Made by a program: the position numbers and the translations under genes
Shown here: positions 1 through 64,000 of the stretch, in pieces
Layout: each line of letters opens with the position of its first letter
Numbering within the stretch: the first letter of the stretch is position 1
IMG/VR virus record: IMGVR_UViG_3300028840_006907
Span: 384,001 to 448,000 of that record
From: a virus
DNA: 64,000 nucleotides
Direction: 5' to 3' (one strand)
Notes under the pieces: generated by a model
What the model was told of the DNA's origin: nothing
What the model saw: only the letters and a program-made list of their open reading frames with translations
Database searches by the model: none

Positions 1-153
1 GAAGAAAAAGAAGCCACAAAAGTTGATACAGACATCTTAAATGCCTCTTCCCAATTTGATGGGATTGAATTACAAGCAGGTCTGATTACAAGTGATGACA
101 TAGGAGATTTAAGTAAAGCTGAAGAAGAACGCTTAAGTCAACTTTTTAAATAA
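1..153 (+). CDS. 3' end of an upstream gene (partial; product unknown, position compatible with a tail sheath or other structural gene)
   Basis: Frame 1 is open from the window edge to TAA at 151-153 (...DIGDLSKAEEERLSQLFK*); same strand as the following structural genes. Confidence 0.4.
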   Translation, partial: EEKEATKVDTDILNASSQFDGIELQAGLITSDDIGDLSKAEEERLSQLFK

Positions 154-188
154 ACTTTGTAGAAAATAAACTCTAAGGGGGTTTTAAA

Positions 189-869
189 ATGGCTAGAGAT
201 AATGATAGCTATATCTTTCGTAAAGGTGTAACGCCTAATACCCTCTCGGTTATAAGTTCGAAAAATCGAATATTCGCGTATAACCCTCAGGCTCAATTGG
301 TACAACTAGGCGTAGTTGCAACTTTTGATCCTTCGGAGGCTCGAACAATAGAACCTGTTCGTGGAATCGGTTTTGGAGACCAAGTAGCCGAACTAGTGCC
401 TAGTGTCACAGATCCGATGACAATATCGGTAACCAGAACTGCTTTGTATCTATCGAATATCTATCAGATATTTGGTTATAAAGCTGGTATGGATGGTATC
501 TGTCGATCATTGAAACATCACAGATGGCCTTTTGATATCCGTCAAGAGGTGGTCTTTAGTGCACTGGCTACGAGGAGTGTTGGTGGTAGTACGGAGTATT
601 TAGAGACACCAGCGGTAGTATCTACTGATGAGAAAGGTGAATACAATGAATTTGCTTTATTGACTTTCTATGAAGCATGTTGGATTTCCGATTATTCAGT
701 ATCATACGCTTCTGATGCAGCTCTAGTACAAGAAACTGTGACACTTAATGTGTCTGATATTCTTGCTGATGCAGGTGAGTTCCCATGGAAGAGTGATGAG
801 ATTGAACCTTATTCAGTACTGGATACAGATCCAGCTAAGTCGAAACGATTTGATATTGTTACAACTTAA
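189..869 (+). CDS. hypothetical structural protein; tail tube protein suggested by position only
   Basis: 226-aa ORF, SD-like AAGGGGG about 9 nt upstream of ATG; sits directly upstream of chaperone-like ORFs and the tape measure gene; followed by a strong stem-loop. Confidence 0.45.
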   Translation: MARDNDSYIFRKGVTPNTLSVISSKNRIFAYNPQAQLVQLGVVATFDPSEARTIEPVRGIGFGDQVAELVPSVTDPMTISVTRTALYLSNIYQIFGYKAGMDGICRSLKHHRWPFDIRQEVVFSALATRSVGGSTEYLETPAVVSTDEKGEYNEFALLTFYEACWISDYSVSYASDAALVQETVTLNVSDILADAGEFPWKSDEIEPYSVLDTDPAKSKRFDIVTT

Positions 870-900
870 TTATAGCTGAAAATATTCCTAAAGGATAAAA

Positions 901-928
901 CCGGGTTTTTCTGAAAAGAGAAACCCGG
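901..928 (+). terminator. 12-bp stem with GAAA tetraloop (CCGGGTTTTTCT-GAAA-AGAGAAACCCGG); putative terminator or RNA-stability hairpin
   Basis: Perfect GC-anchored inverted repeat read directly from sequence, 32 nt after the stop of the 189..869 gene; no U-tract on the + strand (the T-tract is on the opposite strand). Confidence 0.35.
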
Positions 929-933
929 TCTAT

Positions 934-987
934 ATAATAAATAAGATTTACATAATAAATAAGATTTAGATAAATATAAATAAGATA
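934..987. repeat. direct repeats of ATAATAAATAAGATTTA (two perfect 17-nt copies with 18-bp period, plus a degenerate third) in the intergenic region
   Basis: Copies at 934-950 and 952-968, partial copy about 973-987; located between the hairpin and the next gene start. Confidence 0.5.
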
Positions 988-1102
988 ACAAACTCCAAAA
1001 ATTCTTCTGATTTTCCTTCAGGATATATTCTCGCTTATTGTATCATTTTAGTTTTTGTAAATAATAAAGATCTAAATAAAATGTAAGTAAGGAGAAGGTA
1101 TT

Positions 1103-1672
1103 ATGGATTTAAAAGAGATTTTTAAAGATATCAAGAAAAAATTTTCCCCACGTAAATTTATTGATTTTGAAAAGGAGAAACTTCATTTCGAAGTCGAACC
1201 TGTTACTTCAATGGAAGAAATGATTATAATGGAATCGATTCAGGACCTTGACGGGGCTCAATATATTGAAGCTTTAAAGAGACATACTCTGGCATGTGCT
1301 TTAAAAAATATCAATGGTATTGAAATTCATGATGAAGTGAAGTATATGGATGATGATGGCAAAGAAAAGGTAAAATCCCATTTCCTTTTTATGCAAGGAT
1401 ACTTGAACCAATTTCCTTCTCCTTTAATTGAGACTCTTTTTGAGGCTTATTCTAATATGGTTAAGGGTCTTCAACAAAAAATACAAAGTAATGTGAAGTT
1501 CGAAAGAGTTGAATTGTCTGAAGAGGTTGAAGAAGAGGTAAAGGAAAATTTTCAGAAAATAGAAGAAGGTACTTCTGAAGGATTGACTCATGTAGAAAGA
1601 TTAAATAAAAGAGTAGAAAAAGAGGCTGAAGAAGCTCAAATGCGGATGACTCAAGCTACAGAAGAGAAATAA
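1103..1672 (+). CDS. hypothetical protein; tail assembly chaperone candidate (position only)
   Basis: 189-aa ORF with acidic C-terminus, SD AAGGAGAAGG upstream; first of two ORFs immediately preceding the tape measure gene. Confidence 0.45.
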   Translation: MDLKEIFKDIKKKFSPRKFIDFEKEKLHFEVEPVTSMEEMIIMESIQDLDGAQYIEALKRHTLACALKNINGIEIHDEVKYMDDDGKEKVKSHFLFMQGYLNQFPSPLIETLFEAYSNMVKGLQQKIQSNVKFERVELSEEVEEEVKENFQKIEEGTSEGLTHVERLNKRVEKEAEEAQMRMTQATEEK

Positions 1673-2724
1673 TGTTTAAAAAAGAAGCGTATCAGAGTTT
1701 ATCAGATTTAATCTCTAAAGGTTTTCTTACAATAGCCTGTGATATTGCAGGTAAGAATATTGTATTAAAAACAGTTAATGAAAAAGAATATGATTTAATT
1801 AAACTTTATGCTGGTGTGAATGATAAAAATTACATCTCTCGATTTAATATGTATTATTTAGTTTTCAGTCTTTTTTTAATCGACGGTGAAAATGTTCTTC
1901 AAGATAGATCTAAAAAAATAAAGGATATCTATAATTTTTTAAATGATCTTCCAAATCTGCTTTATACAAAAATAACTGAAGAATTAAAGGTATTAAGAGT
2001 TAATGCTGAAGAAGCAGTAGATTTTCTGGAAGGATTTTCTTACACCAGTCATTCAAGAAGAATGTGGAAATTAACCCAGAATAACTTACCTACCTCAGAA
2101 AGTTTAACAGGTATCCCTGGTACGGGAATACTTGGTCTTAATGCTTATCAGGAAAATTGGTTCTTGATAAATAAAATGCTCGATGATGAAGAGAGTTATG
2201 ATCGTGATTTCTCTTTGGCAATTTTAGTCGCTTCAGCATCTAATCCTAAAGGATGTAGAACAGTTAGTTCTAAACATGATGCCCATAGACAACGAAACTC
2301 TGAACGTCGGGATAAACTGGCTCGGGAAGGCTCTTCTGCTAAACAAGAATGGAAACCTGATGGATGGGCAGCACCGGTTGATACTGCAGAGGAACTCGTA
2401 CAAGAATTAATGCGTCAGATGGAGGGAAAAAAAGATAAGCATGATTTGTTTATAGAGGAGCATCTGAGAAAAGTTCGGGAAAAGGCAGATAAACAGGCGA
2501 AAGAGGCTGAGGAAAAGCTTGAAAAGATACGCCAGAAGAGAAAAGAAGAGGGTGGTCCATCAATAGTGTCTTCTCAAAGAGTGTTATCCGAGAAAGAAAC
2601 TGAAGAATTAATGGCTAAAAATTCTAATAATCTGTTATTAATCTCTGATAGTATGGAGAAGAAAGAAGAACAAGCTCGATATTTTAAAAAAGTCGGAGCA
2701 AAAATTTTAACTGCTAGGAAATAG
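1672..2724 (+). CDS. hypothetical protein; second tail assembly chaperone candidate (position only)
   Basis: 350-aa ORF, TAATG overlap with the previous gene; charged coiled-coil C-terminus; immediately upstream of the tape measure gene. Confidence 0.45.
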   Translation: MFKKEAYQSLSDLISKGFLTIACDIAGKNIVLKTVNEKEYDLIKLYAGVNDKNYISRFNMYYLVFSLFLIDGENVLQDRSKKIKDIYNFLNDLPNLLYTKITEELKVLRVNAEEAVDFLEGFSYTSHSRRMWKLTQNNLPTSESLTGIPGTGILGLNAYQENWFLINKMLDDEESYDRDFSLAILVASASNPKGCRTVSSKHDAHRQRNSERRDKLAREGSSAKQEWKPDGWAAPVDTAEELVQELMRQMEGKKDKHDLFIEEHLRKVREKADKQAKEAEEKLEKIRQKRKEEGGPSIVSSQRVLSEKETEELMAKNSNNLLLISDSMEKKEEQARYFKKVGAKILTARK

Positions 2725-2726
2725 TT

Positions 2727-5700
2727 ATGAGTCTTAGGCAAAAATTAGATGAAGCATTAGATCGAATAAAGGATTTAGAGAAGAAGCTCAAAGAAAGTGG
2801 AAAAGAGGCTAAAGAATTTGGTGAATTAACCGAAGATGCCATAAAAAAGAGTGTCAAAGAGCTTGGCAATCTAAATAATTTACTCGGAAAAAGTGTCAAT
2901 ACTATTAAAGACATGAATAAAGAAGTTCGTGATCTCCATGTAGCGGGTGCCCTGGATACAAAAGAAGCGACTGATTTAAATAAAGGCTTGGAAAGAATTG
3001 CCAAACAATTAATACATATTAAAAAAATAAAAAAAGAAGACAGGACCTGGGCAGAACAGAGAGCTGAGATTAAAAAGTTAAATAAGATGATTGATCAGAT
3101 GAGGAGTAAGACCAATCTTGCTAGAAATTCAGCTAAAAGTTTTGCCGATCATATGGAAGATGCTGGTCCTTCTTTTATGAAGGGGTGGGCTTCTTTTAAT
3201 AAAGCTTCTAAAAAAGGCCAAACTACAATTCAGAGTTACCAAGGAATGTTTAATAAGGCTGGTAATAGTCTTGGTAAAATGCCTGGTTTAATGAAAGGGT
3301 TCGGTTCTGCTGCAAAAGGAGTCAGTGCTTCACTTGGTGGAATTACTAAGGTTATAGCTGGGTGGCCTGGTGCAATTTTTATGGCATTAAAAGCAGTATG
3401 GGATGTAGGGATGGCTGCTGACCAGTTTGTAAAAGATGCTAACAAAGCTTTTGCTTCTGTTCGTGGACCTGATATCATGACTGCTGATGTCAGAAAACAA
3501 TTTAAAACTTTTAATGACCAGATATTTAATGCTCGTGAAAATATCCGGGTTGGATTGGATGTCACTCAGATAAGAGAATTGATGGAAGCGGTAGTTCAGG
3601 CGGGTGCAAATATTCAAAATTTGAATAAAGGACTTTTATCATATAGAGATGCTATTTACATTGCAGGAAAAGCCAGTAAAACATTAGGATTGGCTTTACC
3701 ACAAGTAGGTAGTATGGTCGGTAAATTATTAACCAATTTCAGGATGGATTTAGAAAGTATTGATAAAGCTTTTGTTCAGGTGGCATTTGATGCTCAGAAA
3801 TCAGGTCTTTCCACTGACCGGTTCTGGACTACTGTTGAGAATGCCTCTGCTTCTCTGGCCCTTTATGGGACATTTATTGGGGCTGCGAGTAAAACAATGA
3901 AACGTTTTACAGAAGACATGGTAGGTGGAGCGGATGATGCAGCAGAAGCAACTGAAGATATGTATTCAGTATTTAAATCGGGGAACCTTAAGGCTCAGGC
4001 CACTTTGTTAAGTATGGCAAAACAGGCTGGGGTAAATTTGGATGATATATTCAAAAATATGAGTACTGAATTTAAGGATCAGGCTGTAAGATTACAATCT
4101 GAAATAGAATTAATGGAAGCAAAAGGAACAAAAACTCCTGAAGATGTTGCACAGTTAAAAAGATTGAGATCTGAATTGGCTTCAGCGCAATCTAAGTCAC
4201 AAAGGGCTCTTGATGTTGTAGGTAAAAATGCAGTTTCCCAGACAACTGAAATAGGTATGCTTGCAAAGGAAGCCCCTCAACTTCTTATTGAAACTATAAG
4301 AAGAATGACTAATGTAGGGGATTTAACTAAAATTTCCAGAGAGAGAATGATTGTAGCAATAAAGGCTTTGGAAAATGTTGGTGTTAAGGAGAAAACAGTA
4401 CGCTTATTGGTTGAACAAGCTAAAGTAACTAAAAAGAGCCTAGAGAATTTATTGGATTCATCAGAAAATTTCTTTGCGGAGAATAATAAAGATTTCCAAT
4501 TGAATAGAGCAAATATTGCTAATGCTATAATGGAGGCATCGAAACCTGGAAAGGACCAAGCTGCAAATACACAGATTCTTGTTGATCTATTAAAGGAATC
4601 TCTTGGTATGGATCAGGGTATGGCTGAGACATGGGCAAATATTATAAAAACCGATAAAGAGACAGCAAATAAGATAGCTTCTCGCATTGAAAAAGGTGAT
4701 AAGAATAGTTTAAAAAGTATTGATGGTCTTTTGATGGCATCAAAATTTATAAATAAGTTTCAAATTGCTACATTTAAAAATCAAGAAAAAACTGATAAAG
4801 AATTAGCCAAATCATCAGAAGAGACTTTTGATGAGATTGTAAAAGGGACTCTTTCCTATAATGAAATGGTCAAAATGGGAAAAGATGAACTTTATTGGAC
4901 AATGGCTAATTGGAAAGTTGCGACTATCATGAATAAAACTGTAGCTGATATTTATTATTGGTTACAGGGTGAATCTACTCGTTTATCTCAATCACAAAAA
5001 CTAGCCCAAGAACAGTTAAAATTGATGGGTCAACAGAATGCGGGTATCGGAAATCTTCTTAAAGATGTAGGAGAAGGGAATATCTCTGCAAAAACACAGG
5101 TGGCTATGGTTCAGCATGTCTCTCAAAATCTTAAAGATTTACAAAGTGCTATAGCAGTAGAAGAGGGGCTCCAAGGAGCTTTTGAAAATGCTATGAGATC
5201 TACTGATCCTTCTAAAGCATTAACAAATGCTATAATGGCTGCTGAGAAAGATAAAGATAAAAAACTTGCTAATAGATTAAAAGAAGAGAAAAAGAATTTT
5301 GAAGCATTAAGAGAACGTAAAAAAGGCCGATTGGATGAAGAGAAATATTTTAAAAATTTAGCTGAAGCAAACAGAAGTACTCTGGAAAGGAATAAACAAG
5401 AAAGAGGTAAACAGGAAGAAATCAAAAATAAATTAGTGGAGCTGAATGATATAAATAAAAAAGTCTTTGAGATTCAAAAATTAAAATTGATGGGTGATGA
5501 AAAATCATTAATAGCAATTGCCGATCAAATTCAAGCTACTGCTGGAGAAGATGTAAATAAAATAGAAAAAATGGCTACAAATATGGGGTTGACTCTTGGA
5601 GATGTGAAAAGAGCTTTTGAGGCTAAAAAAATATCTACAGTAGGCATAGAAAAAAGAATGGCTGCAAGAAAAATTTTTAAAAAAACAGAAAAAACTTTAG

Positions 5701-6035
5701 CTTCAATGCCACAAAAACCAATTAAATATGTAGATCCTATGGAAGCTGCATATAGAAAAGAAATGGGCTATCAAGGTTTACAGAAACCTATTCAGGTAAC
5801 CTCACCTGGTAGTGCTGTTTTACATCCAGGAGAACTTATTCTTCCAAAGACTTATTCTGAATTTAAAGCAGTTCCAGCTATGAATGAACCTATGGGTGTT
5901 CATCCTGGTGGTGGAGTTGGAAGAGGTGCAAAGGAAATTACGATAAATGTTACTGCTACTGAAAAGGATCTAGCTAGTAAAATTGCCAATGAGGTTAGGG
6001 CTGTAATTAATCAGGAATATATAGGAGTGGCATAA
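2727..6035 (+). CDS. tail tape measure protein
   Basis: 1102 aa, largely coiled-coil/alpha-helical with a Gly-rich hydrophobic segment (GAIFMALKAVWDVGMAA); length and position typical of tape measure proteins. Confidence 0.6.
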   Translation: MSLRQKLDEALDRIKDLEKKLKESGKEAKEFGELTEDAIKKSVKELGNLNNLLGKSVNTIKDMNKEVRDLHVAGALDTKEATDLNKGLERIAKQLIHIKKIKKEDRTWAEQRAEIKKLNKMIDQMRSKTNLARNSAKSFADHMEDAGPSFMKGWASFNKASKKGQTTIQSYQGMFNKAGNSLGKMPGLMKGFGSAAKGVSASLGGITKVIAGWPGAIFMALKAVWDVGMAADQFVKDANKAFASVRGPDIMTADVRKQFKTFNDQIFNARENIRVGLDVTQIRELMEAVVQAGANIQNLNKGLLSYRDAIYIAGKASKTLGLALPQVGSMVGKLLTNFRMDLESIDKAFVQVAFDAQKSGLSTDRFWTTVENASASLALYGTFIGAASKTMKRFTEDMVGGADDAAEATEDMYSVFKSGNLKAQATLLSMAKQAGVNLDDIFKNMSTEFKDQAVRLQSEIELMEAKGTKTPEDVAQLKRLRSELASAQSKSQRALDVVGKNAVSQTTEIGMLAKEAPQLLIETIRRMTNVGDLTKISRERMIVAIKALENVGVKEKTVRLLVEQAKVTKKSLENLLDSSENFFAENNKDFQLNRANIANAIMEASKPGKDQAANTQILVDLLKESLGMDQGMAETWANIIKTDKETANKIASRIEKGDKNSLKSIDGLLMASKFINKFQIATFKNQEKTDKELAKSSEETFDEIVKGTLSYNEMVKMGKDELYWTMANWKVATIMNKTVADIYYWLQGESTRLSQSQKLAQEQLKLMGQQNAGIGNLLKDVGEGNISAKTQVAMVQHVSQNLKDLQSAIAVEEGLQGAFENAMRSTDPSKALTNAIMAAEKDKDKKLANRLKEEKKNFEALRERKKGRLDEEKYFKNLAEANRSTLERNKQERGKQEEIKNKLVELNDINKKVFEIQKLKLMGDEKSLIAIADQIQATAGEDVNKIEKMATNMGLTLGDVKRAFEAKKISTVGIEKRMAARKIFKKTEKTLASMPQKPIKYVDPMEAAYRKEMGYQGLQKPIQVTSPGSAVLHPGELILPKTYSEFKAVPAMNEPMGVHPGGGVGRGAKEITINVTATEKDLASKIANEVRAVINQEYIGVA

Positions 6036-6036
6036 G

Positions 6037-6804
6037 ATGGCTTTAAGAAATAGGCGCTCATTTGCTTTAGAGAAGGAATTAAAAACTAACGCCTCAGACC
6101 GTCATTTTGTAAAAGCTTATGATAGCTATTTATATAATGCTCACGGTGTCTCAAAAAATGTTAATCGTGTCAGATTTTTTATGCAAGTAGTGGATTTAAA
6201 TGGTAAACCTGTCTCTTATACTATTGATGGTCAAGTATTTTTAGGACTCGTTTTATTAATCAATCCTTCGAGTATAAGTGTTAATTTATCTAAGATAGTA
6301 GGTAGAACACAAACAATGACAGGATGGGTAGAAGATCATTGGGGCGAAGAACTTGATACTTTATCCCTTCAGGGAAGCAGTGCTTCATTTATATGGGAAG
6401 GAGCAAATCTTCCTTCAACTAATCCGAAGTATGGTACACCTTTAACTCAATCTTCACAAGAGATCAGAGAGATGTTAAATAAATACATGAATATCCCTGA
6501 TTTGAATTTAACTGAACCCATCCAGCCAGGAGATCATAGTGGCTTGACAGTAAAGAGAAGACGTGAAACTTTATCTTATGATGAGTTCAGGGGTATCATG
6601 AAAATGATGAATGCCAATGCAGCCAAATTTGATGCCTATGGACAAGTGAGAGAACGTTTGTATATTCAATTATCTTATGATTATGCAGCCTATCGTGGCT
6701 ATTTTGAAAGTATTGATGTCACAGAAGATTCGGAAACTCCATATAAATTTATTTATACAATTACATTTAAAGCGGAAAAAACAATTTATAGTTTTTTGAG
6801 GTAA
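6037..6804 (+). CDS. hypothetical tail/baseplate protein (distal tail protein candidate)
   Basis: 255-aa ORF starting 2 nt after the tape measure stop. Confidence 0.45.
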   Translation: MALRNRRSFALEKELKTNASDRHFVKAYDSYLYNAHGVSKNVNRVRFFMQVVDLNGKPVSYTIDGQVFLGLVLLINPSSISVNLSKIVGRTQTMTGWVEDHWGEELDTLSLQGSSASFIWEGANLPSTNPKYGTPLTQSSQEIREMLNKYMNIPDLNLTEPIQPGDHSGLTVKRRRETLSYDEFRGIMKMMNANAAKFDAYGQVRERLYIQLSYDYAAYRGYFESIDVTEDSETPYKFIYTITFKAEKTIYSFLR

Positions 6805-6808
6805 TTTA

Positions 6809-7651
6809 ATGGAACCAATAAGACGAGAAGGTGTTGATGACAGAGTAATTATCCGAAAAGAAACTGATACATTTTTGGATGGAGTAATCACAAATGGTTA
6901 TGCACAATTAAGATCTGATAGAGCTGATGAAGTTCTTCGGCAAGCTGGAGCCACTTTTACATCAGGTCTACCTGGATTTGGGGATAGTACTTCAGTAACT
7001 CAACCAAACCCATATTTAACAGGCGCTCTTACAGCTCTCCTTCCTATGAAAATAGCTATTGCTGATAAAGATGGTTTCCGACTATCATTTACATTATTAG
7101 TAAATCCTTCGAACATGAATCATGGTAAAACTTCTTCTGTATTCACAGATTATACTCGTGGAGGTTATATTACTCAATTATGGGGACCTAATCAAGATTT
7201 AATCTCATGTATAGGAAAGACCGCTGCCTTTATAGTGGAAGGAACGGGTTTAACTAATGTCTCTCGTCGAAGATCTTTTAGTTATATGAATTTTTTGTCT
7301 TTGATGTATGCTTATCGTAATAATGGATATCAATTTTTAGATCTTACCTCTTTTAAAGATACTTTGACAAGAGTTGTAAATGTTATTCATGGTGTGGAAT
7401 TATCTTATGACAATCATAATTTTATGGGCCATTTTAATAATTTTACTATCGATGAATCTGCTGATCGTCCTTATTTATTTGACTATAACTTTGAATTTGT
7501 AGTAAGTTCATTAAGTCGTGATTATAATGAAGTAAGAGGCCATTTTGTCCCTATAAAAGATGTAGGTTCAACTGAAGATGTGCCAAAACTGGTAAATAAT
7601 GTGACTGAAAATTCGGTAATAAGACCACTAGTAGGATTAGGGGGATTTTAA
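6809..7651 (+). CDS. hypothetical tail/baseplate protein
   Basis: 280-aa ORF in tight array; ends ...GLGGF* where the stop is embedded in the next gene's GGATTTTAAATG start context. Confidence 0.45.
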   Translation: MEPIRREGVDDRVIIRKETDTFLDGVITNGYAQLRSDRADEVLRQAGATFTSGLPGFGDSTSVTQPNPYLTGALTALLPMKIAIADKDGFRLSFTLLVNPSNMNHGKTSSVFTDYTRGGYITQLWGPNQDLISCIGKTAAFIVEGTGLTNVSRRRSFSYMNFLSLMYAYRNNGYQFLDLTSFKDTLTRVVNVIHGVELSYDNHNFMGHFNNFTIDESADRPYLFDYNFEFVVSSLSRDYNEVRGHFVPIKDVGSTEDVPKLVNNVTENSVIRPLVGLGGF

Positions 7652-9940
7652 ATGGCTAGTACTTTAAGTAGTGGATTATTTACATTAAAAGAATTTTATA
7701 ATCGTGGTGTGATAAAATTAGCTCCTGATGTCCTTGTTTATATCGGAGGAAGTTTAACTACATCTGTCATTGCACCGGTAAGTGGGAAAGATGATACCGT
7801 TTCATTTAATGATGGAATTACTTCAGTTAATGTACAAAATAATATTGATCCTCCAGGAACTTCTACAGCTACCATTGAAATTACTACTCCTATTTATGGA
7901 GAAAAATCGAAATATTGGACCTATTTTAAAGGGATCGATAGTAATTCTCCAGTTCGGGCTCCTTTATTTGTTCCCATGATGGAAGTAAAGATTTATTATA
8001 AGGGTCGGTTTATGGTTAATGGAAGTCCAAAATATTATCCAGCTTTTTGGGGATTCATAACAAATGTGGAAGAAAATTATTCAGGAGGTGTGTATAAGAT
8101 CAACCTGACTTGTGCTGATACTCTTCATTGGTGGGGTTATAGTACTATTAATATTCACCCTATTTCTGAAGCTAATATTATGTCAGGTGGTAATTTAATA
8201 TTAACTGCTTTTTCCACTATTTTTAGAAGATTAAATCCTTATCAGATTTTGTATAAACTCACTACTGATATGGGAATGCATCAATTTGTAACCTCAGCTT
8301 GGGCCGGTCAGAAAACTCCTTTAAATAGCATTTATCCTACGGGTTTGTTTAGAAAAGTAACTCAGGGTATAATGGCGTATTGGCAACAGCGTTTTGCTAA
8401 TATGGGTAGTTTGCTAAAAATGTATGGAATAAATGGTAAACGTGTAGATCGGAATGGTGTTCAGGAAAGACAACCTGAAATCTATGTTCCGAAAAAACCC
8501 GGAAATTCTCTTCAACAAAAAGCTACTGAGCCTCAGGATAAAAGTCTTTTTAGTTTAGATAGAAATTATATTCGTCAATTTGAGATATTTGTTGATTATG
8601 ATGATATGGGTGGTTGGGATAATTCTGAATACATGACTAAACTTCAGATTGCTACTGAGGTAAAAACTAAAACTGATTTTGAATTTTATCAAGATGTCGA
8701 TGGCAATTTTATATTTAAACCACCTTTTTATAATTTAAATGTTAAAGGTGTCCTTCCTTATACTCTTCTTCCTAGTGATATAATAAATTATACCCATAGC
8801 ACTGATACTGAAGGTTTAATTACAGTGATGACTGTTAATACTCCTTTAGATAAAAATTTACGCACAACAACATATGCTCTTGGAAAAGGTTTCCATATGG
8901 ATATTGATTTAGCAAAAAGATTCGGTATTCGACATCAGGAAATGACCATGGAATATATAAATAATCAGGCTTTGGCAAGAACTCTTGCATTGGGAGAGAT
9001 GAATAAAATTAATTCCAAAGCGACAACAGGAAGTGTCACTATTCCTGGACGTCCTGAGATCCGATTAGGTTATCCTGTTTACATAGAGCATCGGGATAGT
9101 TTCCATTATGTCAGAGCTATTAATCATGCCTTTGAATATGGTGGAACTTTCACAACAACTTTATCTCTTGAGACTGAAAGAGTAAAGATATATGATCCTG
9201 ATGATAATTGGGAACCATATTTGGATAAAGTTTATTCTTATACTGGTAAAGCAGCTCCGAAAGATCCGAAAAAAGATCCTAATGTTGATACTCCTCCTAC
9301 TATAGCAGTGACACAAGATGTTGAAAAGAAGCAACAGGATTTAATGGTAGGTGAAAGAGTTTTACATTCTATGCAACAGGGTAAATATGCTCTTGTAGAT
9401 CGTCAAGGTGATAGTCAGTTATCTGCAACATCGACAACAGTACCTTATACTGATGAATTCGGTTATAGAGTAGTTGGTTCTTTTCCTTATGGTCGGGCAT
9501 TAAATCCAGTAAGTGTTGTTACGAATACAGATGATTTACCTTATTTAAAAGAAACTTATTTAACTACAATGGCAAGACCTGTTCATGAGTATGAGTCTGA
9601 AAGTATGAATATTCTGTTTTTTGACGATAAAGATGGTGCAGTTCCAAATTATTTAAATCTAGAAAATCGCCAATTACCTAGAATATTAGGTGCATTTAAA
9701 GATACTGATTTAGATAATGAATATGATCTCGAAAGTACTGTTCAGACAGAATCGCAAAGAAGAAGAAATAAAGGTGATGATAGTAAAAAAGAATTAACAA
9801 ATGATAAAATAATTGATATTACATCTGCGAGACCTCCAAAATCCGATGTTCCTCCTGGAGAGAGTAAAAAGATATTATCGGATTTACGTGATGACAGTGT
9901 GCCTGAAGCTAGAACATTGAGTGGGATCGGAGGATTTTAA
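7652..9940 (+). CDS. hypothetical baseplate hub-like structural protein
   Basis: 762-aa ORF immediately upstream of the spike-like gene; ends ...GIGGF* at a GGAGGATTTTAAATG junction. Confidence 0.45.
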   Translation: MASTLSSGLFTLKEFYNRGVIKLAPDVLVYIGGSLTTSVIAPVSGKDDTVSFNDGITSVNVQNNIDPPGTSTATIEITTPIYGEKSKYWTYFKGIDSNSPVRAPLFVPMMEVKIYYKGRFMVNGSPKYYPAFWGFITNVEENYSGGVYKINLTCADTLHWWGYSTINIHPISEANIMSGGNLILTAFSTIFRRLNPYQILYKLTTDMGMHQFVTSAWAGQKTPLNSIYPTGLFRKVTQGIMAYWQQRFANMGSLLKMYGINGKRVDRNGVQERQPEIYVPKKPGNSLQQKATEPQDKSLFSLDRNYIRQFEIFVDYDDMGGWDNSEYMTKLQIATEVKTKTDFEFYQDVDGNFIFKPPFYNLNVKGVLPYTLLPSDIINYTHSTDTEGLITVMTVNTPLDKNLRTTTYALGKGFHMDIDLAKRFGIRHQEMTMEYINNQALARTLALGEMNKINSKATTGSVTIPGRPEIRLGYPVYIEHRDSFHYVRAINHAFEYGGTFTTTLSLETERVKIYDPDDNWEPYLDKVYSYTGKAAPKDPKKDPNVDTPPTIAVTQDVEKKQQDLMVGERVLHSMQQGKYALVDRQGDSQLSATSTTVPYTDEFGYRVVGSFPYGRALNPVSVVTNTDDLPYLKETYLTTMARPVHEYESESMNILFFDDKDGAVPNYLNLENRQLPRILGAFKDTDLDNEYDLESTVQTESQRRRNKGDDSKKELTNDKIIDITSARPPKSDVPPGESKKILSDLRDDSVPEARTLSGIGGF

Positions 9941-11872
9941 ATGAGGAATAGATATTATGCTCCTGGCGAAAAACCTCATAGTTCTTTCATAGATAGAAAT
10001 AATCAATATTTTTATGTTAGAACGGGTGTTATTGAAGAAATCGATCTTGATAAATATACAATGACTGTTAGATGGGAACCAGGTAATGGTAGTAGAGACC
10101 ATGTCCCAATAAGTTTTCCTTACGCAGGTCCGGCAGGATTTATTGGGATGTTGCCAGAAAAAGGATCATTCGGAATTTTTGGATGGTATAATTCTGGAGT
10201 GGGTGGTGGAAGTCCTCTATTATTAAGTTATCTTCCAGCAGGTCTTGATGCAGGATTAAATTATAATGTTGTTAAGATACATCCTGATGCTATTCCTACG
10301 AGTGATGTAAATGAGATTTTATTTAAATTCAGAAAATTGGGATTAAATGATTTGGTCATAGCTTCCCCATCGGGAGCTGAAATTACTTTAAATGCTAATT
10401 TAGAATTACGTGATGGTTCTCAAGATACTTTTTTAATCCGTGATGAAGATCAATCAATTATTGCTACTTCTCTAAATAATTTCATTTTTGCTGATGGTGT
10501 AGCGGTAAGTGCTGGTCCCGCAATGAGAAATAGCCTTGTACTCTATGATAAAAATGGAAAAAAGATAAGAAATAACGGTAGTCTCGTATCTCTTCCGGAT
10601 GGAAAAGAAAACATTTATATAGTTCCTAATGGTGAAGATATCACTTATGATACTCAATACTATTCTGAATATCGGGTTGATGTAGATGAATTGGTTGATG
10701 GAAAATTAGATCTTAATGACATTAATAGTTCTTCTCCATTATCAACAAGAGATCCTCTTATAACTTTAGCAATGGGTAATTACATAGGAGCTGATCGAAC
10801 TAATCCTCAACAGTATGGAGAAATATTAAAAGCAGTCCTTTTTTCTTCTCCAAATGATATAAAGGGAAACTTCGGTTTAGAAAAGGCGATACGAGATAAT
10901 GCCATGGATGAACCTTCTATTATAGGTCTCGCTTATGCTTTACATTCTTTGAAATCAGGGTGTTTTATTGGAATCGATAAAGAAGGCCATTATTATATGA
11001 ATCTCCCAGCATCGAAAACAAATCCTTTAGGTGCCGGAAGATCGATGTCTACCCTGGCTCAAGGTAATTTAAAAGAGATATGGGGAGGAGAAGCTTTAAT
11101 AAATAACTCTTGGGATTTGGCTACAGCGGGTGGAGTTCGTTGGAATATTGGTGCTCATAACACTAATTTAAGAGGTCGAAGTATTGATATAAAGACTTCT
11201 CAAGGTATAAATGTCGAAATAAATGGGAATGATGATGACGGTTATGCCAGAAAAGAGAAGATCAAAGGGAATACATATGAGAATGTTGGGGGCAACAAAA
11301 CTGAAGTTAGTTCGAATTTAACTCTTGTTATAAATGGGTTGAAGACTGAGAATATAGGTGGTTCTCATACTCAATCTATACAGAGTGACAAAAGTGTTAA
11401 TGTGTTGGGAGTTTATTCAGAAACAGTTTCGAAAGAGAAGCAACAAAAATATGGGAGTAGAAAGACTGTCATAACTCCTCAAGGTAATGATGAATTGGAA
11501 GTTAATGCAGGTGATATCCAACACACAATAACTACATTCGGTCAAAAGAAATTGTCTGTAAACGGTGGGAATATTCAACAAAACATTGGAAATGGAGTTT
11601 ATGAGACTCTTATAAAATTAGGAAGTTATACTCTTGATGTAAAGACAGGATCGATAGAAATAAAAACTGCACTAGGTACTGTAACAGTTTCGGGAACTTC
11701 AGTAGAGATAAAGGGTTCAGTTTCTGTAAGTGTTGATGCTCCAGTAGTAAAATTAGGACAAAATGCACCTATAGGAGGAGTTGTAACAGGTCTTCCTGGA
11801 ATACCTTCTCATGCGGATTATGTGACAGGTGCTCCTCTAAAAGGAAGTTTAAAAGTAAGTGCAACGGCTTAA
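9941..11872 (+). CDS. baseplate central spike protein (gpV/gp5-like: N-terminal OB-fold-like region plus C-terminal beta-helix)
   Basis: N-terminus 'RTGVIEEIDLDKYTMTVRWEPG...' resembles spike OB-fold regions; C-terminus is a run of short beta-strand repeats (GNIQQNIGNG..., SIEIKTALGTVTVSGTSVEIKGSVSVSVDAPVVKLG) typical of spike beta-helices. Confidence 0.5.
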   Translation: MRNRYYAPGEKPHSSFIDRNNQYFYVRTGVIEEIDLDKYTMTVRWEPGNGSRDHVPISFPYAGPAGFIGMLPEKGSFGIFGWYNSGVGGGSPLLLSYLPAGLDAGLNYNVVKIHPDAIPTSDVNEILFKFRKLGLNDLVIASPSGAEITLNANLELRDGSQDTFLIRDEDQSIIATSLNNFIFADGVAVSAGPAMRNSLVLYDKNGKKIRNNGSLVSLPDGKENIYIVPNGEDITYDTQYYSEYRVDVDELVDGKLDLNDINSSSPLSTRDPLITLAMGNYIGADRTNPQQYGEILKAVLFSSPNDIKGNFGLEKAIRDNAMDEPSIIGLAYALHSLKSGCFIGIDKEGHYYMNLPASKTNPLGAGRSMSTLAQGNLKEIWGGEALINNSWDLATAGGVRWNIGAHNTNLRGRSIDIKTSQGINVEINGNDDDGYARKEKIKGNTYENVGGNKTEVSSNLTLVINGLKTENIGGSHTQSIQSDKSVNVLGVYSETVSKEKQQKYGSRKTVITPQGNDELEVNAGDIQHTITTFGQKKLSVNGGNIQQNIGNGVYETLIKLGSYTLDVKTGSIEIKTALGTVTVSGTSVEIKGSVSVSVDAPVVKLGQNAPIGGVVTGLPGIPSHADYVTGAPLKGSLKVSATA

Positions 11873-11882
11873 GGATCAATAA

Positions 11883-12491
11883 ATGCCATTAGTACCACAA
11901 ACAATGAAAAGTTTTATAATAGTCAAGGCGTCATCCTTAACTATAGCAGGGGATAAATTATCTTATTTTGTCTCAGCTATTGCTAGTGCTACTTGTCAAT
12001 ATATTCTTTCAGCTTCAACTGTAAATAGTACTAATATTGCACTAGGGCCAGGAGGTGGAACACAGACGGGGAAAGTGGTAGGATTAGTCCCTTCTGGTAT
12101 GAGTGCACTAATGATGGCACGAGCAACCGCTAATGGGCTTTCTGGAAGAGATTTAAAGAAAGTTTTTGATTCTATTTCTTTTGGGGTGGTGAATGCTATG
12201 AAGGCTGTTGTACTTCAAGGAACAATCATAGGAGCTGGTCCTGGGACTGGGACAGGGAAAATTATAGGTTTAGTTCCTTCTGCTCTTCAGAATTTAATAT
12301 ATGCTCAATCTGCTTTTAGATTGATTTCAGGAGATAAATTAAGGCCAATATTATCAGCTATAGCTTTTGGTATATGTAATCATATAATGTCGGCGGGTAC
12401 AGTAAATGCAACTGACATAGGAGCTGCAGCCGGACCACCTGCAGGCCCAGTAACGATACCTGCTGCACCAGGAATAGGGAAACTTGTATAA
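11883..12491 (+). CDS. hypothetical protein with three internal repeats of about 55 aa; spike-tip/cap candidate
   Basis: Internal repeats (K-L-x-x-x-x-S-A-I-A... V-N-x-T-x-I... G-P-G-x-G-x-G-K-x-x-G-L-V-P-S) seen three times in the translation; directly follows the spike gene. Confidence 0.4.
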   Translation: MPLVPQTMKSFIIVKASSLTIAGDKLSYFVSAIASATCQYILSASTVNSTNIALGPGGGTQTGKVVGLVPSGMSALMMARATANGLSGRDLKKVFDSISFGVVNAMKAVVLQGTIIGAGPGTGTGKIIGLVPSALQNLIYAQSAFRLISGDKLRPILSAIAFGICNHIMSAGTVNATDIGAAAGPPAGPVTIPAAPGIGKLV

Positions 12492-15400
12492 ATGAGTACT
12501 GATTTAAATACACTGTTATCGTATAATACGATAGATCTTGAATTTTTTGAAATACGTGGATCAAGATCGGGAGTCAATAATGCTCGTACAACAGGTGTTG
12601 TTTATGTAAACGGGCAATATGTTCCAGGAAAGAGTGATGTCACAGGAAGTGGGACTTTTGCTAGTGATGATACTGTTAGTGGATTTTCATTTGGAGCACC
12701 CTATGGTGCTTTAACTACTTCTTCATTAAAAGTGGGAGATAATCTTACTGCTGACTCCACTATTTTTAGAATAGCAAATATCGATTCTTCTACCAGTTTT
12801 CAACTTGAAAGTGCTTCGGGTCTGACAGGGGTTTATCCTATACAATTTGATATGGGTCAAAGAGAATATGTTGTAGAGCCAGATACAATAACAAATACTT
12901 CGACCGGTACAGCTAGCTTTACTTCTGGAGATAAGACTGTAATAAATACAGGTCCTTCTTGGTCAGGGATAATAGCCCCAGGTGATTTTATAAAACATGA
13001 TGGATATCAAGAATATTTTAGAATAGCTGCGGTACCTTCTGGGACATCATTAACATTAGAGAATTCTTATTCAGGTGATACTACGAGTGGTTCCTATACT
13101 GCTAAGAAATGGGTTATAGGTAGAACCAGAATTCAGTATGCTAAAAATGATATAACTTATGATGATCAGGCAGCGAAGTGGAAATATGGGGCTATAGAGG
13201 CTGATGATCTTACTACTTCTACGAATTTTACTCCTCTAGTAGATGGAGTTACATTAAAATTTTCTCGTGCCTTAAATACTAATGATCCAGATTTAATGGA
13301 TGTGGCTGTTACAGAGAATACCATTTTTGCCAGAGAGACTAAATATGAAACGTTTCAGTTTGCTCTTCCTGTAGTTCCTTTTCCTGAATCTTCTATGAAA
13401 CTTTGGATTAATAGTGTCGAACAAACGATGTATCAAGATTATGTATTATCCTATTCTCAGAATCCTTTATATGTTTTACCTCCTCCTCCAAATGAGCGTT
13501 TTGTGGCTAATATAATGTTTTTAACAGAATTATCAAACAGCCCAAGTACAGAATTAACAGCATTAGGAGAGTTCAATATTACTGATTCTTCTGGTAATTC
13601 GATAGGAGGAATATATCCGGGATCTTTTTCATTGACTGTTGATGGTACTACTCAGGTTCCTTATAGAGATTATGTATTGGAAGGGAATTCTGGGACTATC
13701 AATATTATAGATTCAACTGTAAATGAAGAGATAGTAAAATATGTAGGTTCTGATTATAGTGATTATATCGATTATGGTTTTAAAGTTTATTTAAATGGGA
13801 TAGAACAAAAAATTTCTTTTCCTGCTGAAATTGATGATGATATTCTTTTTCAGGTTGCTATAGGAAGGTTAAAACCTCGTGATAAGGACCATCCGGGACC
13901 TGGTGAAATTTATCAAATAAATTATATGGTTGAATCAAATCCTGTTTCTGATGAGCTTATTGTAGGAACTGATGGTGGAACTGTCATTGCTACGAGTTCT
14001 TATCCGATAAAGCAAGATTCTATTTTGTTAATAAAAAATGATACAATTCTTACAGAAGATGAGGATTATTTTGTTAGTTATTTAACTGGTAGAATTTCTC
14101 TTATAGACACTCTTACTTCCCAGGATAATTTTTCTATAAGCTATACTCCTCTTTCAAAACAGGTTAATAATTTATTTTATACAGATAACGCTTGGTATTG
14201 TACAGTAAATGATTCTAGGTTAACAATAGTAGATGCTGATAATTATAGATTTAGTTTAATAAATCTTAGCCTGGATGCTGGTGAGATCCAAATTAATCGC
14301 ATTTATAATGAGACAAGAGATGGGGATTATGATTTAACAAATATCCAGACAGAGGGACCGACTCTTTTATTGGAGAAAAATGCTACTAATACTTCTATAG
14401 GATTAAAATCAACTGATGTTGTACTAATTGATTATACTTTTGAAAGTGAATCAACGGAATATTATCCGGTTGTTGTAAATAATTTAAATATAACTGAAGG
14501 GGTAAAAACTGTTTATATAGAAGGGTCTGACCTGACTTCATTTATAGATGCAAGTTCGATTCTCACTCTTGCTAGACCTGATTCTGCTGTGCAATATTAT
14601 CATACCATTTTAAGTTCTTCTTATGATAATTACGGTACAAGAATAAATATTGAAACACCTATTTTTGAAGATATAATAAACCCAAAAATGTTTATAGGTG
14701 ATAGTGCTCCTACTTATTTAAGTGTTCCTTTAACGGCTGGTCCTATTATAAGTGGTTCTACCAATATTTCTTTTTTTGGTGATAATATTCAAAATATTTT
14801 TCGAAGTAAAACAATTCTTGATGTAAGTAATGATTTATATCAAGTAGCAAGTGCTTCGTATGATAGTGATACTACCACAACCACGGTTAATCTGAGATCA
14901 GGAATATTATATGATCGAACAGACTCTACAGATTTATCAAGTTTAAAATATAGTGATAACCCATATTATCTTGAAGGTGATACAGAGATTTATGCTTCAG
15001 AAACGATAGCGACTTTATCTGATCAACCAGGTTTCATAATGAATTATAATAGTGATCAGATAATAGAAATTACAACTACTGAATCTGATTTGACTGTTGA
15101 TGGAACCTCTTTCTCATATAATACTTATCCGACTTTAAGTGATCTTTCAGGTGCTATGACGGTTATTCCGTCGTTGGCTGTTACTACATATATCCCAGCG
15201 TGGCAGAGTAGTAAAATTGAACTAGTGACTGAATTGTCTGTTTTCAGGGACTCAAGTACTGTATTAAATGTCTCAAATGCTTTAAGATATAAAAGTATTG
15301 ATGCTACTGCTTTTGTTGATACTACGGATTATTCAATAAGTAATAGAGGTACAGTTATTTTAGATAACCCTCTTGTAAGAGGAGATAAATATAATCTTGA

Positions 15401-17834
15401 TTACATGGGTTTGGAATTTCTTGGTAATAAACAAGTCAGTTATACTGCAGGTTATTTTGATTCATTACCTGCAAAATCAGAAGTAAAGGCTTCCTTTCAA
15501 TTTGTTAATTTAGATCAATTTTATATCCAGGTTTTAGATCAGAGAGATTTCTTTAGTTCAGTGACTATTCCTCGAATGAGGGAAGAAGCGATTCAACTTA
15601 GTGGTAGTGTAGGTCAAGGTGGTGAAGTTATTGGTGATGAAGGTAACGATAATGCTTCTGGAGGAATCACTGGTGATGAATATGCTCGACAGGACATGGA
15701 AATAGAATGTCGTGTATTCCAGAATATCTATGATTTTTTCAGTAATCGATTAGAGGCTTATGGCGATGAAATGGAGGCATCTGTAGGTCTGAAATTATTT
15801 AATAATGATGGTATATTTACACAGCAAGAACAGGATGCTGCGAATAAAACTGTCAGTAGAATTTTTCCAGATGTTGATAATACTAATTTTGAACCGATGG
15901 AAGTGAACCCATTAACAGGTTACTTTTTTGACAATGGTGCAAAATTTGTTAATGGTTCAACAACTGTGACTAGTACAGGTAATACTCTTTGGACATTACA
16001 ATTAAATAATTCGGGTTATATTGGTAGCGCAGATTCAACGAAAAGATATCAAATAAATAGTATCACTAATAATGCTGAACTTGAATTGACTACCTCTTAT
16101 GGAGAAAATTCCTCTAATGTTAATGATGGCGAACGCTATACTGCAGTAAATACTGATTACCCAGTTTATGATGATGACGGTTTTGTAGGGGCAAGAATAA
16201 TAGGGACAAGAGCGAGTAATTTTGGTTTAATAAATGGAGACACATTTGAAATATTTCTTGATGGGACGGATTTAACTCATAAGAAGACATATACTTTTTT
16301 AGATACTTTTTTTCCAGTAGCCAATTTAAATGGACCATTGGTAGCAGGATTATTATCAACAATTAATGGTTTAAGTTGTACATACGAGTCGGTTCTTGAT
16401 CCTACTACAACTTATGGTTATCGTTCCACTTTAGTTTTTAGGACAGATTCAACTGTTAATTATATGAAACTTGGTGATACCACTACGACAACTAAATTAG
16501 GATTTGTAAGAGATGATACTGTTTATGGGAATTATGATAGATTAAATTATAGCTCATCTGCTATTTCACTTAATTTAGTCCCTCCTGAAGCAATTTTAGA
16601 TTCGAGTGAAGCGCATGCCATCGGTGAAGAATTAGGTTATCAGAGTTCATTAATTGCTTTAGGAAGTCCTGATAAGTTAAATCGAATAAGTCCAGCAGGT
16701 CTTATTTTTGCAAGTGAGATTTATAATTCTGCCTCATCTCAGGTAGATCTAATTTATCAAGAGATTCCGAAAATAGAAGAACAAATCACTGCTACAGGTC
16801 TTATTATTGCAGAGGAAGATATTCCTTCTGCTGATACTTCCACAGCTCATTTAAATGCAACTTTAATGTTGGCTGATACCAGTGCTGCATTAATCGATGC
16901 TACAGGAATTATTACCGATTGGCAAGGGAAAGGAACCGATTGGGAATGGGTTTCAGATTTTACACAACATAGTGTATTTATTCGTGGTAAAGACAGTACC
17001 AATGTTGGTGTTCCGGTTTCATCCGGACCTGGCATTACAAATATTGATGGTCAGCAATCTTTTATTCTTCAGGCACCTGCTGGATATGATCGAAGAATAT
17101 TGAATAATACAATTTTTTCTGTTACGTATTATCCTGCAATAGTAGATGCTACAAGTAATATCCCTTTTGATGGGACATGGACAGGATGGGGCATTTACGG
17201 TTATAGTAATAACAATGAAATTACATTTACTTTAGATCAACCTAATATGATCTTTCTTAATAACGTTTCAATGGCTGGGACTAATCAGAGATATATTACT
17301 GATAGTACAGCTTTGAATATTTTGTGGGATGTAGGACCAAGTACGACAACAGTAACATTTCCGTATGCAACTTATGCAACGGTCTCTAGTATGAAAATTG
17401 CTTTAAATACTATTTCAGGATTAAGTGCTACTGGACCTGCAATACATGATGCAAGTATTTGTAAAGCATTTTTAATATTGCCTCCTCAATCAATCACTCC
17501 TGATGCCACGGTTTATCCAGGATTGAGAGATGCTACAGTAGCATATCAGACAATTTCTGATATGATGCTTGCAGACAGAACTAATTTTGCCAGTGATCGA
17601 AGTAATTTTCTTGTAAACAGAATAGATTATTTAACAAATACTAGAAATACACAGATAAAAAATGCTATAAAAAATGAACAACTTTTACTCGATAATGGAG
17701 AACCCAGTGATCTTTATAATTGGGCAAATAACAGATTTAATAGGAGACAAGGGTGTTACGCAAAACTCAAACAAATAGAGCAACAAATAGCTTCAAACGA
17801 GTCAGCTCTTCAAATAAACAAGAGTTTCTTTTAA
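12492..17834 (+). CDS. giant tail fibre/baseplate-associated protein (1780 aa), Ser/Thr/Asn-rich
   Basis: Uninterrupted 5.3-kb ORF with a beta-rich, low-charge composition typical of fibre/adhesin-like proteins. Confidence 0.5.
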   Translation: MSTDLNTLLSYNTIDLEFFEIRGSRSGVNNARTTGVVYVNGQYVPGKSDVTGSGTFASDDTVSGFSFGAPYGALTTSSLKVGDNLTADSTIFRIANIDSSTSFQLESASGLTGVYPIQFDMGQREYVVEPDTITNTSTGTASFTSGDKTVINTGPSWSGIIAPGDFIKHDGYQEYFRIAAVPSGTSLTLENSYSGDTTSGSYTAKKWVIGRTRIQYAKNDITYDDQAAKWKYGAIEADDLTTSTNFTPLVDGVTLKFSRALNTNDPDLMDVAVTENTIFARETKYETFQFALPVVPFPESSMKLWINSVEQTMYQDYVLSYSQNPLYVLPPPPNERFVANIMFLTELSNSPSTELTALGEFNITDSSGNSIGGIYPGSFSLTVDGTTQVPYRDYVLEGNSGTINIIDSTVNEEIVKYVGSDYSDYIDYGFKVYLNGIEQKISFPAEIDDDILFQVAIGRLKPRDKDHPGPGEIYQINYMVESNPVSDELIVGTDGGTVIATSSYPIKQDSILLIKNDTILTEDEDYFVSYLTGRISLIDTLTSQDNFSISYTPLSKQVNNLFYTDNAWYCTVNDSRLTIVDADNYRFSLINLSLDAGEIQINRIYNETRDGDYDLTNIQTEGPTLLLEKNATNTSIGLKSTDVVLIDYTFESESTEYYPVVVNNLNITEGVKTVYIEGSDLTSFIDASSILTLARPDSAVQYYHTILSSSYDNYGTRINIETPIFEDIINPKMFIGDSAPTYLSVPLTAGPIISGSTNISFFGDNIQNIFRSKTILDVSNDLYQVASASYDSDTTTTTVNLRSGILYDRTDSTDLSSLKYSDNPYYLEGDTEIYASETIATLSDQPGFIMNYNSDQIIEITTTESDLTVDGTSFSYNTYPTLSDLSGAMTVIPSLAVTTYIPAWQSSKIELVTELSVFRDSSTVLNVSNALRYKSIDATAFVDTTDYSISNRGTVILDNPLVRGDKYNLDYMGLEFLGNKQVSYTAGYFDSLPAKSEVKASFQFVNLDQFYIQVLDQRDFFSSVTIPRMREEAIQLSGSVGQGGEVIGDEGNDNASGGITGDEYARQDMEIECRVFQNIYDFFSNRLEAYGDEMEASVGLKLFNNDGIFTQQEQDAANKTVSRIFPDVDNTNFEPMEVNPLTGYFFDNGAKFVNGSTTVTSTGNTLWTLQLNNSGYIGSADSTKRYQINSITNNAELELTTSYGENSSNVNDGERYTAVNTDYPVYDDDGFVGARIIGTRASNFGLINGDTFEIFLDGTDLTHKKTYTFLDTFFPVANLNGPLVAGLLSTINGLSCTYESVLDPTTTYGYRSTLVFRTDSTVNYMKLGDTTTTTKLGFVRDDTVYGNYDRLNYSSSAISLNLVPPEAILDSSEAHAIGEELGYQSSLIALGSPDKLNRISPAGLIFASEIYNSASSQVDLIYQEIPKIEEQITATGLIIAEEDIPSADTSTAHLNATLMLADTSAALIDATGIITDWQGKGTDWEWVSDFTQHSVFIRGKDSTNVGVPVSSGPGITNIDGQQSFILQAPAGYDRRILNNTIFSVTYYPAIVDATSNIPFDGTWTGWGIYGYSNNNEITFTLDQPNMIFLNNVSMAGTNQRYITDSTALNILWDVGPSTTTVTFPYATYATVSSMKIALNTISGLSATGPAIHDASICKAFLILPPQSITPDATVYPGLRDATVAYQTISDMMLADRTNFASDRSNFLVNRIDYLTNTRNTQIKNAIKNEQLLLDNGEPSDLYNWANNRFNRRQGCYAKLKQIEQQIASNESALQINKSFF

Positions 17835-17990
17835 AAGATTCAACGGGAGAAAAATTAATTTGGAAACGAGCAAATCCGAATAATCCATTGATACGAGAAC
17901 TAGATAAATTGGTAGCAATAATAGGTCATTCTGTTTTAGGGTATACAAAAAAGACTGAAAAACAACTAAAAAAATTAAAGAGAATGTAAT

Positions 17991-19850
17991 ATGCCAACAA
18001 GTCAAGTAAATGTACCAGCTCAGTTAAAAGCTTTTCCATATGTCGCTCCTCCATTAGATACAAGTCGTGGTGGGACAGATAGTTCATTAGATAGTTTAAT
18101 TACAGCTCTTGAACAAATATCAGCTAATGTACCTGATGATATCACAGATTTAATCGGTCCTGGATCAACTCCTGTACCTTCAATAGGACAGGATGAGTGG
18201 CAAAGTGTTTCTATTGCGGATTTAAGTTGGGTAGAAAGAATTACTTCACCACTTAATAGTGCTTTGCAGAAAATTGATAAAATAGTTATAGCATTGACTA
18301 AAATTTTAAAAATTATTGAATTATTCACCAGTACTTTTAATTCCTTTTCTAAACTTATTATAAGTGCAATAGAGTTGGCTCAGAATAAATTAAATGAATT
18401 TGCTCTTGATACAATGGGTTTTGGTGTTTCGGCAAATGTGCTTGTGCCTCCTGCTTTATTAAAATTAGTGGGTGATGTTGATTCTCGGAATCAGCTACGT
18501 GGAGGTTTTAATGGTTTTTTAACTCGACTAGAGAGTTCAATATATAATGTACAAGATCCTAATAGGCCCCAATTTACAACGAATGATTATGTTGGAGGTC
18601 TTGTTATTGTCATAGATTCAGAATCTTTAGATGTGGCTTGGAGAGGGATGCAACAATTAGCATCAATGTTTGATTTCATGACTCTTTTTGGATTGAATCT
18701 TGCTCCTCCTCCCCCTACTAATTTGGGTGGGTTTAGTGGAAGATTTTCATATGATGATGAAGAAGAAGAGTATGAAGTTCAAGATGATATAACCCGAGCG
18801 GAAGATAGTGCTGATGAGTCCTCTGCCAGGGAATGGCAATTCGGTGTTCAGATTGAATGGGATCAGACTTATTCTGCTTCAGGATTTAACATCTATAGAA
18901 GTCGTGTTCCAGGAGGGCAGGCACAATTAGTTGAATATATTCCTACTTCTCTTGTTGATAATAAAGAGACTGGTGAACCTGGTCTTTTGTCTATTGTGGG
19001 TGATTGGATTCTTAATATTAGAGCTGGGGAAGATGTTCAGCTACCAGAAAGGTTAGAATATGTTTATGAAGATCCTGATTTCCCTGGACCGGTGTTTGTA
19101 CCAGCAGGTTTAGACTCCAGATTAAAATATGTTGATACGAATATGCAAACGAAAATTCTTAATCCGGAAGCAGATGCAGAAGATCAAATAGAAATTCCGA
19201 TTTATGTGGATGATGAGGGGAAAGAAGTTCCTGTCAGTAATTATTACTATATGATTCGGGCTTGTAATGCGAGTGGTCAAGGAGAAGGGCCAAATTCTAA
19301 AGAATTATCAGTTGCTATAAAAGCATGTAATGATGCTTTTAGTATTGCCGATTTAATTCAACATCCTAATGGGAGATTTGAGTTTTTTTCTATTGGATAT
19401 GGTAAGATAAATAATTGGTCTTCTATAAAATTGACAAAGATGATTCCTTGGTTTACGGAGATTGTAGGAATATTAAATGATTTTTTAGAGACATTAAAAG
19501 GAATGGCAACAAGTGCTTCTGATTCTTTTTCGGATTTTCTTGATCAGATAAAAGAAAAAGTATCCTTATATACCAATATTTTAGGAGCAGTGTCCTATTT
19601 AGTTGAGAGAGTGAAAGATTTGGTATTAGGACCATCTGCAGCCTATTTAAATGTTCCCCCCGAAAAAGGTGGTATGCCTGTTTTCCTTGAGAGAGTAAAA
19701 AATGCTCAAGGAGGGGAAGATTTTAGTGGTTCTAATGGAATAACTATAGGAGTGGTTTTGGTTTATGGGGCCTCTGGAAGTCAGATTGCTCAATTGGCTC
19801 TTTTAAAAAGAGCTTTTGATTTTATTTATTCGCTTTTTGTTGGAGATTAA
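17991..19850 (+). CDS. hypothetical structural protein
   Basis: 619-aa ORF; contains a possible Ig/FN3-like segment (EWQFGVQIEWDQTYSASGFNIYRSRVPGG) and an acidic stretch. Confidence 0.45.
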   Translation: MPTSQVNVPAQLKAFPYVAPPLDTSRGGTDSSLDSLITALEQISANVPDDITDLIGPGSTPVPSIGQDEWQSVSIADLSWVERITSPLNSALQKIDKIVIALTKILKIIELFTSTFNSFSKLIISAIELAQNKLNEFALDTMGFGVSANVLVPPALLKLVGDVDSRNQLRGGFNGFLTRLESSIYNVQDPNRPQFTTNDYVGGLVIVIDSESLDVAWRGMQQLASMFDFMTLFGLNLAPPPPTNLGGFSGRFSYDDEEEEYEVQDDITRAEDSADESSAREWQFGVQIEWDQTYSASGFNIYRSRVPGGQAQLVEYIPTSLVDNKETGEPGLLSIVGDWILNIRAGEDVQLPERLEYVYEDPDFPGPVFVPAGLDSRLKYVDTNMQTKILNPEADAEDQIEIPIYVDDEGKEVPVSNYYYMIRACNASGQGEGPNSKELSVAIKACNDAFSIADLIQHPNGRFEFFSIGYGKINNWSSIKLTKMIPWFTEIVGILNDFLETLKGMATSASDSFSDFLDQIKEKVSLYTNILGAVSYLVERVKDLVLGPSAAYLNVPPEKGGMPVFLERVKNAQGGEDFSGSNGITIGVVLVYGASGSQIAQLALLKRAFDFIYSLFVGD

Positions 19851-19853
19851 AAA

Positions 19854-21491
19854 ATGTCGGCTGAAAATCAGATTTTACAAACAACAAAAGAAGATATAAC
19901 TAGAATTGAAGAGTCTCTTTACGGTAATTCCGTAAGAAATATGAGACGAGCTTTAGATAAAATCCGGAAACGACTCGTTATTCTTCAACGTCGTCTTGTT
20001 GAATTAAGGAGTAATGAATCGATTATAAAGTCTCGGATATATAATAATGCTGATGCTCTTTTTATTGATGCTAATTATTCTGCAGGGAAAACTCAAGCCA
20101 CTAATCCACAACAATCTTATACTAGAGTCTATGGTGCCAATGATCCTCATCAGAACTATGCCTATTCGAAATTTAATATGTATACAGTAGGTATTGGTGT
20201 TAAGGAGATGGATTGTGAGTTAAACAGGATAGATAAAGAGATTAAATCTATTCAGGCAGATATTAGAGCTTATGAGGTTTCAGAGCAGAAAATTACAGAT
20301 AGTATTAGATTAGCTGAAGCACAAAAAGAAAAAAATTTGAAAAATACTCTTGGACGGATATTGCCTCCAACTCAGGAAGATTTAGAAAAGGATAAGATAG
20401 CCCGAGCGAGAACGGCAAATATACTATTGCTCTATAAAATAGCTCTTAATTATAGGGATCTGAGTCGGGTTCCTCTTTCTGGTTTTTCTACAGGTTTTTC
20501 GGAGCAAAGGGTTTATCCAGATGAGAGAAAGTTACCTCGACAGTTAAAAATACTTCGTCAGATATTTTGGTCTCATGCAAATGCTCCTGGTTTACAATTT
20601 GATCGTAAAGAAGAATTAACATTTGATGATCCTGCAACTTCAGAAAATTTGAATATATTATATGCTGCTGTCTCTGAAGGTCGGGCTACATCAGCAAATA
20701 GTAAGATTTCTCTTGAAGTAGATGCTTATGTGAAACAGGTAGATACAATTGCTAATGATCCATTGGTTTCAGAAGGTATTGAAAGAAAACCAGATGCAAC
20801 TCTTCCACTTGCTAATTCTTTAAGTGAAAAAACAAAAAGTTATCCTGGAGCTGTATTACGGTTTCAGGATTTTTATTTAGGATCTTTTGAGATACCCACA
20901 TTTGATGAATGTATAAAAAAATGGTGGAAGAAAAGTAATGCTGATTTATATTTTGGTCTTCCCCAATGTCCAAATGTGACTGAACCTTATCCTACAACTG
21001 GTGATGAGAAGACTGATGAATATGAAGCATCAAAATCAGAAGCAGTTATAGCTGGTACTGAAAAGTATAAAGAATCATTAGAAAAAGCAAAAGCTCAAAT
21101 TGATGAAGATATAGCAAATAATGTTGGTGATCTTCCAGCAACTGCCCCTGACTGGGTTAAGACTTATGCAGAATCTTATGGCAGTAGTAGTAGGGGATCA
21201 TTGGATTATGAGGGATCAACTATTATTGTGGGGCGTGCTACTGGTGCTGATGAGGCTACTGCACAGACAAATGCTGATAAATTAATTACTTTTCCAGCAG
21301 ATTCTACAGTAACTAAAAAAGATGAATACTCTTATGTAAGTTTAACAGGTTATCTTGTTACTTATACAAATGGGAGACAATTATTTGTTTATCCTGAAAA
21401 TAAAGAGAACTTTGATAATCAACCAGTTACAACTCCTATAAGGAGTATCGAAGAACAAACTGAATGGATTGTTTATGTTCAATGGGGTTAA
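19854..21491 (+). CDS. hypothetical protein with N-terminal coiled coil
   Basis: 545-aa ORF starting 4 nt after the previous stop. Confidence 0.45.
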   Translation: MSAENQILQTTKEDITRIEESLYGNSVRNMRRALDKIRKRLVILQRRLVELRSNESIIKSRIYNNADALFIDANYSAGKTQATNPQQSYTRVYGANDPHQNYAYSKFNMYTVGIGVKEMDCELNRIDKEIKSIQADIRAYEVSEQKITDSIRLAEAQKEKNLKNTLGRILPPTQEDLEKDKIARARTANILLLYKIALNYRDLSRVPLSGFSTGFSEQRVYPDERKLPRQLKILRQIFWSHANAPGLQFDRKEELTFDDPATSENLNILYAAVSEGRATSANSKISLEVDAYVKQVDTIANDPLVSEGIERKPDATLPLANSLSEKTKSYPGAVLRFQDFYLGSFEIPTFDECIKKWWKKSNADLYFGLPQCPNVTEPYPTTGDEKTDEYEASKSEAVIAGTEKYKESLEKAKAQIDEDIANNVGDLPATAPDWVKTYAESYGSSSRGSLDYEGSTIIVGRATGADEATAQTNADKLITFPADSTVTKKDEYSYVSLTGYLVTYTNGRQLFVYPENKENFDNQPVTTPIRSIEEQTEWIVYVQWG

Positions 21492-21524
21492 TTTGTAATT
21501 ATTAATTAATATTTGTGAAATAAT

Positions 21525-22247
21525 ATGTCATACGATTTAAATATAACAGCAGTCTGTGATCACAGAATATATAGAGAATTGGTTACTCTTGAAGATGATA
21601 GAAGGTCTATTCGACTTTCGAAACCTTTATCATCGTCAAATATCGATTTATATGCTTCTGAGAATTTAGTTCCTAAGACAGCATATACTATTATTTATGA
21701 CCCGTTAACAACAACAATTAATCAGCCAAGAATGATTTATTTGAAAAATAGATGGAGACAGACTGAGGATTATTTTGAGGTTGTTTATATCACTTTTAAA
21801 GGATTTTGTCCAAAATGTGCTGGGTTAGAAGTAATTGATGATGTCCAATATGATATTAGAGGTCATTTAAAGCAAATCAGAAATGAAAATCTTTTACTTC
21901 AAAATTTGGAAAAATTTACTGTTACTGAAATTCAGAGTAATGCTTTCCACACATTTATAGGAACTTCTTTAACAAAACTTTTGGGGCAAAGAATAACGGA
22001 TGTCTCTTTTATATCATCGAAAGTTACTCAGGAAATAAATAGTACTCTTGAGGTTTTAAAAAGTCTACAGGATCAGTATGTCTCTACAGGTCGTGTTACT
22101 ACGGATGGAGAGCTTTTTGATACTATTGAAAGTGTTCGGGTCCGGTTTGATGAGAGTGATCCTACTATTTTAAGAACGGATGTAACTGTTTTGGCCAAAT
22201 CAGGTCAGAATGTGGATTTTACACAATATTTGCAATTACCAGTATAG
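21525..22247 (+). CDS. hypothetical structural protein
   Basis: 240-aa ORF in the structural gene array. Confidence 0.4.
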   Translation: MSYDLNITAVCDHRIYRELVTLEDDRRSIRLSKPLSSSNIDLYASENLVPKTAYTIIYDPLTTTINQPRMIYLKNRWRQTEDYFEVVYITFKGFCPKCAGLEVIDDVQYDIRGHLKQIRNENLLLQNLEKFTVTEIQSNAFHTFIGTSLTKLLGQRITDVSFISSKVTQEINSTLEVLKSLQDQYVSTGRVTTDGELFDTIESVRVRFDESDPTILRTDVTVLAKSGQNVDFTQYLQLPV

Positions 22248-22257
22248 GATTTGAAAA

Positions 22258-25200
22258 ATGGCAATACCAGCTCCAGAAATACTTCTTCCTACAGGTGGGA
22301 TGGATTATGCAACAGATATAGCCACACAGACTTTATCTGGTACAACTTCTGCTGATACTCAAGAGATCCAGATAAATGGGTCAGTTCATGGTGTATCATA
22401 TACTGCAGGAGAAACTATTTGGTCCTGGACAGGTACTTTGACTTTAGGTAGTAATGTAATCAATATAATAGCAATTGAGAAAGTCACAAGTTTGCCTAGT
22501 CCTGCTACTACGATTACTATAACATTAATTCCACCTGAAGATGAGGTGATTACGGTTAGTTCTCCTACTGGAGTACAGACATTACGTTATCAAGATAAAA
22601 TCGAAATAAAGAATGTTCAGAATCCTGAACCCAATACAATAGGGTATAATTACTATGTTAGTACACAAAGTGGTGGGATAGATGGAGTTTATGCGAAAAT
22701 CAATACTGATTACATAACTGAATATACTTCATACGAAGATAAAGCAACTCTCATAAATACAGTTACTGATACAACTGGTAATATACGTGTGACAGTTACA
22801 ACTGAACAAATAACCAGAGAATATTATTATTCGGTCTTTTTTGATCAGGAACGTTATACTGAATTAGTAGAAGCTGAACTATTACCAGCAGTATCTTTTA
22901 ATCAGAATACTCCATTCTTTTTTGTTGTTACAGCTATAATATATGATCCAGTTCTTGGACAGGTAACTGAAAGTGCCAATTCGATTGAACTTCAGAGTTC
23001 TCCTGTTACTATTACGACAGGAATAAGAACACTCCCTGCTAGAACTCAGAATGATATTATCCTTACTTTTAGTCAAGATCTTTTATTATCAAATACTGGG
23101 ACTGATACAAAGCCAGGTACAGTGGTAAGAGATATGATGGATCCCATCTCGGAGGAGATGGCTAGAGTTTATGTAATTCAGGATTTTCTCGCTCGATCTC
23201 TATCAGTTAGTTCATTATTGGATTTTGATGATGCTGATGGAGATGGTGAGAGTGATGCAGTAGAGGATTCCATTCCGAAAAAAGCTTTACAACTTGCTCT
23301 TATGCTTACTGATCCTGACGATGTCCAGGCAGTTATTGATGCTCAATTTGATAAACTGGCTTCTAATGCTGATACAACAAGAAGATCTGCAACATATGCA
23401 GTGGGAGAGGTTACATTTTTTGTCACCGAAGCTCCTATAAGGGATATGGTAGTAAATGAGGGTGCTATAGTTTCTACTTTAGGTGATTTGGATAGTGGTA
23501 TCCAGGCACAATCTTATAGAACATTAGCTACAAAGATATTAGATTATGAAACTCGTGAAAGATTTTATAATTCGACAACAGGACGCTATGAGATGAGTCT
23601 TGATGTTGAGGCATTAAATGTAGGTGAAGAAGGGAATACAGATTCTTATACAGTTAAAGTAGTTTCTTCAGGGGCCGATTCAAATTTTCAGGTAGAAAAT
23701 CCTAATCCTATAAGTTTTGGTGAAGATATAGAATCAAATTATAATTTAGCCACTAGGATAATGTTGGCATTTTTTGCTGATACCGGTACTGAGGGAGGTT
23801 ATGCTAAAATAGCTGCCAGTGTCTCTGGTGTAAGAAGAACTCGTATCGAAAAAGCCGGTGATCCACTAATGATCAGAGACTATGATCCTATAAGAGAAAA
23901 ACATGTTGGTGGAAAGGTGGATGTTTATATCCAAGGATCAAGATCGAGACAAGTAACTGATCAGATAGCTTTTTCATTTGAAAGTATAGTATCGAGCCAA
24001 GGGGCTCAATCGGAAGAACAATTCCTTGTGATAAATGCAGTGGCCTTTCAGTTTAAGACCACGAATCCCCGGGTAACATCACATACCCCCATCTTTGAAG
24101 TAAGTCGAGTATATAATGCAACGAGAGCACAGGAATATGATATTTCTGGATACCAAATCATAGGTGATGGTAATACTGTTGATCTTGATGAAACTAAAGC
24201 TCAGAATGCTGCTATAGGTTTAGCTGCTACAGATGTAATAAAAGTCGATTACAAATTTAGGAGTTCGGATACTTTTGTTCTACAGAATCAACCTGTAAAT
24301 GATATTGTCTCTATTGTGGGTCAATTATCTGGTACATTAACTTCTGATAACTGGGATTTAGTTACACTTGAAGATCCTTTGGCAGAAGGCCGGTCTACAA
24401 TAGCACAAGATAGTGTGAGAATAAAATTTGCAAATAATTTACCTCTTACAGGTTTTCAAACAATTACTGATGAGGTTCATGTAATGATTTTGGGTAAAAA
24501 TGAACCTCTTGATTTTTTAGGGGCTGACCCTACTTCTATTGTAGTTAAAAATTTGGCTAAGACTGTTACTTATGTATTAAATGTGGATTACAGAATCGAT
24601 CCTGGTACTGATACTGAGGCTACTGAAATTATTATGATAGAATCAGGTAGTATCAGTAATGGAGAGCAGGTTTTAATAAATTATGTAGCAATTGAAAATT
24701 TTATTATAACTTATACAACGAATGAGTTATTAGAAACTGTTCAAGATGAATTGGATGAATATAAGCATGCCTGTGCTGATGCCATAGCAAAACAGGCCAT
24801 AGAAAATGGTGTTGATTTTGCTTTTACTGTGGTACCGAAATCTAATGTGGTAGATTTTAACACATTGACTTCTCAGATTACAACCTCGATAGCAAATTTT
24901 ATAAGTCAATTGGATATAGGTGTCTCACTTACTCAAAGTGATGTGGATAATCAAATAAGAAAAGTTGATGATGTAGATTATGTTGTCCTTCCGTTTACTC
25001 GTATGGTAAAATCTGATGGCTCTCAGATTGTACGAGATGATATAGGTCAAGTACAATTTGAAGTATATAATGATGGTGTTACAAGATCTTATATAACTTC
25101 AGCAACGGTCCTTTCTTATAATACTATTGATAAGGGTGGTGATGAGAATAAATTTAGAGGAGTATTTGAGAACACAGTTGCACTTATTTTACAGGATGAT

Positions 25201-25431
25201 CCTCTTGATGTTTCGGGAGGTGCAGGACGTGCCTATATCCAGAGTGATGGAAAAATAATCGTAAGTACTATTGATGGTCAGTTACCTGATACGAAAAATT
25301 ATGAAGTAGCATATTATGTGGAAGGGGAAACTGGTTCTGAAGATATTAATGTAGCAGCAGTTGAGTCTTTAAAAATTGGGACTCTAACAATTGCTTATGA
25401 TACACCACGAGAACAACTTCCTTCGTTATAA
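22258..25431 (+). CDS. large baseplate/tail structural protein (1057 aa)
   Basis: Long ORF, Thr/Val/Asp-rich beta-type composition; position in the baseplate cluster. Confidence 0.45.
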   Translation: MAIPAPEILLPTGGMDYATDIATQTLSGTTSADTQEIQINGSVHGVSYTAGETIWSWTGTLTLGSNVINIIAIEKVTSLPSPATTITITLIPPEDEVITVSSPTGVQTLRYQDKIEIKNVQNPEPNTIGYNYYVSTQSGGIDGVYAKINTDYITEYTSYEDKATLINTVTDTTGNIRVTVTTEQITREYYYSVFFDQERYTELVEAELLPAVSFNQNTPFFFVVTAIIYDPVLGQVTESANSIELQSSPVTITTGIRTLPARTQNDIILTFSQDLLLSNTGTDTKPGTVVRDMMDPISEEMARVYVIQDFLARSLSVSSLLDFDDADGDGESDAVEDSIPKKALQLALMLTDPDDVQAVIDAQFDKLASNADTTRRSATYAVGEVTFFVTEAPIRDMVVNEGAIVSTLGDLDSGIQAQSYRTLATKILDYETRERFYNSTTGRYEMSLDVEALNVGEEGNTDSYTVKVVSSGADSNFQVENPNPISFGEDIESNYNLATRIMLAFFADTGTEGGYAKIAASVSGVRRTRIEKAGDPLMIRDYDPIREKHVGGKVDVYIQGSRSRQVTDQIAFSFESIVSSQGAQSEEQFLVINAVAFQFKTTNPRVTSHTPIFEVSRVYNATRAQEYDISGYQIIGDGNTVDLDETKAQNAAIGLAATDVIKVDYKFRSSDTFVLQNQPVNDIVSIVGQLSGTLTSDNWDLVTLEDPLAEGRSTIAQDSVRIKFANNLPLTGFQTITDEVHVMILGKNEPLDFLGADPTSIVVKNLAKTVTYVLNVDYRIDPGTDTEATEIIMIESGSISNGEQVLINYVAIENFIITYTTNELLETVQDELDEYKHACADAIAKQAIENGVDFAFTVVPKSNVVDFNTLTSQITTSIANFISQLDIGVSLTQSDVDNQIRKVDDVDYVVLPFTRMVKSDGSQIVRDDIGQVQFEVYNDGVTRSYITSATVLSYNTIDKGGDENKFRGVFENTVALILQDDPLDVSGGAGRAYIQSDGKIIVSTIDGQLPDTKNYEVAYYVEGETGSEDINVAAVESLKIGTLTIAYDTPREQLPSL

Positions 25432-25443
25432 GGAGCTTTATGT

Positions 25444-28400
25444 ATGGCTGAGAATTTAGGAACGGGTGTTTCTTTTGTTGATGAGAGTAATGGGTATAAT
25501 TATGATAAAGTTGTTTTCCAAAAACAAAAGCCACCTTTAGATACTGAATTAAATCTTGCTCAAGAGATACAAAATTTACTGGCAAAAAGACATATAAAAG
25601 GAATGCCTTCTGGTTGGTTAAATATAGAGGACTTTTATACAAGTTCATTATTAGAAAACCAATTTTATACCCAAGATCCGGACACAGCTATTCCAGAATA
25701 TGCTGTTGTGAATGGTATGGTTCTTTATGTGACTAACACTGGTACTTCTGAAACAAATTCAAATTTGATCACTCTTACTGATCCTCCTACCTCAGGTAAT
25801 CTTGTTAATGGTGTAATCCTAGAAGTATGGAGAGCTTTATTAGATACAGAAACCGATAATAACAGACCTGATTCAACAGTGGTTATAGATTCGTTAATGG
25901 CTATTGATGCCGTTACTGAAAATAGTGCCTGGACAGTCGGGGAAAATGGGCTTATTCTAGCTACTGAAAATGGTGGTCAAACATGGTCGGTTCAATTAAT
26001 TGATACAAAAAAGAAATTAAATGATGTTCATTTTATAAATACAACAGTAGGTTGGGTAGCCGGTGATAATGGTGCCATAGGTAGAACTTCATCTGGTGGT
26101 GTAACTTGGCTCGTATTACAGAGTGGCTATACTGAGAATTTCAATGGGATTCATGCAGCTACACATCTAATTGCTTGGGTTGCTGGTGATGGTGGTATTA
26201 TTCTTAAAACCGTCAATGGAGTTAACTGGTCGGCTCAAAATAGTAATGTTACAGCAAATCTTAATGATATTTATTTCTATGATAGTTTAGTAGGATGGGC
26301 AGTAGGAGATAATGGTACTATAATAAAAACCACTGATGGTGGATCCAATTGGATAACATTAACAAGTGGTACCACAGAAAATTTAAACGCTGTCTTTTTC
26401 TATGATTTAAATTTTGGTTTTGCTGTTGGTGATAATGGTACAATTTTAAGATCATCTGATGGTGGGCTGTCCTGGGTTGATCAATCTGGTAACATATACA
26501 CTGGTTCTGGTTATACAAGTCTTTCAGTGAATTACACTGATGTCACAATGGCCCCTTCTCTTGATATCCACGTGACCAATGAAGAGGTAACTTCCCAATT
26601 TACAGGTTCAAATAAAAATTGTACTGTAGTGAATGTTCCTATGACTAAAGGTGATGGGTTAGGTACAACAACGAATAGCCCTGCTGATGTCGATGGTGAG
26701 GGTAATTTAAGTACTGTTGTAACTGTAAATGGTACTTCTGTTCTTATAGATAGCATTGATGGAACTACAGGTCAAATTATTCTTAATCAGGCTCCTCAAG
26801 CATGTGATACAGTCCTTGTCTCTTATTGGCATAAAGTCAGCCCTGATATTTTTACGGGTAGGGCATGGATTACAGGGGCATCTGGAACAGTGTTGATGAG
26901 TCCAGACATTGGTGCTAATTGGAATCAACAAACTCCAAATACCAGCTATGATTTAAATGGTGTAAGTTTTGTTGATCAAAATAAGGGATGGGTAGCTGGA
27001 GCATTTTCAGTGATGCGACATACTGAAGATGGTGGTACTACATGGACTACTCAAATCAGTGATACCGTTTCTCGAAGGGTGCAACGGGTTTATAATGAAG
27101 GTAATGTAGATACTGTTATCTTTTTGGATGATGAAATGATCCATCCTGACACAAACATAGAAACGACAAAAAGAGTTCAAATTCAATATAAAATAAGAGT
27201 TATAGAAAATGTTGATCCCTTTTCATATCCGGATGCGGGGCTAGGCTCAGCGGGTATTGTGGCTCTAGGGCCAAATGCTACAGGATCATTTGCTTATCAG
27301 AACATGGGTTCTACGACAGGTGATTATGGTTTATGGCAAGCGAAATGCTCTAATACAGTAGATGGGTACGCATGGGCTATCCCAATGTTTTTTGTCAATA
27401 GAAGAAATAGCACTACTTTTAATGCTGCCAATAATACAAATGGTTCTAATGCTAAAGGTACTTCAAATATCCGACCTGATCTTTTGACCGGTGTTGATGT
27501 TGTAGATCAGGATATTCTTGATGTCAGGAGACAAATATTTATCCCTTCAGTGACTGAATTACTAAATAGTAGTTTTGATGCCCTTATGAATAATCAGTTA
27601 AAAACTCGATTTTTCAGACAAACCACTGGTGGTGATAGTTATTCTGTTGAGCCTTTACAATTGGATTATATCGCGCATGGTTCTGGTACTGAAATTGATG
27701 CTACATTGAGCGAGGCTGTTTCGGGACAAGTCACATCAATTACAACAACGAGTACAATATCTCAAAGTGTTCCTGCATCTACTTCTTTACCTTTTGATGT
27801 GACATTAAGTATTCCAGTAGGAACTCGGGGATTATTTCATCCTAATTCTATTTATTATACAGCTCGTTATGTAAGTAATAGTGCCACATATGATGGGAAA
27901 CCTATTCCGGGAGAATTTACTGGTATAGGTACAAATTCAGTAACGTTTAATTTTAGTGCAAAAGTAAACACTACAAATGAAGACACTAATTTAGTCAGTT
28001 ATGATATTGTGGCTCATTATGTAATATTTAGTCCTAAGTCATTGAGTAAAATTCCTTCTACTCCTCAGCTAGTAGAAAATACAGGAACGGTAAGTGAACC
28101 TTCTTTTTTCTATAGAGGAGTATTTACCAGTGAAACTTCTGGTAGAAAGATTGAAGAATGGGATTCAGGTATTTCAGGATATCCGAGTTATACTCTAGCC
28201 TATCCTGTTATAGAGGCAGGAAGTACTGCACAGGAAGCCCGAGCTTCTTCGATTGAGGTACATTTATATATAAGACTAACTAGTACTGAAATACAAAGTA
28301 TTAATCAGATTAAGATAAGTCAGGAAGTTTATCCTGATGTTGCAGATACGACTTCTTATTATAATCTTTACTGTGTCAGTGAAATAAATAATATCACTTC

Positions 28401-29520
28401 TGGTTTTAGTTTTAAGATAGATGATATTGTAATCACAGATGCCATTTATATTGACAGTGCTTCTGGTTTCCCCTTTATCGAAGGTAATGTCATTGAAATT
28501 GTGGGTATGGCATTGGCAGCTACCGGTAATTCTTATACCAGAAATGGTGCAAGTGTTAATTTTACTCAGGGTGAGAAAAAAATAAGCCCATTTGCTTATT
28601 CATCTCGTTTAAAAATAACTTCATTTCCTCCTGGGTCTATATCAAGTGTTCAGTTTACTAGCCTCGATGCTGATAGTGGTCAAATCTCCACAGCTTCTGG
28701 GGTATTTCTTGGTATAAGTACAACAGAAACTGTGAATAGTTTAACTGATCATTTTGCTTGGGTTGATGTTGGAGCGGGAGATGTTCTTACTCCAGTAACA
28801 GTGACAGGATTTAATACCACGACTTTAACAGTAAATTTCGCTACTCCTATATCACCAACTAGTGTCAAGATACAGGCTTTAATAAAACAGGCTAATTTAA
28901 TTTATGGCACTGATGCTGATGATGGATTACAGATAGCTTATAATTTTATTCCGAGTCAAACTCCTACAAATCTTCCTTCCAGTTTAATAGTAGGGATGGT
29001 TACTAATCCTACAAGTATTTATATATCAAATTTAGGTACTGGAGGCAGTCTTGTAGATAAGGAACCTTATAGTTTCCCTATTGATAGTATCCCTGTAAAT
29101 AATAGCTCTATTATTGATGATAATGAATTTTATAATTTAGATCTATTTAGATTTTCTAATTTCTCAGTAGATAGTGGGTTTGTTCAGATGCCTACTATTG
29201 TTCCTGGTTCTTTTGGGGAAGAGTTAACTTTTTCAAGTTTAACTACTGATGAGTTGTTACGTACTTTTTATAGTACATGTGATACAGAATTTGCCTTCAG
29301 AACAGAAGGTATAAAAATTGGAATACCGAGAAAGATATTTATCGCTACTATAGGAAGAGTAAAAGAGAACTCTACTCAATTATTACGAGGTGAATATGTT
29401 CTTATAATAATTTCCAGAGATAGCCTTACTGATTTAGAAAATTACACAGGTTGTGAAACAGGAAGTGGTAATGTTATCGGGATCTACCGATTACCGAATA
29501 AGCCATTGGTAAGAAAGTAA
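25444..29520 (+). CDS. giant tail fibre/receptor-binding protein with BNR/Asp-box beta-propeller domain
   Basis: At least seven Asp-box-like motifs (TENGGQTWSV, SSGGVTWLV, VNGVNWSAQ, TTDGGSNWIT, SSDGGLSWVD, DIGANWNQQ, TEDGGTTWTT) at roughly regular spacing; N-terminal region paralogous to the 35440..38493 product. Confidence 0.55.
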   Translation: MAENLGTGVSFVDESNGYNYDKVVFQKQKPPLDTELNLAQEIQNLLAKRHIKGMPSGWLNIEDFYTSSLLENQFYTQDPDTAIPEYAVVNGMVLYVTNTGTSETNSNLITLTDPPTSGNLVNGVILEVWRALLDTETDNNRPDSTVVIDSLMAIDAVTENSAWTVGENGLILATENGGQTWSVQLIDTKKKLNDVHFINTTVGWVAGDNGAIGRTSSGGVTWLVLQSGYTENFNGIHAATHLIAWVAGDGGIILKTVNGVNWSAQNSNVTANLNDIYFYDSLVGWAVGDNGTIIKTTDGGSNWITLTSGTTENLNAVFFYDLNFGFAVGDNGTILRSSDGGLSWVDQSGNIYTGSGYTSLSVNYTDVTMAPSLDIHVTNEEVTSQFTGSNKNCTVVNVPMTKGDGLGTTTNSPADVDGEGNLSTVVTVNGTSVLIDSIDGTTGQIILNQAPQACDTVLVSYWHKVSPDIFTGRAWITGASGTVLMSPDIGANWNQQTPNTSYDLNGVSFVDQNKGWVAGAFSVMRHTEDGGTTWTTQISDTVSRRVQRVYNEGNVDTVIFLDDEMIHPDTNIETTKRVQIQYKIRVIENVDPFSYPDAGLGSAGIVALGPNATGSFAYQNMGSTTGDYGLWQAKCSNTVDGYAWAIPMFFVNRRNSTTFNAANNTNGSNAKGTSNIRPDLLTGVDVVDQDILDVRRQIFIPSVTELLNSSFDALMNNQLKTRFFRQTTGGDSYSVEPLQLDYIAHGSGTEIDATLSEAVSGQVTSITTTSTISQSVPASTSLPFDVTLSIPVGTRGLFHPNSIYYTARYVSNSATYDGKPIPGEFTGIGTNSVTFNFSAKVNTTNEDTNLVSYDIVAHYVIFSPKSLSKIPSTPQLVENTGTVSEPSFFYRGVFTSETSGRKIEEWDSGISGYPSYTLAYPVIEAGSTAQEARASSIEVHLYIRLTSTEIQSINQIKISQEVYPDVADTTSYYNLYCVSEINNITSGFSFKIDDIVITDAIYIDSASGFPFIEGNVIEIVGMALAATGNSYTRNGASVNFTQGEKKISPFAYSSRLKITSFPPGSISSVQFTSLDADSGQISTASGVFLGISTTETVNSLTDHFAWVDVGAGDVLTPVTVTGFNTTTLTVNFATPISPTSVKIQALIKQANLIYGTDADDGLQIAYNFIPSQTPTNLPSSLIVGMVTNPTSIYISNLGTGGSLVDKEPYSFPIDSIPVNNSSIIDDNEFYNLDLFRFSNFSVDSGFVQMPTIVPGSFGEELTFSSLTTDELLRTFYSTCDTEFAFRTEGIKIGIPRKIFIATIGRVKENSTQLLRGEYVLIIISRDSLTDLENYTGCETGSGNVIGIYRLPNKPLVRK

Positions 29521-29532
29521 AGGATTTTAAAT

Positions 29533-29907
29533 ATGTTAACAACTACAGGATTTAATAATTTTGGATTTGAAGTATCAGATACTACGTTAAGTGTTCTTCC
29601 TGGTACTGCCAGAGTTGGAAGCAAATTATTAAAGTTTGATGGATCACGGGTTTTATTTGACAATATTACCAATTTTGGAGTGGAAACTTTTTCTTATCAG
29701 AATACTTTATTATATTTGCAGAATGTTGGTGACGTAGCTGATATGACTCAATCGAGATCTGATGTTACCAGTTCAGCATTATCAATAGATATCCCTGCTC
29801 TTCCTACTAATGCCAGTGGCCATTATGCTGATGAATATCCTTTGGGACTCTTTACCTTTTACAAAGATGCATCGGATGTAAGTTTGTATAAATATAACCA
29901 GATTTAA
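29533..29907 (+). CDS. hypothetical protein
   Basis: 124-aa ORF with AAGGATTTTAAATATG start context. Confidence 0.4.
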   Translation: MLTTTGFNNFGFEVSDTTLSVLPGTARVGSKLLKFDGSRVLFDNITNFGVETFSYQNTLLYLQNVGDVADMTQSRSDVTSSALSIDIPALPTNASGHYADEYPLGLFTFYKDASDVSLYKYNQI

Positions 29908-30299
29908 TATTTACTTAAAAGATCTTTTTTAAAATCAGGAATTTTCTGGGTTATAGTAGGCAATAATTCTTTTATTATTGTACTGTTTAATTGCTGTAAT
30001 TTCTCACAATATTCATTTTGAGCATCCAGAACAGTTTCAGTACATTCATCTTTTAGTGCCTTTTCTTTTTCATGATGTAATTGTTTTAATTCTTCTACAG
30101 CTTTATTGAAACTGTTTTCAAAACGTACTTTCATTTTAATTGCTAAACTTTCTAAGGATTTCTCTACAAAAGCATTAATAATTTCTTCGTAATCGTCATC
30201 CTCACCAAAACATTCCTTTATTTGATCACATACAAATTCTTTTTCATTTTTTATGACTTCATCAAGCCAACCATCATCAAAAGGTCTTGAGTATTCCAT
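29904..30299 (-). CDS. hypothetical acidic protein; only plausible minus-strand gene in the window
   Basis: 131-aa ORF filling an otherwise non-coding gap between + strand genes; SD-like AAGGAAA 8 nt upstream of its ATG on the minus strand. Confidence 0.45.
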   Translation of the reverse strand: MEYSRPFDDGWLDEVIKNEKEFVCDQIKECFGEDDDYEEIINAFVEKSLESLAIKMKVRFENSFNKAVEELKQLHHEKEKALKDECTETVLDAQNEYCEKLQQLNSTIIKELLPTITQKIPDFKKDLLSKY

Positions 30300-30487
30300 T
30301 TATATTTTCCTTTTTGTTAATATTATTTATATATTTTTTATAATATATTATTAGATTTACCATTGAGCAAGAGAAAAAACATTTTAAACCAATCAAATAC
30401 TTCAGTAAAAAGAATAATACCTCGCGAAGGCCATCTTTAATAAAAATTTATCAATTATAATTTTCTTTTAATACTTGAGATATATTT
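30300..30487. promoter_or_regulatory. AT-rich divergent intergenic region; candidate promoter(s) for the minus-strand gene and the 30488 gene
   Basis: 188-bp non-coding gap between divergently oriented starts; no specific promoter hexamers confidently identified. Confidence 0.25.
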
Positions 30488-33400
30488 ATGACTCAAATAT
30501 ATCTACCAGATTCAGAAGAACTCGGAAGACGCCGATTCCATGATGCTAAAAGTGATCGTCGTAATTTAAAAAATCTCGCTGAGCAACGTCTCCTTGAGAT
30601 GCGAACGTTATTGCCTTCTAATTACCCTAAAGATCCCTATAGTAGTAATCTTGCTTTATTCCATCGTTTTAATGCTCGGGAGCTGTCTCGAATAAGAATC
30701 TCTAATGATGATATATCAAGAGATTCTCAATACACTACGACAAGACCAGAGTATCTTCATCAGATTCTTGGTGAGAGGCTTTTTTTAGGCAATAGAATAG
30801 CTCCTCTTGGTTACAATGACCAGACATATAGAGAATTTTTAATAGCGATTAAAAACACTTATTTGCGGGGATCGCGGGTTGATGATATTGAAGCATTAGC
30901 CAGTCAGTTTACAGGTCAGGAAGTTATCATAAAAGAGTTGTATAGGGAATTAAGGAATCCTGATACATCTCTTGATGTCACTGACACAAATTACATGGTT
31001 GTTGAAGCATTGATACCTGGTCAATTACCTGCTGGTTATAATATAACTTCATTATTAAATGATTTAGATTTTTACATTAATTTAGTGCGGCCAGCGCATG
31101 TTTTATATGATACACGATTGATATGGACTGAGACCATTGATGTAAATAAGACAACAGATATCTATTTTGGTGATACCGGTGGTGGTTGTGTCCCTCTTTA
31201 TATTTTTGACCCTTTTGATGAAACAACGCTTATGGCGTTGCAGGTATTTGTCCTTCCTACTAGTGAAGGAGCAACAGGTCGAATAGATTCCATTCATCAT
31301 TGGGATTACCTTTTTTATTTGGAAGATGGCACCAGAGTATTAACTGAACCAGGTACTCAGGGAACACAGATTTTTGATGTAAATGGTCGTCAGATTAGTT
31401 TTAGCTCTCTTGAAATAGGTGATCATGTAAAAATAAATTATCAAATTATACCTGGTAATTTTCAATTCTGGTGGTATCCTGTAGGTTTGTTTCCTACATG
31501 GAGTTCACAGTTCTATAGAGATTATTACAGACTTCCCATATTCCAGGAATATGTAAAAAAACATATGGATTCTAAGGGGAGATTTCCTCTTCAGATAAGA
31601 ACAACTGAAACGACCGTTTGTGATCGTTGGGTAACAGATGCTCTTCAGCCTTATTATGAAGATTTAAGAACAAATTGTTCCAGTGGAAGTGTCCAGTCTA
31701 AAGATTATTCTTCTACTCTTAACATCAGAATGGGAAGTGGTCATTTTGCCAATCCTTATGGTACAAACCAGACAGCTCTGCCTGGAAATGAATTTGCTTT
31801 TTTCATGGAAAACACTCCCTTAACTGATGGATCGAGTAATCCAGCTACAGTTTCAGATGTTTCTGTGATGTTAGATGGAAGTTCTTTACCTCCTCAACCG
31901 GTAGTATATGTCGATGCTAGTTCCGGGAAAGTGCAATTAAGTGAGGACCATGAATATTGGGATAATACAGCATTAACTTTTCCTATTCCTGGGGAAGAGT
32001 TCCAATTTGATTATTCTTATCTTCAGGATAGTACTAATTATGATACATCATCTATATATGTCTATGGAGTGGGTAGCTGGCAGATGCCAAATGCTCCTCT
32101 TGTAGAAGGTGATAGTACGGGTATTCTTGCGGATACAAGTGATGTAACATTATCTGTAGATGGTACAGTAATAAGTAATGCAATAACAGATGTAAATGCT
32201 TTATTAGGGCATGTAACAGTTAATCAACTTTCGAGCTTTTGGAATAGTTCTGAATTAGGACGTTTACCTCAGGTAGGAGATGAGTTTTTATTTAGTTTCT
32301 TTTATGGTAAGAAATATCAATATTCTTGTCTTTTTGATGAATTGGGTAGAACTTTTGATACTTATATAGGTCCGAATTCAACTTATGGTATTGTTTTCGA
32401 CGGAGAATTAAACCAAAATCCTGAAACAGCTCCTATAACACCAGATGCAACTGCAGTAATAGGTTATCGTTATCGGGGTTATTTATTACATCATAGTTCG
32501 GTATTAAATTCTCCTGATACGTTACAATTAAATACTTTTCAGAAACCTGCTACTCGTGCTTCTATAATAAATCAGGCTAATACTATAAATCATTTTAATA
32601 TTTTCTTTTCACCTGAATTTCTTTATGATACTACGGCATATGATTATTTAGATGATTCTTATCTTGAAAATGGATTAGACCCGATTCTGAAATTAAATGT
32701 AGGTACTCCTCCTTTTCAAAAGACATGGTCATATCATCCAGGATTGGTTAACAGTAGAAAATTACAAGATATAAGAACAAATCATCGTTTACTACTTTAT
32801 TCTGATTTACTACTGAAAGAGTTCCAAGAAGGTAATGAAGACATACCTTTAAGTTCTATATGTGATTCAGAACGGGTAGAATTTAGAATACGTATTGATG
32901 GTGATGATATACCGCCTTTAGAAGAATGTCCTCCGTGGATTTTATTTGATTCTGTTCAGGTCGATGATGTTGAAGTTACAGTCCCGGGATTTTATCAGGG
33001 TGTACCAAATGTCAGAGTACCTGGAATGAATTTACGCGAAAGTTTTATTCTTAGGGAATTGGAATCTACTGGTGTTGGCGAATATACTTATACCTTTAAT
33101 ACTGATAGTAGTGCTACTCCTGAATATTACTTACCTGCAACATTTCCATATACGTATAATGGTGATACAATTAGCTTTCCTGCTTTACCTGTTATAGATA
33201 TTAATGGTAATCCGGCAACGATTAGTGATATAGAAGTTAGGGTAAATGGAGTTTTATGGACTGTATTAAGTCTTGATCCAGTGACAGGTTTTGTACAGGT
33301 AAGTCCGTATCCGGCTGGTCCGGCTATTCAAGTAGAGACAAAATATTACATAAACAATGTTGTGACAATGCCTATGGCAAATTGGGATTGGTCTAGGATT

Positions 33401-33802
33401 CTTGATGACGATGATGTCTTTCCAGGTTATTGTCAGGATGGTGTAGGTATTACGCTAGGACTCAATTTTGATGAATTCTTTACGTTTCTTGATGATGATA
33501 GTGATGGTATTAAGATAGTGTTTTTCAATAAGGATACTTTAAATGTTGAGGAGCATATCTTTTCAGGACCAGTTTTTGAGTATTACAATATAGCTGATGA
33601 CGAATTAGGTTCACCTGATAACTTTCCAAATGCTTTAGTAAGATTAGTAAATCCGATACACTTAACTAATCCTCTGAGTTATTCTGGTGATTATAGCTTT
33701 CTGAATGATAAAGTTGTGAGATTTAGGAAGAAAACATTTAAAGAGCTTCTTCCTAGTAAGACATTTCGAACTATAGAGTTGATGGAAATGATGCCTCTAT
33801 AA
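30488..33802 (+). CDS. large structural protein (1104 aa), function unknown
   Basis: Uninterrupted 3.3-kb ORF following an intergenic gap. Confidence 0.5.
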   Translation: MTQIYLPDSEELGRRRFHDAKSDRRNLKNLAEQRLLEMRTLLPSNYPKDPYSSNLALFHRFNARELSRIRISNDDISRDSQYTTTRPEYLHQILGERLFLGNRIAPLGYNDQTYREFLIAIKNTYLRGSRVDDIEALASQFTGQEVIIKELYRELRNPDTSLDVTDTNYMVVEALIPGQLPAGYNITSLLNDLDFYINLVRPAHVLYDTRLIWTETIDVNKTTDIYFGDTGGGCVPLYIFDPFDETTLMALQVFVLPTSEGATGRIDSIHHWDYLFYLEDGTRVLTEPGTQGTQIFDVNGRQISFSSLEIGDHVKINYQIIPGNFQFWWYPVGLFPTWSSQFYRDYYRLPIFQEYVKKHMDSKGRFPLQIRTTETTVCDRWVTDALQPYYEDLRTNCSSGSVQSKDYSSTLNIRMGSGHFANPYGTNQTALPGNEFAFFMENTPLTDGSSNPATVSDVSVMLDGSSLPPQPVVYVDASSGKVQLSEDHEYWDNTALTFPIPGEEFQFDYSYLQDSTNYDTSSIYVYGVGSWQMPNAPLVEGDSTGILADTSDVTLSVDGTVISNAITDVNALLGHVTVNQLSSFWNSSELGRLPQVGDEFLFSFFYGKKYQYSCLFDELGRTFDTYIGPNSTYGIVFDGELNQNPETAPITPDATAVIGYRYRGYLLHHSSVLNSPDTLQLNTFQKPATRASIINQANTINHFNIFFSPEFLYDTTAYDYLDDSYLENGLDPILKLNVGTPPFQKTWSYHPGLVNSRKLQDIRTNHRLLLYSDLLLKEFQEGNEDIPLSSICDSERVEFRIRIDGDDIPPLEECPPWILFDSVQVDDVEVTVPGFYQGVPNVRVPGMNLRESFILRELESTGVGEYTYTFNTDSSATPEYYLPATFPYTYNGDTISFPALPVIDINGNPATISDIEVRVNGVLWTVLSLDPVTGFVQVSPYPAGPAIQVETKYYINNVVTMPMANWDWSRILDDDDVFPGYCQDGVGITLGLNFDEFFTFLDDDSDGIKIVFFNKDTLNVEEHIFSGPVFEYYNIADDELGSPDNFPNALVRLVNPIHLTNPLSYSGDYSFLNDKVVRFRKKTFKELLPSKTFRTIELMEMMPL

Positions 33803-33862
33803 TATCTGTAATAAACTATTAATAATTTAAGTAAGAGAGAATAGTACTATAAGGAGCTACAA

Positions 33863-34447
33863 ATGTTTTATAAAGAAAATCTGCATAAAACCGGTGATAC
33901 ATTTTCAGGGGGTTTTAAGTTAAGATATCTGGAACAATCACCTTCATTAAAAGGCGAGTTCTGGATGATACTTAAAGATCGTTCTGGACAAATAGTTGGT
34001 AAAAGACACGGAAATAATATTATTGTAAATTCCGCTTCAGTTTTAATAGCACGTTTATTAAAGGACAATAGTGAGCCTAGTGGTGGAATTACTTATTTGG
34101 CAGTAGGTACAGGTGGGGTTGGGTGGAATTTACAGAATCCTCCTCAGCCTACAACTACACAGACAACTCTTGAGAATGAAATAGCCAGAAAAGCTTTTAC
34201 AACTGAGGATGTAACTTTTGTAGATCCAGAAACCGGGGATCCAACTATTGTTCCAACGAACGTTCTTGATTTCACCGCAACATTTGCAGAAACAGAAGGT
34301 GTAGGTCCTTTAGTGGAAATGGGTTTATTTGGTGGAGATGCAACAGATTTATTGGATAGTGGTACTGAAGTCAATTACAGAACTTTTCCTGTTCTAAATA
34401 AAACAAATTCAATGACTTTGACCATAATATTTAGGATAACAGCTTAA
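33863..34447 (+). CDS. hypothetical protein
   Basis: 194-aa ORF, SD AAGGAG upstream. Confidence 0.4.
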   Translation: MFYKENLHKTGDTFSGGFKLRYLEQSPSLKGEFWMILKDRSGQIVGKRHGNNIIVNSASVLIARLLKDNSEPSGGITYLAVGTGGVGWNLQNPPQPTTTQTTLENEIARKAFTTEDVTFVDPETGDPTIVPTNVLDFTATFAETEGVGPLVEMGLFGGDATDLLDSGTEVNYRTFPVLNKTNSMTLTIIFRITA

Positions 34448-34505
34448 GTGTTCTTTGTAATATATGTTATAGCAAAGATTTAAGCAAGTAAAGGGATTTA
34501 ATTCA

Positions 34506-35447
34506 ATGTTTGAGAATCTTGGAGTATGTAAAGGACCTGGGACAATACTGGGTCAATTACAGATGGGTACAGAATCAATAAATATCTCTAAGATAGGCAG
34601 ACATTTTTATGCGTTGTTGAATAACCGGGTTATAATGACAGCAAAATCAAAGCAGGTTTTACAAAATAGAGTTGTGCCAGTTCTTTCTCATATTGTAGAA
34701 AACATCTGTAAAACATCTCAATTGGATTCAGCTCGATGGAGGCCGGTAGATAAGAGATACACTCAATTAGTAATAGATACGATTGAAAATATAAAGAAAA
34801 ATTTAAAACCGGTAGAGATCTATGTATTGAAAGCAAAACCAGATGAGACCCAAGATAATAGATCGATTCTATCAGAAAATAAACAAGGTATAATAGAAAA
34901 ATTAAATGATTATCGGTTAAATCTTAAAAAGTTTGAAGAGACGAAAAATAATTTACAAGAAGCTTCTGAGGTGCTTTTAAAGGTTAATCTTGACAGGAAA
35001 TTATGGGGTAGAAAAAATGTCATGGATATCATAAATGAGGCAAAGACTGGAATGGCTGAATTGTCTCAAGATTATGAAACTGTTGACAGTTGTTTGGAGC
35101 GATCTGATGAACAGGTTAATAAAGTACAAATTATAATAAGTAAAAAGATTGCTTCTAGAATTTTAAAAAGTACTCTTGGGAGTATCATTGAAAATTTTTC
35201 TATTTTAAAATCATTTTTATCAGAACTAGCACAAGTGTTATATAGGTTTTATGGTATTGATAACGTTTTTAAAAATCAAGTTGGTTATCCAGCTACATGG
35301 TTTTTAGATAGTGCGGTTTTTACAGACTTTCTTTTTGAATATGATAATTTAATCGATCAACTTATTAAATTCACTGAATTAGAATCAAATACGATAGAAC
35401 CATTACTATTGTGGAAAATAAAGATGACGGGAGTATCAAATGTCTGA
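34506..35447 (+). CDS. hypothetical protein, partly coiled-coil
   Basis: 313-aa ORF. Confidence 0.4.
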   Translation: MFENLGVCKGPGTILGQLQMGTESINISKIGRHFYALLNNRVIMTAKSKQVLQNRVVPVLSHIVENICKTSQLDSARWRPVDKRYTQLVIDTIENIKKNLKPVEIYVLKAKPDETQDNRSILSENKQGIIEKLNDYRLNLKKFEETKNNLQEASEVLLKVNLDRKLWGRKNVMDIINEAKTGMAELSQDYETVDSCLERSDEQVNKVQIIISKKIASRILKSTLGSIIENFSILKSFLSELAQVLYRFYGIDNVFKNQVGYPATWFLDSAVFTDFLFEYDNLIDQLIKFTELESNTIEPLLLWKIKMTGVSNV

Positions 35448-38400
35448 TTATTTAGGCCCAAACCAGACCAGAGTATTGGATTACGACAATAGAAGTTTTG
35501 AAAAAGTAGTTTACCAAAGGAAAAAACCTCCTCTATCAAGTGAAGTTAATCTTACAGGTGATATTTCATCTGAACATGCCAAAGATTTAGCTCAGTTTTT
35601 ACTTCCTAGTGGATGGGGAATTGTTGGTGAATTAAGAGATGATGTCACTGAAAGTAGCGCTGATGCTGGAGATGTGATTTGTTCTTCTACTTATACAGCA
35701 AATTCATTCAAATTACTATCTCTGGATAAAGGTGTAGAAGCACAGACATTAATAGCATATGTTAATGGCTGGAAGTTACTCGTTCAAGGATCAAATTCAT
35801 TAGATGAGAATAATATAATTACTCTTTCTGCTCCTCCTTCAACAGGTTATAGAGTAGATTTTGTATTTCTTGAAGTTTGGAGAAAACTTATTACTATATC
35901 TGATGTAGTGTATAAATATGGCAATATCCTTTATGGTGGTACGAATCCTTCTAATGATCTTGTTGATCCTGCAATTAATATTGAAACTTCTCTTAGAGTT
36001 CAAATACAGTATCGTATTAGAATAGTTGATGATATTGATATCGAATCTTATCCCGATGGTTTTGACCCTAATAAAGTCTTTGTACAAGGACCTCTTTCTT
36101 CTCCATTAAGTACATGTAGCCAAGCTTATTTTTCCCAGGTTTCCGGTGATCCTGGCCTCTGGAGAGCAGGAGTAGGTGATGCAGGAGCACAAACAGATCT
36201 ACAAACTGTTGATGGTCATACATATGCTATTCCTATGTTTGCTATTCACCGTCGAAATACCGGTACTTATAATGTGGAAACCCGTTCTAATGGTGCTGGA
36301 AAAAGTTTAGCTGATTATTTACTGGGTCAACCTTCGGATCGTCCCGATAACAGATATAACAATTGGGTAGTAACAGATGACATTTTGGATATGCGTCACA
36401 GAATTACTCCGGTCCAGAACATGAAAGAGATATGTGAGTCAGCTTTTGAAAAACTTACTCGTGGAAAAATCCGTCAAAAAATGGCAAAACTGACTTTAGG
36501 AGAAGATCATTTTGGAAAGATCCTTACTCAGGTTGATGCAGTAAGTAATGTGGATCTTGCAGGTTCGACTTTGATTGCCCAAGGTGATGGTTTAAGAAGA
36601 ATGTTTTCTAATGCTCAGATATCTCAGTCAGATACGCTTGCTGTAAAGACAGTAAATGATAAAACGAGCGGTACTCCAGGTTCACCGTGGGCCACTTCAG
36701 ATCAGGTACAAATCACAATTCCTACATATCCAACTGGTTCTTCTATAACAAGTATCGATGAAATTTATACTTCAAGTGGTGCTCTTACTTTATCTGTGGA
36801 TTATACTGTTTCTGGGACTGGTACAAATACAGTAACGATAACTATACTTGTCACATCTTCATTGATAGGGACAAGTGTACCTATCACTATCGATTATACG
36901 GTTATGCTTGCAGAAGGCCCAAATGGAATGACAGCTCTCCCAGAGAATTTCCTGGAAGTAAGAAATGAAGGTGTAGGAACTCAAATAATTGCTCCTATTG
37001 ATAATGATATCAGAGTAAGAAATGCTAATCCAGTAGTAGCAACTGATGGTACACATTTTCACATGTTGTCAAATCAGGGTGCCAATTCCACAGAACCTTA
37101 TGATTTCGGGCATCAAATGATTTATCATGCTTTAGGTAATGGTACTCAGTATATAACAGTTGATAGAACTGCATTTGGTTATGATATATTAGGTGTAGCA
37201 AGTGTCTATGTGAATAGTAATTATCGAACACCTCTTATTACCAGGACTTCCACTCAATATATTATCAATATGCAAAGTCCTGCAGTATCGTTAAATACTG
37301 ATATTGAAGTGAAACTTTATATAGGATCCAAGTTTTTTAATACAAATAAACAATCCAGAGCTGTAATCGATACTTATGAAATGAGTGAGCTTTCTCCATT
37401 ACAGTCACCGAATGGTATTTTAACGACATTTAATATAGACAGTACAAATAAGGCTATTCAAGCAGTAGCTAGTGGTGCTGTTCTGGATGGGGCTGGTATC
37501 GCTTATGTTGATGGAACTCAAGTAACTCTTACTAGTACTAACAGTAGATATCCTACCGATTCAACAAAATCTCGAATTGAAATAGAATTTAGCTCTGCTC
37601 CTGCAGGTAGTACTACAATAGAAGTACCCTTATTGATGAAAAGTGCTATCACATCATCTGAAGGTTATGATTTCTTTTATCATGCTGTTCCATATCAAGG
37701 GTTGCTAGATACAACTGCTTTTGGTGTTATAGAAGAAACAGGACCGGCCATGGTGACTACTGCTGGTTCAGGTGGTATTACTGATACTACGTTTACGGAT
37801 GGTGTAGCGATTTTTACTGCAGATAGTACTTCTGTAACAGGTGTAAATACAAATTGGCTAGCCGGAGTGAATCCTGGTTACGTTATCAGTGCTGATTCTA
37901 CTCCATCGAAACAGTTTGAAGTTTCACAGGTTTATAGTAACACGAGTCTAACTATCACAGGGAAACCAGATTTCACTTCTATCGGTGGTGAGTCCTACAC
38001 TATTACAGGAAAAGATATTCCTTCTTTTTCTCAATCTAATATTATCGATAGATTGCCAACATATGATAATACTCATGATAGTATGGGAAGAAGTGAAAAT
38101 ATTTCTAATGCGGTTTCAGATGGATACCCTGTTCTTGAGTCAAGGATAATGACCAAAGTACAGAATATTGTAGATGCTCCTCCAAATTCAGTGATATATG
38201 GTGTAAATACTGCTGATCGTGGGAGATCTACTATTAGTATTCCGAATGCTTCTTTGGGTTACGGTAATCTCGGTTTAAGATTTGAGAAATTGGATGCTAC
38301 AGGTCAATACCAGAAGACTTATCAATCCTATATTTTAAATAAAGATAATGATGGTAGGCTTTATTTAATGGTTGTAGCTAGTGAAACAGACCAATCAAGT

Positions 38401-38493
38401 CATTCAAGGTTTTTTAATGAACGTTCTAATTTGGATACAGTTGATATTTTTGAAATGCCTGGACGTCCTATAACTAAACGGGGTACTAATTAA
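35440..38493 (+). CDS. giant tail fibre-like protein, paralogue of the 25444..29520 product in its N-terminal domain
   Basis: Shared blocks with the 25444 product: 'KVVYQRKKPPL' vs 'KVVFQKQKPPL', 'VFLEVWRKLI' vs 'ILEVWRALL', 'RVQIQYRIRIVDDIDIESYPDG' vs 'RVQIQYKIRVIENVDPFSYPDAG', 'YAIPMFAIHRRN' vs 'WAIPMFFVNRRN'. Confidence 0.55.
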   Translation: MSDYLGPNQTRVLDYDNRSFEKVVYQRKKPPLSSEVNLTGDISSEHAKDLAQFLLPSGWGIVGELRDDVTESSADAGDVICSSTYTANSFKLLSLDKGVEAQTLIAYVNGWKLLVQGSNSLDENNIITLSAPPSTGYRVDFVFLEVWRKLITISDVVYKYGNILYGGTNPSNDLVDPAINIETSLRVQIQYRIRIVDDIDIESYPDGFDPNKVFVQGPLSSPLSTCSQAYFSQVSGDPGLWRAGVGDAGAQTDLQTVDGHTYAIPMFAIHRRNTGTYNVETRSNGAGKSLADYLLGQPSDRPDNRYNNWVVTDDILDMRHRITPVQNMKEICESAFEKLTRGKIRQKMAKLTLGEDHFGKILTQVDAVSNVDLAGSTLIAQGDGLRRMFSNAQISQSDTLAVKTVNDKTSGTPGSPWATSDQVQITIPTYPTGSSITSIDEIYTSSGALTLSVDYTVSGTGTNTVTITILVTSSLIGTSVPITIDYTVMLAEGPNGMTALPENFLEVRNEGVGTQIIAPIDNDIRVRNANPVVATDGTHFHMLSNQGANSTEPYDFGHQMIYHALGNGTQYITVDRTAFGYDILGVASVYVNSNYRTPLITRTSTQYIINMQSPAVSLNTDIEVKLYIGSKFFNTNKQSRAVIDTYEMSELSPLQSPNGILTTFNIDSTNKAIQAVASGAVLDGAGIAYVDGTQVTLTSTNSRYPTDSTKSRIEIEFSSAPAGSTTIEVPLLMKSAITSSEGYDFFYHAVPYQGLLDTTAFGVIEETGPAMVTTAGSGGITDTTFTDGVAIFTADSTSVTGVNTNWLAGVNPGYVISADSTPSKQFEVSQVYSNTSLTITGKPDFTSIGGESYTITGKDIPSFSQSNIIDRLPTYDNTHDSMGRSENISNAVSDGYPVLESRIMTKVQNIVDAPPNSVIYGVNTADRGRSTISIPNASLGYGNLGLRFEKLDATGQYQKTYQSYILNKDNDGRLYLMVVASETDQSSHSRFFNERSNLDTVDIFEMPGRPITKRGTN

Positions 38494-39464
38494 TGTTAAC
38501 AAGTTTATCTGATTATATGAGAATGATTATTTCCGCTACAGGTGATATTGATATCATTCGTGTTGTTTTCTTTTTTAAAGCTGATAGTATTGAAACTCTT
38601 CAAACTAAAAGAAAAGAACCTCTTTCAGATGATAGTGGAAATTTCCAGTGGCAAGCTTGTTGGATCCATTTCTCTCGGGAAGATAAAAATGGGAATTTAA
38701 AATATTATATATACAGGCTAGGGCTTCTTCCTAATGGAAAGAAATCAGAAAGTCATAATATTTATGATTCTGATCAGAACATGAATGTGAGTGAAATTAT
38801 TCAAGCTGAGAAAAAAGATATAGAGCCAGCAAAAGATATTTTACCAGCAGACCTTGAAAAAAGCCCAGCTTATAAAGCCCTCTTTGGTAAACCTACAAGT
38901 GAAGGAATATTTAATTTTAGATTTAAAAAACCTGAAGCTGATTTTATAAATTCACAGGAGAATAAAAGTTATACTCGTAAAAAATTCGAAGAAGATTATG
39001 AAAATAATGTTGATGAAGGTTCTGGGAAATATTTTTATACTTTGTTCTCTGAAAGGGGTAATAAAAAATTAAGTCCTTTTGGAGAAACTCGTCAATTTAA
39101 AAAAGAGGAAAAACCTGTGGAAGAATCACCAGAAAAAACTGCTGTCAGATTGGCTATGAAGATTGCAAAAGAGATCAAGCCTGAAACCGGTGGTATGGAT
39201 ATAATGAAACGATTGGTTGAGAAGTTGCGTACTACAAAGAAAAAGAAGGATAAAAAAGATTATTATACCAATGGTTGGGGTATAATTAGAAAGTGGCAAA
39301 AAGAGCAACAACATCAATCGACAAAAAATAAACCAAATAGTGATGGATTTGATATCATGCAAGAGGTTGTGAAGCATCCTGAACCTATCAGAAAAAAATC
39401 ATTAATGGAACCTCTGGAAAAAGATCCCCCCAAAAAACCCGGTACAAAACGGAAATTTTCTTAA
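38493..39464 (+). CDS. hypothetical Lys-rich protein
   Basis: 323-aa ORF with basic C-terminal half (KKKKDKKDYY...). Confidence 0.4.
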   Translation: MLTSLSDYMRMIISATGDIDIIRVVFFFKADSIETLQTKRKEPLSDDSGNFQWQACWIHFSREDKNGNLKYYIYRLGLLPNGKKSESHNIYDSDQNMNVSEIIQAEKKDIEPAKDILPADLEKSPAYKALFGKPTSEGIFNFRFKKPEADFINSQENKSYTRKKFEEDYENNVDEGSGKYFYTLFSERGNKKLSPFGETRQFKKEEKPVEESPEKTAVRLAMKIAKEIKPETGGMDIMKRLVEKLRTTKKKKDKKDYYTNGWGIIRKWQKEQQHQSTKNKPNSDGFDIMQEVVKHPEPIRKKSLMEPLEKDPPKKPGTKRKFS

Positions 39465-39572
39465 AATTTTAAGTCTAATATTTCGAGTTACATAGTAAAA
39501 AAGTTTGGTTTTTCCAAATTTTTTACTTTCCATTTCCCCTTTCAAGTCTCGTATAATAGATGAGGAGTTTAT

Positions 39573-41255
39573 ATGGCAAAAAAATTTATTGGAGTGCCAT
39601 CGGTTTATCCAAAATTACTAGAATTGAGAAAATCGAAGACGGCAAAGTTTAAGGAAAATAAATATTTAAAACGAGAAACTATTTTACGCTATTACCAGGT
39701 AATAGGATCTCTCCATCTTATGCTCTTAGAGCGTATGGTATTGGGAGATGCGACCGGACTTGGAAAAACTTTAATTTCAATTGCTGCCTATTCTTTCCTG
39801 TTACAAATGGACCCGACATTAAAATTATTAGTGGTATGTCCCAAATCGGCTACATTTCAGTGGCAAGAAGAGTTTGAGAAGTTTACCACCGGAATAACTA
39901 CTAGGGTTATAGTTAATAAGGTCAAAGGAATTAAGGAAGGTTACGAATCTCGGAAGCACCAGTATGAAAGATTTAAAGAGAATGTATTTATTATTAATTA
40001 TGCTCCAGTATTAAATGAATATGATACCATTAAGGAAACTCTAACTCCAAATTATATGGTAACTTTTGATGAGTGTGTTGCCTTTAAAAACCGAAAATCC
40101 AAGACTTATTTCGCATGTAAAGAGATTGCAGAGGGTTCTAGTAGAGCATATGGGTTATCGGCCACTATCATAAAAAATGACCTAGAGGAAGTATGGGGCA
40201 TTTATAGTGTTATAGTTCCCGGCCTCTTTGGTAACATCACAAATTTCAGAAAAAATTTCTGCAGAACTGAATTAATGAAGATAAAGATCAAAGGGAAAAT
40301 GAGATACATCCCCAAATTGATTGGATATAAAAACCTAGATAAATTCAAACAAACCCTTGATCCCTATTTTCTTATTAGACGTAAAGAGGAAGTGGCTACA
40401 GAGCTTCCAAAGCTGATATCTAAAAAAGTGGTCCTGGAGATGTTACCCGAGCAGAAAGAGCTTTATAAACAGGCTCTAGCGGGTATTCTATATGAAGAGA
40501 GAATCAAACAAGAATACTTTGATATCTGTGATCAAATACGTAATGGTGCTACTGGTCCTAAGATTGAAAAACGATATAATGAACTAGAGGAAAAGTATAA
40601 CCAATTTTTATCTTCTGAGGGTAAGAAACGTGGGAAGCTGGCTGCTCTGACTTATTGTCAGATGGTCAGTAATGGTCCGGGTCTTATAAATGAACCTGGG
40701 GAATCCAGCAAAGAAATTGAATTTCTCCGTTTAATGAAAGAGGAATTGCTAGGTGAAAAAGTGATTCTATTTACTCGTTTTAAAAGTGGAATTCCAATTT
40801 TAGAATCTATCTGTGAAAAGAATGGTATAAAATATACAAAAATACATGGTGACATTACTAGTGACAGAGAAAGACAGAAAGCCCGTTTAACATTCCAGAA
40901 CGATCCCGACTGTAATCTGATTTTTATAACAACTGCTGGCTCTGCAGCTTTAAATTTACAGGCTGCCAGTGTCATTATTTTCTATGACACTCCATGGTCA
41001 TATGGTGATCTTGCTCAGACTATTGGAAGGGCACAGCGTATCGGTAGTATCCAGGATCATATTCTTCTTATTCATCTTGTAAATAAAAAATCTATTGATG
41101 TTAGAGTGATATCCAAGGTCTCAAGTAAAAAGAGTTTGAGTGATCAGATTATTGGTGATACTGCTGAAGGTGCTCTGGATTTTGCGGCTCATGAAAGTAC
41201 TGTTATCAATGAATTATATGAGGATCTGTTAAAAGATGCGGAAGGAATAAAGTGA
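39573..41255 (+). CDS. SF2 helicase, SNF2-like
   Basis: Motif I 'GDATGLGKT', motif II 'FDECVAF', motif III 'SAT', C-terminal helicase motifs 'FITTAGSAALNLQAASVIIFYDTPWSYGDLAQTIGRAQRIGS'. Confidence 0.65.
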   Translation: MAKKFIGVPSVYPKLLELRKSKTAKFKENKYLKRETILRYYQVIGSLHLMLLERMVLGDATGLGKTLISIAAYSFLLQMDPTLKLLVVCPKSATFQWQEEFEKFTTGITTRVIVNKVKGIKEGYESRKHQYERFKENVFIINYAPVLNEYDTIKETLTPNYMVTFDECVAFKNRKSKTYFACKEIAEGSSRAYGLSATIIKNDLEEVWGIYSVIVPGLFGNITNFRKNFCRTELMKIKIKGKMRYIPKLIGYKNLDKFKQTLDPYFLIRRKEEVATELPKLISKKVVLEMLPEQKELYKQALAGILYEERIKQEYFDICDQIRNGATGPKIEKRYNELEEKYNQFLSSEGKKRGKLAALTYCQMVSNGPGLINEPGESSKEIEFLRLMKEELLGEKVILFTRFKSGIPILESICEKNGIKYTKIHGDITSDRERQKARLTFQNDPDCNLIFITTAGSAALNLQAASVIIFYDTPWSYGDLAQTIGRAQRIGSIQDHILLIHLVNKKSIDVRVISKVSSKKSLSDQIIGDTAEGALDFAAHESTVINELYEDLLKDAEGIK

Positions 41256-41256
41256 A

Positions 41257-42000
41257 ATGACTGATGTATGTCCGATATGTAATGGAGAAGGAAAAAGAAT
41301 AAAAGTTTTAAGAAGTTTTCATACGGGATTAATGAAACCAGTGACCGAGTGGTGTTTATGTTCGAAATCTAAGTTTGTTTCAAATACATATGAATTATTA
41401 AGACCGTTAGGTGATATCTATCTACCTCTTGAAAAGATAGATAAACGCATGTTCCTTGATTTGAAGGATTTATCAAAAAGTCCTAATTTATATATAACTA
41501 GTACTTCTATGGAAACTTTTTTACTCCATGTAAAGAGTGTTATTATTAAGTATCGATTTTTAAATAATCCTCCTTCTATTTATTTATGCCAATCAATTGA
41601 AATCCTTCAGAAATTTTTTGTCCAACAAGAGGATAAATCACAGACTCGGTTAACAGATATGAATAAATATGAGCTGGTTGTTTTTACTCTGGATACTAAA
41701 CAGAAAAATGATCATTTGGGGACATGTATTTCACAGGTTGTTTATAACCGGTATCACAGTGACAAACCTACATGGGTTTATTTACCTGAATCCACAGTGC
41801 TCGAAAATATTCGGGAATATACAGATGATTTAAAAAAGTTTTTAAGTCCTGTTATTACTGGTGATTCAGAATCTGAGATATCAGAAAAGATAAAAAGTAA
41901 GAGATATAAAAAAATCAGTATAGCGGATGTAGGAATGAAAATTAAAGAGATTAGATCAGAGGCACAAAATGCAGCATCAAAATTTAGTCCATTTAGTTAA
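41257..42000 (+). CDS. hypothetical protein with N-terminal CxxC zinc-binding motif
   Basis: 247-aa ORF, 'CPICNGEGK...CLCSK'. Confidence 0.4.
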   Translation: MTDVCPICNGEGKRIKVLRSFHTGLMKPVTEWCLCSKSKFVSNTYELLRPLGDIYLPLEKIDKRMFLDLKDLSKSPNLYITSTSMETFLLHVKSVIIKYRFLNNPPSIYLCQSIEILQKFFVQQEDKSQTRLTDMNKYELVVFTLDTKQKNDHLGTCISQVVYNRYHSDKPTWVYLPESTVLENIREYTDDLKKFLSPVITGDSESEISEKIKSKRYKKISIADVGMKIKEIRSEAQNAASKFSPFS

Positions 42001-42033
42001 GATAAAAATTCATACAAATCAGAGGATAAAAAA

Positions 42034-43545
42034 GTGAAAAAGGTATTTCGTTCAATAATAAATATAAGAAAAAACAAGATTCCAACAATTCCACTGGATG
42101 AACTATCTAAAAATTATCGAGTATTTCTCACTAGTAAAATTCAACCGGAAGATCCCTCCTATATAAAACTGTATGAATGGATTGAGTCTCATTATCGGGA
42201 ATTTAAGGAATTGCCTTCAATAGAACTTCTTTTTGAAAAGGCTAATAATGAGGGGGATGAAGTAATAGTATCTCATTTGAGTGATATTGTTTCTGAGATC
42301 CCATTTTGGGGTTCTGATTATAGAGCTATTCTAAAAACGAAATTTACGGAACAATGTGAGGATGAATTTAAAACAATTGTTGAAAAGACGTGGCAGGTAG
42401 CAAAGAACGGTTTGAAATTGAAGGGGAAAAAGAAAAAGGAAATAAAAGGTTTAAATGAAGCGGTTACTTATTTCAATAGTCAATCCAAAAAATTTTTGTT
42501 TAATGCCTTAGATATAAAAAATGAAGGTCAAATAAAAAGTAGAGAGGATAGTGCTGAAGTGATAGAGGATTATAATAGAGGAAAAAAAGACCCTCTTACA
42601 AATATAGGGCTATTTGTTGATTTGGAGAAAATTGATAATGTTTTTAGAGGCATAAAACTTGGTGACCTATTTATAATCGCAGCATTTGTAGGTCAGGGTA
42701 AATCCACTTTTGCTGTAAATCTGGCCTACAGTGGGATCATGCAAGGATTAAATGGAATGTTTGTTACATTGGAAATGCAGTATGATGAAATGAGAAATAT
42801 GTTCTATGTATTACATTCCAGTTATCCTGGTTGGTATGCTTATCCGGAATATAAAAAATTTGTTGGAAAAATTACTTATGATAAAGTTCGTTATTCCGAA
42901 TTGTCCCCAACTGAGGAAGAGTTCTTCAATGTTGTCTGTGAAGATTTTGGTTCAAATAGAGAGGATTTCGGAGAATTGTTTTTAGTTAAGCCTCCAGCAA
43001 ATTGTACTCCTTCTTATTTAGAAACAACTTTAGAAGAATATAATAATGAGTTAAAGGATCGTGGGAAAGTTCTGGATTTTCTTGTTGTGGATTATGTAGG
43101 GTTAATGGTTCAGGATAAAGACCAGAAATACGGGGATTGGAGAGTTGATCTTAATAATATGATAAGAAAGTTAAAAAACCTGACTATCAATTTTGATAAT
43201 GGAAGAGGGTTAAGAGTTATTACTCCATATCAATTTAACCGTCAAGGTCATAGGGATGCTGTAAAAAATGACGGTATTTATAACCTCACAGCTTTATCTG
43301 ATGCAAATGAAAGTGAACGGTCCTCTGATGGGGTTATAGCTCTTTTCAATACCGAGGAAATGCGTAATAGTGGTATTGTAAAAATAAGTTGTCTAAAAAA
43401 TCGGGACGGAGCGCATTTCGCTCCTTTTGAAGCCAATCTAGATTTTGCTACTAAGAAATTACGGGATTTCGATCAGACCGTTGAAAATTCGCAAGATGAA
43501 ATGGGTATAGAAGATATATCTTCGGAGATTTCGTTAAATATATGA
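42034..43545 (+). CDS. DnaB-like replicative helicase (RecA-fold C-terminal domain)
   Basis: Walker A 'AAFVGQGKSTFAVNLA', Walker B-like 'LDFLVVDYVGLM', 'ISCLKNRDG' motif; N-terminal about 200 aa unassigned. Confidence 0.6.
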   Translation: MKKVFRSIINIRKNKIPTIPLDELSKNYRVFLTSKIQPEDPSYIKLYEWIESHYREFKELPSIELLFEKANNEGDEVIVSHLSDIVSEIPFWGSDYRAILKTKFTEQCEDEFKTIVEKTWQVAKNGLKLKGKKKKEIKGLNEAVTYFNSQSKKFLFNALDIKNEGQIKSREDSAEVIEDYNRGKKDPLTNIGLFVDLEKIDNVFRGIKLGDLFIIAAFVGQGKSTFAVNLAYSGIMQGLNGMFVTLEMQYDEMRNMFYVLHSSYPGWYAYPEYKKFVGKITYDKVRYSELSPTEEEFFNVVCEDFGSNREDFGELFLVKPPANCTPSYLETTLEEYNNELKDRGKVLDFLVVDYVGLMVQDKDQKYGDWRVDLNNMIRKLKNLTINFDNGRGLRVITPYQFNRQGHRDAVKNDGIYNLTALSDANESERSSDGVIALFNTEEMRNSGIVKISCLKNRDGAHFAPFEANLDFATKKLRDFDQTVENSQDEMGIEDISSEISLNI

Positions 43546-44084
43546 AAAGTCCAGAGAAATTGAAAGAGCTGATTTTAAGTGAAGTGGATCTCAGCAAGGT
43601 TATGATAGACTATGGGGTGGAGTTTGTCTATAACCCGGAGCTAGTGGATGAGGCACAGCTTCGTTGTCCATTTCATGGTAAAGATAGGAAACCTTCAGCC
43701 AGGTATTATCGGGAAACTCAGACAATGTTTTGTTGGGTTTGTCACAAATCCTGGGATGTGATAAGGTTTGTTATGGAAAAAGAACAGATGTATTATAAAA
43801 CGGCTCTTTTACATATAGTAAATAAGTATCAATTAGATATTTCAGTAATTCCCGATGAACCTGAATTTATTATAGAGAAAATAGTGCCAATTTCAGATAC
43901 ATCTGTATGGACTTTAGATGCTGAGAAGAAAATAAAAGAATTTAGAAATAAACTCATTTATAAACGTTACAGTGCTTTAGTAACTGCTTATCATATAATA
44001 ATGTTCAATTCATCAAAAGATATAGATATTTCAGAAGACATCCAAAAATTAAATAATAAATTAGATACACTCAAAATAGGATAA
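43542..44084 (+). CDS. DnaG-type primase zinc-binding domain protein (no TOPRIM domain recognised)
   Basis: 'CPFHGKDRKPSARYY...FCWVCHKSWDVIRFV' matches the CHC2 zinc-finger pattern of bacterial/phage primases; only 180 aa. Confidence 0.5.
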   Translation: MKSPEKLKELILSEVDLSKVMIDYGVEFVYNPELVDEAQLRCPFHGKDRKPSARYYRETQTMFCWVCHKSWDVIRFVMEKEQMYYKTALLHIVNKYQLDISVIPDEPEFIIEKIVPISDTSVWTLDAEKKIKEFRNKLIYKRYSALVTAYHIIMFNSSKDIDISEDIQKLNNKLDTLKIG

Positions 44085-44089
44085 TATTA

Positions 44090-47000
44090 ATGGCACCAAA
44101 AAAACAATTTGTAAACACAGGATTTATGGAATTTGTGGAGGATACTGTTCAAACCAGAATAGCCGAAATGCCATGGATGGCTGATCGTACGTTTAAATTA
44201 GCCAAGAGCATGGAAGAAGTGGAAAATTACATTGATAGGGCGATAGAAGCGAAAAGATGTGCCCTTGATTTGGAAACGACAGGACTTAATACAAGGGTAA
44301 AAAAAGTAGATGGTAAAATTGTTCCTATTGGTAAAATAGTAGGTTTTGCTTTATGTTATGATCCGAAAGTGGCCATTTATATCCCTATTAATCATAGAGA
44401 AGGGATAGAATTTAATCTTCCAGAAGAGGCTGTTTTAAAGGAGATAAAACGTCTTTGTTATAATTGTATTACAATATACCATAATGCTAAATTCGATTTA
44501 ACTTATTTAAAGAATTACGGTATTGTTCTTGATAATCATAATCAATTCGAAGATACACTTTTGCTGGCGTATTTGCATGATTCAGGAAGAAAAGCCAATA
44601 AATTAAAGGATCTCTCTCCAGAATTACTTGATCAACCAATGTTAAAATTTAATGAGGTTGCCAAAGAAGGTCATTTTGATCTTGTCTCCCCTGATGTGGG
44701 GTATACATATGGAGCCTCTGATGCTATGTGTACTATGGATTTATATATCTTTTTTACGGAACAGGAAATTATAAAGAGTCAACAGATGATATATAACTTA
44801 GAGAAACGGGTTGTATTTGTTATGATGGATATGGAAGCAAATCTAATAAAAATTGATGTTCCATATCTCAAGGACTTAAAAACAAAAGTTGAAAACCGTA
44901 TAGAAGATATTAAAAAAGAGATACATCAATTGGTCGGTTATGAATTTAATTTGGGAAGTTCACAGAAATTAGGTAAAATACTATTCGATGATTTGAAATA
45001 TAAATATCCAGAGAAAACAAAAACCAAATCTGGGCAATACAGCACTGATAGTAAAACCTTAAATAAAATAGCTGACCTTTACCCCATTGTTAAGAAGATC
45101 ATAAATTTCCGTGGATTGGAAAAAGTTTTATCGACATATATTAATAATCTTTTGAACAACCACGATGAAGAAGGTTTTGTAAAACTTCAATTTAAACAGA
45201 CTGGAACTGATACCGGAAGATTTTCGAGTCCTGGTGGTCAGGGTATTCATATAGATGGGTCTTCAGGAGTTAATGTCCAGAGTATTCCAAAGATGCCTAG
45301 TGAGGATAATCCTGACATTGATATGAGAAGGGCGTTTATTGCTCGTCCTGGTAAAACGATGGTAGCGATTGACTATGCAAATGAAGAGATGCGGGTAGCT
45401 ACAAATATTTCGAATGAGACTGCCTGGATTGAATCGATTCATAAAGGAATTGATTTCCATACTGCTACAGGTGCTATTATCTCGGGAAAAGATCCTAAGG
45501 ATGTATTAAAAAGTGAGAGGAAAATAGGAAAGACAGTTAATTTTTTGGCCCTTTATTTAGGAGGCCCATTTACTCTTGCAGGTAATGCTAAAATAACTGT
45601 ACCGGAGGCCAAAAAGATTCTAGCCACATTTTTTGCAGGAGTTCCTAAACTGAAGAAATGGATTGACCGGGTGATCGTGGTAGCTAGAAAAGAGAAATTT
45701 GTTAAAACTATTTTTGGGCGTACTAGACCGTTAAATAAGTACTATGATAGTGGGGATAAGGGATTGGCTGCTCATGCAGATCGATGTGCAGTTAATACAA
45801 AAATTCAAGGTTGCCTTTGTCAAGAAGAGCGCTGTTTAACAACAGAAGGTTATTTATCTATTATAAAAATCAAAAAGTTAAAGGAATCAGGCCAAAATTT
45901 AAAAATATGGACTGGGGTTTCATGGGAGGATTTTGAAGTATTGGATCGTGGAGAGGCTCAATTAGCGATAATTGAATTAAAAAATGGAATGATTCTTCAT
46001 TGTGATACACGGCATGAAGTATTAACAGTAAATAATGAAAGATATGAATTTAAAAAATTTAATGAATTAACAGAAGATACTAATATATGTATATCTCGCC
46101 CTCAATTATTAAAATTTGGGAGTTATCCTGAGGAAATTATTTTTGAGGGAAATGTATGGAATGCACAGAAATTGAAAGTGAGTACGGCAGAGGAGTGGGA
46201 TTTTATAGCCTATTTATTAGGATGTGTTATTGGAGATGGCTCAATATACATTGATAAAAAGGCATCTAAATATGTTATAACATTAAATTTTGGTGAAGAA
46301 AAGATAAGAAGAATATTTCCTGATCTTAAGAGAAAATTAAATGATCTCGGATTAAATATTTCGGAACCTGTTTTAAATAAAGGTAGTAAAGGTATTTGTT
46401 ATAAAACGAGTATCTGTTCCGTTACTTTAACAAAACTTTTTGGAGAAATGGGTTATCATTTTCATGATGCTCGTGATAAGAGAATCCCTCAACGAATTAT
46501 GGAATCCCCTATAAAAATGAGACAATCATTTTTACGAGGTTATTTTGATACAGATGGATGTAAGAAAGAGGCCAATAAATATGGTTTCCATACTCCTAAT
46601 AAAGATCTATTGAGAGATATTCAATTATTAGCTTGGACCCTAGGATGTCCCTCTACTATTTATGATTGTGGTGATGGCTCATCCATATTTAATTGGATGA
46701 ATTATCGAATTTTTGCGGAATTAATGGACTTAACTTATAAAAAAGAAGAGAGAAAATGTAACACACAAAATATGCCTTTACCTGATTTTTTAAGAGAGCC
46801 TATATTAAATTCTTTAGGGAATTGTTATGTAAAAAATGGGAATGATCGCTCATATGTATGTAAAGTTAGGAAGGGTAAAAATGTTAGTTTACCTGGAATA
46901 GTGTCATTATTAGAAAGTTATAATTGTGAACTACCGGAAATTTATTATCATTCCAAATTAGAAAAGAAAAGAGTTTTAAGTAAAAAAGAAGTTACATACA

Positions 47001-47878
47001 CTTTATCAGTAAAATCTCCTTTACATCGGTTTGATTCTGCTGGAATTATAAGTAAAAATACTTCGGCGGATATTATGAAGGCTGTCATGGCCCGGATGAA
47101 CTCCTGGCTCACGAGAAATAATCTGCATGATGATATAAAAATATTGATTACCATGCATGATGAATTGGTTTTTGAGATTACAACTGAAAAATTGCAGATA
47201 CTGGTACCAGAGATTTGTAAGATCATGCAGTTGAATGATATTATTCAGGGTCAATTGAAATGGCCCATTCCTTTGGAAGTTGATATACAGTATGGTGATA
47301 CTTGGAGAGTTAAAGGTGATTTTCTTAAGGATTTTCCTGATTTGAGGAATAAATTAAGTGAGCCTTTAATGGAATTTGAATCTTTACAGAAGATAAAAGA
47401 TGATGTGCCAAAAGATAAAAATGATGAACCTCCGGTGGAAAGTAATAAAATTGAAGAAGAAAATTCAGAGAAAGATTCAAATGAGGTACCAGATAACCAG
47501 ATTATAGAGGAAAAAACTCCTTCTGAAATACAAGATATAGAAAAGTCTGAACAACATGATGTACCTAAAGATAAGGAGGTTTTGGAGAAAGTTGATAGTG
47601 GTACTGTAGATAGTAGTAAAATATCAGAAAAAAAAACTCTAAACGGCGGTGATATATCGGGTCAATATTTGATTTATACTCTGCGAGAATTGAGTACGAT
47701 AAGTTCACGATGGTTGAATGATATTTTGGTTTTTTTGAATGATGAGGGCAATCGATATGAAGAGAAAGATAAAAAAATTTTAAAAATCCGTGACAGATCA
47801 GGGAACTCTTTATTAGTTTCAGAGTATAAAGTACACCCTGAAAGTTTTTCCCTTTTGGCAAGATTTTTTGGGATATGA
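44090..47878 (+). CDS. family A DNA polymerase with 3'-5' exonuclease domain, interrupted by an intein
   Basis: Exo motifs 'LDLETTGL', 'YHNAKFDLTYL', 'YTYGASDAM'; pol motif A 'VAIDYANEEMRV', motif B 'RKIGKTVNFLALYLGG', motif C 'ITMHDELVFE'; conserved 'NTKIQG' and 'TSADIMKAVM' separated by a 416-aa insertion. Confidence 0.8.
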   Translation: MAPKKQFVNTGFMEFVEDTVQTRIAEMPWMADRTFKLAKSMEEVENYIDRAIEAKRCALDLETTGLNTRVKKVDGKIVPIGKIVGFALCYDPKVAIYIPINHREGIEFNLPEEAVLKEIKRLCYNCITIYHNAKFDLTYLKNYGIVLDNHNQFEDTLLLAYLHDSGRKANKLKDLSPELLDQPMLKFNEVAKEGHFDLVSPDVGYTYGASDAMCTMDLYIFFTEQEIIKSQQMIYNLEKRVVFVMMDMEANLIKIDVPYLKDLKTKVENRIEDIKKEIHQLVGYEFNLGSSQKLGKILFDDLKYKYPEKTKTKSGQYSTDSKTLNKIADLYPIVKKIINFRGLEKVLSTYINNLLNNHDEEGFVKLQFKQTGTDTGRFSSPGGQGIHIDGSSGVNVQSIPKMPSEDNPDIDMRRAFIARPGKTMVAIDYANEEMRVATNISNETAWIESIHKGIDFHTATGAIISGKDPKDVLKSERKIGKTVNFLALYLGGPFTLAGNAKITVPEAKKILATFFAGVPKLKKWIDRVIVVARKEKFVKTIFGRTRPLNKYYDSGDKGLAAHADRCAVNTKIQGCLCQEERCLTTEGYLSIIKIKKLKESGQNLKIWTGVSWEDFEVLDRGEAQLAIIELKNGMILHCDTRHEVLTVNNERYEFKKFNELTEDTNICISRPQLLKFGSYPEEIIFEGNVWNAQKLKVSTAEEWDFIAYLLGCVIGDGSIYIDKKASKYVITLNFGEEKIRRIFPDLKRKLNDLGLNISEPVLNKGSKGICYKTSICSVTLTKLFGEMGYHFHDARDKRIPQRIMESPIKMRQSFLRGYFDTDGCKKEANKYGFHTPNKDLLRDIQLLAWTLGCPSTIYDCGDGSSIFNWMNYRIFAELMDLTYKKEERKCNTQNMPLPDFLREPILNSLGNCYVKNGNDRSYVCKVRKGKNVSLPGIVSLLESYNCELPEIYYHSKLEKKRVLSKKEVTYTLSVKSPLHRFDSAGIISKNTSADIMKAVMARMNSWLTRNNLHDDIKILITMHDELVFEITTEKLQILVPEICKIMQLNDIIQGQLKWPIPLEVDIQYGDTWRVKGDFLKDFPDLRNKLSEPLMEFESLQKIKDDVPKDKNDEPPVESNKIEEENSEKDSNEVPDNQIIEEKTPSEIQDIEKSEQHDVPKDKEVLEKVDSGTVDSSKISEKKTLNGGDISGQYLIYTLRELSTISSRWLNDILVFLNDEGNRYEEKDKKILKIRDRSGNSLLVSEYKVHPESFSLLARFFGI
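45812..47059 (+). mobile_element. intein with LAGLIDADG homing endonuclease domain inserted in the polymerase (N-terminal boundary could alternatively be the second Cys at 45833)
   Basis: Starts at Cys directly after 'IQG'; block B 'LHCDTRHEVL'; LAGLIDADG motifs 'FIAYLLGCVIGDGSIY' and 'FLRGYFDTDGC'; C-terminal blocks 'TYTLSV...HRFDSAGIISKN' followed by Thr; removing it restores 'IQG-TSADIMK'. Confidence 0.7.
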
Positions 47879-48128
47879 GGGGATAAATTTTCTCTTTTGT
47901 ATTAAATAAAAAAAGTTAAAAATATTGTTTGCGAAAAATAAATTTTTCTTTTATATTAGTTTTTGATTAAAAATTAAGCTGAAATTGGCTTATTCTAAGT
48001 ATCTACAATTTATAGACTTACAAATATAAAAAGCTGAGTTAAATTCGAGCCATAAATTTTACGTAGAGACTAGGGTAAGCTCAAAAAACATAAATACTAA
48101 AATAACACAAATAAAGGAGCGTCCCTCA
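47879..48128. promoter_or_regulatory. 250-bp AT-rich intergenic region between the polymerase and the sigma factor gene; candidate promoter/regulatory region
   Basis: Longest non-coding gap in the window, extremely AT-rich; SD AAAGGAG upstream of the 48129 ATG; no promoter hexamers confidently assigned. Confidence 0.25.
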
Positions 48129-48890
48129 ATGCTACCTACTAATGATATTGCTGTCTTTGCCCAAAAAAATGATGCAGAATTTCGTGCTCTAGTCCGAAAA
48201 CAGTGCGAGTATCTTGATTATCCTGGTTCACCTGATGATGTTGTCCAAGAGCTTTATGTGAAGTTCTTAACAAAAAAGAAAATCATTGAAGCTTATGATC
48301 CCAGTTATAATGTACAAATATCTTCTTACCTTTTTAAAATTATCCGTAATTTTATAATCACCAGAGTGAAAAGTCACGATGGTCGATTTCGTCGGTGCCG
48401 TGTTTTAACCCCTTCTCCTACTGATGATACTAACGAGTTCGATCTTATTCCCGCTTATTATGATGTTTCAGATGATTTCTACGACAATCAATATTTTAAC
48501 AATAATTCTTTTATGGAAGAATTCAGCGATTTTGAGCGTCAGTTTTCAAAATCACCTCAGAACATAAAATTTAAGTTACGAAAGAGACAACATAAAAATA
48601 CTTCTCTCAATTTTTTAAAAATATTGGAACGTCTTCAAAAGCGTGGTAAAATCGGTGAAGAATTTAATGAAATCAAGGATTTAATCACAGAGATAGAAGA
48701 AAACGGGTGTACTCTATTGGACCTTTTCCGACTTCTGTATAAGGGATACAACAATAAAATGATCGCTCGGATTTATGGAGTATCAACAACTACAATAAGT
48801 GCTATGAAAAGCAAATTAGCAAAAGCCATGATTAAATACGGTATAAAGTATGATCGAGCTACGGTGTCCAAAGTGTCAATCCAAAGTTGA
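48129..48890 (+). CDS. sigma-70 family (ECF-like) sigma factor
   Basis: Region 2-like 'DVVQELYVKFLTK...SSYLFKIIRNFIITRVKS', region 4 HTH-like 'KMIARIYGVSTTTISAMKSKLAKAM'. Confidence 0.5.
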   Translation: MLPTNDIAVFAQKNDAEFRALVRKQCEYLDYPGSPDDVVQELYVKFLTKKKIIEAYDPSYNVQISSYLFKIIRNFIITRVKSHDGRFRRCRVLTPSPTDDTNEFDLIPAYYDVSDDFYDNQYFNNNSFMEEFSDFERQFSKSPQNIKFKLRKRQHKNTSLNFLKILERLQKRGKIGEEFNEIKDLITEIEENGCTLLDLFRLLYKGYNNKMIARIYGVSTTTISAMKSKLAKAMIKYGIKYDRATVSKVSIQS

Positions 48891-49029
48891 GATTGAAGAC
48901 AAAACAGTTGAAGGGGATAAAAGGACTGCAGTTTTCTGTAAGAAAGAAGGATGTTTCTTCTATAAGAATGCATTAATCGGTTTAGAGAGGCTGGAGTCAA
49001 AAGTCTACATATCTGAATCCCTTGTTTAA
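48850..49029 (+). CDS. zinc-ribbon mini-protein (59 aa)
   Basis: Translation by eye: MIELRCPKCQSKVEIEDKTVEGDKRTAVFCKKEGCFF... with CxxC...CxxxxC; below the ORF-track length cutoff; overlaps the sigma gene 3' end. Confidence 0.35.
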   Translation: MIELRCPKCQSKVEIEDKTVEGDKRTAVFCKKEGCFFYKNALIGLERLESKVYISESLV

Positions 49030-49099
49030 AAAAATTTAATTTTCTTCTTATTGTGATCATCTCTTAATGTCGTATTATCTATAGGAGGTTTTTTGGAAA

Positions 49100-49363
49100 T
49101 TGAATATAAACCAAGTTTTTATACTTTTGCTAGGTGCTTTGGCAATTTGGTTTTTAAGTCGAAAGGAACGGTGGAGTCGGTGGGGTTTTATTATCGGTAT
49201 GATCAGTCAACCTTTCTGGCTTATTGAATCTTTTCAAAACAAACAATGGGGATTTTTTTGTTTAAGTATCTGGTACACGTATAGTTGGGCACAAGGGATT
49301 TGGAACTATTGGATAAAGGGTAACAATGAAAACAAAAAAGAAAAAGAAAAACAACAAGAATAA
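49100..49363 (+). CDS. small hydrophobic protein (2 predicted TM segments), TTG start
   Basis: AGGAGG 10 nt upstream of TTG at 49100; Trp/Phe-rich hydrophobic segments; Lys/Glu-rich tail. Confidence 0.35.
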   Translation: MNINQVFILLLGALAIWFLSRKERWSRWGFIIGMISQPFWLIESFQNKQWGFFCLSIWYTYSWAQGIWNYWIKGNNENKKEKEKQQE

Positions 49364-50129
49364 GCAAAAACCTAATTCTATTTCTGTGAAGTCAGAAACA
49401 GATAAAGTTTTGATATCAGAATCAGTTCCTGAAATTACTACTGATATAATAATTCTCCTTTATGGAGATCGAAAATATCTAGATGTATGTGTTGCATCCG
49501 TTGAAGAGCACTGTAATAATTATGTCTTGCATATAATTGATAACAATGAAGTCAATAGAGGTTTTACCAAGGGTGTAAATGAAGGTATTCTTGCCGGTAG
49601 TGCTCCCTATGTTTGGTTACTTAATCAGGATGCTGTGGTTCTTAAGGGAGCACAACAGGCTCTTATAGATCGATTTTCTTATGGGGAAAAAGTCGGGATT
49701 GTTGGATCTATGCAGATAGATCACGATGATCCTGATATTATTCGTCATGGAGGAACTATTCAGGCGTTCCCCAATGGAATCCATAAGGGGGGAAGAATCT
49801 CTATGGGGCATTGTAGAGTTCCTGAGAAATCCACCTGGATTAATTTTGCCTCAGCAATGCTGAGAAGGGAAATGATTCAACATATAGGACTATTGGATGA
49901 AAATATGTTTTTGATATGCTCAGACAGTGACTATTGCTACTGGGCGCGGTATCGGGGTTGGGAAGTCTGGTATGAACCTAGATCACAAGTCAAGCATCGT
50001 TTGGAGGCTTCATCAAAAGGTGTCTCTGAATGGCATCGGAAGGATACTCTCGCTTTTATGAATAAGTGGGGAATAAATAATTTAGGTCAGAAATCAGAAT
50101 TATTTCAGAAATTAGATATATATCCTTAA
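49326..50129 (+). CDS. family 2 glycosyltransferase-like protein
   Basis: 'IIILLYGDRKYLDVCV...HIIDNN' and 'NRGFTKGVNEGILAGSAPYVWLLNQDAVV' resemble the N-terminal GT-A core of GT2 rhamnosyl/galactosyl-transferases; exact start uncertain (Lys-rich N-terminus overlaps the previous ORF). Confidence 0.45.
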   Translation: MKTKKKKKNNKNKQKPNSISVKSETDKVLISESVPEITTDIIILLYGDRKYLDVCVASVEEHCNNYVLHIIDNNEVNRGFTKGVNEGILAGSAPYVWLLNQDAVVLKGAQQALIDRFSYGEKVGIVGSMQIDHDDPDIIRHGGTIQAFPNGIHKGGRISMGHCRVPEKSTWINFASAMLRREMIQHIGLLDENMFLICSDSDYCYWARYRGWEVWYEPRSQVKHRLEASSKGVSEWHRKDTLAFMNKWGINNLGQKSELFQKLDIYP

Positions 50130-50143
50130 TATGGGAGATTTTT

Positions 50144-50377
50144 ATGAGTGGTGTAAACATAAAATTAAAACAACAGTTGAGGGAACCTACATATTGTACT
50201 CCTCGTTGTAGAGCTTCTGATGACAATTGCATCATTCAGAAGCAAGATTATTATATCTCTATCTCAGGTTATGGAGCGAATGGCCTTGCTAATTTATGTA
50301 TTTGTATGAAACATTCAGAAGATTTCTTGAATCAAGTGAAGCAATTGTTAAAAGATATAAAGAAACTGGAAAAGTGA
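50144..50377 (+). CDS. small Cys-rich protein
   Basis: 77-aa ORF with 'CTPRCRASDDNC...CICMKH'. Confidence 0.35.
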   Translation: MSGVNIKLKQQLREPTYCTPRCRASDDNCIIQKQDYYISISGYGANGLANLCICMKHSEDFLNQVKQLLKDIKKLEK

Positions 50378-50379
50378 TT

Positions 50380-50757
50380 ATGGGTAATACATATCGAAAA
50401 CAAGGATATGAAGTAGTAGAAAATGGAATAGCTACCGGTAAAGTGGTGTTCAGTTATGACCCTGAAGAGTACGATGTCCATACCCTGGCTAATCCAAGAG
50501 ATGGGATGCCAAACAAAACTATAACTTCAAAATGGTTTCGTTGTGATGTTTGTGGTGGTAAATTTCCCCTACAAGAATATAAAGATTCCTGGGATTGGGG
50601 AGGCCCACATTGCCCGAACCCTGAGTGTGGTAATGGGGGCATCGGGCTGTTTGCGAAGCGAGAAGGGCCAGTAAGAAATTATCGGGGTGTAATAATACAT
50701 AAGATGAAAGAAACGATTAAATCTATGGAAAAAGCTATAAAAAAATATAGCTCTTAA
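50380..50757 (+). CDS. zinc-ribbon protein
   Basis: Internal ATG at 50380 chosen, 3 nt after the previous stop; 'CDVCGG...HCPNPEC'; the longer 50296 start would overlap the preceding gene. Confidence 0.45.
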   Translation: MGNTYRKQGYEVVENGIATGKVVFSYDPEEYDVHTLANPRDGMPNKTITSKWFRCDVCGGKFPLQEYKDSWDWGGPHCPNPECGNGGIGLFAKREGPVRNYRGVIIHKMKETIKSMEKAIKKYSS

Positions 50758-50785
50758 AAAAATAAAAAGGTAAAGAGGATGAAAA

Positions 50786-64000: not shown

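Follow-up and report, generated by a model that had tools for sequence, protein, structure and literature searches.

The window (the whole stretch of 64,000 nucleotides that was analysed, positions 384,001 to 448,000 of IMG/VR virus record IMGVR_UViG_3300028840_006907) contained a contractile-tail module on the + strand. A tape measure gene (phrog_167) and the genes of two paralogues of 255 and 280 aa (g255 and g280) were followed by a gene for a baseplate hub-like protein of 762 aa (7652..9940, +), by the gene of the 643-aa central spike (9941..11872, +) and by an open reading frame for a 202-aa protein with a threefold internal repeat, hereafter rep202 (11883..12491, +; ATG start, TAA stop at 12489-12491). 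The hub gene adjoined the 5' side of the spike gene, its product gave weak matches to PHROG tail proteins, and it was syntenic in all related loci. Downstream of rep202 lay the gene of a giant acidic, Ser/Thr/Asn-rich tail protein of 1780 aa, g1780 (12492..17834, +), with a weak tail-fibre PHROG domain at aa 136-200, and then g619 (17991..19850, +; 619 aa), which followed the giant in most lineages as part of a block rep202 - giant - g619. Proteins of 545 and 240 aa, a Baseplate_J protein, a 1358-aa BNR-repeat protein and further fibre-like proteins completed the module, and replication genes came after them.

Spacing around rep202 was tight. The stop of the spike gene was located 10 nt 5' of the rep202 ATG, and the stop of rep202 abutted the ATG of the giant gene (TAAATG). 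A Shine-Dalgarno-like AAGGA, read from the sequence (11871..11875, +), was placed 7 nt 5' of the rep202 ATG and overlapped the spike stop codon. A scan for promoters and terminators between spike, rep202 and giant returned nothing above chance, and the three genes were accordingly read as one operon.

Judged from its sequence, the 643-aa protein is a gp5-type central spike. It combined an N-terminal spike domain with a gp5-type triple beta-helix (about aa 440-600), and its C-terminal tail was conserved and rich in Gly and Pro, the C-terminal alignment giving the pattern GGVVTGLPGxPSHxDYxTGxPLKGS. The open reading frame matched Pfam Gp5_trimer_C (E 0.0025) and phrog_430, 'baseplate hub subunit and tail lysozyme' (E 4e-4), and a profile of 19 spike homologues reached the beta-helix chains of T4 gp5 in the PDB with E values of 0.002-0.005. 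An earlier note on this DNA, made from the letters alone, had described a 202-aa product encoded directly after a central spike gene. This description was borne out by the match of the spike to the T4 gp5 beta-helix, by the gap of 10 nt, and by the presence of the frame 11883..12491 (+), which contained all three of the peptides quoted in the note.

The conserved tail of the spike (GGVVTGLPGIPS...) was also considered as a fourth repeat, akin to the junction motif GKVVGLVPS..., and this candidate was rejected as no HMM signal was obtained. A metal site shared between a spike histidine and the conserved C165 and H167 of repeat 3 was likewise discarded, the spike histidine not being conserved.

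Repeat architecture, composition and predicted fold

The three repeats of rep202 covered almost the whole protein, and the limits of their secondary structure elements were taken from an AlphaFold2 prediction. Repeat 1 (11889..12083, +; aa 3-67) was predicted to consist of helices 5-18 and 26-44 and a hairpin 46-55/57-66, repeat 2 (12084..12269, +; aa 68-129) of helices 70-83 and 89-106 and a hairpin 110-116/121-128, and repeat 3 (12270..12488, +; aa 130-202) of helices 132-145 and 153-171 and a hairpin 173-182/190-201. Each repeat opened with a recurring 'LVP' motif (MPLVPQTM, GLVPSGM and GLVPSAL, respectively), and a GxxxGxxxG pattern (glycine zipper) could be read from the sequence in every hairpin, as illustrated by G59, G63 and G67 in repeat 1 and by G117, G121, G125 and G129 in repeat 2. 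Repeat 3 displayed in addition a conserved FGICNH in helix 153-171 and a proline-rich hairpin turn, GPPAGP, and the protein terminated with IPAAPGIGKLV.

Pairwise identity among the repeats was only about 27-30%. Local alignments among the thirds of the protein nevertheless yielded z values of 9.8, 12.9 and 7.4 against 500 residue shuffles, and the observed score was reached by none of the shuffles. An HMM of the single repeat, built for the family, found three matches in rep202, at aa 2-66 (i-E 1.5e-20), 68-128 (7e-21) and 130-192 (1.2e-20), and no further match elsewhere in the window or in loci L001-L027. The earlier note had reported three repeats of about 55 aa and had proposed internal repeat detection as a check. 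Both approaches, with z values of 7.4-12.9 and i-E values near 1e-20, upheld the number and the significance of the repeats; the size of the unit was corrected to 62-73 aa.

Structure prediction of rep202 alone, which the same note had also proposed, was performed with 38 homologues and produced a pseudo-symmetric topology of three helix-helix-beta-hairpin units (pLDDT 88.3, pTM 0.82). The same topology was predicted for a distant member that was 17-24% identical to the aligned family members (pLDDT 83, pTM 0.82). A Foldseek comparison of the rep202 model with the PDB gave a best E value of 0.33 and no counterpart, and a structure search of BFVD retrieved a single unnamed viral protein of 207 aa (E 6.6e-4), which is probably a distant member of the rep202 family. 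The family has no solved structural relative, and its fold may be one that was previously unseen.

A mean-field direct-coupling analysis used 252 sequences (effective number 217), and 11 of its 50 top couplings (22%) paired positions that correspond to one another in different repeats, as compared with an expected 1.9% (p 2e-9). In helix 2, these couplings formed an i, i+4, i+8 ladder (29/94/156, 33/98/160 and 37/164), and in strand 1 they linked positions 51/113-115/178, 53/118 and 111/176. Residues located on a symmetry axis touch their own symmetry mates, and the simplest reading of the couplings is a closed pseudo-C3 domain in which the three second helices and the three first strands are central. 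Closure of the pseudo-trimer is what we infer from the repeats, the predicted topology and the couplings taken together. Couplings between equivalent positions could come partly from a parallel adaptation of the three repeats instead of from contact at the axis; a parallel adaptation to three identical partner chains would leave a similar signal and would fit the same biology. The pseudo-threefold single chain proposed in the earlier note was in agreement with all three lines of evidence.

The composition of rep202 was unusual for its surroundings. Its GRAVY was +0.61 (family mean +0.64, maximum 1.07), with negative values in all neighbouring tail proteins, and it contained no Glu, 2.5% Asp and 6.9% Lys+Arg, for a pI of about 10. 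No 19-residue window of rep202 attained transmembrane-level hydropathy, the Kyte-Doolittle maximum of 1.54 being below 1.6, no signal peptide or lipobox was detected in the protein, and its helices measured 14-19 residues. Owing to these short helices and to the absence of a transmembrane window, rep202 is not a classical membrane protein; its overall GRAVY lay nonetheless within the range of membrane proteins. The composition points to a largely apolar surface that would be buried in an assembly or would be in contact with lipid, and a buried protein and a membrane-inserting one account for it equally well.

The rep202 family and its genomic neighbours

Close homologues of rep202 (n=133) were 50-86% identical to it, nearly all of them exactly 202 aa long, and all were without a name; contigs of 470-590 kb bore several of them. 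When 1.84 billion cluster representatives were searched exhaustively with a profile (E <= 1e-3), the family grew to no fewer than 157 clusters at 50% identity. Their lengths lay almost without exception at 186-211 aa, which indicates that the three-repeat architecture is fixed in the family. None of the matches listed (150 of 157) exceeded 245 aa, so that fusions with larger proteins were not in evidence among them, and a search with the single-repeat profile for one-repeat relatives of about 65 aa and for domain fusions in a set of 5.8 billion proteins gave no match. When distant members were considered, the HMM of repeat 3 was the best scorer for 110 of 135 third repeats. Repeat 3 has thus kept its identity family-wide, from which it follows that the triplication is old.

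Searches of reference collections with rep202 were unproductive. Comparison with Pfam, PHROGs and NCBIfam gave no real match, and a sequence-profile search of the PDB gave nothing at E <= 10. Nine of 29 distant family members matched phrog_5576 of PHROGs v4 (best E 2e-13), a family without annotated function whose profile length of 65 corresponds to one repeat; rep202 of the window did not match it, and no phrog_5576 member was found by tblastn among 50,697 GenBank phage records. The same records contained no relative of rep202 (tblastn with three family members), a Megablast of the region was also empty, and no relative was present in 185,579 species-representative genomes of bacteria and archaea. 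The known spread of the family was therefore confined to metagenomic phage contigs, the largest of 619 kb.

The repeat gene was found directly after a gp5-like spike gene in about 70 loci (21 + 48 + several), with a gap of 0-30 nt and with spikes down to 22% identity. In the close clade, all 21 IMG/VR loci shared the order tape measure - g255 - g280 - hub - spike - rep - giant - g619. A subfamily about 30% identical to rep202 displayed this order as well; its giants were homologous to g1780 and measured 2461 to 3221 aa. Three more distant lineages retained the order spike - rep - giant, and in one of these three, homing-endonuclease-like genes were inserted both before and after the repeat gene. 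Scanning with the spike profile revealed 78 further loci. A repeat gene was present in 48 of them and in every case came next after the spike, even where the spike was only 22-28% identical to that of the window.

Among eight module proteins compared, rep202 was the most conserved. Its mean identity of 56.8% was above those of the spike (51.4%), the hub (46.9%), the giant (42.4%) and g619 (34.6%), and it exceeded the value for the spike in 15 of 18 loci. Rep202 is almost certainly a real and strongly constrained part of the tail/baseplate module in a broad lineage of huge phages.

Giant homologues of 1781-3221 aa followed the repeat gene in other lineages. The N-termini of the giants could not be aligned between lineages. 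In each of the 43 loci whose sequence reached far enough downstream (37 + 6), a giant open reading frame of at least 1000 aa came right after the repeat gene. Of 23 spike loci that lacked a repeat gene, only 1 had such a frame after the spike; no locus with spike and repeat and without the giant was seen. Two loci of the P0242 lineage, L023 and L024, were at variance with the usual arrangement: the repeat gene opened the operon, with no spike upstream, and the genes after it encoded a giant of 2240 aa, whose similarity to g1780 was weak (E 6e-5), and a g619-like protein. In these loci the repeat gene adjoined unrelated, divergently transcribed non-structural genes. A downstream extension of L023 in search of its spike, by an exact-match scan and two protein-based scans, gave no match. 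This gene order, together with the constant presence of the giant, shows that the module breaks between spike and repeat and never between repeat and giant, and the repeat gene was tied more strictly to the giant than to the spike.

Possible roles of rep202

The spike complex of contractile injection systems has been described as a trimeric hub, a trimeric spike and an optional monomeric tip (PMC12407873; Mattenberger, Leiman, Belin and colleagues, 2025). According to the same report, spikes with an HxH motif near the C-terminus form their own Fe-containing apex and are proposed to work without a tip, non-HxH spikes are proposed to carry one, the majority of known tips are PAAR proteins, and the tips belong to the best conserved proteins that these machines contain (PMC12407873). 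The spike of the window contained no HxH, and none was found in the last 80 aa of 42 distinct repeat-associated spikes (23 + 19). A single related spike, the 1003-aa protein of locus L064, displayed a C-terminal HVH, and no repeat gene followed it; the module of L064, on one contig, was otherwise alike, with tape measure, g255-like and g280-like genes, hub, spike and giant. The HxH rule was not exclusive in this data set, because 18 distinct related spikes had neither an HxH nor an adjacent repeat gene.

No PAAR domain was found in the window tail module, where 22 open reading frames were tested against Pfam. The string IPAAPG was present in rep202, and PAAR was absent from it. None of the PAAR-family Pfam profiles (PAAR_motif, Tox-PAAR-like and DUF4150) matched rep202 or five distant members at E <= 1, and no match to PAAR-family profiles was obtained with 29 family members at E <= 0.1. 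The positive control, T4-type gp5.4, matched PAAR_motif (PF05488) in the same library with an E value of 9.4e-10, and alignment of the family profile with T4-type gp5.4 by hhalign gave a probability of 0.1%. The absence of PAAR motifs stated in the earlier note was thereby confirmed.

A role at the spike tip is supported by the HxH-less spikes, by the missing repeat gene after the HxH spike of L064, by the lack of a PAAR protein in the module and by the top conservation of rep202, because these features match the published picture (PMC12407873). The reading that we tentatively prefer, with a likelihood that falls a little short of even, is that rep202 is a new, non-PAAR cap or adaptor of the spike tip, located on the axis of a gp5-like spike that has no apex of its own. 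Under this reading, rep202 would be a structural component of the virion and would belong to the central spike complex in a large lineage of huge contractile-tailed phages; its presence in the virion is a point that we infer. It would fold as a closed pseudo-trimer, with the second helices and the first strands arranged round the pseudo-threefold axis, and one copy would bind the tip of each trimeric spike. It would thereby act in the role of PAAR or gp5.4, in which the blunt end of the spike would be capped and stabilised and a membrane-attacking tip formed, and its apolar, glycine-rich surface would be suited to contacts with a membrane or a partner protein, for instance the giant.

A more specific proposal, which is the more doubtful for being so, is that rep202 represents a third and structurally new class of tip, an alpha/beta pseudo-trimer with an almost uncharged glycine-zipper surface that caps apex-less gp5-like spikes in huge phages. 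Such a tip might in addition dock the giant, or pass into the membrane of the host during penetration.

The earlier note had suggested a tip or an adaptor of a fold other than PAAR. The single pseudo-threefold chain, the position after a gp5-like spike in about 70 loci and the lack of a solved relative all favoured this suggestion, while the even tighter linkage to the downstream giant gene weakened it and made an adaptor or partner role with respect to the giant a serious rival. Rep202 would then be a dedicated partner of the g1780 family, either a pseudo-trimeric adaptor that anchors the giant, as a trimeric fibre or baseplate protein, in the region of hub and spike, or an assembly factor of the giant, and its position after the spike would be the mere insertion site of a block rep202 - giant - g619 between genes of the P2-type V and W. 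The gene order is consistent with such an insertion: as compared with V-W-J-I of P2, the series rep202-g1780-g619-g545 resembles a block inserted before g240 and Baseplate_J. Translational coupling of rep202 to the giant through TAAATG, the occurrence of the giant after 43 of 43 repeat genes versus 1 of 23 spikes in repeat-less loci, and the joint location of repeat and giant at the start of the spike-less operons of L023 and L024 all argue in the same direction. Conversely, locus L064 kept the giant after an HxH spike without a repeat gene, so that the giant does not strictly need rep202. Fibre chaperones are normally encoded 3' of the fibre, and no match to a chaperone family was found. The identity of rep202 (56.8%) was above that of the giant (42.4%), which is unusual for a factor that tracks a fast-evolving partner, and no fusion with the giant occurred among the matches listed (150 of 157 clusters). 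A dedicated partnership with the giant was accordingly considered unlikely as the explanation of rep202, though to be weighed seriously. The tip or adaptor reading is compatible with it: a pseudo-trimeric adaptor that bridges a trimeric spike and a trimeric giant would satisfy both sets of data.

Another possible explanation can be based on the composition of the protein. Rep202 might be a membrane-active protein, carried in or under the spike or hub and released on infection, rather than a passive cap; its glycine-zipper hairpins would enter the host envelope and help to form a conduit for the tape-measure protein and the DNA. The GRAVY of +0.61, the lack of Glu and the pI of about 10, in a neighbourhood of exclusively negative GRAVY values, are compatible with this behavior, as is the GxxxGxxxG in each hairpin. 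This explanation is nonetheless improbable in view of the 19-residue hydropathy maximum of 1.54, the helices of 14-19 residues, the compact and confident single domain predicted by AlphaFold2 (pTM 0.82), and the lack of a signal peptide or lipobox.

It is just as improbable that rep202 is some other baseplate or assembly part, for instance a plug of the hub cavity at the C-terminus of the tape measure or a non-virion scaffold of hub and spike: the place in the core module, after the genes of tape measure, hub and spike and before the Baseplate_J wedge gene, and the very apolar surface, which suggests burial inside a complex, would suit such a part, but no match to a known hub, gp25, LysM or plug family was found, and the missing repeat gene beside the HxH spike of L064 would be left unexplained.

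If the preferred reading, that of a tip cap or adaptor, is true, the place at the tip has been occupied on more than one independent occasion, and rep202 offers a handle on the way in which the envelope is breached by huge phages of 380-620 kb, none of which has been cultivated in this lineage. The composition of the protein (no Glu, GRAVY +0.6, no transmembrane segment) can be of interest for protein design and for the annotation of metagenomic phage 'dark matter'.

Comparison with known tips and spikes

One candidate from the P2-type gene order was set aside: the GPW_gp25 sheath initiator, whose gene comes after V, was considered for rep202 and gave no Pfam, NCBIfam or PHROG match.

A precedent for a non-PAAR protein at this position exists in phage RB43, where a candidate tip, as yet unconfirmed, is encoded directly after the spike gene (PMC12407873). 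Proteins of this orf205w type (about 690 aa) resemble rep202 in being non-PAAR, in the location of their gene directly after a gp5-like spike and in their proposed place on the tip (PMC12407873). Their homologue in Cronobacter phage LPCS28 (684 aa, L112:4333-6384) was three times the size of rep202 and hydrophilic, with a GRAVY of -0.76 over its first 220 aa, and its comparison with the family HMMs gave an E value of 0.15 over 8 residues, which amounts to no match.

With the apex of the P2 gpV and phi92 gp138 type, formed by a C-terminal HxH and a buried Fe, rep202 would share the purpose of providing a sharp and stable end to the spike. The two solutions differ in construction. The HxH apex belongs to the spike polypeptide itself and surrounds a metal ion as a true trimer, whereas rep202 is encoded by a separate gene, would be a single-chain product and contains no HxH.

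Closest in general design are the PAAR tips (PF05488), including T4 gp5.4 and the PAAR proteins of T6SS. Like rep202, they are small single chains with an internal threefold pseudo-symmetry, their genes lie beside that of a trimeric beta-helical spike without an apex of its own, and they are highly conserved among tail proteins. Unlike rep202, they measure about 97 aa instead of 202 aa, and no similarity was found between the two in sequence or in profile. The PAAR fold is an all-beta cone; rep202 was predicted to be about half alpha-helical and so departs from this all-beta build. Rep202 is also far more hydrophobic than PAAR tips, its GRAVY and its lack of Glu being unlike those of the known ones, a difference that counts against a tip role. 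With the spike-tip class as a whole, rep202 shares a partner spike without HxH, a gene beside that of the spike (except in L023 and L024), a pseudo-threefold chain and a high level of conservation.

Conserved positions of the threefold-repeat protein

In rep202, the 202-residue protein encoded directly after the central spike gene, residues 40, 105 and 167 (window 12000-12002, 12195-12197 and 12381-12383) correspond to one another across the three repeats, each lying close to the end of helix 2. These positions are occupied by Tyr40, Ala105 and His167, respectively, and constitute an asymmetric conserved layer on the presumed axis. Within the close family of rep202, His167 was invariant and Cys165 nearly so.

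Gene content downstream of the spike in related loci

The spike relative of phage locus L064 (1003 aa; 6920-9931 in local coordinates) contains an HVH motif 25 residues from its C-terminus. As an HxH motif near this end marks spikes that have their own apex and were proposed to lack a separate tip (PMC12407873), its occurrence indicates that this protein forms its own apex. No repeat gene was found 3' of the L064 spike gene, which is followed by a gap of 193 nt and then by a giant ORF no shorter than 1792 aa. In L063 and L082, from lineages devoid of the repeat gene, a gene for a 257-265-aa protein lies directly downstream of the spike. Judged solely by eye from the sequences, this product resembles an N-acetylmuramoyl-L-alanine amidase carrying a peptidoglycan-binding domain, and the protein following the spike in L075 and L081 is AIG2/gamma-glutamyl-cyclotransferase-like.

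Putative mobile insertions

In one lineage, represented by L027, two similar proteins of 416-419 aa are encoded on both sides of the repeat gene (local positions 4833-6092 and 10603-11853); one of them follows the spike, and its counterpart separates the repeat gene from the giant gene. With N-termini rich in helix-turn-helix elements and nuclease-like C-termini, both proteins look like homing endonucleases. In the window itself, the 1262-aa DNA polymerase (44090-47878) matched polymerase PHROGs across residues 11-575, and its region of about residues 567-857 also matched endonuclease, helicase and ribonucleotide-reductase PHROGs, which suggests an intein or a homing-endonuclease insertion.

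Neighbouring tail and baseplate genes

Two adjacent paralogues of 255 and 280 aa (window 6037-6804 and 6809-7651), encoded after the tape measure and ahead of the hub, were both kept in all related loci and were enlarged to 480-565 aa in some lineages. Neither is assigned to a family; a tube-initiator or distal-tail-like identity is possible for both. Further downstream, a 194-aa protein (33863-34447) matched phrog_5417 (E 4e-25) and Pfam BW3TFN (E 4e-7), the 'baseplate wedge 3 tail fiber network component'. The 1358-aa protein encoded after Baseplate_J (25444-29520) contains five BNR/YCF48-type beta-propeller repeats (PF14870, E 7e-27), an unusual domain at the place where the gpI/gp7-like wedge protein sits.

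What the first reader, a model, noticed from the sequence alone, without database searches (positions are those of the whole stretch)
25444..38493. Two giant fibre-like proteins share an N-terminal anchor domain; one has a BNR/Asp-box beta-propeller inserted
The 25444 (1358 aa) and 35440 (1017 aa) products share several N-terminal blocks (quoted in the feature evidence) but then diverge. Only the first contains about seven Asp-box repeats (SxDxGxTW-like), characteristic of sialidase-type or Ycf48-like beta-propellers that bind or process glycans. This pattern, a shared virion-attachment module with swapped distal modules, is how phages diversify receptor-binding proteins, and it suggests dual receptor specificity with one arm targeting a surface polysaccharide.
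Basis: seen in the sequence. Interest (0 to 1): 0.5.

Follow-up and report, generated by a model that had tools for sequence, protein, structure and literature searches.

The report
Paralogous huge-phage baseplate proteins, one with propeller
Two large neighbouring genes in a huge phage's baseplate module are ancient full-length copies of one uncharacterised structural protein, and one copy carries a seven-bladed Ycf48-type propeller spliced into a surface loop, which makes this a modest new variant of known phage host-recognition hardware, not a pair of tail fibres with swapped tips.

Summary
ORF A (25444-29520, 1358 aa) and ORF B (35440-38493, 1017 aa) share N-terminal blocks (BLASTP E 4e-15 and 2e-28). 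Only A has a Ycf48/BNR seven-bladed propeller (Pfam E 7e-27; fold match to Ycf48, TM 0.70-0.73).

The interpretation needs correcting.
- The propeller (aa 139-548) is an insertion inside the shared N-domain. With it deleted, A aligns colinearly to B 1-467 (E 6e-47).
- Profile comparison extends the homology to A 565-1202 / B 174-780 (E 1e-61). So these are full-length paralogues, not a shared anchor with swapped distal modules.
- Both are conserved end to end, down to about 31% identity, and co-occur in related huge phages.
- Neither model looks fibrous.

The genes lie in a baseplate cluster: Baseplate_J, A, a gpI/gp7-like scaffold candidate, an arm-segment protein (PF25691), then B. This order resembles Staphylococcus phage K/812, where the tripod protein occupies B's position. 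B's best PDB fold hit is a phage 812 baseplate chain, probably the tripod, but the match is weak, and sequence membership in DUF4815 is not met.

Orthologues gain and lose accessory domains at fixed hotspots. My best reading is peripheral baseplate proteins that carry plug-in binding domains. The propeller's ligand is unknown.

The parts
25444..29520 (+). ORF A, 1358 aa: baseplate-cluster structural protein and paralogue of B. It immediately follows the Baseplate_J gene.
   Evidence: The J-then-A adjacency is conserved in a relative at 32% identity.
25444..25857 (+). A aa 1-138: first half of the shared N-domain (strand 20-25, long helix 33-51, beta strands, the 'VVFQKxKPPLDxELN' and 'LEVWRALL' motifs).
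   Evidence: BLASTP E 4e-15. hhalign E 2e-33. Secondary structure.
25858..27087 (+). A aa 139-548: inserted Ycf48/BNR-type seven-bladed beta-propeller, including its own internal insert.
   Evidence: Pfam PF14870 E 7e-27. PDB Ycf48 by sequence, E 1e-14 and E 2e-33 with the family profile. Foldseek to Ycf48, TMt 0.70-0.73. Deleting this segment gives a colinear alignment to B, E 6e-47.
26488..26838 (+). A aa 349-465: about 117-aa beta-rich domain nested inside the propeller between blades 5 and 6. It is the least conserved part of the insert.
   Evidence: DSSP of the model. Blade parsing. Conservation and gap profile.
27088..29049 (+). A aa 549-1202: second half of the shared N-domain ('IETTKRVQIQYKIRV', 'YAWAIPMFFVNRRN', 'DILDVRR') plus a beta-rich body homologous to B 157-780.
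   Evidence: BLASTP E 2e-28. hhalign E 1.1e-61.
29050..29520 (+). A aa 1203-1358: C-terminal region ending in the 'YRLPNKP' tail motif, which weakly matches B's 'FEMPGRP' tail.
   Evidence: hhalign E 1.8e-4 over 37 columns. Smith-Waterman z 4.3. A similar motif appears in the consensus of distant family members.
35440..38493 (+). ORF B, 1017 aa: paralogue of A without the propeller. Its start overlaps the end of the upstream 313-aa ORF by 8 nt, and its stop codon shares its last base with the ATG of the downstream 323-aa ORF.
35440..36639 (+). B aa 1-400: uninterrupted N-domain. It defines a large Pfam-less superfamily.
   Evidence: phmmer against 1.84 billion representatives: 969 clusters at E<=1e-3, protein lengths roughly 140-2200 aa among the 150 listed, mostly 800-2200. 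No Pfam hit in 27 sampled members.
37792..38025 (+). B aa 785-862: small accessory domain resembling the N-terminus of tail-fibre proteins. It is absent from several B orthologues.
   Evidence: phrog_1980/1591 'tail fiber protein', E 1e-6. F2-pyocin side fibre residues 5-73, E 1.3e-4. Missing in P0070/80/81/84/87/77/88/90.
22258..25431 (+). Context: Baseplate_J (T4 gp6 / P2 gpJ-like) wedge protein, 1057 aa.
   Evidence: Pfam PF04865 E 1.5e-18. Similar to Tunturi_5 gp241 'baseplate wedge subunit'.
30488..33802 (+). Context: 1104-aa protein whose N-terminus resembles the P2 gpI-like baseplate proteins that follow gpJ in other phages. It is a candidate gp7-like / arm-scaffold protein.
   Evidence: BLASTP to phage G gp189 (E 1.6e-6) and Tunturi_5 gp240 (E 6e-8). 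gp189 matches phrog_1160 'baseplate protein' and is described as P2 gpI-like with a C-terminal appendage (PMC12484599).
33863..34447 (+). Context: 194-aa arm-segment-like (T4 gp8-like) baseplate protein.
   Evidence: Pfam PF25691 at 30.6 bits against a cut-off of 27. The same family matches the phage K/812 arm-segment protein at E 3e-69. 41% identical to phage G gp190.
34506..35447 (+). Context: 313-aa ORF immediately upstream of B and overlapping its start. Conserved next to B in a distant relative. Function unknown.
38493..39464 (+). Context: 323-aa ORF starting at the last base of B's stop codon. It is the last gene before the replication module (helicase at 39573).

Best explanation
A and B are ancient, full-length paralogues of a large, so far unnamed family of baseplate-associated structural proteins of huge contractile-tailed phages.

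Shown:
- They share one scaffold from the N-terminus (short strand, long helix, beta-sandwich with the KPPL-x-x-ELN, LEVWR, RVQIQYRIR and DILDxR motifs) through a beta-rich body.
- A carries a seven-bladed Ycf48-type BNR propeller, itself interrupted by a ~117-aa beta domain. The propeller sits in a loop of the N-domain that is only about 5 residues long in B.
- B carries a small tail-fibre-N-like domain at 785-862.
- Orthologues and distant relatives gain or lose such accessory domains at a few fixed hotspots: about 300-aa inserts at B~455, some of them BNR-like, and a ConA-like lectin domain in phage G gp211.
- Both genes sit in the baseplate cluster, and both are kept in related phages down to about 31% identity.

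Inferred:
- The conserved scaffold docks the proteins onto the baseplate periphery. A would sit next to the gp6-like wedge protein. B would sit on the gp7-like scaffold / gp8-like arm, in the way tripod proteins sit on the arms of Staphylococcus phage 812.
- The plug-in domains contact host envelope polymers. Binding would contribute to adsorption and to the baseplate rearrangement that triggers contraction.
- The two paralogues probably occupy two distinct, non-interchangeable sites. They are unlikely to be alternative host-range cassettes.

Rough confidence by step: paralogy plus insertion 0.95; baseplate or tail structural role 0.8; tripod-like peripheral position 0.45; propeller as a host-surface ligand binder 0.4, with the ligand class unknown.
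For: Paralogy and insertion:
- BLASTP.
- hhalign: E 1e-61 and E 2e-33.
- A with aa 139-548 deleted aligns colinearly to B 1-467, E 6e-47.

Propeller:
- Pfam, PDB sequence searches, AF2 model, Foldseek, Asp-box count.

Baseplate context:
- TMP-like and hub/gp5-like genes upstream.
- Baseplate_J directly upstream of A.
- gpI-like scaffold candidate and the PF25691 arm-segment protein upstream of B.
- The order matches phage K/812: wedge, arm scaffold, arm segment, tripod, receptor-binding proteins, helicase (PMC13433997).

Tripod likeness:
- The best Foldseek PDB hits for B are phage 812 post-contraction baseplate chains of 908 and 821 residues (E 1.3e-5 and 3.8e-4). That length fits the 1152-aa tripod without its unresolved anchor and hook domains.
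- The N-terminal motif aligns with DUF4815 at the same residue numbers (P 0.0078-0.03).

Plug-in behaviour.

Conservation and co-occurrence:
- The two hit lists share about 26 contig lengths.
- Synteny is kept in a relative at 32% identity.
- Conservation is even along the length.

Homologues elsewhere: phage G gp211 and Tunturi_5 gp247, the latter annotated 'tail fiber protein'.

Precedent: a Ycf48-like segment lies under genes annotated baseplate wedge initiator or subunit in T4-like cyanophages.
Against: - There is no direct evidence that either protein is in the virion. No proteomic or structural data were found for any homologue.
- I could not confirm that chain 9eui_Q is the tripod. I inferred it from chain length.
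- In phage G the B-like gene lies about 15 kb from the J/I/gp8-like genes.
- Ycf48 itself binds a protein, not a glycan, so the ligand class is open.
- The oligomeric state was not predicted.
Confidence: 0.6

Rival explanations
1. A and B are tail fibres or receptor-binding proteins that share an N-terminal virion-attachment module and carry swapped distal receptor-binding modules. This would give dual receptor specificity, with A targeting a surface polysaccharide.
For: - The N-domain superfamily is attached to proteins of roughly 800-2200 aa, so the content downstream of the N-domain does vary at superfamily level.
- Tunturi_5 annotates its homologue as 'tail fiber protein'.
- B 785-862 resembles tail-fibre N-termini.
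- Lectin-like and BNR domains occur in family members.
Against: - A and B are homologous through A1202/B780, and weakly at the C-terminal tail.
- The propeller lies inside the N-domain, not distal to it.
- The models are compact multi-domain beta structures, not fibres.
- There is no hypervariable tip, and both paralogues and the propeller are stably retained down to about 31% identity.
Confidence: 0.12
2. A, and possibly B, is an integral inner-wedge protein. It would be a gp7/gpI/TssG-like partner of the gp6-like Baseplate_J protein, or purely architectural baseplate mass needed for a very large tail. The propeller would then serve as an intra-virion docking or stabilising domain with no role in host recognition.
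For: - A directly follows Baseplate_J, and this adjacency is conserved in a distant relative.
- The N-terminus has a long helix followed by a beta domain, as wedge proteins do.
- Cyanophage genes annotated as gp7-like also contain a Ycf48-like segment.
- End-to-end conservation is typical of core structural parts.
- Ycf48 is a protein-binding assembly factor.
Against: - A separate gpI-like candidate exists: 30488-33802, similar to phage G gp189 and Tunturi gp240.
- There is no sequence or fold match to gp7, gpI or TssG.
- Phage G and Tunturi_5 each have a single homologue, and it is not next to their J gene.
- Accessory domains of lectin or BNR type, gained and lost at hotspots, fit an exposed position better than a buried one.
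Confidence: 0.2
3. The propeller is an enzyme (sialidase, GH74-like or another depolymerase) that degrades capsule or exopolysaccharide.
For: - BNR/Asp-box propellers occur in sialidases and in GH74 xyloglucanases.
- GH74 enzymes appear among the fold hits.
Against: - The closest relatives by sequence and by fold are non-catalytic Ycf48 proteins.
- There is a single seven-bladed propeller. In the GH74 hits the match covers only part of a roughly 700-aa two-propeller enzyme (TMt about 0.25). From general knowledge, sialidases have six blades.
- There is no FRIP or RIP motif.
Confidence: 0.05

Closest known systems
Tripod protein of Staphylococcus phage 812/K (gp119 / ORF65, Pfam DUF4815, PDB 9EUF/9EUI)
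   Same: - Large (about 1000-1150 aa) multi-domain, beta-rich baseplate protein.
[quoted passage not shown]
- Carries carbohydrate-binding-type accessory domains (PMC13433997).
- Best Foldseek PDB hit for B.
- Its N-terminal motif (LF..GR.LQ.AELNEMQ) aligns with VVFQ..KPPL..ELN at the same residue numbers.
   Different: - No significant sequence membership: no PF16075 hit and hhalign probability at most 5%.
- The huge phage has two diverged paralogues, whereas 812 uses one gene at two sites.
- A lies next to the J gene, not after the arm segment.
Ycf48 / HCF136 photosystem II assembly factor (PF14870; PDB 2XBG, 5OJ5, 5OJR)
   Same: Seven-bladed BNR/Asp-box propeller. The sequence match is significant (E 7e-27 Pfam; E 2e-33 profile against PDB) and so is the fold match (TMt 0.70-0.73).
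   Different: - Here it is a domain inserted into a phage structural protein, and it carries an extra ~117-aa beta domain between blades 5 and 6.
- There is no photosynthetic context.
- The ligand is unknown.
Genes annotated 'baseplate wedge initiator' or 'baseplate wedge subunit' (gp7-like) in T4-like cyanophages (S-CAM9, S-8S53/55/56)
   Same: A baseplate protein of a contractile-tailed phage that contains a Ycf48-like propeller segment, about 34% identical to A 186-353.
   Different: Only the propeller matches. The host protein is unrelated to the A/B scaffold. I did not examine the domain placement in those proteins.
Bacillus phage G gp211 and Tunturiibacter phage Tunturi_5 gp247
   Same: True homologues of the A/B N-domain and part of the body (tblastn E 2e-21 and 4e-21), found in cultivated huge phages. 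gp211 carries a ConA-like lectin (Laminin_G_3) domain at 482-594, near the family's variable region.
   Different: Each phage has a single copy, there is no propeller, and the genomic position relative to the J/I genes differs. They are annotated only as 'gp211' and 'tail fiber protein'. I found no functional data.

Membership tests
Ycf48/HCF136-type BNR beta-propeller (PF14870), for A aa 139-548 | Sequence match above the curated Pfam threshold | tested here: met
   94.9 bits against a cut-off of 27, E 7e-27. The family profile against PDB Ycf48 gives E 2e-33.
Ycf48/HCF136-type BNR beta-propeller (PF14870), for A aa 139-548 | Seven-bladed propeller fold with one Asp-box per blade | tested here: met
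   The AF2 model has 7 four-stranded blades. Foldseek to Ycf48 gives TMt 0.70-0.73, probability 1.0. There are 6 Asp-box-like motifs plus 1 degenerate copy.
Ycf48/HCF136-type BNR beta-propeller (PF14870), for A aa 139-548 | Ycf48 function: binding of the D1 peptide through a conserved arginine patch | not tested
   I did not map the Arg-patch residues, and there is no photosynthetic context.
Sialidase (GH33) propeller | Six blades, FRIP motif and arginine triad | tested here: not met
   Seven blades. No RIP or FRIP motif. Sialidases are absent from the top 50 fold hits.
DUF4815 / phage 812 tripod protein | Sequence membership (PF16075 or a significant profile-profile match) | tested here: not met
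   No PF16075 hit at E<=0.1. hhalign gives E 0.19, 0.031 and 0.0078 with probability at most 5%, and only the N-terminal motif aligns.
DUF4815 / phage 812 tripod protein | Fold similarity to the solved tripod chain | tested here: inconclusive
DUF4815 / phage 812 tripod protein | [quoted passage not shown] | tested here: met
   Met for B, with one 313-aa ORF in between. Not met for A, which follows Baseplate_J.
DUF4815 / phage 812 tripod protein | Trimer docked on loops of the arm-scaffold protein | not testable with these tools
Phage tail fibre / modular receptor-binding protein | Fibrous architecture (coiled coil, beta-helix or repeated shaft) | tested here: not met
Phage tail fibre / modular receptor-binding protein | Conserved N-terminal anchor with an exchangeable, hypervariable distal part | tested here: not met
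   Homology between A and B runs through most of their length. Conservation is even, and the N- and C-termini are both conserved. Variation occurs by internal insertion and deletion.
gp7 / P2 gpI / TssG-like wedge protein | Sequence or fold match to gp7, gpI or TssG | tested here: not met
gp7 / P2 gpI / TssG-like wedge protein | Gene immediately downstream of the Baseplate_J gene | tested here: met
   Met for A only, and the adjacency is conserved in a relative at 32% identity.

The most novel reading that the evidence does not exclude
The A/B family (about 970 clusters at 50% identity, no Pfam or PHROG family match to its N-domain, no solved relative) may be a distinct, previously undescribed class of baseplate protein specific to huge phages. 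In this reading it is an 'insertion platform': conserved N- and C-terminal parts form the docking core, and surface loops accept whole domains (propellers, lectins, fibre-like modules). After duplication, the two paralogues would occupy separate sites in an enlarged baseplate. The Ycf48-type propeller would recognise a protein or peptide ligand, as Ycf48 does, and not a glycan.
Probability: 0.25. Interest if true: 0.55.

Novelty: new variant of a known kind. Interest (0 to 1): 0.36.

Why it matters
Huge-phage genomes are mostly unannotated. Their very large baseplates have barely been characterised, and I found no functional or structural data for any homologue of A or B.

This work does three things:
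- It assigns a likely baseplate role to a widespread, Pfam-less family: about 970 clusters at 50% identity, including phage G gp211.
- It shows that the family diversifies by inserting whole domains at fixed loops, not by swapping tips.
- It gives defined boundaries (A aa 139-548) for expressing a phage-borne Ycf48-type propeller and looking for its ligand.

This is useful for annotation and for choosing targets in phage G or related isolates. It does not overturn current ideas about how phages recognise their hosts.

Tried and rejected
- PHROGs gave no family for A. For B it gave only a small tail-fibre-like domain.
- PDB sequence searches with the A and B family profiles gave nothing for the scaffold.
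- hhalign of the B family against the phage K tripod sequence, against a DUF4815 alignment, and of a merged A+B N-domain profile never reached significance. The global mode gave nothing.
- Pfam on seven B orthologues that carry large inserts gave nothing except one sub-threshold BNR repeat.
- Pfam on 27 distant superfamily members gave no hits.
- I looked for gp211 in two phage G papers and in supplements. It is not mentioned, and no supplements are held.
- Two literature searches on Ycf48 in phage baseplates and on DUF4815 returned nothing relevant.
- I tested whether the small reverse-strand ORF near A is related to the reverse-strand genes that precede the B-like genes of phage G and Tunturi_5. 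There is no similarity.
- I first misread a 1461-aa gene near the B-like gene of a distant relative as the A orthologue. BLAST showed it is the orthologue of the scaffold candidate (30488-33802). The true A orthologue, coincidentally also 1461 aa, lies about 28 kb upstream, next to the J gene.
- One context look-up for a 2205-aa superfamily member returned only a 10-kb contig that told me nothing.
Full report
**What is there**

The window is low-GC (about 34%). Nearly all its genes are on the + strand. It reads as the tail/baseplate module of a huge phage followed by a replication module:
- a tape-measure-like protein at 2727-6035
- a hub/gp5-like protein at 9941-11872
- then helicase, DnaB-like helicase, primase and family-A DNA polymerase from 39573 onward

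The same genes occur on public metagenomic contigs of 388,651 and 469,617 bp. The two ORFs of the finding exist as described: A = 25444..29520 (1358 aa) and B = 35440..38493 (1017 aa). Both have Shine-Dalgarno-like sequences.

**Checking the observation**

BLASTP aligns A1-133 with B1-151 (32% identity, E 4e-15) and A563-835 with B172-467 (30%, E 2e-28). Shuffle z-scores are 27.6 and 42.7. No other ORF tested (24 ORFs between 189 and 42000) shares this domain.

The region of A between the two blocks is a Ycf48/BNR propeller:
- Pfam PF14870, E 7e-27
- PDB Ycf48 sequences, E 1e-14 with A alone and 2e-33 with the family profile
- six Asp-box-like motifs plus one degenerate copy, against 0.3 expected by chance
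- an AlphaFold2 model (aa 1-1200, pLDDT 87.8) with seven four-stranded blades
- best PDB fold matches to Ycf48, E 2e-12, target TM 0.70-0.73

**Corrections to the anatomy**

1. The propeller splits the shared domain instead of following it. Deleting A aa 139-548 produces one colinear alignment to B 1-467 (E 6e-47). The insertion sits in a loop that is only about five residues long in B.
2. The propeller carries its own nested insert, a ~117-aa beta domain between blades 5 and 6 (aa 349-465).
3. The proteins do not simply diverge after the N-terminus. Family profiles align A565-1202 with B174-780 at E 1.1e-61, including shared motifs near the end (Y.Y.P.Q and LGTGGS / TAGSG). The extreme C-terminal tails match weakly (E 1.8e-4).
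4. B has a small domain at 785-862 that resembles tail-fibre N-termini (phrog_1980/1591; F2-pyocin side fibre, E 1.3e-4).

A and B are therefore full-length paralogues that differ by inserted domains.

**Evolutionary behaviour**

Both proteins have many full-length homologues down to about 31% identity. All listed A homologues carry PF14870.

Conservation is fairly even along both proteins. The N-domain and the C-terminal end are the best conserved, and there is no hypervariable tip.

Within the B family, variation is by internal insertion and deletion at hotspots:
- about 300-aa inserts at B~455 (P0058/59/63/85)
- inserts at the same site that resemble A's propeller (P0077/88/90; BLAST E 5e-7 to 3e-9)
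- loss of B~400-495 (P0086 and others)
- loss of B785-862 (P0070/80/81/84/87)

Phage G gp211 has a ConA-like lectin domain at 482-594.

The uninterrupted N-domain (B 1-400) finds 969 clusters at 50% identity among 1.84 billion representatives. The listed proteins are mostly 800-2200 aa. None of 27 sampled members has any Pfam domain. Their consensus keeps both the N-terminal motifs and a C-terminal R..GRPL-type tail.

**Genomic context**

- A directly follows a Baseplate_J (gp6/gpJ-like) protein at 22258-25431 (Pfam E 1.5e-18).
- Downstream of A lie a 124-aa ORF and a reverse-strand 131-aa ORF.
- Next is a 1104-aa protein (30488-33802). Its N-terminus matches phage G gp189 (E 1.6e-6) and Tunturi_5 gp240 (E 6e-8). 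gp189 hits phrog_1160 'baseplate protein' and is described as P2 gpI-like with a C-terminal appendage (PMC12484599).
- Next is a 194-aa protein in PF25691. That family is modelled on the phage K/812 arm-segment (T4 gp8-like) protein (E 3e-69).
- Then come a 313-aa ORF, B, a 323-aa ORF and the helicase.

Phage K has the order Baseplate_J, arm scaffold (1019 aa), arm segment (173 aa), tripod (1152 aa, DUF4815), receptor-binding proteins, helicase (PMC13433997). B therefore occupies roughly the tripod position.

In a relative at about 32% identity, the blocks [J-like, A-like] and [scaffold-like, 326 aa, arm segment, 308 aa, B-like, 387 aa, helicase] are both conserved. They are separated there by about 28 kb of other genes.

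**Fold of the scaffold**

The B model is confident (pLDDT 90.5, pTM 0.88). It is almost entirely beta, with one long N-terminal helix. It is a stack of globular domains, not a fibre.

Foldseek against the PDB ranks two chains of the phage 812 post-contraction baseplate first (908 and 821 residues; E 1.3e-5 and 3.8e-4). Probability is only 0.57 and TM about 0.11. The chain length fits the 1152-aa tripod without its anchor and hook domains, which were unresolved after contraction. I could not verify the chain identity directly.

Profile comparison with a DUF4815 alignment is not significant: E 0.19 and 0.031, and 0.0078 with a merged A+B profile. The only aligned segment is the N-terminal motif, which sits at the same residue numbers (about 16-63) in both families.

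I take this as a lead for distant relatedness or analogy, not as membership.

**Mechanism**

Shown:
- paralogy
- propeller insertion
- baseplate-cluster location
- stable co-retention of both genes
- hotspot insertion of accessory domains

Inferred:
- The conserved N/C scaffold docks to the baseplate: A near the gp6-like wedge, B on the gp7-like/gp8-like arm.
- The inserted domains face outward and bind host envelope components.
- This contributes to adsorption and to triggering contraction, as proposed for the tripod proteins of phage 812.
- The two paralogues fill two different sites.

The ligand of the propeller is open. Its nearest relatives (Ycf48) bind protein, and there is no sign of sialidase catalytic motifs. 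Genes annotated as gp7-like wedge proteins in T4-like cyanophages also contain a Ycf48-like segment, so this kind of domain recruitment into baseplates has a precedent.

**Rivals**

- An inner-wedge or purely architectural role remains possible for A because of its conserved adjacency to J. However, a separate gpI-like gene exists, and the single-copy homologues in phage G and Tunturi_5 are not next to J.
- A depolymerase role for the propeller is unlikely.

**Verdict**

The architecture and the evolutionary mode were misread.

This is a new variant of a known kind: a peripheral baseplate protein decorated with binding domains, belonging to a large unannotated huge-phage family.

Interest is moderate to low (0.36). 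The result is useful for annotation and as a defined target for structural work on phage G-like baseplates, but it is not surprising in principle.

Noticed in passing
window 44090-47878: The family-A DNA polymerase (1262 aa) has a LAGLIDADG_3 domain between two DNA_pol_A segments. The orthologue in a distant relative (L005 19097-21697) is only 866 aa and has no LAGLIDADG hit on record. This suggests an intein or homing-endonuclease insertion in the polymerase gene.
   Followed up: no
B-family orthologues P0077, P0088, P0090 (insert at about aa 440-725 of those proteins): Some B orthologues carry a BNR/propeller-like segment resembling A's propeller (BLAST E 5e-7 to 3e-9), but at a different insertion site (equivalent to B~455). 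The same proteins lack the B785-862 domain. This points to independent or relocated propeller acquisition within the family.
   Followed up: partly
L001 14947-18483 (Bacillus phage G gp211): The single phage G homologue of A/B carries a ConA-like lectin domain (Laminin_G_3, E 2.8e-5, just below the Pfam cut-off) at aa 482-594, near the family's variable region. Its N-terminal aa 12-51 hit phrog_10588 'tail protein'.
   Followed up: partly
window 12492-17834 and 22258-25431: The 1780-aa ORF shares an ~85-aa segment with the Baseplate_J protein (aa 573-655 vs 585-672, 32% identity, E 1e-7). It also has the same tail-fibre-N-like PHROG domain (phrog_1980, aa 136-200) that occurs in B at 793-860.
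   Followed up: no
window 6037-6804 and 6809-7651: Two adjacent ORFs (255 and 280 aa) just after the tape-measure-like gene are weak paralogues of each other (24% identity, E 1.6e-10). The second resembles Tunturi_5 gp255 'virion structural protein'.
   Followed up: no
L007 14391-24386 (contig Ga0378408_0000015, relative at about 32% identity): In this relative, the J/A block and the scaffold/B block are separated by about 28 kb. The first 10 kb of that stretch was read. It encodes a collagen-like protein, PKD-domain proteins, a TylF-type methyltransferase, two glycosyltransferases and a radical-SAM protein, none of which lie between A and B in the window.
   Followed up: no
window 29904-30299 (- strand): This is the only sizeable reverse-strand ORF (131 aa, charged, probably helical) within the otherwise + strand baseplate cluster. 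It is also called as a gene on the public contig. It is unrelated to the reverse-strand genes upstream of the B-like genes in phage G and Tunturi_5.
   Followed up: partly
window 48129-48890: A 253-aa ORF after the polymerase has a weak precomputed Sigma70_r2 hit on record, which may indicate a phage-encoded sigma factor.
   Followed up: no

What the first reader, a model, noticed from the sequence alone, without database searches (positions are those of the whole stretch)
45812..47059. LAGLIDADG intein splitting the family A DNA polymerase between the conserved IQG and (T/S)ADIMK motifs
Polymerase motifs A, B and C are all present, but the conserved 'N-T-K-I-Q-G' is followed by 416 aa that start with Cys, contain a TxxH block ('DTRHEVL'), two LAGLIDADG motifs ('LLGCVIGDGSIY', 'LRGYFDTDGC') and end 'HRFDSAGIISKN' before Thr. 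Conceptual removal yields 'IQG-TSADIMKAVM', the canonical contiguous polymerase sequence. The penultimate residue is Lys rather than the usual His, which is less common and may affect splicing chemistry. The N-terminal boundary could instead be the second Cys ('CLTTEGYL', 45833).
Basis: partly seen in the sequence, partly recalled or inferred. Interest (0 to 1): 0.55.

Follow-up and report, generated by a model that had tools for sequence, protein, structure and literature searches.

The report
Homing-endonuclease intein inside phage DNA polymerase
The family A DNA polymerase gene of this huge-phage contig is interrupted in frame by a 416-residue self-splicing intein carrying a LAGLIDADG homing endonuclease; this is an ordinary kind of selfish element, here belonging to a large, mostly metagenomic lineage with unusual helper residues (Asp, Thr and Lys in place of Thr, Asp and His).

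Summary
ORF 44090-47878 (+, 1262 aa) is a family A DNA polymerase. Residues 575-990 (nt 45812-47059, 416 aa) are an in-frame insert between 'NTKIQG' and 'TSADIMK'.

- **Optional insert:** the 15 closest orthologs (78-63.5% extein identity, ~820-850 aa) lack it and read 'IQG-TSADIMK' without a gap.
- **Same site elsewhere:** 20 homologs from the first search, and 104 of the representatives analysed from an exhaustive search, carry a related insert at the same site.
- **Conserved splicing residues:** Cys1, the block B His, the block F His, the terminal Asn and a +1 Thr/Ser/Cys. The +1 nucleophile is present in 20/20 intein alleles against 49/102 intein-less ones.
- **Fold:** an AlphaFold model (pLDDT 91.8) matches solved endonuclease-bearing inteins (TliVMA, PI-PfuI, PI-TkoII, PI-SceI) and I-DmoI.
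- **N-terminal boundary:** the first Cys (45812). The second Cys is V or I in relatives.
- **One correction:** 'DTRH' is DxxH, not TxxH.
- **Penultimate Lys:** a lineage trait, not decay. It co-occurs with Asp at B:7 and Thr at F:4 (76 of 104).

This is a new member of a known kind, of low to moderate interest. Splicing and endonuclease activity are inferred, not shown.

The parts
44090..47878 (+). polA precursor gene: 1262 aa, 144.5 kDa. A family A DNA polymerase with a 3'-5' exonuclease domain, interrupted by the intein.
   Evidence: ORF list. Pfam DNA_pol_A E 7e-87, DNA_pol_A_exo1 E 2e-9. Identical protein on 388-470 kb metagenomic contigs. Masses.
44090..45811 (+). N-extein, aa 1-574: exonuclease domain, polymerase motif A (45371-45394) and motif B (45518-45565). 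Ends ...NTKIQG.
   Evidence: Gap-free alignment to the Klenow fragment. Motif coordinates.
45812..47059 (+). Intein, 416 aa, 48.0 kDa, pI 8.6: Cys1 ... Ser414-Lys415-Asn416.
45812..46141 (+). N-terminal HINT splicing half, intein aa 1-110. Block A is CLCQEERCLTTEG (45812-45850). Block B is GMILHCDTRHEVL (45986-46024), with Asp65 at B:7 and His68 at B:10.
   Evidence: Invariant C1, L2, T10, G13, W33, T34, G35, W38 and H68 in alignment A1. Beta-strand model with pLDDT 96-97.
46142..46933 (+). LAGLIDADG homing endonuclease, followed by a helical region that may help bind DNA (a guess); intein aa 111-374. Motif 1 is at 46214-46249 (catalytic Asp142) and motif 2 at 46532-46561 (catalytic Asp248).
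   Evidence: Pfam LAGLIDADG_3. Alignment to I-DmoI places D142 and D248 opposite its motif acidic residues. Foldseek match to I-DmoI has TM 0.75 on the target. Helices 325-369 are in the model.
46934..47059 (+). C-terminal HINT splicing half, intein aa 375-416. Block F is TYTLSV...H (46994-47011; Thr397 at F:4, His405). Block G is GIISKN (47042-47059).
47060..47878 (+). C-extein, aa 991-1262 plus the stop codon. Thr+1 (47060-47062), TSADIMK, and motif C MHDELVFE (47153-47176). From 47315 onward it carries a ~190-aa C-terminal extension.

Best explanation
**What it is.** A class 1 intein carrying a LAGLIDADG homing endonuclease, inserted in the family A DNA polymerase of a huge tailed phage. 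The insertion point lies between the residues that correspond to E. coli Pol I Gly850 and Thr851, directly after the conserved Gln849.

**Proposed splicing (inferred).** The gene is translated as a 144.5-kDa precursor in which the polymerase domain is interrupted just after the conserved Gln849 position and before motif C.
1. Cys575 (intein Cys1) makes an N-S acyl shift at the Gly574-Cys575 bond.
2. The Thr991 (+1) hydroxyl takes over the N-extein by transesterification.
3. Asn990 (intein Asn416) cyclises and releases the intein.
4. An O-N shift leaves a normal Gly-Thr peptide bond.
The products are an 846-aa (96.5 kDa) polymerase reading ...NTKIQG-TSADIMK... and a free 48-kDa intein.

**Helper residues.** They are non-canonical but lineage-typical: Asp65 at block B position 7, His68 at B:10, Thr397 at F:4, the block F His405, and Ser414-Lys415 before Asn416.

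**Proposed homing (inferred).** The free intein, or the precursor, would act as a double-motif LAGLIDADG endonuclease with catalytic Asp142 and Asp248. It would cut intein-less polA alleles of related co-infecting phages around ...AAAATTCARGG|ACTTCGGC.... Recombinational repair would then copy the intein in.

**Shown versus inferred.** Shown here: the anatomy, presence/absence among orthologs, residue conservation and the predicted fold. Inferred: the splicing chemistry, the endonuclease activity and its target.
For: 1. **Precise optional insert.** A MAFFT alignment of the 104 closest polymerases places the 416 aa between query residues 574 and 990, flanked by IQG and TSADIMK. The 15 nearest exteins (78.1-63.5% identity) have no insert. 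The nearest intein-bearing allele is 63% identical in the extein and 53% in the intein.
2. **Conserved gene order.** An intein-less locus (L002) and intein-plus loci (L003, L004) share the window's gene order. The DNA at the empty site of L002 is nearly identical to the joined flanks of the window.
3. **Seamless spliced product.** The conceptually spliced protein aligns gap-free to the Klenow fragment across the junction.
4. **Conserved splicing residues.** In 17 same-site inteins, C1, H68, H405 and N416 are invariant. In 104 same-site representatives from an exhaustive search of 1.84 billion representative proteins, the counts are C1 104/104, block B His 104/104, terminal Asn 101/101 aligned, and +1 residue T56/S39/C9.
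5. **+1 nucleophile tracks the intein.** It is present in 20/20 intein alleles against 49/102 intein-less alleles (Fisher p = 3e-6, not corrected for phylogeny).
6. **Splicing blocks survive endonuclease loss.** Same-site versions that have lost all or part of the endonuclease (212, 300 and 358 aa) keep the splicing blocks intact. The HINT halves are more conserved (56% and 61%) than the endonuclease part (40%).
7. **Fold.** The AlphaFold2 model has pLDDT 91.8 and pTM 0.91. The best PDB matches are endonuclease-bearing inteins: TliVMA 7qss (E 3e-16), PI-PfuI, PhoVMA, PI-TkoII and PI-SceI, followed by I-DmoI.
8. **Similarity to annotated inteins.** The insert matches annotated inteins of Staphylococcus, Bacillus and Vibrio ICP1 phages, starting at its first Cys.
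9. **Not an intron.** No group I or II intron model matches the region.
Against: - No experimental evidence of splicing or DNA cleavage exists for this or any member of the lineage that I could find.
- Three assisting residues depart from the canonical set: Asp for Thr at B:7, Thr for Asp at F:4, and Lys for His at G:6. None of the solved inteins whose alignments were printed shows this combination; the TliVMA alignment shows a Thr at B:7 and an Asp at F:4. How the active site is arranged is therefore unverified.
- Thr is generally a weaker +1 nucleophile than Cys.
- Pfam's Intein_splicing model scores only 16.3 bits, below its 35.8-bit cutoff.
- The conservation statistics are phylogenetically non-independent.
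- The proposed endonuclease target is inferred only from the empty-site sequence.
Confidence: 0.9

Rival explanations
1. The intein splices, but its endonuclease is no longer active or no longer finds targets. It would then be a vertically inherited passenger rather than a currently mobile element.
For: - Endonuclease decay is common at this very site: relatives of 212, 300 and 358 aa, and Asn in place of the first catalytic Asp in 25 of 104 representatives.
- The endonuclease part is the least conserved region, at 40% mean identity.
- No near-identical copy of this intein was found in a different polymerase background. The best match is 53% identical.
Against: - Both catalytic Asp residues (D142, D248) and both motifs are intact here.
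- The endonuclease domain is full length and confidently modelled.
- The patchy distribution among close exteins is what mobility produces.
- The intein's lower third-position G+C, 0.18 against 0.27 in the exteins, would fit a separate history, though it is weak evidence.
Confidence: 0.3
2. The insert is a fixed, non-splicing accessory domain of the polymerase: a domesticated HINT/LAGLIDADG module that stays in the mature enzyme.
For: - Pfam's Intein_splicing model is below threshold.
- Helper residues are non-canonical.
- Splicing has not been demonstrated.
Against: - Most orthologs, including the 15 closest, lack the insert.
- The insert sits directly after the position aligned to Gln849 of E. 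coli Pol I, inside a stretch that is gap-free in the Klenow alignment.
- Cys1, the terminal Asn and the +1 nucleophile are conserved even where the endonuclease has been deleted.
- The +1 residue is always a nucleophile when the insert is present and is not one in half of the alleles without it.
Confidence: 0.04
3. The intein starts at the second Cys ('CLTTEGYL', 45833), leaving a 7-residue 'CLCQEER' insertion in the mature polymerase.
For: 'CLTTEG' resembles a block A start when read on its own.
Against: - The position of the second Cys is Val or Ile in many same-site relatives, whereas the first Cys and the Leu after it are invariant. C1 is present in 104/104.
- Intein-less orthologs have no extra residues between QG and T/S.
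- Matches to annotated inteins begin at the first Cys.
- In the model the first strand begins at residue 2.
Confidence: 0.02
4. The intein is a splicing-dead relic and this polA copy is a non-functional gene.
For: The penultimate His is missing, and the B:7 and F:4 residues are non-canonical.
Against: - The 3.8-kb ORF is intact.
- The same Asp/Thr/Lys constellation is kept in 76 of 104 divergent representatives, so it is under selection.
- Inteins without the penultimate His are known to splice. One phage intein splices faster with its native Gly than with His (PMC5050341; PMC4031507 and the references cited there).
Confidence: 0.05

Closest known systems
Large class 1 inteins with an embedded LAGLIDADG homing endonuclease (PI-SceI/Sce VMA, PI-PfuI, PI-TkoII, Tli and Pho VMA inteins)
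   Same: - Architecture: a HINT splicing domain split by a double-motif LAGLIDADG endonuclease, followed by an extra helical region.
- Cys1, the block B His, the block F His and the terminal Asn, with a +1 nucleophile.
- Insertion at a highly conserved catalytic-site motif of a replication enzyme.
- These are the best structural matches.
   Different: - Sequence identity is only 10-15%.
- The host protein is a family A polymerase.
- Helper residues are Asp (B:7), Thr (F:4) and Lys (G:6), instead of Thr or Asn, Asp, and His. The solved TliVMA intein has TxxH and an Asp at F:4.
Same-site ('allelic') inteins in family A polymerases of metagenomic phages, including GenBank LR745208.1 (485-kb uncultured phage)
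   Same: - The same insertion point, QG|(T/S/C)xAD, the same block A 'CLxxxxR(V/I/C)xT', the same domain order and a homologous endonuclease.
- JGI's automatic annotation already names some of them 'DNA polymerase I-like ... /intein/homing endonuclease'.
   Different: - The window's copy is at most 53% identical to any other.
- LR745208.1 and its group use the canonical Ser/Asp/His set ('...ITHN|TSAD'). That polymerase also carries a second intein at the motif B lysine.
Phage class 1 inteins that lack the penultimate His (mycobacteriophage inteins with Gly, Lys or Ser; Kelley et al. 2016, PMC5050341)
   Same: These are phage-borne class 1 inteins in replication and packaging genes with a non-His penultimate residue, Lys included. 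The cited paper argues that the substitution tunes splicing rather than disabling it.
   Different: - The host proteins and insertion sites differ.
- I did not find the coupled Asp (B:7) / Thr (F:4) exchange seen here in the passages of that paper that I read.
Inteins in bacterial DNA polymerase I (Novikova et al. 2016, PMC4760082)
   Same: A family A polymerase is reported there as an intein host.
   Different: - The main-text passages retrieved for 'DNA polymerase I' give no insertion site, and no supplementary files were held, so identity of the site could not be checked.
- A pattern scan of 185,579 bacterial and archaeal species genomes for the Lys-type C-terminal junction found nothing.

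Membership tests
Intein (class 1 protein-splicing element) | In-frame insertion at a conserved site of a host protein, absent from orthologs, whose removal restores the contiguous host sequence | tested here: met
   The 15 closest orthologs lack it. The spliced sequence aligns gap-free to the Klenow fragment.
Intein (class 1 protein-splicing element) | N-terminal Cys or Ser nucleophile (block A position 1) | tested here: met
   Cys575 (TGC at 45812-45814). It is invariant in 17/17 and 104/104 same-site relatives.
Intein (class 1 protein-splicing element) | C-terminal Asn (or Gln/Asp) followed by a Cys, Ser or Thr +1 extein nucleophile | tested here: met
   Asn990 followed by Thr991. Asn is present in 101/101 aligned relatives. 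The +1 residue is T, S or C in 104/104, and in 20/20 intein alleles against 49/102 without the intein.
Intein (class 1 protein-splicing element) | Block B histidine (B:10) | tested here: met
   His68 of the intein, invariant.
Intein (class 1 protein-splicing element) | Canonical assisting residues Thr B:7, Asp F:4 and His G:6. These are frequent but not obligatory: reviews PMC4031507 and PMC7664689 state that they vary and that inteins lacking them can still splice. | tested here: not met
   Asp65, Thr397 and Lys415 are found instead. The same triple occurs in 76 of 104 same-site representatives. This makes it a variant within class 1; it is not an exclusion criterion.
Intein (class 1 protein-splicing element) | HINT fold | tested here: met
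   AlphaFold2 pLDDT 91.8. Foldseek probability 1.00 to the TliVMA, PI-PfuI, PhoVMA, PI-TkoII and PI-SceI inteins. This rests on a predicted model, not a solved structure.
Intein (class 1 protein-splicing element) | Autocatalytic excision with ligation of the exteins | not testable with these tools
   Needs expression plus a western blot or mass spectrometry.
Class 3 inteins | No N-terminal nucleophile; Trp B:12, Cys F:4 and Thr G:5 (the WCT motif) | tested here: not met
   Cys1 is present. B:12 is Val, F:4 is Thr and G:5 is Ser.
Class 2 inteins (KlbA type) | Ala1, with Cys+1 attacking the N-terminal splice junction directly | tested here: not met
   Position 1 is Cys and +1 is Thr.
LAGLIDADG homing endonuclease (single-chain, two-motif) | Two LAGLIDADG helices, each ending in a catalytic acidic residue, within a pseudo-dimeric alpha-beta fold | tested here: met
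   Pfam LAGLIDADG_3 E 5.5e-11. D142 and D248 align with the motif acidic residues of I-DmoI. Foldseek to I-DmoI gives TM 0.75 on the target.
LAGLIDADG homing endonuclease (single-chain, two-motif) | Site-specific cleavage of the intein-less allele | not testable with these tools
   Only the candidate target could be derived, from the L002 empty site and the joined flanks of the window.
Family A DNA polymerase (host protein) | 3'-5' exonuclease domain plus polymerase motifs A, B and C | tested here: met
   Pfam. phmmer E 2e-63 to the Klenow fragment over residues 81-656 of the spliced protein.
Group I/II intron carrying an endonuclease ORF | Structured intron RNA; insert not required to be in frame with the exons | tested here: not met
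   No intron family matched with E <= 1 in 45300-47600. The reading frame is continuous and has HINT splicing blocks at both ends.

The most novel reading that the evidence does not exclude
The window's intein may represent a large, apparently undescribed lineage of class 1 inteins dedicated to the Gly850|Thr851 site of phage family A polymerases.
- At least 76 clusters at 50% identity carry its signature, out of 104 same-site representatives analysed.
- The two residues that flank the N-terminal scissile bond have exchanged identities: Asp at B:7 and Thr at F:4, instead of Thr/Ser at B:7 and Asp at F:4.
- The penultimate His is replaced by Lys.
- No sequence analysed has Asp at both positions or at neither.

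If the exchange is a true compensatory rearrangement of the active site, with Lys415 taking over the role of His in Asn cyclisation, the lineage would be a distinct mechanistic variant. It would be worth a structure and kinetic study, and might supply splicing domains with different pH or extein dependence.
Probability: 0.25. Interest if true: 0.45.

Novelty: new member of a known kind. Interest (0 to 1): 0.22.

Why it matters
- **Annotation.** The gene should be annotated as an intein-containing precursor: mature polymerase 846 aa, intein 416 aa. Left as it is, it would distort polymerase alignments and phylogenies of huge phages.
- **Biology.** It adds to a familiar picture. The most conserved catalytic motifs of phage replication enzymes are hot spots for homing elements. 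This polymerase clade has two such sites: after the motif B lysine, and after the Gln-Gly that follows the template-contacting Gln.
- **Beyond the ordinary.** The Lys-type lineage is large and carries a coupled Asp/Thr exchange and a penultimate Lys. I found no experimental study of it. It could interest people who study or engineer splicing chemistry.

Tried and rejected
- **Megablast against 50,697 phage records:** no match with the gene, so no close cultured relative exists there.
- **Word-indexed protein search with the intein alone:** only 3 fragments. The full-length query and the exhaustive profile search were needed.
- **NCBI or source names for the exact protein:** none on record.
- **Genome scan with a short junction alignment (A2):** nothing in 185,579 bacterial and archaeal species genomes, and only 4 IMG/VR contigs. 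The patterns were narrow, so this is a lower bound.
- **Junction-spanning tblastn against phage records:** only LR745208.1 crosses the junction. All other hits are inteins in other genes.
- **Literature:** nothing for 'penultimate lysine' with intein. The supplementary tables of Novikova et al. are not held, so I could not check whether this exact site has a published name.
- **Other inteins in the window:** profiles built from A1 found none.
- **Group I/II intron reading:** rejected.
- **Second-Cys boundary:** rejected.
- **Distances in the model:** The compensatory-swap idea stays untested.

Full report
**The observation.**
ORF 44090-47878 on the + strand encodes 1262 aa. Pfam finds a family A polymerase domain (E 7e-87) split into two stretches, a 3'-5' exonuclease domain, and a LAGLIDADG_3 domain at residues 812-877.
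- 'NTKIQG' ends at 45811.
- The insert runs 45812-47059 (416 aa). It starts with TGC (Cys) and ends AAA AAT (Lys-Asn), followed by ACT (Thr).

One detail is wrong. 'DTRH' places Asp, not Thr, three residues before the His. Block B therefore reads DxxH rather than TxxH.

**The insert is optional.**
A search of 5.8 billion proteins returned the identical protein on metagenomic contigs of up to 470 kb, plus 1290 homologs. Many homologs of ~800-850 aa, up to 79% identical, read 'N(S/T)KIQG(T/S/A)(S/A)ADIMK' without interruption.

A MAFFT alignment of the 104 closest homologs shows two long optional blocks.
- The first follows 'RKIGK' of motif B. It is empty in the window and occupied in 23 homologs by mini (131-151 aa) or full-size (363-392 aa) inserts.
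- The second lies exactly between query residues 574 and 990.

The 15 closest exteins (78.1-63.5% identity) all lack the second insert. The nearest carrier is 63% identical in the extein and 53% in the insert.

Gene order around polA is the same in an intein-less locus (L002) and in intein-plus loci (L003, L004). Upstream are an SNF2 helicase, DnaB and a primase zinc ribbon. Downstream is a sigma-70-like gene and, in the window and L002, a glycosyltransferase. The DNA of the empty site in L002 is almost the same as the joined flanks of the window.

**The spliced product is a normal polymerase.**
The 846-aa conceptual product aligns to the Klenow fragment in one stretch (E 2e-63), with 'adrcavntkiqgtsadimkavm' opposite 'aeraainapmqgtaadiikram' and no gap. 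I counted chain positions and used the established fact that the Klenow fragment starts at Pol I residue 324.
- The occupied site is then Gly850|Thr851, one residue after Gln849.
- The other hot spot is Lys758|Ala759, in motif B.

**It is an intein.**
Seventeen same-site inserts align with C1, L2, T10, G13, W33-T34-G35, W38, H68, H405 and N416 invariant.

An exhaustive profile search of 1.84 billion representative proteins found 467 proteins at E <= 1e-30. From the top 150 and the earlier hits I analysed 120 inserts that matched the profile end to end. Of these, 104 sit at the same polymerase site. They have Cys1 in 104/104, the block B His in 104/104, the terminal Asn in all 101 aligned, and a +1 residue of T (56), S (39) or C (9).

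In the first homolog set the +1 position is a nucleophile in 20/20 intein alleles. In the 102 intein-less alleles it is one in 49 and is A, G, V, I, L or M in the other 53 (Fisher p = 3e-6, uncorrected for relatedness).

Natural versions that have lost all or part of the endonuclease (212, 300 and 358 aa) keep the terminal blocks. The HINT halves are more conserved than the middle: 56% and 61% against 40%.

AlphaFold2 with this alignment gives pLDDT 91.8 and pTM 0.91. Foldseek against the PDB ranks endonuclease-bearing inteins first: TliVMA at E 3e-16, then PI-PfuI, PhoVMA, PI-TkoII and PI-SceI, followed by I-DmoI.

The insert also matches annotated inteins in Staphylococcus helicase genes and in Bacillus and Vibrio ICP1 ribonucleotide reductase genes. 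Those matches start at its first residue. No intron RNA family matches the region.

**The endonuclease.**
Both LAGLIDADG motifs are intact. Asp142 and Asp248 align with the motif acidic residues of I-DmoI. Among same-site relatives the first is Asn in 25 of 104, and several have deletions.

The window's copy therefore looks like one of the still-armed members, but activity is inferred. The candidate target is the empty-site sequence. The intein's third-position G+C is lower than that of the exteins, 0.18 against 0.27. This is weak support for a separate history.

**The penultimate Lys.**
It is a family trait. In the 104 same-site representatives G:6 is K in 77, H in 21, R in 2 and Q in 1. It travels with two other changes.

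| B:7 | F:4 | G:6 | same-site representatives |
|---|---|---|---|
| Asp | Thr | Lys | 76 |
| Ser | Asp | His | 19 |

Thirteen related inteins in other proteins have Ser or Thr at B:7 with Asp and His. A few same-site sequences combine Asp and Thr with His, Arg or Gln. None has Asp at both positions or at neither.

These look like two clades, so the pattern may go back to a single ancestral event. The printed alignment to the solved TliVMA intein shows a Thr at B:7 and an Asp at F:4.

Reviews state that B:7, F:4 and G:6 are assisting, variable positions (PMC4031507, PMC7664689). Kelley et al. report Gly, Lys and Ser at the penultimate position of mycobacteriophage inteins, and faster splicing with the native Gly than with His (PMC5050341). 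I found nothing on this particular triple. The library is limited, so absence there is not proof of novelty.

**Context and distribution.**
The window carries a baseplate J-like protein and many very large ORFs without Pfam matches. The contigs holding the gene are 388-470 kb, so this is a huge tailed phage.

- Among 50,697 GenBank phage records, only the unannotated 485-kb LR745208.1 has an intein at this site. It is the canonical-His type and comes with a second intein at the motif B lysine.
- A narrow pattern scan found the Lys-type junction on 4 IMG/VR contigs and in no bacterial or archaeal reference genome.
- Inteins and homing endonucleases in replication genes of large phages are a well-documented theme (PMC7886860, PMC12880540, PMC7824862).
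- Bacterial Pol I is listed as an intein host (PMC4760082).
- JGI's pipeline already labels some of these proteins as intein-containing.

**Verdict.**
The boundary is at the first Cys.
- **Kind:** a new member of a known kind, a class 1 LAGLIDADG intein at a catalytic motif of a phage replication enzyme.
- **Mildly unusual:** the Asp/Thr/Lys helper set, shared by a large uncharacterised metagenomic lineage.
- **Not shown:** splicing, endonuclease activity and the mechanistic meaning of the residue exchange remain to be tested.

Noticed in passing
window 56804-59245 (+): An 813-aa protein has Major Vault Protein domains: MVP_shoulder E 1.4e-23, Vault_3 E 3e-11, and a Band_7/SPFH match. An MVP-like protein in a huge phage is unexpected and was not examined further.
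   Followed up: no
window 47315-47875 (+), C-terminus of polA: The polymerase continues ~190 aa past the end of the Klenow-like domain. There is an acidic low-complexity linker, then a ~70-aa module that orthologs appear to share (by eye: P0058, P0094 and P0121-P0123). It has no Pfam match. It may be a docking module for another replisome protein; this is a guess.
   Followed up: partly
window 45532|45533 (between Lys481 and Thr482, motif B 'RKIGK|TVNF'): This is a second intein hot spot of the polymerase clade, equivalent to E. coli Lys758|Ala759. It is empty in the window. In 23 of 104 homologs it is occupied by mini (131-151 aa) or full-size (363-392 aa) inteins, and some proteins carry inteins at both sites.
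   Followed up: partly
L005 (GenBank LR745208.1, 485-kb uncultured phage) 1462-6738: An unannotated 1758-aa family A polymerase has two inteins. One follows the motif B lysine (...DSK|C...ITHN|SCNF...) and one is at the same QG|TSAD site as the window.
   Followed up: partly
window 45812-47059 and alignment A1 /: Strict coupling across same-site inteins: Asp B:7 goes with Thr F:4 (mostly with Lys G:6), while Ser/Thr B:7 goes with Asp F:4 and His G:6. No mixed Asp/Asp or Ser/Thr forms occur among the 120 sequences analysed.
   Followed up: partly
window 45812-45835: The intein begins C-L-C-Q-E-E-R-C. Cys3 is unique to this copy, and Cys8 is C, V or I in relatives. Whether these extra cysteines near Cys1 could form a redox-sensitive disulfide was not examined.
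   Followed up: no
window 45812-47059 versus 44090-45811 plus 47060-47875: The intein has lower G+C (0.300 against 0.345) and much lower third-position G+C (0.180 against 0.274) than the exteins.
   Followed up: partly
window 2727-6035, 7652-9940, 9941-11872, 12492-17834, 30488-33802, 35440-38493 (+): Six ORFs of 643-1780 aa have no Pfam match at E <= 0.001. The neighbouring 22258-25431 is Baseplate_J-like, and 25444-29520 carries BNR-type repeats.
   Followed up: no
window 48129-48890 (+): A sigma-70-like gene lies immediately downstream of polA. The arrangement is conserved in the intein-less and intein-plus relatives.
   Followed up: no
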